Part shown: positions 1-64,000 of the stretch, in pieces
Layout: every line of letters starts with the position of its first letter
How positions within the stretch are numbered: position 1 is the stretch's first letter
Origin: Octopus vulgaris
Lineage: Eukaryota
Reading direction: 5' to 3'
Length of the DNA stretch: 64,000 nucleotides
Assembly: GCA_951406725.2 (NCBI GenBank)
Contig: OX597833.1
Location: forward strand, 45,074,001-45,138,000
Notes under the pieces: generated by a model
Databases searched by the model: none
What the model was told of the DNA's origin: nothing
Seen by the model: only the letters and a program-made list of their open reading frames with translations
Made by a program: the position numbers and the translations under genes

Positions 1-497
1 ACTGAAATAGTGGAGAAGATATGATATTGCTGTGGGCTCGCCCTAGGAAAGAAGTTAAAATTTTTTTTATGCCCATGACACTACATGGACCCTAAGTAAG
101 GCTTGTATAAAATTTGAATGAAATTGGTTGTGTAGTTCTCAAGTTTTAGGGATTCACACAGACAGACAGACATTCATCATCATCATCATCATCATTTAGC
201 GTCCGTTTTCCATGCTAGCATGGGTTGGACGGTTCAACTGGGGTCTGTGAAGCTGGAAGGCTTCATCAGGCCCAGTCAGATCTGGCAGTGTTTCTACGGC
301 TGGATGCCCTTCCTAACGCCAACCACTCCGTGAGTGTAGTGGGTGCTTTTTATGTGCCACCCGCACAGGTGCCAGACAGAGCTGGCAAACAGCTACGAAT
401 GGATGGTGCTTTTATGTGTCACCGGCACGGGGGCCAGGCGAGGCTGGCAACGGACACGAACGGATGGTGCTTTTATCTCAGTTTTAAATATATAGAT
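1..497 (-). mobile_element. Non-autonomous Helitron-like element, 5' part, interrupted by an RTE 3' fragment
   Basis: cagttttaaatatatagat (~479-497) closely matches the reverse complement of the atctatatatataaaactg start of the Helitron-like copies at 25496 and 57398. The (gaca)n tract at 160-172 resembles the subterminal tract of the 45237-45631 copy. Confidence 0.45.
174..475 (-). mobile_element. RTE LINE 3' UTR fragment with (GAT)n tail
   Basis: (cat)n followed by gcgtccgttttccatgctagc...ggctggatgcccttcctaacgccaaccactcc, matching the 3' ends of the RT-bearing LINEs at 18951 and 22673. Confidence 0.85.
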
Positions 498-854
498 ACA
501 TAAATACATAAGTATATATATATATATATATATGGTGCATATCCATATATATAAATAAATATATACACATACATAGAAACTTGCACACATGTATGTGTGG
601 GTGAGCGTACATACGTATAGGCTACATGTATATCAGCCAGTATTCTTTCTCATTCTATAACGTTTTCACGATAAATATGCTGATTAAAACATACTTGTGT
701 ATTAGTATGGCATATAAAATTGCAGACTTGTGTAATCATAGATATATATAAATAACCAAGTTTGTATGTGTGTGTGTAAATGTTTTAAATATTTTTTCTA
801 AGTGAAAACAATGCAATTTATAAATATTGATAACACAGGTTGATGGTTACTTAT

Positions 855-881
855 GGGTGATGGTGGTGGCATTCAACGTAC
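855..881 (-). pseudogene. 27-nt micro-exon slot with both splice sites lost
   Basis: Same flanks as the intact slots, but the acceptor reads ctccatAT and the donor ATaagt. Phase-0 reading GTA CGT TGA contains a stop. Confidence 0.45.
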
Positions 882-1217
882 ATATGGAGAAAAAGAGATG
901 AGATACATGTGTATAGTGCATATACAGATAAATATATTCTCATACATAGAGACATGTGCACATATGAGTGTGTTTGTACATTCATATGTATAGGCCACAT
1001 GTATATCAGCCAGTATCTTATTTCATCAACAAAGATTAAAATATACGTGTTTATTAGTATCAGCCAGTATCTTTTCTCTTTGTATAATGTTTAAAAAGAA
1101 ATATGCTGATGAAAATATACGTGTGTATTAATATGGCATTAATAATTAATTAGAATAATAATTTCTACATTTATGAATTTGTGTTGCAAGATTCCTTGTG
1201 TGAAACTGTGTTGAAAG

Positions 1218-1656
1218 ATATTGCTGCATATGGTGATGGTCATATTTTTTTGCTTTTTGCCAAATAGATATGTGCACTATATATTCGTTCTTCCCCCATT
1301 TATTACTGTTCTTACTCTAACTCATGTCCATCATCCAGACACCTTTTGTCACACATCTGTGACCTCTTCAGTGACACTTTCCGTATTCATGTTTGCTCTT
1401 GCTCTGCTTATTCCATTCTGTTCTTCTATGATGTGTCACATCATAAAAAAAAACAGAATGGAATGAGCAGAAGAAGAGCACACACGAATGTAGAAAGTGT
1501 GGCTGAAGAGGTCAGAGATGTGTGACAAAAGGTATCCAGACAATGGACTTAAGTTAGAATAAGAAGAGTAATAAACAAGTGAAGATCAGATATGTAGTGC
1601 ATGTGTCTATTTGGCCAAAAAAGGAAAATAATGAGCATCCCAAATGACAACAATAT
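1218..1656. mobile_element. ~440-bp fully palindromic hairpin element (MITE-like)
   Basis: Arms pair around tatgatgtgtcacatcata (~1428-1446), e.g. ccttttgtcacacatctgtgacctcttcag / ctgaagaggtcagagatgtgtgacaaaagg. Confidence 0.75.
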
Positions 1657-2101
1657 AATCATAATAATTAAACATTATGAATTCTTCTTGTAAGCTTGTT
1701 TCACTATGTGGCCTGCATACATTATCCATATCTTATTTATTATTGTACTTAAATTCATCATACTTTTATCTAAGAGTCTACCACAAAAAGCAATGAATGA
1801 GAAGAAAAATCATATCTTTAGCAGCCATTTATGGAAAATCTGTCTGTGATAGGCGGAAACTAAAAATACATTTGAAATCAGCATAAAAAATAGTTCTGAA
1901 TCACTGAATAACCTATAAACAAACAATCAGCACTTATTTCATCTAAAAGTGCAGTTGTGTAATTATAGATATATAAAATTAATCATGTGTGTGAGTATGT
2001 GTGTGCATGTGTGTGTGTAGATATATATATACATTTCTGTGTGTATGTGTTTGTGTATCTGTATGTGTGTGTGTGTTTGCATCTGTGTGTGTGTGTGAAA
2101 A

Positions 2102-2320
2102 AATCATCCAATGTTCTGTAATGAGGACCACAGACATGAAGTGTTTCAAATTACAAGACACCATGTGAGAGAAAATCGCGATGTCATTGGAGCATAATGT
2201 GTCCACATGGATGATGGCTCACTTGCATTCAATATTGCTGCAAAGAGAGAGAAAGTCAAACTGTTCAACCCATGACAGCAAGGAATGTGGACGTTAAACA
2301 ACGACGATGCCGATGATGAC
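2102..2320 (+). mobile_element. Internally deleted old RTE fragment (mid-ORF piece fused to 3' terminus)
   Basis: gtgagagaaaatcgcgatgtcattggag...atggatgatggctcacttgcattcaat matches the RTE ORF, then runs directly into ggacgttaaac plus a degenerate (gat)n tail. Duplicate copy at ~15020-15237. Confidence 0.7.
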
Positions 2321-2406
2321 TATGTTAATGTTTTAAATATGTTTTCTAAGCCAAAACAATGCAGTTATAAATATAAATAATATAGGTTGATGATTAGTTC
2401 CCTTAC

Positions 2407-2430
2407 CTGTCTTGCAGCAGGATGGCTCAT
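2407..2430 (-). CDS. Candidate 24-nt micro-exon
   Basis: ctctttttctccatag|atgagccatcctgctgcaagacag|gtaagg. Canonical splice sites, length a multiple of 3. Confidence 0.5.
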
Positions 2431-2802
2431 CTATGGAGAAAAAGAGATGAGACATATATAGTATATATAGTGTATCATTCAACTACAGCAGTAGCTGAAT
2501 AATATTCTTAAGGACGCAATTTACACACACGCAGCACCTTTCAGAGCTTGTCACTAATTCAGTTCTTAACTAAATGGAAAACCAGTAGATGAAAATTGGT
2601 CCAGTAGAAAAATGTTTACAATAAAATTTGGAGTGACATTATAGGAGACTAAATAACACCACCAGTCAAGTTTAGATCTAAATAAAGCAAAATATATTCA
2701 TCTTAGCTTCAATGACAGAAGAAAGCATGAAGAATGTCATAGTTTTGTACCCATGCAACAAAAATTTGTATAAAAAAAGTTGGGAGGTAAAATATGAAAA
2801 TT

Positions 2803-5800
2803 CACTATCATTTCTTCCCCTGACTTGCAGCGATGTCCATGAGCAGGCTAAGATTTCTCGCTTCTATTTCATACATACATACATACATTTGTCTACCGTT
2901 TAAATGTTTTGAACTTATAACCACCAATCTGCTTTGCTTTCCTTTTCTCTCTACATGCCACCCTAAAAACATCGCCATTCCCGCCCGTTTCTCTAAAGTT
3001 CAACCTTCGCATATTCCCTTTAATTCGATCTCCACCATTCACTATCATTTCTTCCCCTGACTTGCAGCGATGTCCATGAGCAGGCTAAGATTTCTCGCTT
3101 CTATTTTCATACATACATACATTTGTCTACCGTTTAAATGTTTTGAACTTATAACCACCAATCTGCTTTGCTTTCCTTTTCTCTCTACATGCCACCCTAA
3201 AAACATCGCCATTCCCGCCCGTTTCTCTAAAGTTCAACCTTCGCATATTCCCTTTAATTCGATCTCCACCATTCACTATCATTTCTTCCCCTGACTTGCA
3301 GCGATGTCCATGAGCAGGCTAAGATTTCTCGCTTCTATTTCATACATACATACATACATTTGTCTACCGTTTAAATGTTTTGAACTTATAACCACCAATC
3401 TGCTTTGCTTTCCTTTTCTCTCTACATGCCACCCTAAAAACATCGCCATTCCCGCCCGTTTCTCTAAAGTTCAACCTTCGCATATTCCCTTTAATTCGAT
3501 CTCCACCATTCACTATCATTTCTTCCCCTGACTTGCAGCGATGTCCATGAGCAGGCTAAGATTTCTCGCTTCTATTTCATACATACATACATACATTTGT
3601 CTACCGTTTAAATGTTTTGAACTTATAACCACCAATCTGCTTTGCTTTCCTTTTCTCTCTACATGCCACACTAAAAACATCGCCATTCCCGCCCGTTTCT
3701 CTAAAGTTCAACCTTCGCATATTCCCTTTAATTCGATCTCCACCATTCACTATCATTTCTTCCCCTGACTTGCAGCGATGTCCATGAGCAGGCTAAGATT
3801 TCTCGCTTCTATTTTCATACATACATACATTTGTCTACCGTTTAAATGTTTTGAACTTATAACCACCAATCTGCTTTGCTTTCCTTTTCTCTCTACATGC
3901 CACCCTAAAAACATCGCCATTCCCGCCCGTTTCTCTAAAGTTCAACCTTCGCATATTCCCTTTAATTCGATCTCCACCATTCACTATCATTTCTTCCCCT
4001 GACTTGCAGCGATGTCCATGAGCAGGCTAAGATTTCTCGCTTCTATTTTCATACATACATACATTTGTCTACCGTTTAAATGTTTTGAACTTATAACCAC
4101 CAATCTGCTTTGCTTTCCTTTTCTCTCTACATGCCACCCTAAAAACATCGCCATTCCCGCCCGTTTCTCTAAAGTTCAACCTTCGCATATTCCCTTTAAT
4201 TCGATCTCCACCATTCACTATCATTTCTTCCCCTGACTTGCAGCGATGTCCATGAGCAGGCTAAGATTTCTCGCTTCTATTTCATACATACATACATTTG
4301 TCTACCGTTTAAATGTTTTGAACTTATAACCACCAATCTGCTTTGCTTTCCTTTTCTCTCTACATGCCACCCTAAAAACATCGCCATTCCCGCCCGTTTC
4401 TCTAAAGTTCAACCTTCGCATATTCCCTTTAATTCGATCTCCACCATTCACTATCATTTCTTCCCCTGACTTGCAGCGATGTCCATGAGCAGGCTAAGAT
4501 TTCTCGCTTCTATTTTACATACATACATACATTTGTCTACCGTTTAAATGTTTTGAACTTATAACCACCAATCTGCTTTGCTTTCCTTTTCTCTCTACAT
4601 GCCACCCTAAAAACATCGCCATTCCCGCCCGTTTCTCTAAAGTTCAACCTTCGCATATTCCCTTTAATTCGATCTCCACCATTCACTATCATTTCTTCCC
4701 CTGACTTGCAGCGATGTCCATGAGCAGGCTAAGATTTCTCGCTTCTATTTCATACATACATACATACATTTGTCTACCGTTTAAATGTTTTGAACTTATA
4801 ACCACCAATCTGCTTTGCTTTCCTTTTCTCTCTACATGCCACCCTAAAAACATCGCCATTCCCGCCCGTTTCTCTAAAGTTCAACCTTCGCATATTCCCT
4901 TTAATTCGATCTCCACCATTCACTATCATTTCTTCCCCTGACTTGCAGCGATGTCCATGAGCAGGCTAAGATTTCTCGCTTCTATTTCATACATACATAC
5001 ATTTGTCTACCGTTTAAATGTTTTGAACTTATAACCACCAATCTGCTTTGCTTTCCTTTTCTCTCTACATGCCACCCTAAAAACATCGCCATTCCCGCCC
5101 GTTTCTCTAAAGTTCAACCTTCGCATATTCCCTTTAATTCGATCTCCACCATTCACTATCATTTCTTCCCCTGACTTGCAGCGATGTCCATGAGCAGGCT
5201 AAGATTTCTCGCTTCTATTTCATACATACATACATACATTTGTCTACCGTTTAAATGTTTTGAACTTATAACCACCAATCTGCTTTGCTTTCCTTTTCTC
5301 TCTACATGCCACCCTAAAAACATCGCCATTCCCGCCCGTTTCTCTAAAGTTCAACCTTCGCATATTCCCTTTAATTCGATCTCCACCATTCACTATCATT
5401 TCTTCCCCTGACTTGCAGCGATGTCCATGAGCAGGCTAAGATTTCTCGCTTCTATTTTCATACATACATACATTTGTCTACTGTTTAAATGTTTTGAACT
5501 TATAACCACCAATCTGCTTTGCTTTCCTTTTCTCTCTACATGCCACCCTAAAAACATCGCCATTCCCGCCCGTTTCTCTAAAGTTCAACCTTCGCATATT
5601 CCCTTTAATTCGATCTCCACCATTCACTATCATTTCTTCCCCTGACTTGCAGCGATGTCCATGAGCAGGCTAAGATTTCTCGCTTCTATTTTACATACAT
5701 ACATACATTTGTCTACCGTTTAAATGTTTTGAACTTATAACCACCAATCTGCTTTGCTTTCCTTTTCTCTCTACATGCCACCCTAAAAACATCGCCATTC

Positions 5801-8800
5801 CCGCCCGTTTCTCTAAAGTTCAACCTTCGCATATTCCCTTTAATTCGATCTCCACCATTCACTATCATTTCTTCCCCTGACTTGCAGCGATGTCCATGAG
5901 CAGGCTAAGATTTCTCGCTTCTATTTTCATACATACATACATTTGTCTACCGTTTAAATGTTTTGAACTTATAACCACCAATCTGCTTTGCTTTCCTTTT
6001 CTCTCTACATGCCACCCTAAAAACATCGCCATTCCCGCCCGTTTCTCTAAAGTTCAACCTTCGCATATTCCCTTTAATTCGATCTCCACCATTCACTATC
6101 ATTTCTTCCCCTGACTTGCAGCGATGTCCATGAGCAGGCTAAGATTTCTCGCTTCTATTTCATACATACATACATACATTTGTCTACCGTTTAAATGTTT
6201 TGAACTTATAACCACCAATCTGCTTTGCTTTCCTTTTCTCTCTACATGCCACCCTAAAAACATCGCCATTCCCGCCCGTTTCTCTAAAGTTCAACCTTCG
6301 CATATTCCCTTTAATTCGATCTCCACCATTCACTATCATTTCTTCCCCTGACTTGCAGCGATGTCCATGAGCAGGCTAAGATTTCTCGCTTCTATTTCAT
6401 ACATACATACATACATTTGTCTACCGTTTAAATGTTTTGAACTTATAACCACCAATCTGCTTTGCTTTCCTTTTCTCTCTACATGCCACCCTAAAAACAT
6501 CGCCATTCCCGCCCGTTTCTCTAAAGTTCAACCTTCGCATATTCCCTTTAATTCGATCTCCACCATTCACTATCATTTCTTCCCCTGACTTGCAGCGATG
6601 TCCATGAGCAGGCTAAGATTTCTCGCTTCTATTTTACATACATACATACATTTGTCTACCGTTTAAATGTTTTGAACTTATAACCACCAATCTGCTTTGC
6701 TTTCCTTTTCTCTCTACATGCCACCCTAAAAACATCGCCATTCCCGCCCGTTTCTCTAAAGTTCAACCTTCGCATATTCCCTTTAATTCGATCTCCACCA
6801 TTCACTATCATTTCTTCCCCTGACTTGCAGCGATGTCCATGAGCAGGCTAAGATTTCTCGCTTCTATTTCATACATACATACATACATTTGTCTACCGTT
6901 TAAATGTTTTGAACTTATAACCACCAATCTGCTTTGCTTTCCTTTTCTCTCTACATGCCACCCTAAAAACATCGCCATTCCCGCCCGTTTCTCTAAAGTT
7001 CAACCTTCGCATATTCCCTTTAATTCGATCTCCACCATTCACTATCATTTCTTCCCCTGACTTGCAGCGATGTCCATGAGCAGGCTAAGATTTCTCGCTT
7101 CTATTACATACATACATACATTTGTCTACCGTTTAAATGTTTTGAACTTATAACCACCAATCTGCTTTGCTTTCCTTTTCTCTCTACATGCCACCCTAAA
7201 AACATCGCCATTCCCGCCCGTTTCTCTAAAGTTCAACCTTCGCATATTCCCTTTAATTCGATCTCCACCATTCACTATCATTTCTTCCCCTGACTTGCAG
7301 CGATGTCCATGAGCAGGCTAAGATTTCTCGCTTCTATTTCATACATACATACATTTGTCTACCGTTTAAATGTTTTGAACTTATAACCACCAATCTGCTT
7401 TGCTTTCCTTTTCTCTCTACATGCCACCCTAAAAACATCGCCATTCCCGCCCGTTTCTCTAAAGTTCAACCTTCGCATATTCCCTTTAATTCGATCTCCA
7501 CCATTCACTATCATTTCTTCCCCTGACTTGCAGCGATGTCCATGAGCAGGCTAAGATTTCTCGCTTCTATTTACATACATACATACATTTGTCTACCGTT
7601 TAAATGTTTTGAACTTATAACCACCAATCTGCTTTGCTTTCCTTTTCTCTCTACATGCCACCCTAAAAACATCGCCATTCCCGCCCGTTTCTCTAAAGTT
7701 CAACCTTCGCATATTCCCTTTAATTCGATCTCCACCATTCACTATCATTTCTTCCCCTGACTTGCAGCGATGTCCATGAGCAGGCTAAGATTTCTCGCTT
7801 CTATTTCATACATACATACATACATTTGTCTACCGTTTAAATGTTTTGAACTTATAACCACCAATCTGCTTTGCTTTCCTTTTCTCTCTACATGCCACCC
7901 TAAAAACATCGCCATTCCCGCCCGTTTCTCTAAAGTTCAACCTTCGCATATTCCCTTTAATTCGATCTCCACCATTCACTATCATTTCTTCCCCTGACTT
8001 GCAGCGATGTCCATGAGCAGGCTAAGATTTCTCGCTTCTATTTCATACATACATACATACATTTGTCTACCGTTTAAATGTTTTGAACTTATAACCACCA
8101 ATCTGCTTTGATTTCCTTTTCTCTCTACATACCACCCTAAAAACATCGCCATTCCCGCCCGTTTCTCTAAAGTTCAACCTTCGCATACTCCCTTTAATTC
8201 GATCTCCACCATTCACTATCATTTCTTCCCCTGACTTGCAGCGATGTCCATGAGCAGGCTAAGATTTCTCGCTTCTATTTCATACATACATACATACATT
8301 TGTCTACCGTTTAAATGTTTTGAACTTATAACCACCAATCTGCTTTGCTTTCCTTTTCTCTCTACATGCCACCCTAAAAACATCGCCATTCCCGCCCGTT
8401 TCTCTAAAGTTCAACCTTCGCATATTCCCTTTAATTCGATCTCCACCATTCACTATCATTTCTTCCCCTGACTTGCAGCGATGTCCATGAGCAGGCTAAG
8501 ATTTCTCGCTTCTATTTCATACATACATACATACATTTGTCTACCGTTTAAATGTTTTGAACTTATAACCACCAATCTGCTTTGCTTTCCTTTTCTCTCT
8601 ACATGCCACCCTAAAAACATCGCCATTATCGCCCGTTTCTCTAAAGTTCAACCTTCGCATACTCCCTTTAATTCGATCTCCACCATTCACTATCATTTCT
8701 TCCCCTGACTTGCAGCGATGTCCATGAGCAGGCTAAGATTTCTCGCTTCTATTTCATACATACATACATACATTTGTCTACCGTTTAAATGTTTTGAACT

Positions 8801-11509
8801 TATAACCACCAATCTGCTTTGCTTTCCTTTTCTCTCTACATGCCACCCTAAAAACATCGCCATTCCCGCCCGTTTCTCTAAAGTTCAACCTTCTCATATT
8901 CCCTTTAATTCGATCTCCACCATTCGCTATCATTCTTCCCCTGACTTGCAGCGATGTCCATGAGCAGGCTAAGATTTCTCGCCTCTATTTCATACATACA
9001 TACATACATTTGTCTACCGTTTAAATGTTTTGAACTTATAACCACCAATCTGCTTTGCTTTCACTTTCTCTCTACATGCCACCCTAAAAACATCGCCATT
9101 CCCGCCCGTTTCTCTAAAGTTCAACCTTCGCATATTCCCTTTAATTCGATCTCCACCATTCACTATCATTTCTTCCCCTGACTTGCAGCGATGTCCATGA
9201 GCAGGCTAAGATTTCTCGCTTCTATTTCATACATACATACATACATTTGTCTACCGTTTAAATGTTTTGAACTTATAACCACCAATCTGCTTTGCTTTCC
9301 TTTTCTCTCTACATGCCACCCTAAAAACATCGCCATTCCCGCCCGTTTCTCTAAAGTTCAACCTTCGCATATTCCCTTTAATTCGATCTCCACCATTCAC
9401 TATCATTTCTTCCCCTGACTTGCAGCGATGTCCATGAGCAGGCTAAGATTTCTCGCTTCTATTTCATACATACATACATACATTTGTCTACCCTTTAAAT
9501 GTTTTGAACTTATAACCACCAATCTGCTTTGCTTTCCTTTTCTCTCTACATGCCACCCTAAAAACATCGCCATTCCCGCCCGTTTCTCTAAAGTTCAACC
9601 TTCGCATATTCCCTTTAATTCGATCTCCACCATTCACTATCATTTCTTCCCCTGACTTGCAGCGATGTCCATGAGCAGGCTAAGATTTCTCGCTTCTATT
9701 TCATACATACATACATACATTTGTCTACCGTTTAAATGTTTTGAACTTATAACCACCAATCTTCTTTGCTTTCCTTTTCTTACTACATCCCACCCAAAAA
9801 ACATCCCCTTTCCCGCCCTTTTCTCTAAAGTTCAACCTTCGCATATTCCCTTTAATTCGATCTCCACCATTCACTATCATTTCTTCCCCTGACTTGCAGC
9901 GATGTCCATGAGCAGGCTAAGATTTCTCGCTTCTATTTCATACATACATACATACCATTGTCTACCGTTTAAATGTTTTGAACTTATAACCACCAATCTG
10001 CTTTGCTTTCCTTTTCTCTCTACATGCCACCCCAAAAACATCGCCATTCCCGCCCGTTTCTCTAAAGTTCAACCTTCGCATACTCCCTTTAATTCGATCT
10101 CCACCATTCACTATCATTTCTTCCCCTGACTTGCAGCGATGTCCATGAGCAGGCTAAGATTTCTCGCTTCTATTTCATACATACATACATACATTTGTCT
10201 ACCGTTTAAATGTTTTGAACTTATAACCACCAATCTGCTTTACTTTCCTTTTCTCTCTACATGCCACCCTAAAAACATCGCCATTCCCGCCCGTTTCTCT
10301 AAAGTTCAACCTTTGCATATTCCCTTTAATTCGATCTCCACCATTCACTATCATTTCTTCCCCTGACTTGCAGCGATGTCCATGAGCAGGCTAAGATTTC
10401 TCGCTTCTATTTCATACATACATACATACATTTGTCTACCGTTTAAATGTTTTGAACTTATAACCACCAATCTGCTTTGCTTTCCTTTTCTCTCTACATG
10501 CCACCCTAAAAACATCGCCATTCCCGCCCGTTTCTCTAAAGTTCAACCTTCGCATATTCCCTTTAATTCGATCTCCACCATTCACTATCATTTCTTCCCC
10601 TGACTTGCAGCGATGTCCATGAGCAGGCTAAGATTTCTCGCTTCTATTTCATACATACATACATACATTTGTCTACCGTTTAAATGTTTTGAACTTATAA
10701 CCACCAATCTGCTTTGCTTTCCTTTTCTCTCTACATGCCACCCTAAAAACATCGCCATTCCCGCCCGTTTCTCTAAAGTTCAACCTTCGCATATTCCCTT
10801 TAATTCGATCTCCACCATTCACTATCATTTCTTCCCCTGACTTGCAGCGATGTCCATGAGCAGGCTAAGATTTCTCGCTTCTATTTCATACATACATACA
10901 TACATTTGTCTACCGTTTAAATGTTTTGAACTTATAACCACCAATCTGCTTTGCTTTCCTTTTCTCTCTACATGCCACCCTAAAAACATCGCCATTCCCG
11001 CCCGTTTCTCTAAAGTTCAACCTTCGCATATTCCCTTTAATTCGATCTCCACCATTCACTATCATTTCTTCCCCTGACTTGCAGCGATGTCCATGAGCAG
11101 GCTAAGATTTCTCGCTTCTATTTCATACATACATACATACATTTGTCTACCGTTTAAATGTTTTGAACTTATAACCACCAATCTGCTTTGCTTTCCTTTT
11201 CTCTCTACATGCCACCCTAAAAACATCGCCATTCCCGCCCGTTTCTCTAAAGTTCAACCTTCGCATATTCCCTTTAATTCGATCTCCACCATTCGCTATC
11301 ATTTCTTCCCCTGACTTGCAGCGATGTCCATGAGCAGGCTAAGATTTCTCGCTTCTATTTCATACATACATACATACATTTGTCTACCGTTTAAATGTTT
11401 TGAACTTATAACCACCAATCTGCTTTGCTTTCCTTTTCTCTCTACATGCCACCCTAAAAACATCGCCATTCCCGCCCGTTTCTCTAAAGTTCAACCTTCG
11501 CATATTCCC
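2803..11509. repeat. Tandem array of ~37 near-identical 233-237-bp units
   Basis: Unit attcactatcatttcttcccctgacttgcagcgatgtcc...ttcgatctccacc repeated head-to-tail. Length variation lies almost entirely in the internal T-run/(cata)n. The last unit is truncated at 11509. Confidence 0.98.
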
Positions 11510-12004
11510 GGTGCACCCGCCCTTGCCCACCCCCACCACCAATACCGGATATCTCTATATTTTTGTTCCATCTATACCGGATGTCGCTTCTCCCACCACC
11601 ATTATAGGTGTCTACTCTTCGAACCCCCCTCTCAGCACGCTATTTCACCATGCATTACCCCTCTCTTGATATCCTACGTTCTACTTGCCTAGAACCTGTC
11701 ATCATTTCTCTGAACCACCCCTCCCCACTGGTGCTCCCCTATATATTTCTATACCCCCCCCCCACATAAAAAGCACCATCCGAACGTGGCCGATGCCAGA
11801 CCCCTCTGGCACCTGTGCAGGTGGCACGTAAAAAACACCCACTACACTCGCGGAGTGGTTGGCGTTAGGAAGGGCATCCAGCTGTAGAAACACTGCCAGA
11901 CTAGACTGGAGCCTGGGGCAGTCCCGAGCTCCCCAGACCCCGGTCGAAACCGTCCAACCCGTGCTAGCGCGGAAAACGGACGTTAAACGATGATGATGAT
12001 GAAG
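2803..12004 (+). mobile_element. Composite non-autonomous retroposon: tandem array + C-rich linker (11510-~11766) + RTE 3' end and (GAT)n tail (~11767-12004)
   Basis: The flanks atatgaaaatt| and |gcataaaattg are separated by only 12 bp in the paralogous empty site at 15709-15742. The 3' ~240 bp match the RTE 3' UTR. Confidence 0.8.
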
Positions 12005-13860
12005 GCATAAAATTGAATTTAAGCATAAATAACTTTTTTGTTTTAAAAACAAGCTATATTTTAATCAACCAATAATGCCAAAATTTTACTAGAGAATGAA
12101 ATTGCCTGAAAATTCACAGATACTATTATTTTGACCTAAATAATAACTGAAAAAAAATTTCATTGAAATCTGTTTGATACCGATTGCATACACATTAATA
12201 ACACCTTCCATACTGTGATACTGATCATACAGAAATCACAATTTGTATCAAGTATTTGTTTCACACCCTTTAAATTAAGTGCCAGTTGAAATGGACAATC
12301 AGTATGAATGGGTAAAGCTGAATTCCTATTTTCAACTTCCTAATTATTAATTAATAATTAAAAAAATATTTTAATTCTTTACTTTTAAAAGAAGTAACAA
12401 TTAATAACAAATAAATGTAATAAAGTGTAATAAAATTTTTAGTTTTAATAAATACTAATATTTTCTAAATCTAAATACTTCATTTGAACTTCTATCCTTA
12501 GCTGCAATATTTTAAGTAAAATCTTCTTGTTCTGTACTTTACCAGATGTAATAACTAGTCCTGAACTTTTCCAAGTGTAATAATAGGTCCTCTAATTTTC
12601 CAGGTTTATAAGCTTAAGAATATTATTTCTATTCCTCATATTTTTCCATGTAATATATATAGATAGTTAGGTTGAGATATACATATATATACACACATGC
12701 ATCCATACAAGCATGTAGATATACATATGTGTGTGTGTGTGTGTGTGTGTATGTATAGGCCACATGCTTACCAGCTGGTCAGTCTGTCTCACTACACAGT
12801 GTTTATACAATAAACATGCTGAGTAAAATGTACACGTTAAGAATAATTATTGTAATAATAATAACTAGCAGATCCCTTAAACATTTGACAGAATCAACAG
12901 TCGATTTCATGGCTTATTTGTGAAAACTTTACCCTAAAACTCTAAAAGCGTAGCCTGGGTTGTGTTTGTGTGAAAAGATGGTAAACATTCATTTTAGAAA
13001 TATATTCTTTATTCTTATTATTTAAGCATTACTCCCTCATTTCCTTACTGACATGAAATTTCGTAACATTTTACTTCACGACTCTTTTTCTACTTATTTT
13101 TGGTCAATGCAACTAGCGATTCTTAATTCCTCGTGCATTTTTCTATCATTTAAGACTAAGAAAAGTATACTTTTAATTTAAAATTTTAAAATTTATGTTA
13201 ATTGAAGATGAATATCTGCCTACTGCTCATCACCCACCTTGAGGTCACATTATATTTTAATGTAACTTTTTTCTACTGAACAAAGTCTCAAACTATTTAT
13301 GCCAAACTATAGCTGAGGAGGTGACCTCTTTAAAACTATTAACAGTTTGCAATTTAGTTGAGAACTGAATTAGTGGTGAAGCTTGGAAGCTGCTGTGTTT
13401 GATGAAATGGTGGACTTGAGAATATATTCAGCCAGTACCGTGGTTGAATGATATTAGAACTTCTTGGAAGCTCAATCAAATTGCTGGCCTACATACGTTA
13501 TTCACATCATTTCTTATTATTGATCTCGTCTTTTGTTCTTAATTTCATCATACTTTTACTTAGAAGTCTGCCACAAAAGGCAACAAAATAACCTGTAAAA
13601 TCATATCTTTATCAAACATATATGAAATATCTGTATGTAATAGGCAAATGTTAAAACCATTATTGAAATCAGTATGAAAAATAGTTCAGAATCACCTATA
13701 AGTAGACATTCATACTTTATTTCATTTAAAATTGCAAACTTGTGTAATCATAGATATTTATAAATAACTGTGTTTGTGTGTGTAAATGTTTTAAATATTT
13801 TTTCTAAGTGAAAACAATGCAATTTATGAATATTAATAACACAGGTTGATGGTTACTTAT

Positions 13861-13887
13861 GGGTGATGGTGGTGGCATTCAACATAC
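13861..13887 (-). pseudogene. 27-nt micro-exon slot with both splice sites lost
   Basis: ctccatAT|gtatgttgaatgccaccaccatcaccc|ATaagt. Paralog of 855-881 with a phase-0 stop. Confidence 0.45.
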
Positions 13888-14141
13888 ATATGGAGAAAAA
13901 GAGATGAGATACATGTATATAGTGCATATATAGATAAATATATTCTCATACATAGAGACATGTGCACATATGTGTTTGTACATCCATATGTATAGGCCAC
14001 ATGTATATCAGCCAGTATTTCATCAACAAAGATTAAAATGTATGTGTGTATTAATATGGCATCAATAATTAATTAGAATAATAATTCTATATTTATAAAT
14101 TTGTGTTGCAAGATTCTCCATGTTATACTATTATTTGAAAC

Positions 14142-14575
14142 ATATTGCTGCATATGGTGATGGTCATATATTTTTGTTTGCCAAATAGATACGTGCACTA
14201 TATATTCGTTCTTCCCCCATTTATTACTGTTCTTACTCTAACTCATGTCCATCATCCAGATACCTTTTGTCACACATCTGTGACCTCTTCAGTGACACTT
14301 TCCGTATTCGTGTTTGCTCTTGCTCTGCTTATTCCATTCTGTTCTTCTATGATGTGTCACATCATAAAAAAAAACAATGGAATGAGCAGAAGAAGAGCAC
14401 ACACGAATGCAGAAAGTGTTGCTGAAGAGGTCAGAGATGTGTGACAAAAGGTATCCAGACAATGGACTTAAGTTAGAATAAGAAGAGTAATAAACAAGTG
14501 AAGATCAGATATGTAGTGCATGTGTCTATTTGGCCAAAAAAGGAAAATAATGAACATCCCAAATGACAACAATAT
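14142..14575. mobile_element. Palindromic MITE-like hairpin, duplicate copy
   Basis: Paralog of 1218-1656. A half copy lies at ~18419-18715. Confidence 0.75.
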
Positions 14576-15323
14576 AATCATAATAATTAAACATTATGAA
14601 TTCTTCTTGTAAGCTTGTTTCACTATGTGGCCTGCATACATTATCCATATCTTATTTATTATTGTACTTAAATTCATCATACTTTTATCTAAGAGTCTAC
14701 CACAAAAAGCAATGAATGAGAAGAAAAATCATATCTTTAGCAGCCATTTATGGAAAATCTGTCTGTGACAGGCGGAAACTAAAAATATATTTGAAATCAG
14801 AATAAAAAATAGTTCTGAATCACTGAATAACCTATAAACAAACAATCAGCACTTATTTCATCTAAAAGTGCAGTTGTGTAATTATAGATATATAAAAATA
14901 ATCATGTGTGTGTATGTGTGTGCATGTGTGTGTGTAGATATATATATACATTTGTGTGTGTATGTGTTTGTGTATCTGTATGTGTGTGTGTGTTTGCATC
15001 TGTGTGTGTGTGTGAAAAAATCATCCAATGTTCTGTCATGAGGACCACAGACTTGAAGTGTTTCAAATTACAAGACACCATGTGAGAGAAAATCGCAATG
15101 TCATTGGAGCATAATGTGTCCACATGGATGATGGCTCACTTGCATTCAATATTGCTGCAAAGAGAGAGAAAGTCAAACTGTTCAACCCATGACAGCAAGG
15201 AATGTAGACGTTAAACAACGACGATGCCGATGATGACTATGTTAATGTTTTAAATATGTTTTCTAAGCCAAAACAATGCAGTTATAAATATTAATAATAT
15301 AGGTTGATGATTAGTTCCCTTAC

Positions 15324-15347
15324 CTGTCTTGCAGCATGATGGATTAT
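15324..15347 (-). CDS. Candidate 24-nt micro-exon
   Basis: ctccatag|ataatccatcatgctgcaagacag|gtaagg. Differs from 2407-2430 by three substitutions. Confidence 0.5.
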
Positions 15348-18082
15348 CTATGGAGAAAAAGAGATGAGACATATATAGTATATATAGTGTATCATTCAAC
15401 TACAGCAGTAGCTGAATAATATTCTTAAGGACGCAATTTACACACACGCAGCACCTTTCAGAGCTTGTCACTAATTCAGTTCTTAACTAAATGGAAAACC
15501 AGTAGATGAAAATTGATCCAGTAGAAAAATGTTTACAATAAAATTTGGAGTGACATTATAGGAGACTAAATAACACCACCAGTCAAGTTTAGATCTAAAT
15601 AAAGCAAAATATATTCATCTTAGCTTCAATGACAGAAGAAAGCATGAAGAATTTCATAGTTTTGTACCCATGCAACAAAAATTTGTATAAAAAAAGTTGG
15701 GAGGTAAAATATGAAAATTAATATAAGTAATGCATAAAATTGAATTTAAGCATAAATAACTTTTTTGTTTTAAAAACAAGCTATATTTTAATCAACCAAT
15801 AATGCCAAAATTTTACTAGAGAATGAAATTGCCTGAAAATTCACAGATACTATTATTTTGACCTAAATAATAACTGAAAATAAATTTCATTGAAATCTGT
15901 TTGATACCGATTGCATACACATTAATAACATCTTCCATACTGTGATACAGATCATTCAGAAATCACAATTTGTATCAAGTATTTGTTTCACACCCTTTAA
16001 ATTAAGTGTCAGTTGAAATGGACAATCAGTATGAATGGGTAAAGCTCAATTTGACAGAGCTCAATTCAAGGAATTTCATAGTATCAATCTCATGCAATGA
16101 AGTTCTAAAAGAAAATACTTATGAGTGTTTGTTTCTCAAATTTCAGGGTGATAATATAATTCTAAGACACTGTGAGGAATTTCATAGTTTTCATCTCATT
16201 AAATTAAACATTCTATTTATTGTTTTTGTATATCAATTAAAAAATAAAATTTACACACTCATAAATCTTTCACATTCATAATTTCGTTGACAATGTACAT
16301 TTGTATTTTAATCAGTTGCCTTTTAATTGCTCTAATTTTCACTTTTCATCTGTCTCTCTCTTCTTTACTAGGCTTGTTAATATAAAGGTCATAGCACAAT
16401 TTCTTCTGCAATTTATAAAACGTTTTTTTTATCTTGAAAACATTCGTTATATTAAAATTATTTTGTTAATTAATTTTAATTAATATATTATTATTGTACT
16501 AACTAATTATGTACTAGAATTATTTTTTATAACCTATTTTCAACTTCCTAATTATTAATTAATAATTAAAAAAATATTTTAATTCTTTATTTTTAAAAGA
16601 AGTAACAAGCAATAACAAATAAATGTAATAACGTGTAATAAAATTTTTAGTTTTAATAAATGCTAATATTTTCTAAATCTAAATATTTCATTTGAACTTC
16701 TATCCTTAGCTGCAATATTTTAAGTAAAATCTTCTTGTTCTGCACTTTACCAGGTGTAATAACTAGTCCTGAACATGTCCAAGTGTAATAATAGGTCCTG
16801 TAATTTTCCAGGTTTATAAGCTTAAGAATATTATTTCTATTCCTCATATTTTTCCATGTAATATATATAGAGATATAGTTAGGTTGAGATATACATATAT
16901 ATACACACATGCATCCATACAAGCATGTAGATATACATGTGTGTGTGTGTGTGCGTGTGTGTGTGTGTGTATAGGCCACATGTGTACCAACTGGTCAGTC
17001 AGTCTCACTACACAGTGTTTATACAATAAACATGCTGAGTAAAATGTACATGTTAAGAATAATTATTGTAATAATAATAACTAGCAGATCCCTTAAACGT
17101 TTGAAAGAATCAAAAGTCGACTTCATGGCTTATTTCTGAAAACTTTACCCTAAAACTCTAAAAGCGTAGCCTGGGTTGTGTTTGTGTGAAAAGATGGTAA
17201 ACATTCATTTTAGAAATATATTCTTTATTCTCATTCTTGGAGCATTACTCCCTCATTTCCTTACTGACATGAAATTTCGTAACATTTTACTTCACGACTC
17301 TTTTTCTACTAATTTTTGTTCAATGCAACTAGCGATTCTTAATTCCTCGTGCATTTTTCTATCATTTAAGACTAACAAAAGTATACTTTAAATATAAAAT
17401 TTTAAAATTTATGTTAATTGAAGATGAATATCTGCCTACTGCTCATCACCCACCTTGAGGTCACATTATATTTTAATGTAACTTTTTTCTACTGAACAAA
17501 GTCTCAAACTATTTATGCCAAACTATAGCTGAGGAGGTGTCCTCTTTAAAACTATTAACAGTTTGCAATTTAGTTGAGAACTGAATTAGTAGTGAAGCTT
17601 GGAAGCTGCTGTGTTTGATGAAATGGTGGACTTGAGAATATATTCAGCCAGTACTGTGGTTGAATGATATTAGAACTTCTTGGAAGCTCACTAAAATTGC
17701 TGGCCTACATACATTATTCACATCATTTCTTATTATTGATCTCGTCTTTTGTTCTTAATTTCATTATACTTTTACCTGGAAGTCTGCCACAAAAGGCAAC
17801 AAAATAACCAGTAAAATCATATCTTTACCAAACATTTATGAAAAATCTGTATGTGATAGGCAAAGATTAAAACCATTATTGAAATCAGTATGAAAAATGG
17901 TTCAGAATCACCTATAAGTAGACAATCATAATTTATTTCATTTAAAATTGCAGACTTGTGTAATCACAGATATTTATAAATAATTGTGTTTGTATGTGTG
18001 TCTGTAAATGTTTTAAATATTTTTTCTTAGTGAAAACAATGCAATTTATAAATTTCAATAACACAGGTTGATGGTTACTTAC

Positions 18083-18124
18083 GTAAGGCATTGGCTTCCT
18101 GCATTGAGTCTTTCTCATGCATAC
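18083..18124 (-). CDS. Candidate 42-nt micro-exon
   Basis: cttctttttctccatag|gtatgcatgagaaagactcaatgcaggaagccaatgccttac|gtaagt. Confidence 0.5.
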
Positions 18125-18881
18125 CTATGGAGAAAAAGAAGTGATATATACATATATATATATATATAGTGTATATATAGATAAATATATACTCATACAT
18201 AGAGACATGCACACACATGTGTGTGTTTGTGCATTCATACGTATAGGCTACATGTATATCAGCCAGTATCTTTTCTCTTTGTATAATGTTTAAAAAGAAA
18301 TATGTTGATGAAAATATACGTGTGTATTAATATGGCATTAATAATTAATTAGAATACTAATGTCTACATTTATGAATTTGTGTTGCAAGATTCCTTGTGT
18401 GAAACCGTGTGTTGAAAGATATTGCTGTACATGGGGATGGTCATACTTTTTTCGTTTTTTGCCAAATAGATACGTGCACTATATATTCGTTCTTCACACA
18501 TTTATTACTGTTCTTACTCATGTCCATCATCCGGAAACCTTTTGTCACACATCTGTGACCTCTTCAGCAACACTTACTGTATTTGTGTGTGCTCTGCATA
18601 TTCCATTCTAAGACCTCTTCAGTGACACTTTCCGTATTCATGTGTGCTCTCGCTCTGCTTATTCCATTTTGTTCTTCTATCGTGGGTCACATATAATGGG
18701 TCACATCATAGAAGAAGACAATCATAATTTATTTCATTTAAAATGGCAGACTTGTGTAATCACAGATGTTTATAAATAACTGTGTTTGTGTGTGTGTGTG
18801 TGTAAATGTTTTAAATATTTTTTTCTAAGTGAAAACAATGCAATTAATAAATATTAATAACACAGGTTGATGGTTACTTAC

Positions 18882-18926
18882 CTGGAATATTCCTGCCTGA
18901 GTGTCATCAGTGTTTCTTATGCATAC
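18882..18926 (-). CDS. Candidate 45-nt micro-exon
   Basis: cttccttttctccatag|gtatgcataagaaacactgatgacactcaggcaggaatattccag|gtaagt. Open only in phase 0 (VCIRNTDDTQAGIFQ). Confidence 0.5.
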
Positions 18927-18950
18927 CTATGGAGAAAAGGAAGTGAGATA

Positions 18951-21900
18951 ATCATCATCATCATCATCGTTTAATGTCCGTTTTCCGCGCTAGCACAGGT
19001 TCGACCGTGGTCTGGGAAGCAAGGAGGCTGCACCAGGCTCCAGTCTGATCTGGCAATGTTTCTACAGCTGGATGCCCTTCCTAACGCCAACCACTCCGTG
19101 AGTGTAGTGGGTGCTTTTTACGTTTCACCGGCACAGGTGCCAGGGGAGTCTGGCAGCGGCCATGATTGGTTGGTGCTTTTAACGTGCCACTGGCACGGAA
19201 GCCAGTCGAGGCGACACTGGCATCGGCCACATTCGGACGGTACTTTTTACATGCAACCGGCACAGAAGCCAGTTAAGGCAGCGCTGGCATCAGCCACGTT
19301 CGGATGGTGCTTTTTATGTGCCACCAGCACAGGTATTACAACTACTATTTCCATTGATATTTATTTCGATGTTCATGTACTTGACTCAATAGGTCTCCTC
19401 AAGCACAGCGGGTTGTTCTGAAATCCAAGGTACTTTGAATGGGCTGGGGCTATGCGGAGCTGGTGCAGGAAGCAGCCCGGGTCTTTGCAGTCACAGCATA
19501 TCTCCAGAGATCTCGGTCCTTCGTCATTGCCTCTGTGAGGCCCAATGCTCTGAGGTCATGCTTGACTACCTCATCCCATGTCTTCCTGGGTCTACCTCTC
19601 CCCCTGATACCTTCAACTGTTTGGGAGTGGCACTTCTTCACACATCTCTCCTCATCCATCCACAGTACATGACCATACCATCGCAAGCGTCGCTCTTGCA
19701 CACCACATCTGATGCTTCTTATGTCCAGCATTTCTCTCAGGGTGCTTACACTCTGTCGTGCGTGCACACTGACATTACACATCCAGCGGATCATGCTAGC
19801 TTCATTTCTTTCAAGTCTACGCATGTCCTCTGCAGTCACAGCCCATGTTTCACTGCCGTGAAGCATGGCAGTTCACACACATGCATCATACAATCTACCT
19901 TTCACTCTGAGCGAGAGACCCTTTGTTGCCAGTAGGGGTAGGAGCTTTCTAAACTTTGCCCAGGCTATTCGTATTCTAGTGGTGACACTCTCTGAGCATC
20001 CACCTCCACAACTATCTTGGTCACCTAGGTAGCGGAAACTATCAACTACTTCTAGTTTCTCCCCCTGGAGTGTGATGGAATCTGTTTTCTGAGTATCTGT
20101 GGTGTCTATTGTCCCGGTGCATCTGCCGCACATGAAAGCTATCTTATCAGTTACTTTCCCTTTGATGTTGCTGCACCTCTTATGCGTCCATAGCTTACAG
20201 TGGGTACATCTTATGGAGTTTCTACCTACACCTTTCCTACAGATCAAGCAGGGCCACCTGCTCGAGGGGACGTGTGCTGAGTTCGCCTTTCTGCTTACTA
20301 TAACTTTGGTCTTTGCTACATTTACTCTAAGGCCCTTTGATTCTAAACCTTGCTTCCACACCCGAAATTTCTTTTCTAGTTCCGGTAGTGATTCTGCTAT
20401 GAGAGCCAGGTCATCAGCATAGAGGAGCTCCCAGGGGCAACCTGTTTTGAATTCCTCTGTTATTGCCTGAAGGACTATGATGAATAAAAGGGGACTGAGG
20501 GCTGAACCTTGGTGTACACCTACTTCTACCCGGAATTCTTCACTATATTCATTGCCAATCCTAACCTTGCTGACAGCCCCTCTGTATAGGGCCTGTACAG
20601 CCCTTATTAGCCATTCGTCAATCTCCAGTTTCCATATCGACCACCAGATAAGGGATCGGGGGACCCTGTCAAAGGCTTTCTCCAAGTTCACAAAAGCTAT
20701 GTAGAGGGGTTTATCTTTAGCTAGGTATTTCTCCTAGCTATGTCGGACCAGGAATATAGCATCAGTGGTGCTTCTGCCTGGCACAAAATCGAACTGCATC
20801 TCATCTAAGCAAATTCTCTCCCTAATGAGATGGGTTATGACCCTCTCTGTGACCTTCATCACCTGATACAACAGTTTAATACCCCTGTAGTTATTTCTAT
20901 CTAGAGCATCACCTTTACCCTTGTAGCAGTTGACTATGGTGCTGCTACTCCAGTCATTGGGTATGACTCCATTGTGAACTACCTGGTTTACAATGCGGGT
21001 GACTAGGCCATAGCCCACACAACCAGTTGTTTTAAGCATCTCAGCAGTGATTCCTGATGGGCCAGGGGCTTTTCCTGGTTTCATACTCTTAATTGCCTTA
21101 ACTACAAGGGAGCTGTCTATTTGGATAGCTGGTCCCTCTACCGGGTCAACATTTGGCAGGCTCTCCTCCTCCCATTCATTCTCCACATTCAGCTGTCTTT
21201 CATAATGGCTTCTCCAAGCCTCTTTCTTTTCACAATCATTAAAAGCAAGTGCACCATCATCCATACGGATACATTTCTCTCCTGTAACATCACTATTTTC
21301 TCTCACACACTGTCTAGCAATCCGAAATACCTCGGTTCTTTGGTCCTCACATTGCTGGACATTGGCAAACTTCTTTTCTGCTACATCTTTGGCTATGTAT
21401 ACCTGCCGCCCAGCCTCCCTTTTGGCTACCTGGTACAGTTCCCTGCTACCCCCATCCCTCCAGGCTTTCCGGCCTGTTTCTTTGCTCTAATGGCTTTGTC
21501 TACTGTACTATTCCACCACCATGTAACTTTAGGTCTGGAAGGGACTTTGCACCATCCACAGACTTGGTCTGTGGCACTCAGCAAGCTGTCCCGTAGGAAT
21601 TTCCAGCTACCTTCTATGTCCGATGTCTGTAGCTCCTCATCCCTCACATCAAATTTCTTGATGAGGATGTCCCTAAATCTCTGACCATGTGAAGGGTTCT
21701 TTAGCTTCCAAATCCTTCCTTTCTGGATTGGTCTGTTTCTTGGTATCCTTCTGGTCTCAAGCCTAAAGTCACTAATGATTAGCCTATGATGAGGAGTACA
21801 TTCTTCACCCGGGAGGGTCTTTGTATTTAAGAGCAACCCTGCATCCCGCTGTCTGGTGAGGATGAAGTCTATTTCGCTAGCGGAGTCCCCTGACTGATAG

Positions 21901-22475
21901 GTTATAAGGTGGTAGTCTGGCTTCCTGAAGTTAGTGTTTCAGATTAAAAGGTTACATGCATCACAGAATTCCAGTAGTCTAGTTCCCTCATCATTTCTGG
22001 TGCCAATACCATGGCCACCGTGTACCCAAGTGAATATACCCGATTCCCGCCCAACATGCCCATTAAAGTCTCCACCCACAAAGATGAGGTCTTTGCCACT
22101 CGTCTTTGAGGTAGCCTGTAGAAGGGTATCATAAAAGTGGTCCTTCTGATCATTTGGTAGCCCCGCATGTGGGGCATAGGCAGGGATAATCGTAGCTGTG
22201 CCACTCTGTAGGACTAAACTGAGCTTAAGCACTCTATCGCAAACCCTGACAATCTCTATGACCTTATCCACCCATTTCTCTGCAAGGAGAATGCCTACAC
22301 CCCCTACACCATCCATGTTACCTTGCCAGAAGACTTTATACCTATGTGCCTTGCCTGTGAGGACCCTACCTGAAGCACATCTCCATCTTACCTCTTGTAT
22401 GCAGCATACATCAACCCGTCTTCTCTCAAGCATCTCTACAATCTCACTACACCTACCTTTCAGTGTACCAACACT
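18951..22475 (-). mobile_element. RTE-clade LINE, nearly complete ORF (APE endonuclease + RT + PHD-like Cys motif), frameshifted, lacking 5' UTR
   Basis: ORF pieces VGTLKGR..CIQEVRW..GDFNGHVG (APE), KAFDRVPR, GVHQGSALSPLLF, LLYADDL (RT), CLICRKGVGRNSIRCTHC. (cat)n tail at 18951. Confidence 0.95.
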
Positions 22476-22672
22476 GATATATATATATATATATATATAT
22501 ATAGATAAATATATACTCATACATATAGAGACATGCACAATTGTGTGTGTTTGTGCATTCTTATGTATAGGCCACATGTATATCAGCCAGTATCTTTTCT
22601 CTTTGTATAATGTTTAAAAAGAAATATGTTGATGAAAATATACGTGTGTATTAATATAGCATTAAAATTAAT

Positions 22673-24925
22673 TCGTTTAACGTCCGTTCTCCATGCTAGC
22701 ATGGGTTGGACGGTTCGACCGGGGATCTGGGAAGCCAGAAGGCTGCACCAGGCTCCGGTCTTATCTGGCAATGTTTCTACAGCTGGATGCCCTTCCTAAC
22801 GCCAACCACTCCGTGAGTGTAGTGGGTGCTTTTTACGTGCCACCTGCACTGGTGCCAGGCGAGGCTGGCATCGGCCACGGTCGGATTTGGTGCATTTTAT
22901 GTGCCACCTGCATGGAAGCCAGTCGAGGTGGCACTGGCTTCGGCCACGATTCGGATGGTGCTTTTTATGTGCCACTGACACGGAAGCCAGTCGAGGCGGC
23001 GCTGGCATCGGCCACGATTCGGATAGTGCTTTTTACGTATCTCCAGTCCAGGGGTCCTGGCATCTGCCGGGTGCCAGTCATAGGATTGGTTCAATTTCGA
23101 TTCCGATTTCACTTGCCCCAACAGGTCTTCGCAAGCAAAGGGGGGTAGGCATAGGTGCCTGTCGTCGGATGAGGTTCGATATCGACTTCGCTTGCCTCAA
23201 CAGGTCTTTGTGTGTCCGAGGGAGGAAAGGCATGCATAAGTGGGCTGGACTCACTTGTCCTGCCTGGTCTTTTCACGCACAGCATATTTCCAAAGGTCTC
23301 GGTCGCTGGTCATTTCCTCAGTGAGACCTAAAGTTCGAAGGTCGTGCTTCACTACCTCGTCCCAAGTTTTCCTGGGTCTACCTCTTCCACGGGTTCCCTC
23401 CACTGTTAGGGATTGGCACTTTTTCACACACCTATCTTCATCCATTCTCGCCACATGACCATACCAGCGCAATCGTCTCTCTTGCACACCACAACTGATG
23501 CTCCTTAGGTACAACATTTCTCTCAGGGTACTAATGCTCTGTCGAGCATGCACACTGACATTACACATCCATCGGAGCATACTGGCTTCATTTCTCATGA
23601 GCTTACGCATGTCCTCAGCAGTCACGGACCATGTTTCACTGCCATGTAGCATGGCTGTTCGTACACATGCATCATACAGTCTGCCTTTTACTCTGAGCGA
23701 GAGGCCTTTAGTCACCAGCAGAGGTAAGAGCTCCCTAAACTTTGCCCAGGCTATTCTTACTCTAGCCGTTACACTTTCAGCACACCCACCCCCACTACTG
23801 ACTTGGTCACCAAGATAATGGAAGCTGTCAACTACTTCTAGTTTTTCCCCCTGGAAAGTGACGAAAGTTGTTTTCTGCAGATTTTCAGAGGTTAATGCTC
23901 CCGAGCATCTGCCACATACAAAAACCATCTTCCTAGTTAGCCTTCCTATGACATTGCTGCACCTCTTATGTGTCCATAGCTTACACTTGGTGCATCTTAT
24001 AGAGTTTCTACCTACACCTTTTCTACAGATCGAGCAGGGCCATCTACCTGAAGGCGTTTGTGATTTGTCTACCTTCCTACTTATTACGACTTTGGTTTTA
24101 GCTAGATTGACTCTAAGGTCCTTCGATTCCAAACCTTGCTTCCACACTTGAAACTTCTTCTCCAGTTCTGATAGTGACTCAGCAATTAGAGCAAAGTCCT
24201 CAGCATAGAGGAGCTCCCAGGGGCATCCTGTCTTGAATTCCTCCGTTATTGCCTGGAGGACTATGATAAATAGGAGGGGGCTGAGGACTGAGCCTTGGTG
24301 GACCCCTACCTCTACCCAGAATTCTTCACTGTACTCGTTGCCAACCCTCACCTTACTAGCAGCGTCCCTGTACATGGCTCGCACAGCTCTCACTAACCAT
24401 TCATCTATTCCTAGTTTCCTCATTGACCACCAGATGAGGGATCGGGGGACCCTGTCGAAGGCTTTCTCCATGTCAACAAAAGCCAGGTACAGGGGTTTAT
24501 CTTTGGATAGGTATTTCTCCTGCAGCTGCCTTACCAGGAATATAGCATCAGTGGTACTTTTCCCTGGCACGAACCCAAACTGCATCTCATCTAAACTAAC
24601 TCTCTCTCTAATTAGTTGGCTTATGACCCTCTCTGTAACCTTCATCACCTGATCCAACAGCTTGATACCTCTGTAATTATTTGTATCTAGGGCATCACCT
24701 TTACCTTTGTAGCAGTTGACTATTATGCTGCTACACCAGTCATTGGGTATGACTCCTTCATGTATCACCTGATTAACTATACGGGTGACTAGGCTATAGC
24801 CAACACTACCAGATATTTTGAGCATCTCTGCAGTGATACCTGATGGGCCTGGGGCTTTCCCTGTCTTCATGCTTCTAATTGCCTTAGCTACCAAGGAACT
24901 ATCAACCCTGATGGCTGGTCCCTTT
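22673..24925 (-). mobile_element. 5'-truncated RTE LINE with uninterrupted RT-to-C-terminus ORF (23251-~24925); catalytic YADD changed to YAED
   Basis: The 568-aa ORF track entry has QFGFVPG, FVDMEKAFD, GVHQGSVLSP, LLYAEDF. The 3' UTR terminus is shared with other copies. Confidence 0.95.
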
Positions 24926-24974
24926 AGCCAGTGCGGATGCGCGTGCAACAGGACCACTCTTCTTGAATAGTACC
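24925..24974. mobile_element. Terminal fragment of the MULE-like MITE family seen at 39933-40214
   Basis: gcggatgcgcg...caggaccactcttcttgaatagtacc matches the right TIR at ~40158-40214. Confidence 0.6.
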
Positions 24975-25214
24975 AGGGCGACGTTTTTTTTTTTATTCTA
25001 GGTCATACAGGGGTGATTGCATATTCAGAATCTCCCATATGTAAATCGTAGGAATTTGAAAAGTTTTTTACTGAAAAATTGCCGGGGTTGGGGGGGGGGA
25101 CAAATTCATTGTATGCCCAACCCCGGAAGTCACCGCATGCCACTGGTGTGTATGTGTATATATGTGTGTGTGTGTGTATATATATAGGTGTGTGTGTGTG
25201 TATCTCTTATTATA

Positions 25215-25470
25215 AAATCAGCCTAGAAGACGAGCCTCATCCTGAAAGATCTGTAGAACTCGACAAGGACATCCTGAAAACCCTGGTGGAACAAAATATC
25301 ATCGTAACTGTTGAGGAACTAGCAGAGAAGCTTGGATTTGGTCATTCAACCATTCATTGACACCTGTGTGCTATCGGAAAAGTCAGCAAATTGGGTCAAT
25401 GGGTTCCTCACGAACTTTCCGAGTCTAATTGCATGCAGAGAGTGAATGTATGCTTTTCTTTGCTGTCATA
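25215..25470 (+). pseudogene. Mariner transposase fragment (HTH + linker)
   Basis: SLEDEPHPERSVELDKDILKTLVEQN...TVEELAEKLGFGHSTIH*HLCAIGKVSKLGQWVPHEL. WVPHEL motif at 25400-25417. Confidence 0.9.
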
Positions 25471-25495
25471 TCTCACCACTACTGCGCTATGTATA

Positions 25496-26095
25496 TCTAT
25501 ATATATAAAACTGTAGTTGTGTGAGTGTCTGTCCCCTTCGATTTAGATTCCTAACTACTCCCACATTTTGCGGTACAGTTTAACCAAATTTGGGTAGCTT
25601 ATAGTCGTGATTCATATCGAGCCCGTCTGAATATTAGCGCGCGTCTACAATGAGTCTACGATTTTAAAAATAATTTAACATAATTTTTTATTCCATTTTA
25701 ATGCATAATTTTTCGTGTGTCGATGGCGGCGGAGTTGGCGTCCACGCTCACACCTGCACCTGTGGGGAAGGGAGTGTAAGGAAATCAACGTCGTAATGCG
25801 TTGTCAAGGAGACCAGTGTTCTTTTAGAACAACGACTTCATGGCTTGAAGACACCAAAACAGAAATGGCTAAGAAAGCGTCTACATGAGTCTACGATTTA
25901 AAAAAAATTTACCATCGTTTTTTTTTTCCATTTTAATGCATTTTTTCGCTATTATATAAGGGAAGTAACTCTCTAAAAATGTCTACGATGAGTCAACGAT
26001 TTAAAAAAAAATTTACCATCATATTTTTTCCATTTTTAATGCATTTTTTGCTATTTTTTGGCTATAACTCTCTAAAAATGCTTATATAGTTATTT
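25496..26095 (+). mobile_element. Non-autonomous Helitron-like element, 3'-truncated
   Basis: A|TC start. Homologous to 57398-57859, with internal gagtctacgattttaaaaa repeats. Confidence 0.75.
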
Positions 26096-26129
26096 GTGTG
26101 TGTGTGTGTGTGTGTAGATATATATGAAC

Positions 26130-27928
26130 AAATTTTCCAATCTTCTGTGTTGTGAGGACTGGAAACTTGTGTTTCAAATTGTAAGACAGTGTGTGAGAGA
26201 AAATTGTGATGTCATTGGAGAGAAATGTGTCCACATGGACGATGGCTCACTTGCATTCAATGATGCTGCAAAAGAGAGACTGGGAGATGCCACTATGAAA
26301 TGAAGAGAATGAGTGGAGAAAGAGAGTCTGCGAAATGTTGACCCAACATAGGGACCAGCTATTCGTATTCACAGTATGTTGGTAAATAAAGCAATTAAGG
26401 GTACGAAAATGGGGAAAGCCCCCAGCCCATCAGGAATCACTCCTGAGATGCTTAAAATATCTGGTGGCATAGGCTACAGTCTAGTCATCAATATAGCCAA
26501 CCAGGTGATACACAAAGGAATCACACCAATGACTGCTGTAGCAGCAACCTAGTCAACTGTTACAAAGGTAAAGATGACACATTAGATAGAAATAATCACA
26601 GAGTTATCAGATGATGAAATGCATGGAGAGGGTCACAGCCCAACTAATTAAGGAGAGAGTTAGTTTAGATGAATGCAGTTTGGGTATGTGCCAGGGAGAA
26701 GCAGCACTGATGCTATATTTCTGGTAAGATAGTTGCAGGAGAAATTCTGAGCTAAAGATAAACCTCTGTACATGTCTTTTGTTGAAATGGAGAAAGCCTT
26801 TGACAGGGTCCTCCAATCTCTTATCTGGTGGTCACTGCGGAAACTAGGGATAGGCGATTGATTGGTAAGAGCTGTATAATTCAAGCACAGGGATGCTGTC
26901 AGTAAGGTGAAAGTTGTCAATGAGTATAGTAAAGAATTCTGGGTAGAAGTAGGGATTCACCAAGGATCAGTCCTAAACCCCATCTTATTCATCATAGTCC
27001 TCCAGGCAATAATAGAGGAATTCAAGACAGGCTGCCCTGCCTCTATGCTGATTATCTTGCTCTAAACTCTGAGTCACTACCAGAACTAAAGAAGACGTTT
27101 CAAGTGTGGAAGCAAGGTCTAGAATCAAAAGGATCTAGCAAAAACCAATGTCTTAGTAAGTAGGAAGGCAAACAAATCACAAATCCCTTCAGGTAGATGG
27201 CCCTGCTGTAGAAAAGGTATAGGTAGAAACGCCATAAGATATATCAGGTATAAGCTATGGACACATGTAAGCCACAGCAATATCAAAGGAAGGTTAAATG
27301 GGAAGATAGTTTTTGTGTGTGGAAGATGCACAGGTGCAATAAACACTGAAGAAGTACAGAAAACTCCCTTCATATGCCAGGAGAAAAACTAGAAGTAGTT
27401 GATAGCTTCCATTACCTAGGTGACCAAGTCAGAAGCAGAGATGGATACTCTGAGAGTGTAGCTGCTAGAATAAGAATAGCCTGACCAAAGTTCAGTGAGT
27501 TCCTACATCTGCTGGTAACAAAGGGCCTCTTCCTCAGAGTGGAATTTAGATTGTATAATGCCTGTGCACAAACAGCCATGCTACATAGCAGTAAAACATG
27601 AGCTGAGACTACTGCAGACATGCATAGGCTTGTAAGAAATGAAGCTACTATGCTCCACTGGATATGTAATGTGAGTGTGCATACACAACCAAATGCAAGC
27701 ACCCTGAGAGAAAAGTTGGACTTAAGAAGCATCAAACGTAGTGTGCAAGAGAGATGGTTGCACTGGTATAGTCATGTGCTGCATATGAATGAGGATAGCT
27801 TTGTGACATGTCACACCCTAACCTGTGGAAGATGTAGACCGAGCAAGACATGGCATGAGCTGGTGAAGCATGACCATCGAATGTTGGGCCTCACGGAGGT
27901 AATGACAAGTGACTAAGACCTTTGGAGA
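26130..27928 (+). mobile_element. Old degraded RTE LINE fragment
   Basis: Homologous to the RTE RT region (atggagaaagcctttgacagggtc, gggattcaccaaggatcagtcct) with many stops and frameshifts. Confidence 0.9.
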
Positions 27929-28734
27929 ATGAGGCTTTGCATTCATCCCGCTTCCACCCACGTGAGTTATAGAGTAAAAAAATTCCTACAGAGAGAACTG
28001 TAGTTGAAAAACAGGGATAGAGAATTATATTATCAATAATAAAAGGGTAAAATCAATTAATTATTAATTAATTTTACCAAGTAGTGTTCAGTATGTAAGA
28101 GGACCATTTAAGGTATATTTAAAACATTCCCTCTCTCTCTTTCGGAGAGGCACTGAGCAGCTATACGCACACATACACACACGGCAGTAACTTCCACCTA
28201 CCGAATTCAATCACAAAGCTTCGGTTGGCTCGGGGCTATAGTAGAAGACACCTACCCAAAGTGCCACAAAACATTACGTTATATAATTAGGGTTCAGTAA
28301 AATAATTTACTTCACCACACACTGAACTCTTATTATTGATAATATAATTCTCTCTCCCTGTTTTTCAACTACAGTTCTCTCTATAGGAATTTGTTTACTC
28401 TATAACTCACGTGGGTGGAAGCGGGATGAATGCAAAGCCTCATTCGTACTTTAGTGCTCTCAAATCCAAATCTAAGAAATCTTTGAGCTGACGAAGGAAA
28501 TGTTGATCTTTAAATTCAACTAATCTAGAAACGTACGTTCTTAAGTAATATTAATGTACATGTGATCTTTTGTTATTTTTCCCTCCATACCTGCGTGAAT
28601 TATTTTTGAGTATACATTGTCTGGGAGATTGTTCTTATAGTAGAAGAAATAGCTAAGATTTTTTGGCTGCTATTTCTAAAAGTTCAGTGTGTGGTAAAGT
28701 AAATTATTTTACTGAACCCTAATTATATAACGTA

Positions 28735-28738
<4 letters not shown>
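27927..28738. mobile_element. Penelope-like terminal-repeat remnant with interleaved inverted repeats
   Basis: 27927-28041 inverts 28331-28445 and 28271-28328 inverts 28681-28738. Contains a hammerhead motif. Confidence 0.6.
28482..28545 (+). ncRNA. Minimal type I hammerhead ribozyme motif (imperfect stem II)
   Basis: tttgag-CTGACGA-stem II (gttga/tcaac)-GAAA-C-gtac-GTT-cttaag. Stem I pairs over 6 bp including wobbles. Confidence 0.6.
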
Positions 28739-28783
<45 letters not shown>

Positions 28784-28844
28784 GAGAGAGAGTGATAGAG
28801 AGATAGCTAGAGATATACACACATATATATATATATATACTCCA

Positions 28845-29247
28845 GGCGTAGGAGTGGCTGTGTGGTAAGTAGCTTGCTTAACAACCACATGGTTCTGGGT
28901 TCAGTCCCACTGCGTGGCACCTTGGGCAAATGTCTTCTACTATAGCCATGGGCCGACCAAAGCCTTGTGTGTGGATTTGGTAGGCAGAAACTGAAAGAAG
29001 CCCGTCGTATATATGTATATATATATATGTGTATGTTTGTGTGTTGTGTTTGTTCCCCCACCCAACATCGCTTGACAACTGATGCTGGTGTGTTTACGTC
29101 TCCGAAACTTAGCGGTTCGGCAAAAGAGACCGATAGAATAAGTACTAGGCTTACGAAGAATAAGTCCTGGGGTCGATTTCCTCGAATAAAGCCGGTGCTC
29201 CAGCATGGCCACAGTCAAATGACTGAAACAAGTAAATGAGTAAATGA
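28845..29247 (+). mobile_element. tRNA-derived SINE (family A)
   Basis: A-box-like tggctgtgtgg, B-box-like ggttcagtccc, internal (TA)/(TG) tract, end gactgaaacaagtaaa. Five long copies occur in the window. Confidence 0.85.
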
Positions 29248-31309
29248 ATATATAGAGTTTCGGATGCCGGGGTTGAAGCATGCTCTGGCATATCATCAGT
29301 TATTAAGACAAAAACGCTATGTGAAAAAAAAAAAATGATGAATAAAGGGAAGTTACTCCAATAGGCATAGTGAAAGTAAAACTTCGTTCATTGAATCTGC
29401 ATATGTACACCTATATACATACACATACGCACACACATACACACCTATATGTGCCCATGCACGCATCATTATGTTCATGTACACATCTCTATATGCACAT
29501 GCACATACATATGCAGATACACAACACCACACATGTATACATATGTACAAATATACACACATACGTATAAATGTGTAGTCAAAAATCATCCTCGCATATA
29601 TATATAGACGTTTATACAAATAAAAACACATACACAAAACATAAACCATAAACACATTCACATTCGCCACAAAATCTTGAATATACCTATGAGTTATGTA
29701 TGTATAGGGTTATGTATATAGATATGTACACAAATACACCCTCCTGTCTGTCAAACACACCTACACCTGCAGATATACAAGTATATATACATACATATAT
29801 GTATGAAAGGAGGCAAGTACAACAGCAGGTCCCGTGAATATTTCACAGAATCAATAGTTGACTTAATGGCTTATTTCTGAAAGCTTTATCCCAAAACTCT
29901 GAATGTATATACACCTTGTAAGGGTAATTTAACCCAATATTTCTGCATTTGAAATAATATCTTATTTGTATCATAGAATACATATTTTCGGTGCTTCTAA
30001 CAAAAGAACTAATATTTCTTTACATTTATATGCACATGGTTGTTCCATACAGCTAAAGTGTTTAGCATCTAAATTCAGTGGTGAATTCATTAGCAGGCAG
30101 TTTAGCTTCATGGTAAAACAATCAGTTGGAGTCTTTGAGGGATGTGGGTTTGAGTCCCATGGCTGGCTGTTGACAATTTTTTCTGTGTTGTGAGGGTAAT
30201 TTACACAGTATTTCTGTTGTTCTAACAGCAATTCTGCATTTGAAAAAATATTATCTTCTTATTTGCATAACACACACACACAAATATATGTATATATGGC
30301 TAGGTATTGCCAAGGAATGAGTAGAGGACAATAAAACATTCGGACAGATAGACGATACAAAGAGGCAGACGAGAGAAACAACAATTAGAAAGACAGGCCA
30401 AAAAAGATGGGTCATTCGTGGCCTTCTTTCTTCAGTCAAGTACCAGAAGTCACAACGATTTTGGGCAGTTACACTTGAGCTGGTTTAATCTGGTTGCCCT
30501 ACAAAAAGGTACACAATTACGAATACAAACAGCAAGAAAATAACAACAGGTGTCTTTCAACTGAGAACAAATCCAAATGAGCTGGCGTGTATGAAGTGAA
30601 AGCCTAAAGGCAGGAACATAGGAGATGGACATAAGGGGTGTTGGTGGTTAGCAATCAGGCCAAAAAAGAAAGATCGTGGCTGGCTGGACACCAGTCATGT
30701 GGAAGGAGGAGAGATGGGTAGAGAGCAATTTCTCTCCCTATTCCACATGAAGTCATTACTCTCCCTTTGTTTAACTCTTCCTTACAAAATAACCACCCTT
30801 GTGGTAGTGCCACACAAAAGTACTGAGTGCATTCTGTACAGAGAAGGTTCATGGCCTCAAGTGGTGAGTGTGTTACACTCACAATTGTAAGATTGTGGTT
30901 TCAATTTCCAAACACTTCATTTCAGCTGCTCACACCACTTAGCTCCAGCTATGGTTGGTAAGTTAACCATGCAACAGACCAGCATCCCATACAGGGATGA
31001 ACTGTGTTGTGATGTTAGACACCTATATGCCAAAGAAACTGGGTTAAGATCTGACCTTAGAAATTCAAGGGTTCTTAACAGACCGATGTTCTGTATAGTT
31101 GTTAAATGAAGCAGTGAGAATGCAGGGATAAGCAGTTTCACTTATCTTGTCATGGGTACAGCAACCTTTACAGTGATGGTACCTGGAAAGTGTTTTATGT
31201 TAGGAGGTATGAGTTTCTCAGAGCTGTTCCAGTCAGTCAACCCATTCAATGCATGCCAGCAGAGAAAGTAGACATATGAGGATGATGATGATAATATATA
31301 TTGACTCAC

Positions 31310-31463
31310 CTTAACACTGTCTCCTGCAGCTTCAAGTAACGGCTTAACCAGATTTATATAGTTCTTAATAATGGCCAGATGTAGTGGACTATGACCTTCA
31401 TCATTTTGTATATTGACTTTAGCCCCATAGTTCAGCATTAAGCTCATCACCTCAAGATGGTTG
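31310..31463 (-). CDS. Ankyrin-repeat protein, exon (154 nt, phase 2 to 0)
   Basis: tttcag|C AAC CAT...NHLEVMSLMLNYGAKVNIQNDEGHSPLHLAIIKNYINLVKPLLEAAGDSVK|gtgagt. Contains the ankyrin motif G-x-S/T-PLHLA. Confidence 0.88.
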
Positions 31464-31536
31464 CTGAAAGTTACAGAAATTGTAAAAATATATAAGTCAA
31501 AGACAATGAGATTAAATATAGATTTACAGGATTCTA

Positions 31537-31579
<43 letters not shown>

Positions 31580-31606
31580 TGTATATATATATATATATAT
31601 ATATAT

Positions 31607-32096
31607 TCTCTCTCGTGCTCTCTCGCTCTCTCTCTCTCTCGCTATGTGGTGTCGGTTTCTCCCTCTGTTATCACTGTCTCTCTCTCTCTCTCTCTGTATA
31701 TATCTCACCTTCACTCGCTTCCACAGGCTTAGCCAATACGCAGGATGAAAAATATCACCTAAGTCCTGTTCCTCTTTTCATTGTTTTTGCAAGTATCATC
31801 ATCACCATCAAGCCTTCTTATTATTATTGTTTCCCCATATATTAGCGTTATCGTTGTCTTTCGTCTCAAATGCTAGCTGAAGCATATAAACTTTCACTCA
31901 CAAAAACTTCGCAAAAACATCTCGTCTCAAATCTGGTCTTTCTTTCTGTCGCTTAATTCTCTAACCCATCTTTTCCCAACTTCCACTCATAGAAACTTAT
32001 GCACACGATCGCAAAGCATTCCATCTCAAATCCTGTCTTTCTTTCTGCCGCCTAAATCTCATCTTCTCCCAGTGCGCGGTGTCGTTTTGTCCCTCT

Positions 32097-32146
<50 letters not shown>

Positions 32147-33091
32147 GCTCTCTCTTTCTCTCGCTATGTGGTGTCGGTTTCTCCCTCTGTTATCAATGTC
32201 TCTCTCTCTCTCTCTGTATATATCTCACCTTCACTCGCTTCCACAGGCTTAGCCAATACGCAGGATGAAAAATATCACCTAAGTCCTGTTCCTCTTTCCA
32301 TTGTTTTTGCAAGTATCATCATCACCATCAAGCCTTCTTATTATTATTGTTTCCCCATATATTAGCGTTATTGTTGTCTTTCGTCTCAAATGCTAGCTGA
32401 AGCATATAAACTTTCACTCACAAAAACTTCGCAAAAACATCTCGTCTCAAATCTGGTCTTTCTTTCTCCCAGTGCGCGGTGCGCCCGCCCTCCCACCCCC
32501 ACCACCAATACCGGTGAACACTGTTCTCACCATCTACACCGGATACTCCCTCCTCCTCCCCCACCACCCCTTCCTACCCCTTCTCCTCATATGCTTTCAC
32601 TGTGAAAAGAGAAGCTGCTAGCGTCACAGCTCATCAACCGCCCACTGATCTTACGCTTCCTCCTGTTTTGAATCTGACACTGCCTCAATCCTACTATCTC
32701 CTTCCAGTCCCCTCCACGCCTCGTAATATCCTACGTTTTTATTTCTTACGAACCTGCACCAACCCTTCCTGCCATCGTTCCTCCTTACCCCCCAACCTTC
32801 CCCACCCCTACCCATTAAAAGTACCCCGGATCCTGTTGCCCCCGTGCCGCTGGCACGTTAAAAGCTCGAACCGATCGTGACCGATGCCGGACCCCCCGGC
32901 CCCTGTGCACGTAAAAAGCACCCACTCCACTCACGGAGTGGTTGGCGTTAGGAAGGGCATCCAGCCGTAGAAACTCTGCCAGATCAGACTGGAGCCTGGA
33001 GCGGCCCCTGGCTTCCCAGACCCCGGTCGAACCGTCCAACCCGTGCTAGCGCGGAAAACGGACGTTAAACGATGATGATGATGATGATGAT
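31607..33091 (+). mobile_element. Second composite retroposon: ~1.7 copies of a ~522-bp unit + C-rich linker + RTE 3' end and (GAT)n tail
   Basis: 31641-31947 is repeated at 32163-32468. Linker motifs are shared with 11510-11698. RTE terminus at ~32820-33091, flanked by (TA)n on both sides. Confidence 0.75.
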
Positions 33092-33147
33092 ATATATATA
33101 TATAGTTTTTTTGTGAATATAGTTTTTTAGTGAATTCTCCCTATTCT

Positions 33148-33194
<47 letters not shown>

Positions 33195-33197
<3 letters not shown>

Positions 33198-33385
33198 AGA
33201 ATTCACAAAAAAACTAAAGACGAAGACAGGTGGTGTAGACAACAAACAGATGTATTAGCATAACACTCGGGAAGTGAAAAAGTCTTTAACGTTTCAAGCC
33301 TACACTCTTCCACAGAAAGGAACACAGAGAGAAACAAGGAGAGAAAATAAAGAATGTGCAGTGGCTAGCGATCTGTCATGATGAA
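33195..33385 (-). mobile_element. Probable Penelope-like terminal fragment
   Basis: Short inverted copy (gtgaattctcccta / tagggagaattcac) around (TA)n and a degenerate hammerhead-like gaaga...gaaacgt on the minus strand. Confidence 0.4.
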
Positions 33386-34124
<739 letters not shown>

Positions 34125-34393
34125 GGTGCAGGTGTGGCTATGTGGTAAGAAGCTTGCTGACCAACTACATGGTTCCGGGTTTAGTTTCACTATGTGACAC
34201 TTTGGGCAAGTGTCTTCTACTATAGTCTCAAGCTGACCGAAGCCTTGTGAGTGGATTTGGTAGACAGAAACGGAAAGAAGAGTGTGTGTGTGTCTGTGTT
34301 TTTTCCCCCATTACCATTTGTTCAACTAAAACCCTTCAAAGTAGAGCTCCAGCATGACCAGAGCCAAATGACTGAAACAAGTAAAAGAATAAA
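34125..34393 (+). mobile_element. tRNA-derived SINE family A, internally deleted
   Basis: Homologous to 28845-29247. Confidence 0.8.
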
Positions 34394-34866
34394 ACTATAT
34401 AGTTAGTTAGTTCTACTTTTGCACTGGTGTTGTTAAGACGTTGCTTTGCCGCAGTCTTGCACTGAAGAACTGAAATTGTGAAGTTTTATTGAAAAATATT
34501 TTGAATTTTTACCAGTTTGTGGTGGATTTTTTTGAAGTTGTGTTCCTGTTGCTGTGTCCCTGTTCACTTTTGGAGTACCTTTGGAGTACCTTTTGGCCAG
34601 GAGTACCGGTTGGCCGGAATTGTGTGTTTCCATGTTTTGAACAGTCTTCCTTCTTTCATTTTCTCTTCTTTGTCTTTCTGCTCTTTTTGTCTTCCTTCAA
34701 AGTGTTTTTTGACTTTGTTTGGACTTTTGTTGTTTTGAACTGTTTCCTGAACTTTTTCTTCAAAGCATGGCGAAGAAATTGAACACTGCGTAGGAGTGGG
34801 AAATCATCCCACCCAAGCAATGACTAAAAAACTTAGAGGAAAGAATGGTGGTGTTGAGGACTTATT

Positions 34867-35155
34867 CTAAGTCACTCAACACCATCGCTGTCTTTCTAGG
34901 TCTACCTCTTCCACAGGATCCCTCCATAGTTAGAAATCAGCACTTCTTTACATGACTATCCCCGTCCATATGCATCACATGACCATACCAGTGCAATCTT
35001 CTCTCCTGCACATCTGATGCCCAATTTTTCCCTCAAGATGCTTACACTCTGTCATATGTGCTTACTGACATTGCATATCCAGCAAAACATATTAGCTTCA
35101 TTTCTTTCAAGCTTTCATATGTCTTCTGCAGTCACAGCCCATGTTTCATGTAATA
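34867..35155 (-). mobile_element. Degraded RTE ORF C-terminal fragment
   Basis: ggtctacctcttccac...acatgaccatacca...tctgcagtcacagcccatgtttca matches 19590-19850. Confidence 0.8.
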
Positions 35156-35640
35156 GTTTTACTGAAAACATATTAGTTTGTGTATTCATGTGGTGGGTTT
35201 GAGAGAGAGGAAAAAGATCACATTTTAATTCAAGTTTTCTGTGTGAAAGAAGTCTTAGTGAATAAATTTTTGCATAAGAGATTTATTTTATAATAGAAGA
35301 AAAATTACATTTAACTGACTGAGATCAGGTTTGTGCTGTCATTCAGCTCATCATAGCTTTAGGTGATTCTTCCATTACAAGTAAGGGACATGTGTTAATC
35401 TATTTGGAATTAAATGTGTAAATAGGCATGTTGCTTATGACATTTCCAAAACAAGGGACATAACTTTTGATTAGTATGTGCGTGTGAACTTTTCATTGTC
35501 AACGGACTTATAATAAGGGTATGTGTTGGTTAAAATTTTCAGAAAATATTTTGCTACTGCAAACTGCAGTGAAAATTCTTTACTACAGATTAGATATGTC
35601 CCAAGCATATTTGACTGATCTAAATGTGTGTTTTATTTTC

Positions 35641-36390
35641 CACCCATGCATGGTGAACAAGAAAAACAGTGACGTTCTTGTAATCCCAAGGTGTAACCAT
35701 ATGTGTAGGCTATGTCATGTTTCTGTGGAAGACATCACACATGTGATCAGCAGCTGTCCTAAAATGTCGTCACAGTGCTACCCCCCTATGTGACACTATG
35801 TTATTGCTTAAACAATATACTATGCCATCCACAAAAAAGACTGTCCTGAAATAAACTTTAAAAATCCCTCTGTTATAGAGTATATTCATAAACACCAATT
35901 CAAGGAATACTAGTGGAATATTCCCATCAAACAGCTGTCAAATATAAACATAACAGGCTGAACATTGTTGTTTGGGACAGAGGGGTAAAGGTATGTACCA
36001 TCATAGAGGTCAGCTGCCCTGCAGATATAAATATCTCTTTGAAAATCAAAGAAAAAGAGGATATCTATGGACAACTGCTTCGAAACCCCCAGCTTCTATA
36101 TCCAGACTATGAATTCATATTCATACCAATAATAATTGGAGCACTAGGTTTTGTTAGTAAATGCTTATAGGAGAATCTAGATAAACTGGGATTTTCAGAA
36201 AGGGAAATCAACCAGCTAATTCATACATTACAGGTGCAATCTGTGAGTGGAACAATAAAAATATGCAAGACTTTCCTCAAGTTCCAAATGTGAATTTGTC
36301 TGTGTTAACTACATCCCAGAGATGGAACCTTGTATCTTTGTTAGAAACCGGCTCCCTCCTAGTGGAAGGTTTATATTAATTAAAAAATAG
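35641..36390 (+). mobile_element. 3' fragment of a restriction-like-endonuclease non-LTR retrotransposon (R4/Dong-like)
   Basis: CRLCHVSVEDITHVISSC (CCHC knuckle), HNRLNIVVWD..IIEVSCP..K.KEKEDIY and IPIIIGALG, typical of the REL domain. Contains stops and a frameshift. Confidence 0.85.
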
Positions 36391-36814
36391 AAGAGACATA
36401 ATATATGAGTGGCCAAATGAGGGAAAAGGGCACTCAACACATTTAGTGAGAGTTACATGTATTGTTTGATTCAGTTTTCATGCTAATTCATGTTTTGAAG
36501 GCCCCTAAGAAGCCTCTCTCCTTCAGGTTAGGCATTAGGAAGTGCATCCAGCTGCAGAAGCCATACCAAAGCTGACAGTAGGGTTTGGCACACTCCTCTG
36601 GCTTGCCAGTTCCTGTCAAACCATTTGACTAGTGCTAGCATGGAAAATGATAATGGTGATAATGATGATGAATGCCTGTATTGATGTGTCCTGTTGAATA
36701 TATATTACCATATCATATTCCTACTATGTCATCTTTGCATATTTAATCTTTCTTTCATTCAAGCCAATTTTGAAACAACATAGATCTGGAGATCTTAAAT
36801 ACTTCTGAACTTAC

Positions 36815-36972
36815 CCAAGCACAGCATAATGTAAGGGTGTAAAGCCATTTTTATCAAATGCATTTACATTGCATTGAGCATTGTTTTCTATCAGCAATTT
36901 CACTGTAGCTATGTCACCCAGCCGACAAGCAATAGACAGGAAACTTAGACCACATACACTGTTTTGAGGAAT
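36815..36972 (-). CDS. Ankyrin-repeat protein, exon (158 nt, phase 0 to 2)
   Basis: tctctgcag|IPQNSVCGLSFLSIACRLGDIATVKLLIENNAQCNVNAFDKNGFTPLHYAVLG|gtaagt. GG plus the first C of the next exon gives Gly. Not in the ORF track. Confidence 0.9.
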
Positions 36973-37220
36973 CTGCAGAGATTAAAGTGAAAGCATGTCA
37001 AAATTGCTAAATTTGAGACGGTGTGAGATAATGAGGAAAAATATTTTTAAAAAAGATCAGAACAGTAGGAGATAAATTAGATGCAAAGGGAAGGTATACA
37101 ACAAAGAGAAAGAGAGTCGGGGAAAGCTTCTTTATAGAAAATGAAGCAGCTGAACTTGTGAAAATTATAACTTCATAATGACCTGATCTTTCAAAAAAGT
37201 TAGTGAAGCTATTTATTTAA

Positions 37221-37439
37221 CCCTTTCATTACCAACCCGACTGAAACCACCTCTGACTCTGGAGTACAAATGTCTTGTTTTCATAAGTTTGAATTAAAAT
37301 CTTCCACCAAACCTTAGTCACAATTTATGTTCCTAACAATAGCTTAATGACAACTAAGTTATTTTGCTAAATTATTTGTTATATCTAAAATCAATTGAAA
37401 GAAACAGAGCATCTCAAAATAAATACAGTAATGAAAGGG
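37221..37439. mobile_element. piggyBac-type MITE
   Basis: TTAA|ccctttcattac ... gtaatgaaaggg|TTAA. Confidence 0.8.
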
Positions 37440-39129
37440 TTAATTGGGAAACTGATAAGTAATGAGTATTCATAGCTTCTCTTAAAATCAATGTAAGTAG
37501 GATAGTACAATTCAAGCAGACAATTTAGTTACAATTTAATTTTTTTTGTTATGAACACACACTCATTTGCAGTGAGTTCTTCAACAATGAAATACAACTG
37601 TGATTACTATATTGAAACTGGAATCGGCCAGAATGTATTAAGAATGAATATGTCTTATCATTCTGTTTCTTGTTCTTTACTGCACATATTGTGATTTATT
37701 ATCACTTGGTAGATATCAGCATGTATCAGCAATTAGTTTGTTAGCTGAAATTATAGACAAGAGCCACAATTCATTTGTCCAGCATAGCTTTGCCTAAGGA
37801 GATATTTAGGATGGCAGAATGCACTGTTATAGTGTTAAAACATATGTAAGACATCTTTCAGGATAGCAAAAAATGTAATAAATCTGAGGGAGCTGGGTCC
37901 AAACTGTAAGCGGGATGTGGAATCAGTTCAATTCCCTCTAATTCCTAGAATTTATTCTAGCTTGTTCAAGTGGTGTGAGGTCCTGCATTGTCTTGTTGCA
38001 GGAAAGCTCACTGTCGTTTAACCAATGCTAGATATTTCTATCATACAATGGCATACATCTGCTCCAGCTGTTTGGAGTATAGGTTAGTAACAATGGTTTG
38101 GCCATCTGGAACTCGTAGGAAATTATCCTTTCGTAAGTCCATTAGACAGAAAGCACCACTTTGTGTTCAAAATGCCCATGTTTGGTGGCAAGTTTCAGAA
38201 ACTGGCCCTTTCTTAACTGCTGCTTATGTATATTAGGATTGTGGAAAAATATCTCCCTGAGATTATTACTTGTTCTGATCTATGCCTCACTTCCTGTGTT
38301 TGTGATGCTTCATCAACCAAGAGGGGGTGGAAGCTTCAGTGAAGGAGTTCTTTGTCTCAAAGGACAAGAACTGGCATTAGCATGGGATCAAAGAACTGGC
38401 AGAAAGGTGGTTTCAGACAGTGCAATAAGACGGCTCCTACTTTGAATGCTAGGCTACTTTTGTTGTAACTTGACAAACAAAGTAAGTTACCAAAGTATTG
38501 CAAAACTTTTGACATAAAACAATACCTAATGATGATAATGATAAGGAAGAGATGGAGAAGTAATTGAAGGAAATGGAAATATAATAGGCTAAAAAATGCA
38601 ATTTGTTAAGAACTTTTAACATTCATCATCATTGCTTTTGTTATTCTTTTAACATCCAATTTACCAATTTGGCAAGACACAATTTGTTGAGGTAGATTTT
38701 CTATGGTTGGATGCTCTTTCTGTGAACAACCCTCACCTGTTTTGAAACACGGTAATATCTCCTGATAGCTGTATAGGTCTATAAAGAAGAACCCATGTCA
38801 GCATGGACAATAGATGTCAAAAGATGAAAGATAGGGAATGAAGGACACTGCTTCAAATATGGTAAGATTCACTAACAACTATTTGTTTACAACTATTGTC
38901 CAGACACAAACATACACACATATATGCATACAAACCACAAACACACATACATATTGGGATGGGTGTCTTTCAGTTTCTGTCTACTAAATCCACTCACAAG
39001 GATTTGATTGCTCTAGGGCTATAGCAAAAAGACAATTGCCCAATGTTCCATGTGGTGGAAGTGAACCTGATCATAAAAATAAAATAATAAATAGATGCAT
39101 TAGGGGAAAACAATAAAGGAGCAGCTTAC

Positions 39130-39236
39130 CAAACGTGGATTTTGTGTGAAACATTGTTTAATCCATCTACTATCACCCTGAATAAGCTTACATAAAATAT
39201 CATTCTCAGTATAAAAATAACCATCAATATCTTGAC
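39130..39236 (-). CDS. Ankyrin-repeat protein, upstream exon (107 nt, phase 1 to 0)
   Basis: tttctttctcttaccag|(G)QDIDGYFYTENDILCKLIQGDSRWIKQCFTQNPRL|gtaagc. Phase matches the 36972 acceptor. Confidence 0.8.
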
Positions 39237-39932
39237 CTGGTAAGAGAAAGAAACAAAAATAAAGAGTTGAAAGAAACTGGTAAAATGAGCTCAACAACAA
39301 TATGTAAAAACTGTAATAGTTTTTACATTGTCCTAACATGAAACTACATAAACATTGAAAACTTCAGACTTTCTAAAGCAGCTCTTATTTGTAGTTGGAT
39401 ATTCTTCTTAATACTAAAAAAACAATTAACCAAAGTATTGTGCCTGTAAGTTAGGTGTGTTACTCTGCTTTCTACAGTCAGCCTGGTTACAATTAACTCT
39501 TGCATGGTGGAATACTCAGTATTGCTGATCAGAGCAATGGAGACATTGTATGTCTTGAGCTGTGGATCTGTGAATTATAAATCAGCTAGGTTTGGACATA
39601 GTAAATTTTGAGCTATGGATCTAAAGAGCATAAGTTATTCAATCAACTGACTGCCTTCATGCTGTAGATCTGTTTGAAGAGGACCTACATATGGATACAT
39701 AACAATGACAACAACTTTATCAACAACTATAACTAATTCCAGTTTCTCAAAGGTGATGGAAATAGTAATAAACAACTACATTCTTGATCAATTTCGATAC
39801 CGTTCTCATGTGTACTGGACAATTCAATATTTTGTTATTGAACATTTTGGAACAAAAACATTTTTTTGTGCATGCTCATTTATATTGTAATTACATTTCT
39901 TTTTGAGTTGTCATATTTTGTGCCACATCTTG

Positions 39933-40214
39933 GGTACTAGTTAAGAAGAGTGGTCTCGGTGCGTGCACTCGCATACTCGCGCATCTGCGCTAGCTAGTCA
40001 TGACAAGTCAATTCTTACTTTATGTTTTATTTATTTTGTGTAAAAAATTCTTTGTTTCAAAAAGTTTATTTACTTTGTGTAAAAAAATTATTTATTTTGT
40101 GTTTTATTTACTTTGCTACATAGTCGTTGTAGGGATCGACTAGTCAGGACTAGTTAGCGCGGATGCGCGAGTAAGCAAGTGCGCCCACCAGGACCACTCT
40201 TCTTAAGTAGTACA
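39933..40214. mobile_element. MULE-like MITE with ~75-bp TIRs and 9-bp TSD
   Basis: cacatcttg|ggtactagttaagaagagtggtc ... gaccactcttcttaagtagtaca|cacatcttg. Confidence 0.8.
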
Positions 40215-40368
40215 CACATCTTGTGGGTGATTGGTAGCCATCTTGTTTCTGGTGCCACTACAATCTTTATATTCTCATGCTCTGCACTCAAGGGGGAGCC
40301 TTGTAGTGACTCCAAATTTCAGGCACCATTTTGGGATGTTCATCAGTGCATGTGAAAGGATTAGTGTC

Positions 40369-40408
40369 TTCCGGAAGGCCAGCCGGAAGTCCCTTATGCG
40401 CATGCGCA
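40369..40408. promoter_or_regulatory. Cluster of ETS (ttccggaa, ccggaagt) and NRF1 (tgcgcatgcgca) consensus motifs
   Basis: Exact motif matches within 40 bp in locally CpG-richer sequence. Function untested. Confidence 0.35.
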
Positions 40409-40879
40409 GTAATCAGCAGTAGCTAGCTTTTACCACTATTCTTTATTTTTGCTTCCTGCTGCCGAGAGAAACAGACGTGACCAGACAAGCTGTGTGTGAA
40501 GGCAAATAGACTTGGCGAGTTGTGAAGAATGCTTTCAACAATTGTGATTTAAACCGACTCTGCTGTTTCCACCCCAGGCGCCTAGGCTACCGATATCCAG
40601 AGATGAAATGCTTATTTCGGCGAAAATAAATTATTATTGTTATTTGTTCGGAGATTCGTGTTCCTGCTATTTTTCCTTTCTACGATGCACGATCGATGTA
40701 ATAAATGTGACAAATGAAAAATACACCGCTGATAGTTGTTGTTGACAATCAACAGCAGTAAGTTTATTCAGCTGAATACACGTCATTGATTGGTTGAAAT
40801 TACCGAAATAGGACAACTTTAACGTGAAATAACTTCGTAAATATAAGTTGTTCTCAAAAATGCTAAGAAAAAAAGATGT

Positions 40880-41292
40880 GGATCTTTTCGGTTTGAACGG
40901 CAGTTTTTCTAGCGGTGTCATATGAAATTGTCACCCATAATTATGACCCTAGTATCGATCTATTGCATTTCAATCTGTTTTAGGGTTAGGGGTGGGGGGA
41001 AGGGTATCATTTTTTTCTTCACAAATGTAAATAAACCCAATCTGTTTCTTAAACGAGGGACATATTCATATAGCACAGAATGTCTTCACCTCAATAGACG
41101 TCATTGATTTGTTGAAATTGCAGAAATTGAAGAAAAAAACAACAACAAATATCTTACAAACTATAGAATTTTCTCAGTAAAGCCAAGAGAAAAAGATGTT
41201 TTATAAACACATTCTACCAGTGTACGAAGTTTGAAAGTGTTTAGTTACGTTGAAATTATTTTTAAAAACTGCCTTTCAAACCGAAAAGATCC
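40880..41292. mobile_element. MITE with GGATC termini and 8-bp TSD (Merlin-like), nested in a related element
   Basis: aaagatgt|ggatcttttcggtttgaacggcagttttt ... aaaaactgcctttcaaaccgaaaagatcc|aaagatgt. Another terminus lies at 44374. Confidence 0.8.
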
Positions 41293-42090
41293 AAAGATGT
41301 TTTATATGATACATTCTACCAGTGTCCGAAGTTTCAAAGCGTTTAGTTACAAAAAATTATTTTTTAAATCCGTCGGTCGAAATCTAAATTGAATTTCAAG
41401 AGACAGGTTGTGAAACGGCCTTCTTACAATTTGCAGACGATATTGTCGGGTCCCTCGTATCATTAATAATACCTGATTGGTAAAAGTAAATTACCGCCCC
41501 TTGTATCGTCCGACGTGTTTGTATTCACCAGAGCCCGTTTCCCGTTCCTGTTTTATTTTTTAGTATAAAATATTTAAAAATGGATGAATCTTTCTAATTT
41601 TTTTTGCTTACATCATTTATTTTGTACATATTTTCCATTTTTTAAGCTTTTTTTTTAAAATTGTATTTTATTTTCTTGGAGCGGTGAGTTTCTAAAGGAG
41701 CGCCGACCCGGCGATGTGGGTTTCTGCAAAAAAAAAAAAATGGACGGGGTGACGGCCCACCATGTCCACCGTTTTGGGGTTCTAAAGATCTTAAAAGGGC
41801 TGATCATATAGTTTTAGCACTTTTTAAAGGTGGTTTTAGAGCAAAAACTGACTTTGTTTCTATGGTCCCTCCTTTTGAAATTCATAAAATGCTTTGTATA
41901 GTCCCTCCTTTTCTCCTCTTTAGTGGTTAAAAAAAAACATTGACTAGCGATGCATAAACTTCGATTATGTTTTCTGCTTGGAAATTTGCGGAGGCGTAAC
42001 TTCGGTGTAAAAACCGGATACATTTCAAGAAAGTGTTTTTTTTTTATATATGGGAGGGGGTGGGGGGAGAGAAGGGTTTCTCTTATCTTT

Positions 42091-42316
42091 CTTCTTTTTC
42101 TTTTTCTTTTTACTTGTTTCAGTCATTTGACTGCGGCCATGCTGGAGCACCGCCTTTAATCGAGCAACTCGACCCCGGGACTTATTCTTTTTTTTTTTTT
42201 TGTAAGCCCAGTACTTGTTCTATCGGTCTCTTTCGCCGAACCGCTAAGTAACGGGGACATAAACACACCTGCATCGGTTGTCAAGCAATGCTGGGGGGAC
42301 AAACACACACACACGC

Positions 42317-42347
<31 letters not shown>

Positions 42348-42497
42348 TACGACGGGCTTCTTTCAGTTTCCGTCTACCAAATCCACTCACAAGGCTTTGG
42401 TCGGCCCGAGGCTATAGTAGAAGACACTTACCGAAGGTGCCACGCAGTGGGACTGAACCCTGAACCATGTGGTTGGTAAACAAGCTACTTACCACAC
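42091..42497 (-). mobile_element. tRNA-derived SINE family A
   Basis: Reverse-complement homolog of 28845-29247. Confidence 0.85.
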
Positions 42498-43542
42498 ACA
42501 AAGTCACATGTGTACTTATACCGAAGGATCGCCCATACATTCATAAAAACAGAACAGGCACACACACACAGACAAGAACAAGCACACACACACAACCCAT
42601 TAGCTTTCTTCTCCACCTCTCAATTTAGCAGCATTCATGGTGATATTCGAAGTGAATTGTCGAGTTATACCGAAGATATCCGAGTTGACCTGTCAAAAGT
42701 TATCGAGTTATATCGAAGGAAAGCCGGTAAAAATTAACGTTGACAGTTTGTCGATAACTTCCGAAACATTTTTAAAGGATTAACTGGTTAACGCTTAACG
42801 AAGTTAACTTTTCGATTAACGACGCCCACCTTTGATTTTTGTGCATATATGATAATGATGATTTTCCACTCGAGACCGACGATGATCATCACTGACCAAA
42901 ACCTATGCAAAATGTCAACAATGCCTGTACAAAATTTTAGATCCAATAAGACTTCGGAAAGACTTCCGCCCCACCCCATTTTCTCCAAAATTTGTTTATG
43001 TAAAAAAATTTTTTTGCCAAAAATCCCCGTTTTCGGGAAAATTGCCAAAAATCGGCATTGTAAAATCCCCCCCCCCCCCACCCCAGCTTCTTCAATTTTG
43101 ACTTTTTTCCCTAACCCTAACCCTAATCATAAGTACAGAAATGTTTTGAAATTTTTGTCCGAGTCATAATATCCATATTTTTCCACATATTTAGTGGGAA
43201 AAAATCTATAAAGATTTTGGGAAATTTTTTACAGAATCATAATCTCCGTATTTTTCCAGATATTTTGAAGAAAAAAATTCTTAAAAAAGTTCAAAATGAA
43301 TGGAATGGAGGTGGGGGTGATAATAAAGAAATGTCGGTTTTTGCCAATTTTTTTGCAGATTCGTATTCCCCGTAGCCGAAAAGGTGGGGGGCGTCAAAAA
43401 AAAAACTTTTTTAAAGGGTGGTTGAGGAAGTTTTGCCAAGCCTTCCATGACACCTCATAGGCGCTTTCCACCTTACGTGATCCACAAGTGCTCATGATTT
43501 TCAGATTCAGGATTGTGGGTGGGATCGCTGTGATCTCAAGAT

Positions 43543-43575
<33 letters not shown>

Positions 43576-45236
43576 ATGTACATATATAAAACCAGTATTA
43601 CATATACTAGCAGAAACCCCACCCCAAAACACTAACCATATAATTCCATTGCTATATAAAAATGTAACCAAGTTTAAATTAAGAAAATTAACACCTTACC
43701 AACGTCACCCATAATTTTGTTGTTATGTCACCGGTGTAAGAATCTCCGAGCCAGAGTCGTAGATAGTTCGATCTCTGTTTGCAATATAGAGTGCAAAGCG
43801 CAGTATCGTCTGTTCATAGGGCACTCACATTTAAATGGCGATAAACATTACCTCTCAGTATAAATATTACTGCCGTCTCCAACAGAGATTTTCTTAACGA
43901 GCTGCCTTTTCTTTTTAATCTCTAATTAGTTTTGTCTTTCTCTCAAGCTGTGTCCGCCTATCACACAAGTTATCGCGGATTTTTCTTTTGCTGACAGATA
44001 TTTAGAAAATTTACATTTAAGTGAATCCTTCCAATTAGATATATTCAGGCAATGCTGGCAACACTTCCGCGTTCTTAAAACTGAAACTATTTGTTCGGCA
44101 ATTTTCGTAAATATTTATTTTTCAGCTGAACCGCTTATGTTTATGTAATTTTTTGTATATGTATGTGTTTATGTGCATGTGTGAAACGCATACATACAGA
44201 AATATACATACATGCACATAAATACATACATATACTTATATACATAAATATACATTCACACGCGCGCGAAAAAGTTTTACGGAAATTGCCGAACAAAGAA
44301 CGTCACTTTTCACGGCCCTTTTCCGAAAGAATTCGGTAATTTTTCACGCTCAATCCGTCTTTGAAATTCATTTGGATCTTTTCGGTTTGAACGGCAGTTT
44401 TTCACATAATTTCTCGGTAACTAAAAAGTTTTAAACTTCGTATACTGGTAGAATGTGTTTATAAAACATCCTTTTCTCTTTGCTTTATTGAGAAAATTCT
44501 ATAGTTTGTAAGATATTTTCTTCAATTTTGGCAATTTCAATAACTTAAAAATGTGCAGTCATACAGACCGTCTGCAAATGCGCACGTGCAGCAAACTGAC
44601 AGGTGTAAAATTATCTCCGTCCAATCAAAAAACAGCCATTTTGCCATTTATAGATATAGAGATTTTAAGCAAAAGTTTAGAAATTCTCTGGGAAACTGGA
44701 AAATCCAGAATCCGGGACAGATCCGGTCCTAAATTGGATAAATTGGTCTGGTACAGTATTGAGGTGTGGTGCACAACAAAGGGAAGGAAATGCAGAGTTT
44801 TAATGAGTTACTTCCCTTGCAATGGTTTAATTCTTTTTAGATTAAACTGCTGGATTAAGTGAGTTATGTCCCTTGTATTAAAGACTCGTTACCTGAAACA
44901 TAAGGGGTCGGTTTATCGATTTTTTAAAAATAGCTTTCAGGGGTAACTGGGGAAATGAAAAGATCTTCACAACCACCCTTGGACGGTTTTGAATGACCAT
45001 AGAAAGTGCGAGCCCTCTAACTGAAAAATTGTGGATTTGTATAAAGGACACTCACACACAGACAGATATTTTGCCGTTTATATATAGAGAGATTTGGGGC
45101 AAAAATGACTTTCATTTTCATAATCAGAATACATAAGTGCAGTGCACACCAAATTTGAACAAAATAGAAACCAAATAAAAATTAAAAATAGAAAACTGTG
45201 ACAGCAACAGAAAAGATCCAAGTGCTTTATACCATA

Positions 45237-45631
45237 CTAGCATTATCGCCCGGCGTTGCCCGGATTGTAAGGGAAATAACTATATAAGCATTTTTAGAGA
45301 GTTATAGCCAAAAAATAGCAAAAAAATGCATTAAAAATTGAAAAAAAAATTAAGGTAAATTTTTTTTAAATCGTTGACACATCGTAGATATTTTTAGAGA
45401 GTTACTTCCCTTATATAAAAGCGAAAAAAATGCATTAAAATGGAAAAATATGATGGTAAATTTTTTTTAAATCGGAGACTCATCGTAGACGCACGCTAAT
45501 ACCCAGAAGGGCTCGATATGAATCACGACTATAAGATACCCGCTTTTGGTTAAACTGCACCGCAAAATGTGGGAGTAGTTAGGAATCTAAATCGTAGGAG
45601 ACAGACACACAACTTCACTCTTATATAAAGA
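45237..45631 (-). mobile_element. Complete non-autonomous Helitron-like element
   Basis: Minus strand A|TC...CTAG|T with a GC-rich subterminal hairpin (gcccggcgttgcccgg). Homologous to the 25496 and 57398 copies. Further Helitron-like ends at ~43607, 45091 and 46481. Confidence 0.75.
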
Positions 45632-46851
45632 TGCTTTTTTTTTCAGTCATAGAGTTAGATTTATGAAGGTCTTCAGTAGAAAATCCTTCGAATTCTGACT
45701 CGCTGCTTGATATAATGAAATTCGTATCCATTTTTTGTCAGAATTACAAATTTTGAAAACACAATAGGAAATGAGTAAAATAAAAACCAACTTACCTTTT
45801 CTGTCCGTCCGTGTGTCTTTGCAAATGTATTGGAATAATAAGTGAGTTGTGATTTGGCGCCTTTTTTACTAATAACAAACACACACGTGTTTGTATGTAG
45901 TTGTATATGTATGTGTATGCGTGTGTGTGAGGAATGACACACACACACTCACGCACGCACACATGTACATCAATGCTTTCGGAGTGATATGTTAAAATAT
46001 TGAGTTTTCTCGAATTTTGTCTTAATTGGTGGTAAAATTGAAAGAAATTTTTTATGGCATCACCCACTGAAGTACTCTGAAAAATCTTAGGTAAACTCTA
46101 ATTGAAGAAATTGTGTATTTATTTGTTTCTGTTTGCTGTGTTTTTTTATTTTTTGAGTAGTGGTTTAAATACTTTCACTTTAGTCTTCCTCAAATCACTC
46201 TGTCGCTATTTACTTTCATTTTATTCGTCGCACACTGTGTGTGTGCGTTTGCGTGTGGTGTAAACCAGACTAAGAAAAGCATTTGACACACACACCAGAA
46301 TGTGAGTTTTCTGTAAATTTTGCTTAATTGGAGTTTAAATTTTAAAAACTGGACCTGGCATGACGCGATGCATTGTACTCTTAAAAATGCTAGGTAAATT
46401 GTAATTGAAGAAATCCTATATTGTAGATTTGTATAACTCCCAAAGGGAGGCAGATAAAATCTGCCTTTTATAATAAGAGATTAGCAATACATCCTGGCGT
46501 TGCCTGGGTATATGACCTAGAAGCACTTGTATTATTTGCTCCTTTCTTATGTGCATAATCGGCACAGCTGATAAATAGTTCATGGAATAATAGAAGTTAT
46601 TTTTTGTTTAATAGTGAAGGGTGAGGCTACAATTTGCATGGGTTTCAATGAAAGTGCTTTCTGTTCTAAAGAAGGATCACAAACTACGTTTTGTTTCATC
46701 ATATTAAGGTGAGTTAATACGATTTCGTCCAGAAATGACGTTTTCAAAATTTTAGTATCCCTCTATTTCCACCGTAATTTCTTAATTTGTAACTTTTTTT
46801 CAAATTTTTTTTTTAATCTACGTAGAAAAATACAGAGATTACGAACCGGGG

Positions 46852-46888
<37 letters not shown>

Positions 46889-47119
46889 AGAAAAATGAGT
46901 TCAGAAAGAACAATTCAAACATTTGGGGGTGGATTCAAAAAGAGAGAAAACATTATTTCTTATAAAGATTCATCATATTCATAAAAGTCAGCCAGAGCAA
47001 GTAATAACAATATGAAAATAATATTTGAGAAGTTTCGTTATACGTATAAATCTATACCATAAAGAAGTATAAAAATGGAGAAAAAATGTTGAATCAGAAA
47101 TAGATTTATTACAAAACTG

Positions 47120-47233
47120 GATTCAATGCATACGTACGTTTCGAAAAACAATGCGAATGTGTAAGAAACAAATTTTAATCATAGTAATTATAATTAAATT
47201 TATGCATTATCATTCTCATCGGTGTGAGGAATC
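47120..47233 (-). ncRNA. Degenerate hammerhead ribozyme motif in a Penelope-like remnant (~46885-47275)
   Basis: Minus strand CCGATGA (one mismatch to the core), long stem II (gaatgataatgc/gcattgtttttc), then GAAA-C-gtac-GTA. Confidence 0.5.
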
Positions 47234-47276
47234 TCTTGGAGAACATCAAGAAAGTTTAATAAGATGAAACAGAATT

Positions 47277-48853
47277 TACTCTGAGCGAGAGGATCTTTGT
47301 CAGCAGCAGAGGTAAGAGCTCCCTGAACCTAACCCAGGCTATTCTTATTCTAGCAGCTACACTTTCAGTGCACCCTCCCCTGCTACTGACTTGGTCACCT
47401 AGGTAATGGAAGCTATCAACTACTTCTAGTTTTTCTCCCTGGAATGTGGCGGAAGTTGTTCTCTGCACATTTTCAGTGTTATTTATAGCTCCCGAGCATC
47501 TGCCACATATGAAAACTATCCTCCTAGTTAGCCTTCCTTTGATATTGCTGCACCTCTTATGTGTCCATAGCTTATGCTGGGTACATCTTATAGAGTTTCT
47601 ACCTACGCCTTTTCTACAGATCGAGCAGGGCCATCTACCTGAAGGGATTTGTGGTTTGCCTGACTTCCTACTTATTAGGACTTTGGTTTTAGTTAAGGTT
47701 GACTCTAGGGCCCTTCGATTCTAAACCTTGTTTCCACACTTGAAACTTCTCTAGTTCTGATAGTGACTCAGCAATTAGAGCAAGGTCATCAGCATAGAGG
47801 AGCTCCCAGTGGCATCCTGTCTTGAATTCCTCCGTTATTGCCTGGAGGACTATGGTAAATAGGAGGGGGATGAGGACTGAGCCTTGGTGGACCCCTATCT
47901 CTACCCAGAATTCTTCACTGTACTCGTTGCCAACCCTCACCTTACTGACAGCGTCCCTGTACATGGCTTGCACAGCTCTCACTAACCATTCATCTATCCC
48001 TAGTTTCCTCATTGACCACCAGATAAGGGAACGGGGGACCCTGTCAAAGGTTTTCTCCATGTCAACGAAAGCCATGTGCACGGGCTTATCTTTAGCTAGG
48101 TATTTCTCCTGTAGCTGTCTAACCAGAAATATAGCATTAGTGGTGCTTTTCCCTGGTACGAAACCAAACTGCATCTCATCCAAACTGACTCTCTCCCTAA
48201 TTAGTTGGGCTATGACCCTCTCCGTGATCTTCATTACCTGATCCAAGAGCTTGATACCTCTGTAATTATTTGTATCTAAAGCGTCACCATTTCCTTTGTA
48301 GCAGTTGACTATAGTGCTGCTACACCAGTCATTGGGTATGACTCCTTCGTGTATCACCTGGAAGAATGGTGGTAGCAGAGAATTGTATCAGACTGCCAGA
48401 AGAGAAGCTAAACGTCAGGTTTATTTAGCCAGAGGGGAAGCAGATAAGAAAGAATTTGCCAATGTTCTGCACCGTGAGGACTAAAGACTTGAGGTATTTC
48501 ATGTTGCAAGACAGTGTGTGAGAGAGAATCGTGATGTTATAGGAGAGAAATGTGTCTGCATGGATGATGGTTCTCTTGCACTAAATGAGGCTGCAACGAG
48601 AGAGGTTTGAAGATGCCACTATGAAAGGTTGCTGAACAAAGAAAATGAATGGGAGAAAGAGAGCCTGTCGGTTGTCGACCCAACAGAGGAACCAGCTATC
48701 CGAGTTGACAGTACCTTGGTAGTTAAAGCAATTAAAATTATGAAGACAGGGAAAGCCCCCGGCTCATCAGGAATTACTGCAGAGATGCTCAAAATATCTG
48801 GCAGTATCGGCATTAGCCTGGTCACCCGTATAGTTAACCAGGTGATACACGAA
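47277..48853 (-). mobile_element. RTE LINE fragment with inverted 5' segment (47277-48361 minus, 48359-48853 plus)
   Basis: The minus part encodes QVIHEGVIPN...YADDL...LSLRV. The plus part encodes the immediately upstream ORF region ending VNQVIHE. Confidence 0.9.
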
Positions 48854-49321
48854 TGATAACAACAATAATAATAGTGGTGTTAAATGAGCCAAATTTTCAT
48901 ATTGGTAGTACTTGAAAGTGAACGTAGCTGGTTGTTTGAATTCAAGGCTACAAGTAAACTTTCAATATCGGCGCATTTCACTGTTAGGGGTGGGGACGTT
49001 ACATACATAATCTAAGAAACACACATGCATACATTAATGTACACCTGAAACCTATCTCTCTCCCTGCGTGTATTGTTCTTTGTCTTGAAATGTGTGTGTG
49101 TTTGTGTGAATGTGTTAGTCGTTGCAAAAATGTGTACTGAGAGACACATACACTGTCACACACATATACTTGTCAGTCATCAGCCTAACATAGATAACGA
49201 ACATGCGAACACACTCATAGAGAAAATGTGACGTCATCGTCATTATAGTGGTAATATAAAATGTCGTTTACAATAGGTAACTAAAAGAAAAATGATAATG
49301 TTATATTTTTATAATGCAAAT

Positions 49322-49675
49322 ATCATCATCATCATCATCATCATCGTTTGGCATCCGCTTTCCATGCTGGCATGGGTTGGACGGTGCAACTGGGTTTGGG
49401 AAGCTAGAAGGCTGCACCAGGCCCAGTCTGATCTGGCAATGTTTCTACGGCTGGATGCCCCTCCTAACGCCAACCACTCCATGAGTGTAGTGGGTGCTTT
49501 TTACGTGCCACCGGCACGGAGGCCAGTTGAGGCTGGCAACGGCCACGATCGGATGGTGCTTTTTATGTGCCACTGGCACAGAGGCAGTCAGGACGGCGCT
49601 GGCAAAGGCTACATTCGTTCTCTTATGTGCCACCGGCACTGGTATCACAGCTACGATTTCCATTGATGTTGATCG
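49322..49675 (-). mobile_element. RTE 3' UTR fragment with (GAT)n tail
   Basis: Matches 18951-19375. Confidence 0.85.
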
Positions 49676-50060
49676 ATTAAAATATAGTTTAGTTGGTAGC
49701 TAAAAGCTTACTAAATCTTTTGATACCCCTTATGTCAAAATCGGCAATTCGCTTTTAGAATGCATAAGGAACAAGTGCGCACACGCACACACATATACAC
49801 ACACATGCAAACTTTCTTTATAGAGTCGAGGGAAGTTGTGTCTCATTGTTGGCCGGTTTTAACCTTCTTTCTCCCTCTGGCCGTTTGTCTATAGTGGCTG
49901 CCTGCTTGTGGCAATGACTCTGGTTGTCTCTGTTCACTAACTGTTGCTCTCACTAACTGGATTCTGTCTGTTGTCGCCTCCTTTTTGCCAACCAACTTCT
50001 TCCTACGCTGTTTTAGTATTTATAACTATCCAAACTAGTTAGAAGGAGAGACATAGGTTA

Positions 50061-51340
50061 ATGTTGGCATTATTACCCAGAAACGAAATCGAATAAAAAA
50101 TAGCTCAACGGGTGTAAAAAAATAAAGGTGAGGGAAACGAATATGAAAACAAAAATGCGTGGAAAGCAACGGGGTGGGGTGGCGAGAGGACTTCGGAAAA
50201 TTCACAGGATCTGAGTTTTTCCCTCATAACTTTTAGGAAAATTGGGTTTTTTAATGAAATTTTAAATAAATAGCTTTCAAACGGCATACATTACGATTAT
50301 AACGAAATTTGTGGGTAAAAACATTTCCAAAGGGGTGGAGGGAGGACTTCAGAAAATTCTCAAGATCCGATGCTTTTTCCCTCATAACTTTAAGGAAAAT
50401 GGATATCTTTTAATGAAATTGTATATAAATACCTTTCAAACAACATGCATTATGGGTGCCTTATCTGCCATAAGCCCCTTATTCTTGTTTGGAAAGGTGG
50501 GGGGCAATAAATGCGTATTTGAATGTGCAAAACTGCATTAGGCGCTTTTTCTTTACCCATATTTTAAGATAACATTTTGCAGAAATAAGTTTTCTAGATT
50601 GTGGATAACATTAGATTGAAAATTCAAACAAGTTTGAAAAGAATAATAAGTGAAAATGCTGAAGTTATTAAAATTAGTGGTAATGAAGTCTGAACAGGAG
50701 AGAAAGAATGATACAAAATCCTTATAAAACCACGTTAGTGTTTGTGTGTGTGAAACAAGTAAAATTATAATATTCAAACAAAATATCTTTTACATACCTC
50801 TTAAAAATCACTGGATATATTGATTGCAGATTGTGGCATATTAGGTCACCGTAATTCAATCATCGAAAAAAAGAAAAACATTTTCCAATAATTCCGGTTT
50901 CTCCCACCCCTCTTTTTCCGAACAAAAAAAAGGGGCTTGTGGCACATTAGGCATCCATAATGCATGCCATTTGAAAGGTATATATATATATACAATTTCA
51001 TTAAAAAATATCCATTTTCCTTAAAGTTACAAGGGAAAAACATTGGATCTTGTGAATTTTCCGAAGTCATCCTCCCACTCCTTCGGAAAAGATTTTACCT
51101 ACAAATTTCATAATAATCGTAATGTATGTGCTTTTTGAAAGGAATTTATATTAAATTTCATTAAAAAAAAACATTTTCCTAAAAGTTATGAGGGAAAAAC
51201 TCGGCTCTTGTTAATTTTCCAAAGTCCTCTCCTCCTCCCACCCTGTTGATTTTTGTTTTCAAATTCGTTTTCTACACCTTTCTTAACACCTGTTGAGCAA
51301 TTTTTTTTTCGATCTAGTTTCTGGGTAATAATGCTAACAT
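50061..51340. mobile_element. Foldback-type non-autonomous DNA transposon with ~430-bp modular TIRs
   Basis: atgttggcattattacccagaaac / gtttctgggtaataatgctaacat termini. Each arm holds two ~157-bp direct subrepeats (gaggacttc.gaaaatt...ccctcataactt). Confidence 0.75.
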
Positions 51341-51569
51341 ATTGTTGAGAACAATGAATTTCATTGGTGGTCTGTTATCTCTATTCTAGTTTTTGGAGGG
51401 TTAGAAGGGTCAAGTGAGAAAGACATTATTCTACTTAGTGAAGGCATCTGGAAATGTAACTGCTGTCACTCACAGAAAAACTATTGTTTTACCATGAGAA
51501 AAGTGGTGTTGAACTGTTAAGTGAAATTTGGCACTCAAGGATCAAATCCACGCCATGCCTGCATGAAGC

Positions 51570-51624
<55 letters not shown>

Positions 51625-51802
51625 AACATTATATATATAAATTAGAGAAAAAAAAACACCTTTTATCAATGCAATAGTGAAAAATTAAATTATACCATTT
51701 AGAAAAACTACATCTTATAGAATAATTAAATATAAGAGAAAACATATAACAATGATTAAGTAATGTGCAAAAAAATAAATAAAGCATATATATTTAATAG
51801 AC

Positions 51803-51897
51803 TAACTACACGTGTTTCGTGGCTATATTTAAGAAATGATGATAGTAATAATTATAGTAAAATCACTTCAATATAAATATAGTCACTCTTCAGGTTA
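51803..51897 (-). ncRNA. Minimal type I hammerhead ribozyme, intact core, in a Penelope-like remnant (~51630-51975)
   Basis: Minus strand: taac-CTGAAGA-gtgactatattta...taaatatagccac-GAAA-C-acgt-GTA-gtta. Confidence 0.8.
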
Positions 51898-51974
51898 AAG
51901 ATAAAAACAATGAAATAATTAATTAGATAAATTAATAAATATGTGTAAATAATCTTATTCCCTCATATTATTAT

Positions 51975-52029
<55 letters not shown>

Positions 52030-52030
<1 letters not shown>

Positions 52031-53420
52031 TATTTAGTAGACATGCCCTTTACATTTTTCAATGCAAGGACTCAATTAGGATGAATATCCTAAGGCAGAT
52101 TCATGCAGTAATCTCAAAAGATCTGGCATTGAAGATGCTTTCTTGTTCTTTTTATGAAGTGTGCTATCTATTAGACTGACATGACAGAAGTAAATAGACA
52201 CCCCATAAAACATTGCTTTATGTTTATTCTTGTTTATTCTAACTTGTAAAGGTTTATACTTTTTATTAATTGACATTCTTATGTTTCAGGTTCTATATGT
52301 GACTGTTTAATCATGCCACGTACAAAAGAATCCTTGGAACTGTCTGAATTTCAAAGAGGCCATATTGTGGGTCATTCTGAAGATGGACATACTTAGCATA
52401 AAATCACAGAAAACCTTGGGATCCCACTTTCTACAATTAATAGAGTGATTGTGCAATTCACCAGAGAGGAGAATGAGTCTATATCACCTTACACAGATCA
52501 ACCAGGGCCCTCTGACAGGACCCTTCTCTTTGTTAAGAGAAGTGTGGAGGATAATCCTCATTGCAAGACCTCTGACATAGCAGAACAAGTTGATGTCAGT
52601 CCCAGAATAGCTGTCAGGTATCTCCACAAACTTGGTTACTATGGCAGAGGAGCAAGAAGGAAGCTATTTCTTCAACCAGCCAACAACAAACTGGGAAAAG
52701 ATTAGGCCAGTGAGATGGTGGAGATGCCACTGGCATTTGGGACACTATCATATTCTTTGATGAACCCAGATTTGCTGTATTCCTTGACAGTGGTCAAGTG
52801 TGAGTTTGGATACTGTGTGATCGAAAGTTTGATGTGAAAAGATTGCAGCCAACAATGAAACATGGCAGCTATTCTGTAATTGTCTGGGGAGCAATTTGGA
52901 GCAATGGTTGATCAGAGCAAGTGGAGTGAGAGTGAAACATAAACTCAAATAAGTATCTGTCCATATTGCAGAAAGGACTCCTTCCAATCTTCTCCAGTGG
53001 TGAAATGATTAAAGAAGACTCTTTATTTATGGAAGATGGGGTTCCTAGTCACACGACTAAAATGAATCAAGATTTTTTGGATGAAAATGGCATTAAAAAA
53101 CTTCTATGGCCAACCCAGTCTCCAGATATGAACCCTGTTGAACACCTCTGAGACATAATGGACAGGACACTTCATAAAAAGATCACAAAAACATCTTCAA
53201 ATCCAGATCTTTTGAGATTACTGCATGAAACTTGGCAAGAAATTCCACAAGAGAATATTCATCTTCTGACCAGTAACATGCTTAATAGGATCCTTGCATT
53301 GAAAAATGCAATGTCTATGTCCACTAAAGGTTAAATATTCACATTATAACAATTAATAAATAATTTGAATGTATTTAAATAAATCTTAATTATTATAAGG
53401 TGTCTATTTACTTATGTTAT
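52030..53420 (+). mobile_element. Tc1-family transposon relic; transposase pseudogene 52313-53335
   Basis: MPRTKESLELSEFQRGHIVG, IIFFDEPRF, FMEDGVPSHT, WPTQSPDMNPVEHL, with stops and frameshifts. The left end is an inverted copy of 53185-53330. Confidence 0.9.
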
Positions 53421-53637
53421 ATGTGCATGCATGTGTGTGTGTGTGTGTATGCACGTGTGGTTTATAGGGAGAGAGACAATGTATTATACATCCAAATGAG
53501 AAGTACATTCTGATGCATAGAGCATTAAAGCAATAAAGTTAAAATCTAGACATAGAGTGACCATTGGTTTTGCATCCATGAAAGCCACAGCTTTGTGGAC
53601 AGTTCATTGGACCTAATACATATATTTTCTCTCTCTG

Positions 53638-53743
<106 letters not shown>

Positions 53744-53790
53744 GGGAGAGAGAGAGAGAGAGAGAGACATATATATATATATACACACAT

Positions 53791-54173
53791 ATTCTTTTAT
53801 TTGTTTCAGTCATTTGACAGCAGCCATGCTGGAGCACCGCCTTTAGTCGAACAAATCGATCCCAAAACTTATTCTTTGTAAGCCTAATACTTATTCTATC
53901 AGTATCTTTTGCTAAGTTATGGGGACGTAAACACACCAACATCGGTTGTCAAACGATGGTGGGGGCACAAGCATATTACACACACACACACACACTCACA
54001 TATATATATGTGCAACAGGCTTCTTTCAGTTTCCATCTACCAAATCTACTCACAAGGCTTTGGTCAACCTGAGCCTATAGTAGAAGACACTTGCCCAAGG
54101 TGCCACACAGTGGAACTAAATACAGAACCATGTGGTTGGTAAGCAAGTTACTTACCATGTGGCCACTCCTGTG
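53791..54173 (-). mobile_element. tRNA-derived SINE family A
   Basis: Reverse-complement homolog of 28845-29247. Confidence 0.85.
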
Positions 54174-55001
54174 TAGCTGACTTACCTGGTAATTCCTGGG
54201 AAAGTGGGGCTTATCCTTGGTCTTACACAGGATCTTGTTTTTAGGAATTCCCAATAAGTTATGAATACCCAAATTGCGAAGTCAGTTATTTAATAACATG
54301 AAATTAGTTACACGATAGTAAGAATTCAAATAAAGTAGCCCCAAAAAGGGCTTTAATGTGTTCCCAGAGTATATAGAACATAGGAGGAAATACTAATAAG
54401 GTATGTATACTAAAATTGTGAAGCATGTTTCGTAACAGGCTAATCAGCTATGAGATAATAACAATCCAAAGTAAATAACTCTGAAAAGGTCTTTTGTGTG
54501 TTCCCAGAGAGTATTACCCTTAGGGGCGCTAGTGTTGGTATATACATGAATAAGTCACAAACCGGAATAAGTGGATCTATTGTTTAGGAAAATGCTATTT
54601 ACTTGTTTATGGGTTGTACTGGATAAATTGCGAAAATAACTCCAACAGTTCAAATACTACGAAAAAAGCATACTCAATTTGATTTATTCCAAATAATTTA
54701 TGAAAATGAATGGGTTATTTCCTTTGGATATATAAGGATCCCTTCCAGGGGCCCTATAATTTTTTTCAACAATCTGAATATGCCATGAGGTTTCCAGACA
54801 TGAGTTCTATTGACGTGTCAAGTTTCATGAAAATCTATAAAACAATGTAGGAGGAGTTAGCTAACAACTCCACATATATAGTAGATATAATCAGAAAATA
54901 AAGAGAACCTCAGATTAACAAACACATCGATTGGACCACATTTATAGTATATACAGATATTTTATCCCTTAGTCAGTTATTACAACCGCTAACTCTGTTT
55001 A

Positions 55002-55037
<36 letters not shown>

Positions 55038-55039
55038 TT

Positions 55040-55725
55040 TGCTACTTTATCCTACATAGATATCCCCTTATCATTATCCATGCTGCCCTTCTCCGGGCAC
55101 GATCTGTGGACTTGCCTCTGCTCATTCTCCTCATACCTGCCCAACCCTTACCCATCTCCTGTTTCCCCTCACCTATCACCCCTCCAACACACCATTCTCT
55201 GAGCCTTCCAGCGACTCCTGTCTGACCCCTCCACTTTGCACATCTTCCCTAACCTACCACTACCCTCCTTCAAATGCACTCATAACTTGTGACCTCCTGG
55301 TTCACAATTTCTTTCTTAACCCGCCTCCCAGCCTGTTCCTTCCCTTGCTCCTGCCCATGCTACTACACCTGACCCTACCTCTCCAATACTACCATCCTCA
55401 CAAGCACCCATCCTTATCTCTATCATGTCACCAACTCCTTTACCTACACCTCTAGTAATGTCATTTACTGCATCTCCAGCTCTCTGTCCTTCCCTGTAAA
55501 TTGGTCCAACTTAGCTGACCAGTTCGCAGAACAGCTCCAGGACATCAGACTTGGCAATGATACCCCTGTCTAACACCATTTCTGCTTTACCTGTCCTTTG
55601 CTACAACATCTGACTGTTTTCAGACTGTCTCTGCACAGGAGCCATCCGGACTCTCACTTTCGCTATGTACAGGAATTAGTCTTCTCTCTTCGTTCCTTTG
55701 CACCACATGGGCTCAACTCATCTCC
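55040..55725 (+). pseudogene. Penelope-like element GIY-YIG endonuclease relic
   Basis: Fragments translate to PLTYHP, SFTYTSSNVIYCIS, LADQFAEQLQDIRLGNDTPV and LRSFAPHGLN, typical of the PLE linker/GIY-YIG C-terminus. Confidence 0.75.
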
Positions 55726-56113
55726 TCTCTTCCTCTGACACCAACCTCACCCCCTCTCTTCATTTGACACCAATCCCACACGGTCTCTCACTCACCTCCC
55801 AAACTCTTAACCCACACACCTGCATACCACCCACTTCAGTAACCTCCCCCACATGTACCACTATACACACACCCATACAAACTGTTCAACTCATCACTCA
55901 CTTCTCACACCAATATACACAGCCTCAACACCTTCCCACTCTGTGTACACTTCTCAGTACCCACACAACACACCGTTATCCACATGCACACACACACAAT
56001 CTTCAACAGCATCACCACACATACCATTATACAGCCACCCAGTTTAACTCAGTACACACACCATTATACACACTCCCACACCCACACAAGTACATAATAC
56101 ATGAACACAGACA

Positions 56114-56168
<55 letters not shown>

Positions 56169-56659
56169 TATGTGCAACACGCATAAACACACAGACAAAA
56201 AAGCTTTTGGTTTTATACACATTATACACATGCACACTATTTAGTCAGTAACATTGGCACACACATACACATTTACACACCACGCTTAAAAGCACACATC
56301 AACTGCTACACAACACACACAGACACATACACACGTTACACACATGCCCCCATTCACACATACAGACACATACCATTCTCACATATACACGCTTGCGCAC
56401 CTCCTCTTGTTGGGATCACCATAAATTATCTCCCCTTCATTCTACCTCTCTGTATTATTATCTCCCTTCCATTCAACCTCTTTTTTTCCAATCATTTGCC
56501 ATGTTGAACACCTGAGCTCAACACGTTTTTTTATTCTCTATTTATTTCCTCTTCTTCCTTGTCAAAGAGCATCACACTAGTACTCTTGCTTGTTGTTCCT
56601 ACACCTGCCTTCTTTGTTTTTCTATAAATTTGAACTATATATATATATATATATATATA

Positions 56660-56938
56660 TCACCGTGACCGACCAGGCTATCAGATGTTGCTACACATCG
56701 CTGGTCACAATGCACTTCGCATTGTTTTAGCCTTCAAATGACACCACGCCGCTGGCTAAGCGAGCAGGGCAACAGAAGAAAGAGTGAGAAAAAAGTTGTG
56801 GCGAAAGAGTACAGCAGGGGTTACCACCATCCGCTGCCGGATTTTGCTCAATAAACACTCACAACGCCCAGTCTGGGAATTGAAACCACGATCTTATGAC
56901 CGCGAGTCCGCTGCCCTAACCACTGGGCCATTGCGCCT

Positions 56939-56940
<2 letters not shown>
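56660..56940 (-). mobile_element. tRNA-derived SINE (family B)
   Basis: Minus strand ggaggcgcaatggcccagtggttagggcagcggactcgcggtc...ggtttcaattccc (A/B boxes) followed by a non-tRNA body. Flanked by microsatellites. Confidence 0.75.
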
Positions 56941-56980
<40 letters not shown>

Positions 56981-56989
56981 GTATATATA

Positions 56990-58050
56990 TATATAAATTA
57001 AATTAGAGATAAAACCACTATTATGCAAATCAAACAGTGATAGACATAAACCAAAACATAAAAAAACAAAATAAATATAATTAATATAATATACAAAATA
57101 CATATAAAATATAAAATTTAAAATTTAAATTATTAAAATTTGAAATTTTAAAATTTATATTTATAAATTTTTATATTTTTAAATTTTAAATTTTAAATTT
57201 TAAATTTATAAATCTTTAAAACTTTTAATTTTTTAATTTAATTTATTAAATTGAATTATTTAATTTATTAAATTACTTATTACTTTTTATTAAACTTTTT
57301 AATACTTTTTGATAGTTTAAAATAAAAAAAATTTTTAAAAATTAATAAATTAAAAAATTAAAAGTTTTAAAAATTTATAAATTTGAAATTTAGAATATCT
57401 ATATATATAAAACTGTAGTTGTGTGAGTGTCTGTCCCCTTCGATTTAGATTCCTAACTACTCCCACATTTTGCGTGCAGTTTATAAGTCGTGATTCATAT
57501 CGAGCCCGTCTGAGTATTAGCGCGCGTCTACGATGAGTCTACGATTTAAAAAATAATTTAACATCATTTTTATTCCAAATTAATTTTTCGTATGTCGATG
57601 GCGGCGGAGTTGGCGTCCATGGTCACACCTGCACCTGTTTGCTTCTCCCTTCTTCCTCCTCGTGATGCTGTGGGGAAGGGAGTGTAAGGAAATCAACGTC
57701 GTAAAGCGTTGTCAAGGAGAAGCCTTTAGAACGACTTCATTTGAAGACACCAAAACAGAAATGGCTAAGAAAGCCCGAATTGGCATCTATAGGGAAGAAC
57801 TCTAAAAATGCTTATATAGTTATTTCCTTACAAACCTGAAACGCTGGGCGATACTCTAGTAAAAATATAAAAATTTATAAATATAAATTTAAAAATTTCA
57901 AATTTTAATAATTTGAATTTAAAATTTTATATTTTATATATATTTTGTATATCATATTAATTATATTTATTTTGTTTTTTATGTTTTGGTTTATATCTAT
58001 CACTGTTTGATTTGCATAATAATGGATTTATCTCTAATTTAATTTATATT
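56990..58050. repeat. AT-rich long palindrome interrupted in its right arm by a Helitron
   Basis: aattagagataaaaccactattatgcaaatcaaacagtgatag (57001) / ctatcactgtttgatttgcataataatggatttatctctaatt (~57997-58040). Confidence 0.85.
57398..57859 (+). mobile_element. Complete non-autonomous Helitron-like element
   Basis: A|TCtatatatataaaactg ... ctgggcgatactCTAG|T, with no TSD. Confidence 0.85.
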
Positions 58051-58116
58051 TATACTGTGAAATTTGATTTAATCCTAAATCTGATTTTTCCCTGTAAGTT
58101 TGGATATACTCCCTAA

Positions 58117-58150
<34 letters not shown>

Positions 58151-58159
58151 TATATAAAC

Positions 58160-61100
58160 TCTCCCATTGGTTTTGACATATGAGGATCCGACAACCTACA
58201 CTTTCTTTGTCAGTCATAATGCTTATGTCAAATGTGACACTAAAGTCCCGCCAATGATGCAAAGAAGACTATAGATGCTGCAAGTATGAGGATTACAGGT
58301 CAATGCAGGTAGTATACTTGCAGCTGCTTTACTCCTTGGCCTTGCACCCTGAAACCTGTTAATGCTGGTTGCAACAAAATTTCTAATACCATTTTGACAC
58401 AACAATATCCATTTTATTCGCTTCAAGGCTGTTCGCTCAAAGATGTTGTTAGTTATTTTCACTACTTAGAGGTTACTTTTCAGATTGCCCTTCTATCTGA
58501 GCCATGGTCGACCAAGAGTCCTGTGCCCACTATCAAGTTGGCTGTCCACGAAGACTTTGGGTATTCTTTCATCACTGTCTGATGACAAGGCCAGTCCAGT
58601 GTAATTGTGACTGCATAAGGAAGCTTTCGATTCCACTTGCACTTGCTAAACAAGTCAGCATTAGAAACTCTATCTTCTTGTTAGAGATTGCCCGATTCTA
58701 TAATTCTACGCCATACAAGAGAGTAATAAGAATAACAACTTTATAGACCTGGGTGATGACGGAGTTTGTCAAATGTGTTGGTTGCTTTTGCAAGATGGTT
58801 GACGATTTCACCATCAAGGGAAGCGCTTGAATTCACTTTACTACCAAGATATGTAAATGCCTTCACATAATTTAGGTTTTTCCCATCAACCTGTATAGGA
58901 GTGTCAGGAAAATTGTGAACCACTGGCCTCTACTCGACATTTTGAATTTGTTTAGGAGTAGGGCAAGATTGGTGGATTACTTCTGTCTTCTGATGGTCAA
59001 ACCAAAGGCTTACATGCAGCAGAAAACTGGTCTAGAAGTACCTAAGCTTCCTCTAAGGAGGTCGCTACTAATGCAGCAGCATCTGAAAAAAGTAGATTGC
59101 GAATGATACTGGTGCGTAGCAATGTTCTGGCTTTGAAATGCTGATGGCTGAGTAGTCCTCCACTTATTTGAAACTGGAATTTAACACCACTTTATATGTT
59201 ACCAAAAGCACACTTCAGCATCACTGAAAAGAAGAGTGCAAACAAAACAGGGGTCATAACACAACCTTGCTTTGTGCCACTTGTAATGTCGAAGGAAACC
59301 AAAGATTCCCCACCGGACACGACAGCATCTTTCAATTCCACATGAAAGGAGATGATAACATTCAACATTTTGTCAGGTATACCAAGCTTTTTCAGAACTT
59401 TCCATAGTGCTTGCTGGTTAATAGTATTGAAGGCCTGAGTAAGGTCAACGAATACCATGAACAATTCTTGATTTTTCTCACGTGCCTTCTCTATGACCTA
59501 ATGAAGGGAAAAGATCATGTGGATAGTGCTACAACCAGAACAAAATCCGCACTGTGATTCTGGATAGATATCACTTACAATGTATTTGGCGATCCTGTCA
59601 AGAATGAGTCAAGCAAGAATCTTACCAGCAATAGACAGAAAGGATATCCTACAATAATTATCACAGATACTTCTGTTTCCTTTGTTTTTATAAAGATGTT
59701 GAATTGAGGTATCCTTGAAGTCATGTAGAACACGGCCTACCATCCAGATATTTATGAAGAGGTTATGCAGTTTCTTAAAAAGCTTTAGTCCACCATGCTT
59801 GTAGATTTCAAGAGAGACAGCATCCATGTCAAGTGCTTTACCAGAAGAGATCTATTTAACAGAGTTTGCTACTTCCAGGAAGGTTGGCTTCAGAGACGAT
59901 TCTGGTATTTCAGCATGCTGTGAAATAGATATTATGACGTCACCATTAGTGACTGAGGTGGAGTTCAACCCAGCTTCAAAGTAATCCTTCCATCATTTCA
60001 GGATGTCAGATAACAGTATCTCTCTATTGGATGAAAAACAGGGGTAACACCGTGCACTTGAAGACCATATACATTCTTGTGGCCATCATAAAAGGCTTTA
60101 GAATCCTTTCTGTCTGCAGCATCTTGGTGTTCAGTAGCCTTGAAAGACCACCAAGCCTCCTTCATCCATCTCAGAGCGCATTTGACTTGGCCTCTGCATT
60201 TCTTATAAGCATTCTCTATTCTGGATGAGCTCTTATCATTTATCCATGTTTTATGAGAGCTGTGCTTTTTATCTATAAACTGTTGGACATCTGTATTGTT
60301 ATCATTGAACCAATCTTGATGTTTATGCACAGGCAGTGTATTGCATCACGCAGAGCCTTCCAAGATGACTCTATATCATCACTGATATCAACAGTGTTGA
60401 GTGCAGTGTCCAACTTAATAGAGAATTCTGCTTGCTTTTCAGCAGTTTTCAAAGGTAGAACATTAATGTGTTTAGGCACTGATGACTTTTGTAGTCTTGT
60501 GTGTTTCAGATGGAATGTAGCCTTACTACGGAGAAGAGAATGGTCAGAGAGATAGTAAGTGTTATGAAAGGAACGTGTAATGTTAATGTCCCTAATATCT
60601 TGCTTCTTAGTGATAACATAGCCTATGAGATGCCAATCCTTAGATCTAGGGTGCATACAGATCATCTTGCAACAATTTCGCTGTTGAAAAAAAGGTATTT
60701 GTGATGCTTAGACTGAATTCCTTGCAGATGGAGAGCACACACAGAACGCTGGATTTCATTCAACCTACACCATGGCGACCAAGCACCACCCCCCCAGGCC
60801 TGATAATCAGTACCAACACAAGTGTTAAAGTTGCCTATAAGGATAAGGTTTATACCTATGGTGACAACTGGCGATGACATCGCAGAGTCGGTGGACATAG
60901 TTGGAACATAACAACTGACAAATGTACCACGAGTGTTGTGACCAATTCGCAACGTTAGTGTCTTGATGCGATCAGAAATACCTTTGGGTAGAGAAAGAAG
61001 GGACCTAGCTATTTCTATCTGGATGGCAAAACCAATGCCAGAGTGGCATGGCTTGTCCTCATTTCTTCCACACCAGAAAAATATGTATCCACCTTCACTT

Positions 61101-61690
61101 TCTTCTGACTGTGATGATCCTGCAAGGCGAGTTTCACTGAGTGCAGCTATGTCAATAATGTATTTCTTTAGATCAAGGGCAACTAGTACTGTTTTTCGTT
61201 CCGGTGCTGAGTGATTGACTTGGAGGGTACGTACATTCCAAGAGCCAAAATTAATATTCTTATATTACTTCATGTTTCAGTTATATTACTGAATAACCAG
61301 ACAGCTGCAGTGGGCTACCAAGTTTAAGGTGAGTAAGCAATGTTTAGGGCTCCTTTTCTCACCCCTCCCCCTGTTGGGGAAACTGCGCTGTGCCTAAATA
61401 GACCTGCTTTGTCACCACTGGAAGTCACAGACAGCACAGTTACTCACAAGTTCTGTGCTGGAATGGCCATCACCTAATGGTCGCCGACAATGTAGAGATC
61501 CAGTTAAAGATTTCCAGTAATATCCTTTACCTGTCCTGCCGCTTTCACTTTCTCGCCAGAGGACTTTTTGTTTTTGCACCACTCATCACCAAGCAAGTTT
61601 GTTGGGGTTGCCAATTCAGTCGCCGACGACCCGAACATGCAACAGGTTGTACTGGGTTACATGTTACCAGCAGCGCTCAAGAGCGACTTG
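58160..61690 (-). mobile_element. Near full-length, heavily degraded RTE/BovB-like LINE (distinct family)
   Basis: WNVRTL..DIAALSETRLAG (APE), HPRSKDWHLIGY, FVDLTQAFNTIN, GTKQGCVMTPVLF, FTYLGS, QLHWTG..GHRTLGRP. Confidence 0.88.
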
Positions 61691-61804
61691 ACTCACACAC
61701 ACACACACACACGTTATGTAGACGAATATATATATATGTATGTATGTATGTTTGTATATATATATATATATATGTATGTATATATATATATATACACATA
61801 TATG

Positions 61805-61844
<40 letters not shown>

Positions 61845-62241
61845 TAGGTAAATGGATATGTAAGTAAACTGATAGATAGATACATAGGTAATACGGACAG
61901 ACAAGTAAACACACACATACACAAAAGAAGACTGAAACACGACCATATACACACACTCCACACACAATGACACATATAGAGACACAGCCATACATAACAG
62001 ACGCATGTACATAGGCACTCAAACCCATACACATAGACACATTCAAACATGCACACACAAACACATGAATATGCAGAATACATACATATAAATGTACACA
62101 CACACACATATATATATATATATGATGTGTCAGTGTGCATATGTATACACATATGTATGTATGAATGCATGTGTGTATGCATATATATATATATGCATAC
62201 ATATATATGCATACATATGTGTGTATGCATATATATATATA

Positions 62242-62580
62242 TTTACTCTTTTACCTGTTTCAGTCTTTTGACTGCGGCCATGCTGGAGCACCGCCTTTAG
62301 TACTTATTCTATCGGTCTCTTTTTGCCGAACCGCTAAGTTACGGGGACGTAAACACACCAGCATCGGTTGTCAAGCAATGCTAGGGGGAGAACACAGACA
62401 CACAAACATATATATACGACAGGCTTCTTTCAGTTTCCGTCTACCAAATCCACTCACAAGGCATTGGTCGGCCCGGGGCTATAGCAGAAGACACTTGCCC
62501 AAGATGTCACGCAGTGGGACTGAACCCAGAACCATGTGGCTGGTTAGCAAGCTACTTACCACACAGCCACTCCTGCGCCT
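62242..62580 (-). mobile_element. tRNA-derived SINE family A
   Basis: Reverse-complement homolog of 28845-29247 including the 5' end. Confidence 0.85.
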
Positions 62581-63393
62581 ACATATATGCATACACACAT
62601 GCATTCATACATACATATGTGTATACATATGCACACCGACACACACACAAAAAGAATGCACCTTCAACGCTCGAATTCATATATGTATGTGTGTGTGTGT
62701 GCATGCATACATTTTGCATGCGTTCTTAAGTCTTTTCAACCAGTATTTTTTCTTGTACTAGAATGTTAGCATGGCCTAGTAAAAAGAAAAACTAACAAAA
62801 ACAAAAAAAGAAAAAGAAAGAGAAAAGAAACAATTTGTCTGATGCAGGAACCGGAAAAGCAAGTTCGGATTCACTCTGCACCGACTCTTTCAAAGTTCTC
62901 ATCTGCACATTGTGACGTGTTCATTAAATGTTGCAACAACATTGATGACCATAAAAATTACCTTTTTCTAGGTCAATTACTGTAGTTATTTAATCTCATT
63001 ACGAAATATCCTTGAAATACCAATGAGTTAAGAGATGAAAGTAATTTTCAAGATTACACATGCTTTCATCATATACATGCGTAAACAAACTTTACCCCCC
63101 CCCCTCCCACTAGACATGATTAGAGTAATGACTTTTTTTTTATGTTGTATGAGAAGAATAAACTTATACAACATTCAAATTTTATGCAGGAGAGTTATCG
63201 TTAAACGATGTTCATAAGTTTGTGTATAAACAAACGTAAACAAGTGAATACACAACCACATAAGATCGTAGCTCGCACTTGCTCAATTTTCAGTACATAA
63301 GCGGCACACTTTCTCTGTCTCTCTCTCTTTCTCTCTCTCTCTCTATATATATATATGAGATCTTTATAATATATAATTTATATATAAATATAT

Positions 63394-63462
<69 letters not shown>

Positions 63463-64000
63463 TGTATTTAGAATAATTATAAATATACTAAGTTGTTCTT
63501 AGGCTGGCGTATATATACTTATATATATATACTTGTATGTATGTATGATTTGGACTTTTCTTTTAGAAATATTTTTTAAAGAATTTGGAAATTAATCTTT
63601 TAGAGTATGGCATAAATATTATTCTTTGATATAAAAGCAGAAGTATACAAGCAACGTGTTGCTCATCACACCAGCCACACCTGTAGCGCATAAGCGACCC
63701 TCTACACTCCTTTGGCAATATTGTCAGTCATGACTGATTGATGCTGAGCCTCGATGTGGCATACACACCCACTGTCACACTAGTAAATGTGTTAGACAGG
63801 GGTGCTGCCAGACCAGACAAACGCACAAAATAAACTTCAGGTACACACAGACACACTTGCTAACCAACTACAACAAAAGAGTTTGACTGACGTGCTCCTG
63901 ATCTGGTCCCTGTATCTGGCTATTATTCTTGGACCTGCTGTAATAGTGCTTACACCTGCACAGAGTGGCTGAGCTTCGTACAGGTGACCTGTTTCCCCGT

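Follow-up and report, generated by a model that had tools for sequence, protein, structure and literature searches.

Ten duplicated copies of a MITE-like repeat arm lie in an Octopus gene encoding ankyrin repeats and two RING domains, six of them in the 64-kb window (the whole stretch of Octopus vulgaris DNA analysed here) and four in an inverted neighbouring paralog, termed B. We consider it probable that the 45-nt centre of this arm became a coding, frame-preserving micro-exon, as which it appears in gene models, and that the copies diverged as positive selection acted on a loop, predicted to be disordered, that lies between two blocks of ankyrin repeats. What is new, as judged by sequence comparison, is the identity of the module: it forms one arm of a fold-back repeat dispersed in the genome, and the 45-nt centre of this repeat is well conserved at other sites. 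A literature survey, with subscription papers outside its scope, found no report on the locus, on exonization of MITEs in octopus or on the ankyrin-RING family.

The six modules of the original prediction, with slots of 27, 24, 27, 24, 42 and 45 nt, were recovered at their expected positions on the minus strand (6/6; Table 1), and no seventh module was found in the window. Four of the six slots are bordered by AG and GT and open in the required frame; in those at 855 and 13861, both splice dinucleotides are changed and a stop is present, and the 27-nt length of these dead slots is defined by flank register alone. Across both paralogs, all seven modules with AG and GT borders have slots that are multiples of three, 24-48 nt long and open in phase 0, the sole frame open in all of them, for which the chance is roughly 0.002 when four independent lineages are taken. 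Phases 1 and 2, which would give a Cys-Cys or mucin-like reading, were rejected because some live slots then have stops and the host introns are in phase 0, while recursive splicing at slots starting with GT is disfavoured, since gene models translate those slots.

Table 1. Features of the window and the adjoining part of the host gene.
Feature	Position	Strand	Remarks
Host coding exon 1	43700..43712	-	
Host exon 2	39130..39236	-	5' part varies among paralogs and species
Host exon 3, ankyrin repeats	36815..36972	-	
Host exon 4, ankyrin repeat	31310..31463	-	phase-0 end, upstream of array; matches P0123
Host exon 5 onward (ankyrins, two RINGs)	left of window, G000:C20:45063634 down to 45043418		
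Dispersed fold-back (MITE-like) repeat arm	18796..18948	-	spans acceptor, 45-nt slot, donor, downstream flank
Shorter repeat-arm remnants	17999-18078, 15238-15326, 13778-13856, 2321-2409, 772-850		
45-nt micro-exon, phase 0-0, 15 aa	18882..18926	-	AG/GT; phase 0 the only open frame
42-nt micro-exon, phase 0-0, 14 aa	18083..18124	-	AG/GT; open in phase 0
24-nt candidate micro-exon, 8 aa	15324..15347	-	AG/GT; open in phase 0
27-nt dead copy (pseudo-exon)	13861..13887	-	AT-slot-AT; phase 0 stop at codon 3
24-nt candidate micro-exon, 8 aa	2407..2430	-	AG/GT; open in phase 0
27-nt dead copy, duplicate of 13861	855..881	-	AT-slot-AT; phase 0 stop at codon 3
Segmental duplicate of 14031-15707, 97% identical	1108..2790	+	holds second 24-nt module; self-BLAST
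Second duplication, 90%	12325-14340 vs 16533-18609		self-BLAST

All six modules lie inside a 41.7-kb stretch between two ankyrin exons of the host gene, which is annotated 'MIB2-like' and encodes a predicted ubiquitin ligase, and phase 0 applies both to the end of exon 4 and to the start of exon 5. Pfam searches of two proteins (2/2) returned ankyrin and RING families alone, with no Mib_Herc2, ZZ or REP domain, and Rfam gave 0 matches in three loci. No signal peptide was apparent in a by-eye check, the N-terminus being acidic and devoid of a hydrophobic stretch, and the protein is likely intracellular. In the predicted structure, residues 144-181 form a low-confidence gap separating helical blocks, albeit in a model built on 5 sequences and with the proviso that low pLDDT need not equal disorder. 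With 142 exon-level matches, the gene is part of a large octopus family; a related member, on C8 (60 kb examined), shares the exon layout and is devoid of the repeat arm.

The 45-nt slot is used in the gene models P0123, P0008, P0001 and P0121, and the paralog model P0131 carries an identical copy of it. The 42-nt slot is used in P0123 and P0008, with 11 of its 14 residues shared by isoform X2 of O. sinensis, a species in which one model adds a 24-nt slot; in the models, the cassettes stand in tandem, either as 45+42 or as 45+42+24. The slot at 2407, absent from the O. vulgaris models retrieved, agrees in 7/8 residues with the third cassette of O. sinensis isoform X2, while the slot at 15324 is absent from all 11 Octopus proteins retrieved, as are the paralog slots B3 and B4. 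The two O. sinensis isoform models contain different cassettes, and other linkers are present in the second of them and in O. bimaculoides, the latter being unrelated; a search for the two 12-aa cassettes of O. sinensis X1 in six frames of 354 kb did not find them (best match 6/12 residues). From these public annotations of two species it is likely that the slots used in the models are spliced into mRNA, and the annotation further suggests combinatorial splicing. Exon duplication yielding symmetric coding micro-exons in a cephalopod genome, as had been envisaged, is supported by models that keep the reading frame through the 45- and 42-nt slots and, for O. sinensis, through a 24-nt slot as well. 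A Schistosoma-like micro-exon system is not, the slots coding for only 29 of 640 aa in P0123 and 37 of 722 aa in P0001.

By homology, the whole module of acceptor, slot, donor and flank is one arm of the dispersed fold-back repeat. A profile of 27 dispersed copies aligns to 18796..18948 at model positions 35-194 (E 2.4e-15), and an inverted arm lies directly upstream at 18/27 of these loci, so that the source repeat displays the fold-back/MITE traits of long terminal inverted repeats, dispersal and many copies. There are at least 47 matches on many contigs, a lower bound given that 40/357 candidates were scored; three of 30 loci (L057, L074, L079), which matched the query only in part, did not enter the alignment, and L055 and L080 represent both arms of a single element. 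The repeat ends are old and merge into simple repeats. The centre measures 45 nt in 22/27 copies, with a mean identity to their majority of 88% (minimum 78%), a conservation that is inflated in this main set by a query that included the centre, the unbiased controls being small. The slot at 18882, equal in length to the repeat centre and homologous to it, matches the majority centre at 23/45 positions without gaps (shuffle mean 12, P 0.0003), whereas its donor flank matches the repeat at 80%, close to the 84% of dispersed copies; slot and flanks thereby differ in their distance from the repeat (p 0.003). The 22 changes in the slot are distributed 9/9/4 over codon positions 1/2/3 (p 0.036), and 3/27 repeat centres are open in the slot frame. 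In a tree with 5 dispersed copies, the ten modules form one clade (support 98/95). The proposed genome-wide search with the flanks, leaving the centre free, returned nine matches, namely six here with new centres and three elsewhere with the ancestral one. Hence, the initial proviso that the module might be a dispersed transposon with a simply varying centre was correct regarding its dispersed origin, as far as homology can tell, but not regarding the centre, whose variation is confined to this locus and which other copies of the repeat conserve.

By this assignment, the likeness of the flanks stems from recent duplication of a repeat arm. Within one near-identical duplication, the two 24-mers of the window differ at 3/24 nt, as previously observed, with all three differences changing an amino acid, and their 250-nt flanks at 4/500 (Fisher p 0.0026); all live 24-mers differ from each other at 3, 12 or 14 of 24 nt (12-58%) and their flanks by 0.8-4.9%. 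The prediction that flanks are better conserved than slots was confirmed in 3/5 equal-length pairs tested, two of which share the B3 copy. It failed for the dead pair, which has no slot excess (1/27 vs 8/240), and for the 45-nt slot between paralogs (0/45 vs 8/172), and the pattern is not general across modules. The 45-nt slot is now conserved rather than hypervariable, since it is identical between paralogs and keeps 14/15 residues in O. sinensis. Between O. vulgaris and O. sinensis X2, 5/37 linker residues differ as opposed to 7/464 in the ankyrin body (p 0.0009). The ankyrin exons of the paralogs differ at 55/795 nt and the introns at 473/13123, pN in these exons (0.073) being twice the intron rate but not significantly above pS (0.058, p 0.74). 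An enrichment of paralog changes at ankyrin hairpin positions (p 0.017) proved to be an artefact of misaligned repeats; after restriction it was not clear (p 0.10), and none was seen against the other species. B is possibly an uncollapsed allele, and it ends at an assembly gap; pointing away from this, a second model with a different 3' part (P0122) exists in O. sinensis too.

A stepwise origin can be proposed. The arm carries a latent pyrimidine tract with an AG-like site, the 45-nt centre and a CAG/GTAA donor. A single insertion in the phase-0 intron 4 would have gained an AG, lost its stop and become spliced in, and duplication of intronic segments, as the sequence shows, supplied new cassettes, shorter or longer by whole codons. 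Subsequently, selection may have driven live cassettes to amino-acid change, while stop-bearing copies lost their splice sites. Tandem inclusion or skipping, as annotated, would make the loop vary by isoform, paralog and species, and could change which substrates or partners are bound by an ankyrin-RING ubiquitin ligase from an expanded octopus family, for which host-pathogen conflict is a plausible setting.

Alternatively, the exons might be real and repeat-born yet owe their fast change to ordinary tuning of young exons, i.e. stop removal, adjustment of splicing enhancers and tolerance of a floppy linker without diversified binding. New mammalian exons likewise diverge faster than flanking introns, which is read as tuning of inclusion or coding (10.1101/009282); moreover, synonymous and non-synonymous divergence are similarly high in the A/B pairs of 24-mers (pS 0.57, pN 0.59, on only ~4.5 synonymous sites), gene-wide pN is not above pS, and the oldest slot is static now. 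We nevertheless regard this explanation as unlikely: change goes on long after birth, the 3/3 recent 24-mer changes alter residues, 7/8 residues of the 24-nt slots differ between paralogs, and mere tolerance cannot exceed the intron rate, at twice which the ankyrin exons likewise evolve. A mutational process, in which gene conversion homogenises the flanks or an RNA-templated or exon-targeted mechanism raises exon change whatever its coding effect, would agree with the elevated pS in slots, with the ~1% paralog divergence of introns flanking exons 2-5 as compared with 3.6% overall, and with the A/G over C/T differences in exons (23 vs 10, p 0.035, one of several tests; introns 136 vs 133). It is distinctly improbable, however, as conversion between modules leaves unexplained why the slot is far from its repeat ancestor while the flank is at normal distance, third codon positions are best kept, and an A/G excess is also expected under conservative amino-acid changes. 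That the slots are no exons but decayed centres of a transposon fragment that was duplicated and then called by gene predictors fits a repeat arm of which 2/6 window copies are dead but can hardly be upheld, given that two species, annotated independently, have these slots spliced in frame, that frame and length are conserved and that centres are conserved in copies elsewhere.

The host gene with its array is neither a Schistosoma-type micro-exon gene nor a true Mind bomb. Mind bomb E3 ligases (MIB1/MIB2), which ubiquitylate Notch ligands, possess N-terminal Mib_Herc2-ZZ-Mib_Herc2 and REP domains, none of which Pfam detected in the octopus protein, a member of a large octopus family; common to both are ankyrin repeats followed by C-terminal RINGs, and the MIB1 ankyrin structure 8v0e ranks 16 among the fold matches. 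In Dscam, tandemly duplicated cassettes provide variable recognition segments, yet each of these is half a domain, all are of equal size and a single one is chosen at a time, whereas octopus models string together two or three cassettes. Microexons of the neural SRRM4/eMIC programme feature a UGC enhancer just upstream of the acceptor and deep conservation; by contrast, inspection by eye of the 40 nt upstream of each of the four live acceptors showed no TGC, and the octopus linker is unrelated in O. bimaculoides. Accelerated evolution of exons over introns also characterizes conotoxins. In snake venom and serum protein genes, exons outpace introns among recent duplicates (PMC6609765), but all of these are whole secreted-protein genes, while the octopus unit is a cassette within a gene whose product is probably intracellular. 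Schistosoma micro-exon genes have short symmetric exons, were duplicated in a lineage-specific manner, show fast protein change and are linked to transposons (PMC4350168, PMC8293314), and the octopus slots are likewise short, symmetric (phase 0-0), frame-preserving and duplicated. However, the former genes consist mostly of micro-exons, are secreted and flatworm-specific and have a transposon flanking the duplicated exon, whereas the octopus cassettes make up ~5% of an ankyrin-RING protein and the exon itself derives from the transposon centre. As in Alu and other new exons, latent splice sites of a repeat gave a new cassette exon (10.1101/009282); those are mostly single, non-coding or minor, while the octopus exon gave rise to a coding array that has both live and dead members and differs in content between species.

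As a rather speculative extension, which we deem doubtful, the transposon-built cassette library might serve as an interchangeable, fast-evolving recognition loop of an intracellular ankyrin-RING receptor-ligase, whose combinatorial splicing would let its targets differ among cells, individuals and species; octopus innate immunity would then possess a counterpart, on the host side, of micro-exon diversification. Irrespective thereof, the birth of a micro-exon array would be visible here with its ancestor still present in many unexonized copies, a single transposon arm giving acceptor, exon and donor, followed by duplication and fast change. Since the dispersed copies preserve the ancestral state and the dead cassettes can serve as an internal neutral control, selection on new exons becomes directly testable, and the locus hints at rapid evolution in a large, unstudied octopus ankyrin-RING gene family.

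All six modules of the original prediction were recovered at its positions on the minus strand and constitute a real feature, duplicated along with the intronic segments in which they are located (1108-2790 versus 14031-15707, 97%; 12325-14340 versus 16533-18609, 90%).

Slots of the modules in the window, with the dinucleotides bordering them
Slot	Strand	Acceptor side	Donor side	Phase 0
18882-18926	minus	AG	GT	
18083-18124	minus	AG	GT	
15324-15347	minus	AG	GT	
2407-2430	minus	AG	GT	
13861-13887	minus	AT	AT	stop, codon 3
855-881	minus	AT	AT	stop, codon 3

Four further modules, namely a dead 27-mer, a 24-mer, a 45-mer sharing the exact sequence of slot 18882 and a 48-mer whose GT is weak, are borne by an inverted paralog ~80 kb to the left (G000:C20:44968500-45020463, L033-L038), and a profile search over 354 kb returned precisely these ten modules. 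Exons 1-5 of the paralog are open, exon 1 featuring an in-frame 3-nt insertion and exon 5 three ankyrin repeats fewer, while its 3' exons are absent from the assembly, where it ends at a 100-N gap; its protein model, P0131, contains the 45-mer as sole cassette and halts at the assembly gap. In both independent dead cassettes (window 13861, 855; G000:C20:44987614) acceptor and donor are gone together, a joint loss exceeding what flank divergence suggests, and silencing was possibly brought about by selection.

The module is of repeat origin. Its donor-side flank has 15 matches on other contigs, and a query taken from one of these gave 47 matches from the 40 candidates scored out of 357, which is a lower bound. 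In the alignment of 27 of the 30 returned loci, a set skewed to intact centres, the repeat spans the entire module, comprising pyrimidine tract, centre and CAG|GTAA-like donor. The centre measures 45 nt in 22/27 loci, AG is found in 7, GT in 14 and both in 6, and only 3 centres are open in phase 0. An inverted arm lies upstream in 18/27, which marks the repeat as a MITE-like element of the fold-back kind. Compared with the majority centre, the 45-nt slot agrees at 23/45 positions (ungapped, shuffle P 0.0003), far below the dispersed copies (mean 88%, minimum 78% in the skewed set), and its donor flank matches the repeat at 80%, which is typical of dispersed copies (84%). Two unbiased checks agree with the skewed set on centre conservation: the 15 flank-only matches, inspected by eye, hold the full ancestral centre in 9 cases, its 3' half in 3 and none in 3, and in none of them do intact flanks enclose a new slot; a free-centre pattern search yielded 9 matches, 6 at this locus and 3 at other sites, where the ancestral centre is retained. 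A flank-only tree (95 columns) unites the ten modules in one clade versus five dispersed copies (support 98/95). Three repeat copies, L084 and L085 (G000:C2:91899050, 91905058) and L086 (C6:59364506), retain AG and GT around an ancestral centre of 45-46 nt and are candidate latent or young exons.

The window harbours other repeats as well. Palindromes of ~440 bp, imperfect and carried along within the duplicated segments (1218-1656, 14142-14575), are likely another fold-back element. A 237-bp unit is repeated 36.9 times at 2800-11509, its copies being 98% alike, at the tail end of a dispersed element; the head of this element (11763-12002) is found again at 32854-33084. The insertion as a whole interrupts a duplicated intron segment, and a similar element at ~31640-33090 has a different duplicated tail. 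By eye, decayed LINE reverse-transcriptase/endonuclease fragments (19450-22600, 23250-25000, 26200-27900, 47250-48400, 59200-61260) and a transposase-like fragment (52397-52705) were discerned.

The suggestion that slots evolve faster than flanks holds for the live 24-mers, with no excess in dead copies. The window pair differs at 3/24 slot versus 4/500 flank positions (p 0.0026), and pairs across paralogs at 14/24 versus 17/391 and 12/24 versus 19/391; the dead 27-mer pair shows 1/27 versus 8/240, and the 45-mer pair (18882 and its paralog copy) 0/45 versus 8/172. Changes of the 45-nt slot relative to the repeat centre are distributed 9/9/4 over codon positions 1/2/3 (p 0.036), and between O. 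vulgaris and O. sinensis 5/37 linker residues differ versus 7/464 in the ankyrin body. New exons are described as diverging fast (10.1101/009282), and tuning of a young exon is an unlikely though not negligible explanation of the excess. A mutational or conversion process appears improbable. In the 24-mer paralog pairs pS reaches the height of pN (~4.5 synonymous sites), which is evidence against a purely protein-level account. Paralog ankyrin exons differ at 55/795 nt versus 473/13123 in introns, with no significant difference between pN (0.073) and pS (0.058). Exons 2 and 5 are likewise variable at their heads between species; the initial residues there (window 39130-39236; L042) differ strongly between paralogs and species, adjoining introns show ~1 difference per 150, and these heads are not repeat-derived modules.

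The window corresponds to G000:C20:45074001-45138000. In the host gene, ankyrin exon 31310-31463 has a phase-0 end, and 41,675 nt separate it from the next large ankyrin exon, which lies 10.4 kb beyond the left edge of the window and likewise begins in phase 0. In the annotated models P0123 (640 aa) and P0008 the 45- and 42-nt slots lie in frame between the two; two slots are thus already known as annotated exons. O. sinensis isoform X2 (annotated) has three cassettes resembling slots 18882, 18083 and 2407 (14/15, 11/14 and 7/8 residues shared), isoform X1 (annotated) retains the first, followed by two related 12-aa units missing from the 354 kb searched, and the O. bimaculoides annotation shows a linker that is about as long but unrelated, the start of which resembles, by eye, the O. 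sinensis N-terminus. That such cassettes are an annotation artefact is highly implausible. Live 24-nt slots terminate in Gln (CAG), as do, by eye, the first eight residues of each X1 unit (models P0121, P0001, P0124); these units may therefore be 8+4 cassettes.

A protein search with one of the two ankyrin exons bordering the array found a 100% identical match labelled Octopus vulgaris 'E3 ubiquitin-protein ligase MIB2-like'. Mind bomb proteins possess characteristic N-terminal domains; the host protein lacks them and so does not qualify as a Mind bomb, Pfam detecting ankyrin repeats, two RING stretches and nothing else. With its 3' part, 142 or more exon-level matches turned up across numerous contigs (G000 C1, C26-C31, C8, C10), packed densely on C29, C31 and C1, and the ankyrin-RING family is therefore large, indicating expansion. 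In the predicted structure (5-sequence alignment, mean pLDDT 65.7), fold matches are generic ankyrin proteins, ankyrin blocks are helical, and the cassettes are inserted at the end of one repeat, ahead of the next hairpin; pLDDT falls below 50 at residues 144-181, the cassette region, but because the RING region does likewise this is weak evidence of disorder.

The Schistosoma-like array originally proposed is borne out insofar as the host array works like a small MEG-type cassette system, and its history resembles Alu exonization, with a repeat-born exon followed by tandem exon duplication. Schistosoma MEGs have coding regions largely of micro-exons and secreted products, according to PMC4350168 and PMC8293314; the host gene differs in the first respect and, judged by eye, in the second. 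Exon-over-intron acceleration is known (PMC6609765), literature searches found no account of this locus, and neither the descent of the slots from a transposon nor the history of the array nor the rapid turnover of its slots appears to have been described. The evidence demonstrates repeat origin, duplication, a conserved reading frame, use of slots in gene models and a rate excess in live 24-mers that is missing from dead copies. The order of exonization is an inference, positive selection would have acted on the live cassettes, and these may be alternatively included. An immune role is a tentative guess, made because of fast evolution and family expansion; the loop would participate in partner recognition by the predicted ubiquitin ligase.

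Follow-up and report, generated by a model that had tools for sequence, protein, structure and literature searches.

How does a long tandem array come to fill a site that is empty in a sister duplicate of the same sequence? The question is raised by a 64,000-nucleotide stretch of the Octopus vulgaris genome (contig OX597833.1 of assembly GCA_951406725.2, forward-strand positions 45,074,001 to 45,138,000), which as a whole is termed the window and from whose first letter all positions are counted. The insert concerned (element 1) is about 9.2 kb in size, and we consider it, with a probability of roughly 0.6, to be a 5'-truncated copy of a composite family of non-coding retroposons, comprising a tandem unit, a linker and an RTE-type tail, which was inserted via target-primed reverse transcription (TPRT) by the enzyme of an RTE-type LINE. 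Element 1 is composed of the following parts:

2803-11509, plus strand: tandem array; its 37 units measure 233-237 bp and all contain a (CATA)n tract
11510-11762, plus strand: C-rich linker, the first ~95 nt of which are conserved with a second element (element 2)
11763-12002, plus strand: 3' tail of LINE (RTE) type, predicted to form stem-loops and closing with (GAT)4GA

Element 1 is satellite-like in that its 37 units form a long, homogeneous head-to-tail array, which begins immediately at the 5' flank. TRF places the array at 2800-11509, with 36.9 copies of period 237 and 98% matches, and the number of 37 is obtained when the units are cut in register with the linker junction; both agree with the approximately 37 units of 237 bp claimed by an earlier, sequence-only reading of this DNA, which had also described the linker of about 250 bp and the RTE-type tail found here. 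The modal 237-bp sequence is present unchanged in 13 of the 37 units, substitutions from it amount to 0.34%, and unit 1 is devoid of its initial 21 nt (18 nt counting the microhomology at the junction). At the opposite end, C(GAT)4GA at 11989-12002 closes the tail, and the 3' junction coincides with the end of this (GAT)n microsatellite.

The copy, itself 5'-cut and derived from a source that may have had an ORF further upstream, is non-coding, with every one of the six frames stopped in units and linker, which also rules out the unit as a coding repeat (237 bp would equal 79 codons); the only ORFs of at least 120 aa touching the insert are two chance frames (11315-11692 and 11702-12064). Neither a stable fold nor a ribozyme was found in the unit or the start of the linker (z between -1.7 and +1.5), Rfam and ARAGORN returned no matches on element 1, and inspection of the unit-linker junction revealed no convincing splice donor or acceptor. 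A tRNA-, 5S- or 7SL-derived head was found in neither element, both copies lacking their 5' end, and initiator-like words at the 5' end of the insert were discounted as too short.

The target is known from its duplicate, and comparison of the flanks defines both junctions:

14031-16051, plus strand: sister duplicate with the empty site, aligned to both insert flanks
2800-2802, plus strand: 3-nt microhomology ATT between flank and unit at the 5' junction
12003-12004, plus strand: two bases at the 3' junction, either extra or belonging to the target and carrying one substitution

The left flank (1108-2802) matches 14031-15719 at 97.2% and the right flank (12002-12324) matches 15729-16051 at 97.8%, which bears out the empty site proposed before; directly adjoining the site, filled and empty copies differ by 10/700 and 6/318 substitutions (1.4-1.9%). 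The 12 bp missing from the filled copy correspond to 15720-15731 of the sister duplicate. The loss of 12 bp claimed earlier stands if the two bases at 12003-12004 are extra, the alternative being a loss of 9 bp together with one substitution. The absence of a target-site duplication (TSD) around element 1 is upheld, given that only one word from the flank end recurs behind the tail, and this 6-nt word is contained in the empty site as well. The ATT microhomology is likewise present; at least 3 nt of microhomology would be available at 8/237 possible breakpoints. The 25 nt that precede element 1 contain no T-stretch of the kind reported in PMC6007223 to lie upstream of RTE-type insertion sites; this and the missing TSD speak against the composite retroposon reading.

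The lack of a TSD, the 9-12 bp lost, the 3-nt microhomology and the possible two extra bases are also marks of end-joining, and 9 kb would be copied more readily from DNA; a locus already carrying array, linker and tail might, hence, have been copied into a double-strand break by templated insertion, ectopic synthesis or a DNA circle, with no RNA step. We regard this as quite improbable, considering that the 3' breakpoint is the natural end of the tail, that the same holds for element 2, and that microhomology and extra nucleotides are usual at LINE 5' junctions (PMC4760211).

It is extremely unlikely that the junctions are an assembly artefact in which an unrelated array was scaffolded onto a copy of linker and tail: both flanks match the sister duplicate to within 12 bp, and the order unit-linker-tail is found independently in element 2. 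What speaks for such an artefact is that the unit variants partly look like consensus noise (unit 30, hybrid-like length alleles) and that 56986-57400 resembles a long-read fold-back. Words of unit and linker occur in 20 of the 24 sequencing runs listed (8 studies, 3 organism labels), in four of them at half or more, matches that denote unaligned presence, do not cover the junctions and may, for the best-matching run, come from the source sample; the element 1 sequence was, thus, not invented by this assembly. None of the listed runs with such words is an RNA run.

The second element, overlooked by the sequence-only reading, is located at 31607-33091, 20 kb from element 1. Both elements are intronic and antisense to a MIB2-like host gene, the RING half of whose protein lies outside the window:

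2401-39228, minus strand: host ankyrin/RING (MIB2-like) gene, with exons at 39228-39127, 36972-36814, 31462-31307 and 18926-18879
31607-32481, plus strand: element 2 tandem region, two imperfect units, 97% alike
31607-32081, plus strand: element 2 unit 1, 5'-cut
32082-32481, plus strand: element 2 unit 2, with an internal deletion
32478-32853, plus strand: element 2 C-rich linker, homologous to 11510-11762
32854-33091, plus strand: element 2 LINE tail, ending in (GAT)7 within an (AT)n tract

The linker start recurs at 32478, with two matches in the window versus none in 100 shuffles, and the likeness between the two linkers is pronounced at the start (z 12.9) and lower in the distal part (z 3.4; 400 shuffles each); the point at which linker and tail are joined is about equal in both elements. 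The repeats themselves, 400-520 bp per unit in element 2, are a different matter: homology between the units of the two elements was rejected (p 0.41-0.97 in two forward-strand comparisons under three scorings), and 106/800 background windows scored as high as the comparison of the two units. Rfam yielded only two below-threshold microsatellite matches on element 2. The repeat had been treated as a one-off satellite capture; element 2 points instead to a family whose repeat module can be exchanged. The 64-kb window contains only these two members, one of them with just two imperfect units, which counts against the family reading.

The pentanucleotide CGGTG marks the start of homology in both elements, and next to it lies a motif of G-quadruplex type on the minus strand (in the element 1 linker, at 11516-11534). 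Such a common starting point would fit an array made during insertion, with the reverse transcriptase copying tail and linker and then jumping repeatedly onto a 237-nt RNA or circling a circular RNA. The terminal units of the array, which are modal or one change away, and the length alleles, which are unclustered (3/19 identical neighbours vs 3.7 by chance), would also fit. However, one unit allele that is two steps from the modal sequence occurs five times, a recurrence that copying from one circle would not produce, the unit is without ribozyme motif or stable fold, and de novo LAVA insertions kept their VNTR unchanged (PMC4432496); we consider array formation during insertion very unlikely. 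Only somewhat less unlikely, and decidedly speculative, is the wider idea that the conserved linker serves as a docking point from which the octopus RTE reverse transcriptase would switch onto unrelated repeat RNAs and copy each many times per reaction, a single module of tail and linker thereby seeding ready-made multi-kilobase arrays of different sequence throughout the genome.

The enzyme needed for TPRT may have been supplied by a LINE family that is represented in the window:

18951-22476, minus strand: broken, 5'-truncated ORF-bearing LINE encoding endonuclease, reverse transcriptase and a PHD-like finger, with the same tail type
22673-24926, minus strand: another LINE copy with ORFs, likewise 5'-truncated; it has the same tail, preceded by a 3' UTR whose proximal part differs

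The LINE at 18951-22476 is the candidate partner family of the composite elements; its endonuclease, reverse transcriptase, PHD-like finger and microsatellite tail fit descriptions of RTE elements, and it is a putative member of the RTE clade. A full-length partner was found neither in the window nor in the collections scanned. Where an ORF-bearing copy can be compared with a sister site, a TSD is likewise missing, apart from some 3 nt within an (AT)n tract. The element 1 tail is 83-88% identical to five other places in the window, two of which are the tails of the ORF-bearing copies. Compared with four other tails of the window, those of elements 1 and 2 deviate at 16 and 13 columns, respectively, yet break none of 38 pairs predicted without these two tails, where 3.8 and 3.6 broken pairs were expected (P about 0.01 each, the two values not being independent, as the changes are partly common to both elements); two-sided covariation is weak, with 1/41 pairs and 228/500 shuffles scoring as high.

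That the two ORF-bearing copies share the tail and differ in the proximal 3' UTR leads to a further explanation, in which elements 1 and 2 are ordinary 5'-truncated copies of autonomous LINE subfamilies, tandem repeat and C-rich linker being part of a variable 3' UTR; the insertion mechanism is unchanged, but a non-autonomous family of its own would not exist. Positions 32805-32831, towards the end of the element 2 linker, match the sequence just past the stop codon of the LINE copy at 19450 in 22/27 nt (p 0.002, 12 such pairs having been compared), and plant RTEs likewise possess a 3' UTR with a variable and a conserved part (bioRxiv 10.1101/2022.11.04.512097). However, the motif follows the stop codon directly in the ORF-bearing copy but comes after about 330 nt of linker in element 2, it is absent from element 1, and in 16 comparisons of linker or unit with the LINE ORFs, in both orientations, none scored above the best of 60 shuffles. 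We judge the variable 3' UTR to be a rather unlikely account.

Under the composite retroposon reading, transcription of a source copy would run from the units via the linker into the tail; the predicted tail stems would be bound by the LINE protein, which would prime at (GAT)n; reverse transcription would halt within a unit; and the 5' end would be joined by the 3-nt microhomology, with 9-12 bp of target lost. Between lineages, the repeat module upstream of the linker would be swapped in the manner of LINE 5' ends. Of the earlier proposal that RTE machinery retrotransposed a repeat-bearing RNA, the retrotransposition is retained on the strength of the 3' junction at the tail end, the kept stems, the linker and tail common to element 2, and an ORF-bearing LINE copy that lacks a clear TSD as well; delivery of all 37 units as one insertion is no more than a possibility.

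How many units were delivered is a separate question. Length variants are confined to units 2-21 (13/13, p 0.001), and substitutions cluster later in the array (p 0.013), a pattern which may be assembly noise; the order of the units may also have been shaped by assembly. Unit 30 carries eight private substitutions, and three length alleles resemble hybrids of two others. At least two unit variants probably arrived with the insert, and the number 37 probably owes something to expansion at the DNA level or to assembly as well. Later expansion of the array at the DNA level is a real possibility somewhat short of even odds, delivery of most of the 37 units in one step is possible but less likely than not, and inflation of the unit count by assembly is doubtful. 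Recently active RTE copies in O. vulgaris amount to 907,388 bp over 182 copies (PMC13282606 Table 1); the insert is nearly twice their mean length, which counts against a single delivery of all 37 units.

SVA and LAVA elements end in a poly(A) tail, and the hammerhead core motif is CTGANGA. SVA/LAVA are LINE-moved non-autonomous composites with a tandem-repeat block that can gain or lose units through changes in the DNA itself (PMC4432496); this architecture is present in elements 1 and 2, and their mobilisation is what we infer. In contrast to the hominoid, L1-driven SVA/LAVA with short GC-rich internal units, the octopus elements have an RTE-type (GAT)n end and C/T-rich units of 237 or 400-520 bp that differ between copies. 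Bipartite RTE derivatives and RTE-tailed SINEs (Bov-A, RTESINE1/2, WALLSI3, Ceph-SINE; PMC5786205) share the non-coding body, the RTE-type microsatellite-ended 3' tail and a conserved segment before it, but they are short elements in which either a piece of RTE 5' UTR or a small-RNA head is found, whereas the octopus array reaches up to 8.7 kb and its unit varies between copies. Non-homologous 5' modules on a conserved body are known for mouse L1 monomer promoters (PMC3600994), which are tandem monomers, and for tobacco SolRTE (bioRxiv 10.1101/2022.11.04.512097); both are, however, autonomous elements with ORFs and few monomers, and a promoter role of the 237-bp unit is putative. Mobile arrays of monomers of a few hundred bases are described for non-LTR retrozymes (bioRxiv 10.64898/2026.07.22.740005) and DINE-1/HINE Helentrons (PMC4067079), HINEs also having microsatellites. 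In retrozymes, every monomer contains a hammerhead ribozyme; this identity was rejected, as the hammerhead core is absent from either strand and Rfam reported no ribozyme. Helentrons of the HINE/DINE-1 type are marked by subterminal inverted repeats, a 3' palindrome and a T-rich target left unmodified; this identity was rejected as well, as no inverted pair brackets unit and linker within 11273-12030, the target is modified and a LINE tail forms the end.

A description of such a composite family was not found in the papers searched; three short element motifs occurred in none of them, and a motif search gave no match in the searched supplements of PMC9115989 and PMC13282606. Motif scans of metagenome and viral contigs and prokaryote genomes returned 0 loci, octopus DNA not being expected there.

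If confirmed, the family would show, in a mollusc, an RTE-type LINE driving an SVA-like carrier of tandem repeats. The way in which satellite arrays arise at new loci is usually inferred after the fact; here, one window contains a young array with its two junctions, the unfilled target and a sister element built on another repeat, which makes the RNA route directly testable. Should a variable 3' UTR with later expansion apply, the locus would be a tidy but ordinary case. A confirmed family would be relevant to the repeats of O. vulgaris at large, for which PMC13282606 lists 80 satellite families (3.12% of the genome) and 893 active SINE families without classification.

Element 1, an array of 237-bp units (2803–11509) followed by a C-rich linker (11510–11762) and a LINE tail (11763–12002), occupies a site that is empty in a sister duplicate (14031–16051), as the sequence-only reading had proposed. 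Its upstream flank (1108–2802) matches sister positions 14031–15719 with 10/700 substitutions adjoining the site, and its downstream flank (12002–12324) matches 15729–16051 with 6/318. The claimed absence of a target-site duplication (filled versus sister site) and the ATT microhomology at the 5′ junction, available at 8 of 237 breakpoints, were likewise found; the 12-bp target loss holds only together with two extra bases, the alternative being 9 bp missing plus one substitution. Element 1 is a real, young insertion, and false junctions are very improbable. Given the flank matches, it would postdate the ~1.5–2% diverged duplication, except if the sister copy represents a second haplotype assembled in tandem; the presence of older nested duplicates close by (78–90% identity) makes a real duplication the likelier of the two. 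Nested tandem duplications of several ages (78–98% identity) span 513–2802 and 12002–22673, each copy being broken by different LINE insertions, and a MITE-like, ~440-bp imperfect palindrome (80% self-inverted) is present in both duplicates (1218–1656 and 14142–14575).

Mapping of Octopus proteins yielded exons of an ankyrin/RING (MIB2-like) host gene:

39228–39127, minus strand, host gene exon
36972–36814, minus strand, host gene exon
31462–31307, minus strand, host gene exon
18926–18879, minus strand, host gene exon

This exon mapping places the insertion within an intron, in antisense orientation to the gene. The ankyrin exon at 31310–31477 (−) matches an Octopus vulgaris protein at 100% over 82% of the query, and proteins of O. 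sinensis and O. bimaculoides at 96% and 87%, respectively; the RING half of the matched proteins has no mapped position inside the window. Small exon-like pieces (2401–2430, 15318–15341, 18077–18124 and 18879–18926, −) have been multiplied by the nested duplications, with similar peptides contained in an O. sinensis protein model and only one in that of O. vulgaris.

Our preferred reading, at a probability of about 0.58, is that element 1 belongs to a composite non-coding family and represents a 5′-truncated copy that entered by target-primed reverse transcription. The reaction would start from the (GAT)n end of an RNA, involving a LINE protein used in trans, and the 5′ end would be joined through microhomology, a described outcome at LINE 5′ ends (PMC4760211); repeat modules would be exchanged within the family. 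Copying of the insert at the DNA level is improbable.

Element 2 (31607–33091, +), missed by the sequence-only reading, has the same part order and sits in an (AT)n tract. The linker-start motif of 11510 recurs in it (2 window matches versus 0 in 100 shuffles), the linkers align with z 12.9 over the first ~95 nt and z 3.4 distally, and linker and tail join at about the same point in both elements. Its tandem part comprises two units of 400–520 bp, 97% alike, the first 5′-cut and the second internally deleted; no similarity between them and the 237-bp unit was detectable (p 0.41–0.97; score equalled by 106/800 background windows). Both elements have pyrimidine-rich units and linkers (10–11% G). 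The window contains 8 G-quadruplex-type sequence motifs, 4 of them in the two linkers (minus strand), with one at the start of each linker. Element 2 is closely followed by an unbroken (AT)n/(AC)n microsatellite of ~725 bp (33387–34112). Positions 55060–56660 form another C-rich region, strongly skewed and containing a 29-bp repeat, with no significant match to either linker.

The tail of element 1 is common to two broken ORF-bearing LINE copies (18951–22476 and 22673–24926, both −), which are probably of the RTE clade. They encode an endonuclease, a reverse transcriptase and a PHD-like finger (below cut-off), a domain set that fits RTE descriptions, including octopus RTE-2_OV with its zinc finger (PMC9115989). 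These copies carry different proximal UTRs, and element 2 matches 22/27 nt just after one LINE stop codon (p 0.002, one of 12 pairs), as would be expected if the elements represented the variable 3′ UTR of an autonomous LINE subfamily; this main rival is nevertheless rather unlikely, given that no unit or linker matches the LINE ORFs. In the LINE 3′ UTRs (19110–19333, 22822–23038, 342–476), the conserved end is preceded by a varying number of tandem repeats of 62–68 bp, elements 1 and 2 retaining only the last repeat and a bit; broken endonuclease-like frames at 60273–61264 (−) belong to a different LINE family.

The element 1 tail diverges by 8% from that of element 2 and by 10–18% from the other four, so its source lineage lies outside the window. 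With a tail structure predicted from those four, 16 (element 1) and 13 (element 2) columns are changed, and 0/38 predicted pairs are broken in either, where chance would break 3.8 and 3.6, respectively (P about 0.01 for each element). Since several changes are common to both elements and two-sided covariation is weak (1/41 pairs), this constitutes modest evidence for constraint on the predicted structure. The ORF-bearing copy at 18951–22476 served as a control: compared with its sister site, it has no target-site duplication beyond ~3 nt that belong to an (AT)n tract. T-stretches are a signature of RTE-type sites (PMC6007223); none was seen upstream of element 1.

The proposed ~37 units were confirmed (TRF, 36.9 copies at 2800–11509; in linker-set phase, 37 units of 233–237 bp, the first shortened to 216), 13 of them exactly modal. 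Outside the microsatellite there are 26 substitutions (0.34%; 23 distinct, 2 shared), units bearing them sit later in the array (p 0.013), and all 13 length variants fall within units 2–21 (p 0.001). The array may have arrived long, considering that the units at the array ends match the modal one or differ from it by a single change, that identical length alleles adjoin no more often than by chance (3/19 versus 3.7), and that an allele two steps off modal recurs five times; from this recurrence, more than one unit variant probably entered with the insert. Against long arrival, the 9.2-kb insert is nearly twice the mean length of RTE copies with recent activity (182 copies, 907,388 bp in total; PMC13282606), and in the analogous LAVA elements it is at the DNA level, not during reverse transcription, that repeats change (PMC4432496). 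Synthesis of the array during insertion is quite improbable.

Some alleles resemble consensus hybrids, and 56986–57400, recurring inverted at 57860–58054 (95% over 196 bp) and decaying into sequence made up of A and T only, has the look of a long-read fold-back artefact; the order and number of units may thus be partly artefactual. Unit and linker words are present in 20/24 listed sequencing runs, which come from 8 studies under 3 organism labels, 4 of these runs reaching half or more; as matches of words and not junctions, this shows that the sequence exists in other samples; the best-matching run may be the source sample.

The insert works like bipartite RTE derivatives (PMC5786205), like SVA/LAVA (PMC4432496), without being an SVA, and like LINE 5′ switching (PMC3600994; bioRxiv 10.1101/2022.11.04.512097). 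Retrozymes carry a hammerhead in each monomer (bioRxiv 10.64898/2026.07.22.740005), and HINEs have subterminal inverted repeats, a 3′ palindrome and an unmodified target (PMC4067079). The insert fits neither pattern: no hammerhead core was found on either strand, and no inverted pair brackets unit and linker within 11273–12030. Transposon-derived satellites are well known (PMC9659126), and mollusc SINEs with LINE-derived heads have been described, the available text mentioning only short terminal repeats (PMC4758252). The literature searched yielded no description of the composite family, which Repbase, Dfam or the O. vulgaris library may contain as an unclassified repeat. That the linker permits the reverse transcriptase to make long arrays out of unrelated RNAs is doubtful; the composite family itself is probably undescribed.

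Follow-up and report, generated by a model that had tools for sequence, protein, structure and literature searches.

How can two retroelements with a common core and a common tail carry tandem repeats that do not resemble each other? This question is raised by a 64,000-nt stretch of the Octopus vulgaris genome (contig OX597833.1; hereafter the window), in which two elements (Table 1) had been put forward in a preliminary description as a candidate new modular retroposon, loosely SVA-like, that swaps and spreads satellites. The three ordered blocks claimed for both are indeed found in 11510-11698 and in 32478-32756, and local alignment of the two cores scores 69, whereas the best of 500 dinucleotide shuffles reached 34. 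Both cores lead into an RTE 3′ end, and the identity reported for the termini extends over the final 55 nt, GAT repeats included. The tail of element 1 is not special, since other RTE tails within the window are 83-88% identical to it. The 237-bp and ~522-bp monomers (H237 and H522) are as dissimilar as had been stated (score 18, shuffle mean 22.4, P=0.99), i.e. unrelated, but their arrays were said to stop exactly at block 1, which is true of H237 and not of H522, whose unit takes in GGTG, the first bases of the block. The reported lack of an RT ORF inside either element, and of a tRNA head, was borne out. There is no tRNA gene within the window and an Rfam search revealed no small-RNA-derived head, which led us to reject a SINE of tRNA, 5S or 7SL origin.

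Table 1. Features of the two elements and of related sequences in the window.
Feature	Position	Strand	Remarks
Element 1 head, H237 array	2800..11509	+	36.9 monomers of 237 bp, begins mid-unit; 98% matches
Block 1	11510..11548	+	Common to RTE-A and RTE-B 5′ UTRs; array end point and head-swap crossover
Element 1 core, RTE-A-type 5′ UTR tether, internally shortened	11510..11762	+	First 153 nt 89% to autonomous L113
Element 1 RTE 3′ UTR end and (GAT)n	11763..12002	+	90% to L113
Paralogous empty site	14031..16051	+	14031-15719 = 1108-2802 (97.2%); 15729-16051 = 12002-12324 (97.8%)
RTE-A copy, 5′-truncated, broken	18948..22475	-	EN 92-94% to core-carrying autonomous copies
RTE-B copy, 5′-truncated	22673..25002	-	RT 90-92% to H522-headed autonomous copies
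Element 2 head, H522, from RTE-B lineage	31607..32477	+	~1.7 units of ~522-bp monomer
Element 2 core, RTE-A 5′ UTR tether	32478..32805	+	First 328 nt; 95.5% to L109
Element 2 RTE-A 3′ UTR and (GAT)n tail	32806..33091	+	96% to L109 over 274 nt; inserted in (TA)n

The core and its autonomous relatives

As judged by sequence comparison, the shared core is the 5′ UTR of autonomous RTE LINEs residing in the same genome, in which it leads into EN and RT, and it contains no new domain. When cores were fetched with their downstream DNA, 6/13 continued into EN, RT and tail, with Pfam EN and RVT_1 matches downstream (L115, matched by no core probe, was excluded from this comparison). Loci with the inner part of the 5′ UTR led into EN in all cases (30/30), and 10 of these 30 have arrays of 86-392-bp units upstream. 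Exact matches to block 1 number 208 and 83, with 0 for controls, and the 5′ ends of dispersed copies are variable. The autonomous copies belong to two lineages, RTE-A and RTE-B, with 72% protein identity (28% diverged), which have in common a single EN-RT ORF, the same tail and tandem arrays located directly upstream of a shared block 1 of ~37 nt. Their architecture and the similarity of their tail to those of known RTE elements make them probable members of the RTE clade; membership of the L1 clade is ruled out by the single ORF and (GAT)n tail, as opposed to ORF1 plus ORF2 and poly(A). As the core is a 5′ UTR of autonomous RTEs, the idea of a new element is refuted in substance on the very ground named for this in the preliminary description, except that a 3′ rather than a 5′ UTR had been envisaged there. 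A reading of the core as a conserved structure found no support in its folding (z = -1.9 and -1.4).

Both elements are bipartite non-autonomous RTEs, a class already known. Element 2 corresponds to positions 1-333 of the autonomous L109 joined to positions 3724-4003, and is devoid of positions ~334-3690, a deletion of ~3.4 kb that removed the ORF. Element 1 is a separate, independent internal deletion, for which the closest autonomous match is only 89-90% identical and a close parent was not found. Fusions between 5′ and 3′ UTR by deletion are seen at several different junctions. Previously described bipartite non-autonomous RTE LINEs include Bov-A, RTESINE1/2, WALLSI3 and RTE-N2_Lch (Kojima 2018, PMC5786205), which resemble the octopus elements in that a 5′ UTR is fused to a 3′ UTR by internal deletion, with no ORF, no tRNA head and a microsatellite tail. 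However, these examples are a few hundred bp long (neither 'tandem' nor 'octopus' occurs in the main text of PMC5786205), whereas the 5′ part of the octopus elements takes in an array that varies in length, reaching 8.7 kb, and can derive from an RTE lineage other than that of the tether and tail. RTE-2_OV, which also has just one EN-RT ORF, has been reported from octopus as well (Petrosino 2022, PMC9115989; 'tandem' is absent from the main text), but it is a different family because its three published primers differ from RTE-A and RTE-B copies at 5-7 of 20 positions.

Insertion sites are often (TA)-rich, on the 5′ side in 33/53 copies and on the 3′ side in 27/53, against a background of 2%. 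In 22/53 copies (TA)n is present on both sides, which makes a TSD unscorable, and a clear non-microsatellite TSD was seen in 1/31 assessable copies. Element 1 shows a target deletion: comparison with the empty site reveals that ~9-12 target bases were lost, with no TSD and a 3-nt microhomology at the 5′ junction. This paralogous empty site shows that the 9.2-kb element 1, head included, is a single insert.

Origin and exchange of the tandem heads

Autonomous copies also have 5′ arrays, with units of 86-647 bp, including one array of a 391-bp unit that exceeds 11 kb and a 392-bp head followed by an intact ORF of 1095 aa. At RTE-B-type junction loci, EN and RT were found in 11/11, H522-like heads in 10 and ORFs of 1051-1080 aa in 4. 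All H237 arrays examined (12/12) end in the core or in core plus tail, and H237 is 74% similar to sequence upstream of the autonomous L111; for a third head, with a ~350-bp unit, no autonomous carrier was found among 30 matches. Arrays of many unit types end at block 1 or at most ~130 nt from it; this holds for both autonomous lineages and for three groups of non-autonomous elements. The contention that satellites are swapped and spread is partly right, since heads are swapped. They have not been captured from satellites, however, given that arrays of this kind occur in autonomous RTEs and that the H237 arrays examined end in the element.

Monomer variants are common to dispersed loci and arrays are homogenised locus by locus. 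A common order of variants across loci was not found (most units are of the modal type and three loci yielded no anchored units), and the comparison thus lends no support to the copying of whole long arrays. In 15 stretches upstream of long non-autonomous arrays there was neither a unique 5′ end nor an ORF; 13 of the arrays begin mid-unit against unrelated DNA, one at an assembly gap and one at an inverted stretch of itself. Other segments of the elements are duplicated as well, namely 33-34-bp and short repeats at block 1 and 67-bp repeats in the 3′ UTR, and in H522 cores a short VNTR located at block 1 has expanded.

Several alignments show that tandem heads have been exchanged between RTE lineages. 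That of element 2 follows RTE-B up to block 1 and RTE-A from there on; its H522 head comes from RTE-B and sits on an RTE-A tether, with the crossover in the ~37 nt shared by both lineages. The H237 head is found on two core clades, between which heads are 93-97% identical and cores 78-87%. Heads are nested in the core tree, and in the lineage of element 1 they were replaced in series, from a u88-type head to the ~350-bp head and then H237. What remains of the proposed new modular element is that it is dispersed, young, non-coding and RTE-tailed, with exchanged heads, but its core belongs to autonomous RTEs.

Candidate promoters and competing explanations

Most probably, the two elements are non-coding RTE LINEs that have lost their internal part and retain a 5′ monomer array, a 5′ UTR tether and a 3′ UTR. 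Proteins of autonomous RTEs likely copy them in trans, and their heads would serve as Pol II promoters, in the manner of rodent L1. Transcription would start within a monomer, the RTE protein would bind the 3′ UTR, and target-primed reverse transcription would insert the copy, mostly into (TA)n and usually stopping inside the array. Template switching at block 1, or recombination there, would account for the swapping of heads, while monomer duplication, before or after insertion, would restore the length of arrays. Clustering of 5′ ends within monomers is weak (H237, P=0.06 and 0.14; H522, P=0.14 and 0.016; two window sizes each; n=26 and 28). Heads have 34-43% GC, and a YY1-like CGCCAT occurs in 7/8 of them, being absent from H522, with the full GCCATnTT in 1/8 (motifs picked after the sequences had been seen). 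Contigs from runs guessed to be RNA extend over head, core and tail, with one piece spanning 11480-11792, but they are uninformative as to strand and transcription start and were given no weight.

A close parallel is the 5′ UTR of mouse and rat L1 (PMC5381506, PMC6454616), in which tandem monomers likewise vary in number, the ORF is preceded by a tether that is not repeated, copies begin within the array and non-homologous heads have replaced each other in series. Unlike those L1, the octopus elements are probably of the RTE clade, with a single ORF, and their heads are candidate promoters with weak start-site clustering, made of up to 37 pyrimidine-rich units of 86-647 bp, while mammalian L1 5′ UTRs are GC-rich (PMC5381506). 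High-copy 5′-terminal monomer arrays are called a special feature of mouse L1 in one paper (PMC6454616), and our literature searches did not find a monomer-array 5′ layout described for RTE elements.

It is unlikely, although less so than the other alternatives, that the arrays of these bipartite RTEs are not promoters but arose incidentally in a pyrimidine-rich 5′ UTR prone to instability, either when RT jumped between templates or through unequal exchange once the copy had inserted, with transcription due to host read-through or to a single promoter near block 1. Duplication of the other short segments at block 1 and in the 3′ UTR, homogenisation per locus and the weak clustering of 5′ ends would fit such an origin. 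It is harder to reconcile with so many different units at the same position relative to block 1 across lineages and groups, with monomer variants shared by dispersed loci, and with serial head replacement in expanding subfamilies, which suggests function.

SVA elements are non-coding and LINE-mobilised, with tandem repeats that form a central VNTR, and a poly(A) tail. The octopus elements are similarly non-coding, presumably LINE-mobilised and endowed with tandem repeats, but all their traced parts come from RTE UTRs, the array is 5′-terminal and a specific RTE 3′ end serves as the tail, so that the label 'loosely SVA-like' should give way to a bipartite RTE with an L1-type monomer head. A new SVA-like composite, with its own conserved core, capturing and spreading host satellites, is consistent with the unrelatedness of H237 and H522, the ~350-bp head lacking an autonomous carrier among 30 matches and the VNTR in H522 cores. 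This possibility is nevertheless largely refuted and very improbable, because core, tail, H522 (traced to autonomous RTE-B) and part of H237 (resembling L111) go back to RTE UTRs and the H237 arrays examined invariably end in the element. Even more far-fetched is the idea of ribozyme-processed, retrozyme-type repeats, the monomers of which would undergo self-cleavage and be replicated in multimeric form. Ribozymes at the 5′ end of RTE elements have been reported (PMC5786205, PMC8501958), but Rfam returned only microsatellite noise below gathering scores, and 0 matches in another search, no hammerhead-like motif was found, folding z-scores range from -1.9 to +0.9, and copies begin at no fixed point, a long way upstream of block 1.

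A broader proposition, for which we consider the chances to be even, is that these RTE LINEs evolved tandem-monomer promoters (>11 kb) independently of rodent L1. Monomer types would turn over fast and be traded, via a ~37-nt box, between lineages 28% diverged in protein, which would point to an arms race with host silencing, and the non-coding derivatives would be promoter parasites scattering multi-kb arrays. In repeat annotation such elements are broken up into 'satellite + unknown + RTE fragment', and in short-read assemblies they are collapsed, so that full-length RTE consensus models may lack real 5′ ends. The presence in an RTE-clade mollusc LINE of the mouse L1 layout, together with serial replacement, would, if true, represent convergent evolution of LINE promoter design, and the octopus families, which are matched in all but their heads and have a defined site of crossover, would offer a testable system for LINE promoter replacement.

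Elements 1 and 2 and their families

The preliminary description located the blocks, tails and array boundaries of elements 1 and 2 correctly, and rightly regarded their heads (H237, an array of 237-bp monomers, and H522, of ~522-bp monomers) as unrelated and their RTE 3' end as shared; its final 55 nt prove to be the same. Their cores, the segments between head and tail, align with a score of 69, well beyond chance (shuffle maximum 34). A search of the elements found neither a ribozyme nor a tRNA, whose absence had been reported; 5' ribozymes have been reported from RTE elements elsewhere (PMC8501958, in part).

Features in the window
Feature	Position	Strand	Remark
Element 1	2800-12002		H237 head
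Element 2	31607-33091		H522 head
Local segmental duplication, first pair	1108-2802 / 14031-15719		90-98% identity
Local segmental duplication, second pair	12002-14340 / 15729-18609		90-98% identity
Duplicate of element 1 flanks	14031-16051		without element
67-bp tandem repeats	342-476, 19150-19332, 22825-23035		RTE 3' UTRs, copy number varies
Short open frame	31300-31480	-	ankyrin-repeat-exon-like by translation
C-rich stretch	55036-56110		(TA)n flanks, no match to cores
Endonuclease frames	60273-61264	-	degenerate, different LINE family

The C-rich stretch is possibly a fragment of another retroelement, and the ankyrin-like frame suggests that element 2 may sit within an intron of a host gene.

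Both elements represent young dispersed families. Core searches of the 2.8-Gb genome gave 687 and 965 first-look candidates, the 40 scored per search being 95-100% identical. H237 was present in 27 and the tail in all of the best 30 element-1 loci, and H522 in 28 and the tail in 29 of the best 30 element-2 loci. Exact patterns of block 1, a ~37-nt box at the core start, matched 208 and 83 times (controls, 0); in a genome-order sample of 30 from the 208, eight carried H237, the others had units of 342-361, 405, 466 or 489-498 bp or no detected array, and two lacked the tail.

The array belongs to the insert. The segmental duplication supplies an empty site for element 1, whose flanks recur there without it, so array, core and tail fill one site, with ~9-12 target bases missing and no TSD. 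Long copies start mid-unit. H237 junctions were internal in 294 cases and terminal in 43; the first 100 internal matches represent 12 arrays, 10 of which terminate adjoining listed cores, the other two ending, on direct reading, in core and tail. (TA)-rich sequence flanks 33 of 53 copies 5' and 27 of 53 3' (background 2%), and a clear TSD was seen in 1/31 copies that lacked a TA flank on at least one side. At L057/L075 the H237 array has shrunk to a 116-bp sub-unit repeated >12 times, and at L073 its upstream portion is inverted, resembling a 5' inversion.

Origin of the core

The core, previously proposed as part of a candidate new family, is instead the RTE 5' UTR: at loci without the tail it leads into an endonuclease (EN) frame. 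Downstream DNA was fetched for 13 cores: six continue through EN, reverse transcriptase (RT; both also by Pfam) and 67-bp 3' UTR repeats into the same tail; six belong to a third non-autonomous group (E3) and one matched no core probe. Element 2 matches the genomic locus L109 over 1-333 (95.5%) and 3724-4003 (96%), and the deletion join shows microhomology. Junctions lie elsewhere in element 1, E3 and a second element-2 subtype, and the closest parent of element 1 is only 89-90% identical. This structure is that of the bipartite RTEs described by Kojima in 2018 (PMC5786205, in part).

Autonomous copies also carry arrays. Searching with the inner 5' UTR gave 30 loci, all with EN downstream; 10 had upstream arrays of 86-392-bp units, and neither H237 nor H522 occurred upstream of these 30. 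The L106/L107 array has 8.6 units of 146 bp, a 391-bp array spans a whole 10-kb stretch without its start being reached, and a different copy, with a 392-bp head, has an intact frame of 1095 aa. In some autonomous copies of one lineage, RTE-A (L139-L149, L127, L132), block 1 itself forms 33-34-bp tandem repeats of 4-13 units. RTE-A and the second lineage, RTE-B, both possess a pyrimidine tract ending CAG|G (L106, L109, L170), which lies shortly before the EN frame, ~60-100 nt 5' of the EN motif, and resembles a splice acceptor; the long 5' UTR could be spliced there.

Exchange of tandem heads

Sequence comparison shows that tandem heads are exchanged between elements. Among 20 H522-junction loci, picked partly for variant junctions, 14 were element 2, two joined H522 to an element-1 core and four were autonomous. 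All 11 loci with the junction variant of these four, themselves included, are RTE-B with EN and RT. Ten of the 11 have an H522-like head (82-92% identity), tandem repetition is seen in two (units of 613 and 647 bp), and frames of 1051-1080 aa occur in four. The proteins of RTE-A and RTE-B share 71.7% identity over 836 aa, and the 5' UTRs of the two lineages have essentially only block 1 in common; element 2 resembles RTE-B 5' of this box and RTE-A 3' of it.

A tree of 93 cores, built after removal of duplicate loci and with bootstrap values still partly unsettled, nests the element-1 heads from u88-type through ~350-bp to H237, which also occurs on E3, across a branch of 100/100 support. Between these clades H237 heads are 93-97% identical and cores 78-87%. 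Parts of many heads recur in the DNA 5' of autonomous copies (42/190 pairs match); in this set H522 matched only itself.

In one element-2 subtype (L013-L030, L151-L169) block 1 has grown to as much as ~900 bp as a VNTR with 14-17-nt units of the CCACCAATA type. A second segment of 5' UTR is attached behind a short (AT)n, hinting at template switching from one deleted element to another. L166 and L167 are triple chimeras in which an H522 head and 75 nt of core 2 are followed by a ~370-nt unrelated stretch and then by core 1 and tail.

Comparison with rodent L1

A mechanism behind the observed structure, deletions, swaps and target bias would have RTE proteins mobilise the elements in trans via the common 3' end, Pol II transcription begin inside the monomers, block 1 serve as a site of template switching or recombination, and monomer duplication offset 5' loss. 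The nearest working model is rodent L1, with its monomers, its tether (the non-repeated 5' UTR between array and ORF) and recurrent replacement (PMC5381506, PMC6454616, both in part); by analogy, RTE monomers would act as promoters. Unlike in that model, however, the 5' ends of these copies cluster weakly, a YY1-like motif is partial in RTE heads and missing from H522, and the heads are low in GC.

A literature search found no description of monomer arrays on RTE elements, although Repbase, Dfam, subscription journals and some supplements may contain these families. In the portions available, PMC13282606 gives the number of active RTE families, not their structure, PMC9115989 deals with a different RTE, and PMC10294476, PMC11203168 and PMC6007223 add nothing further on such arrays. 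The element class is ordinary; what is notable is a swappable, L1-like monomer head on RTE LINEs.
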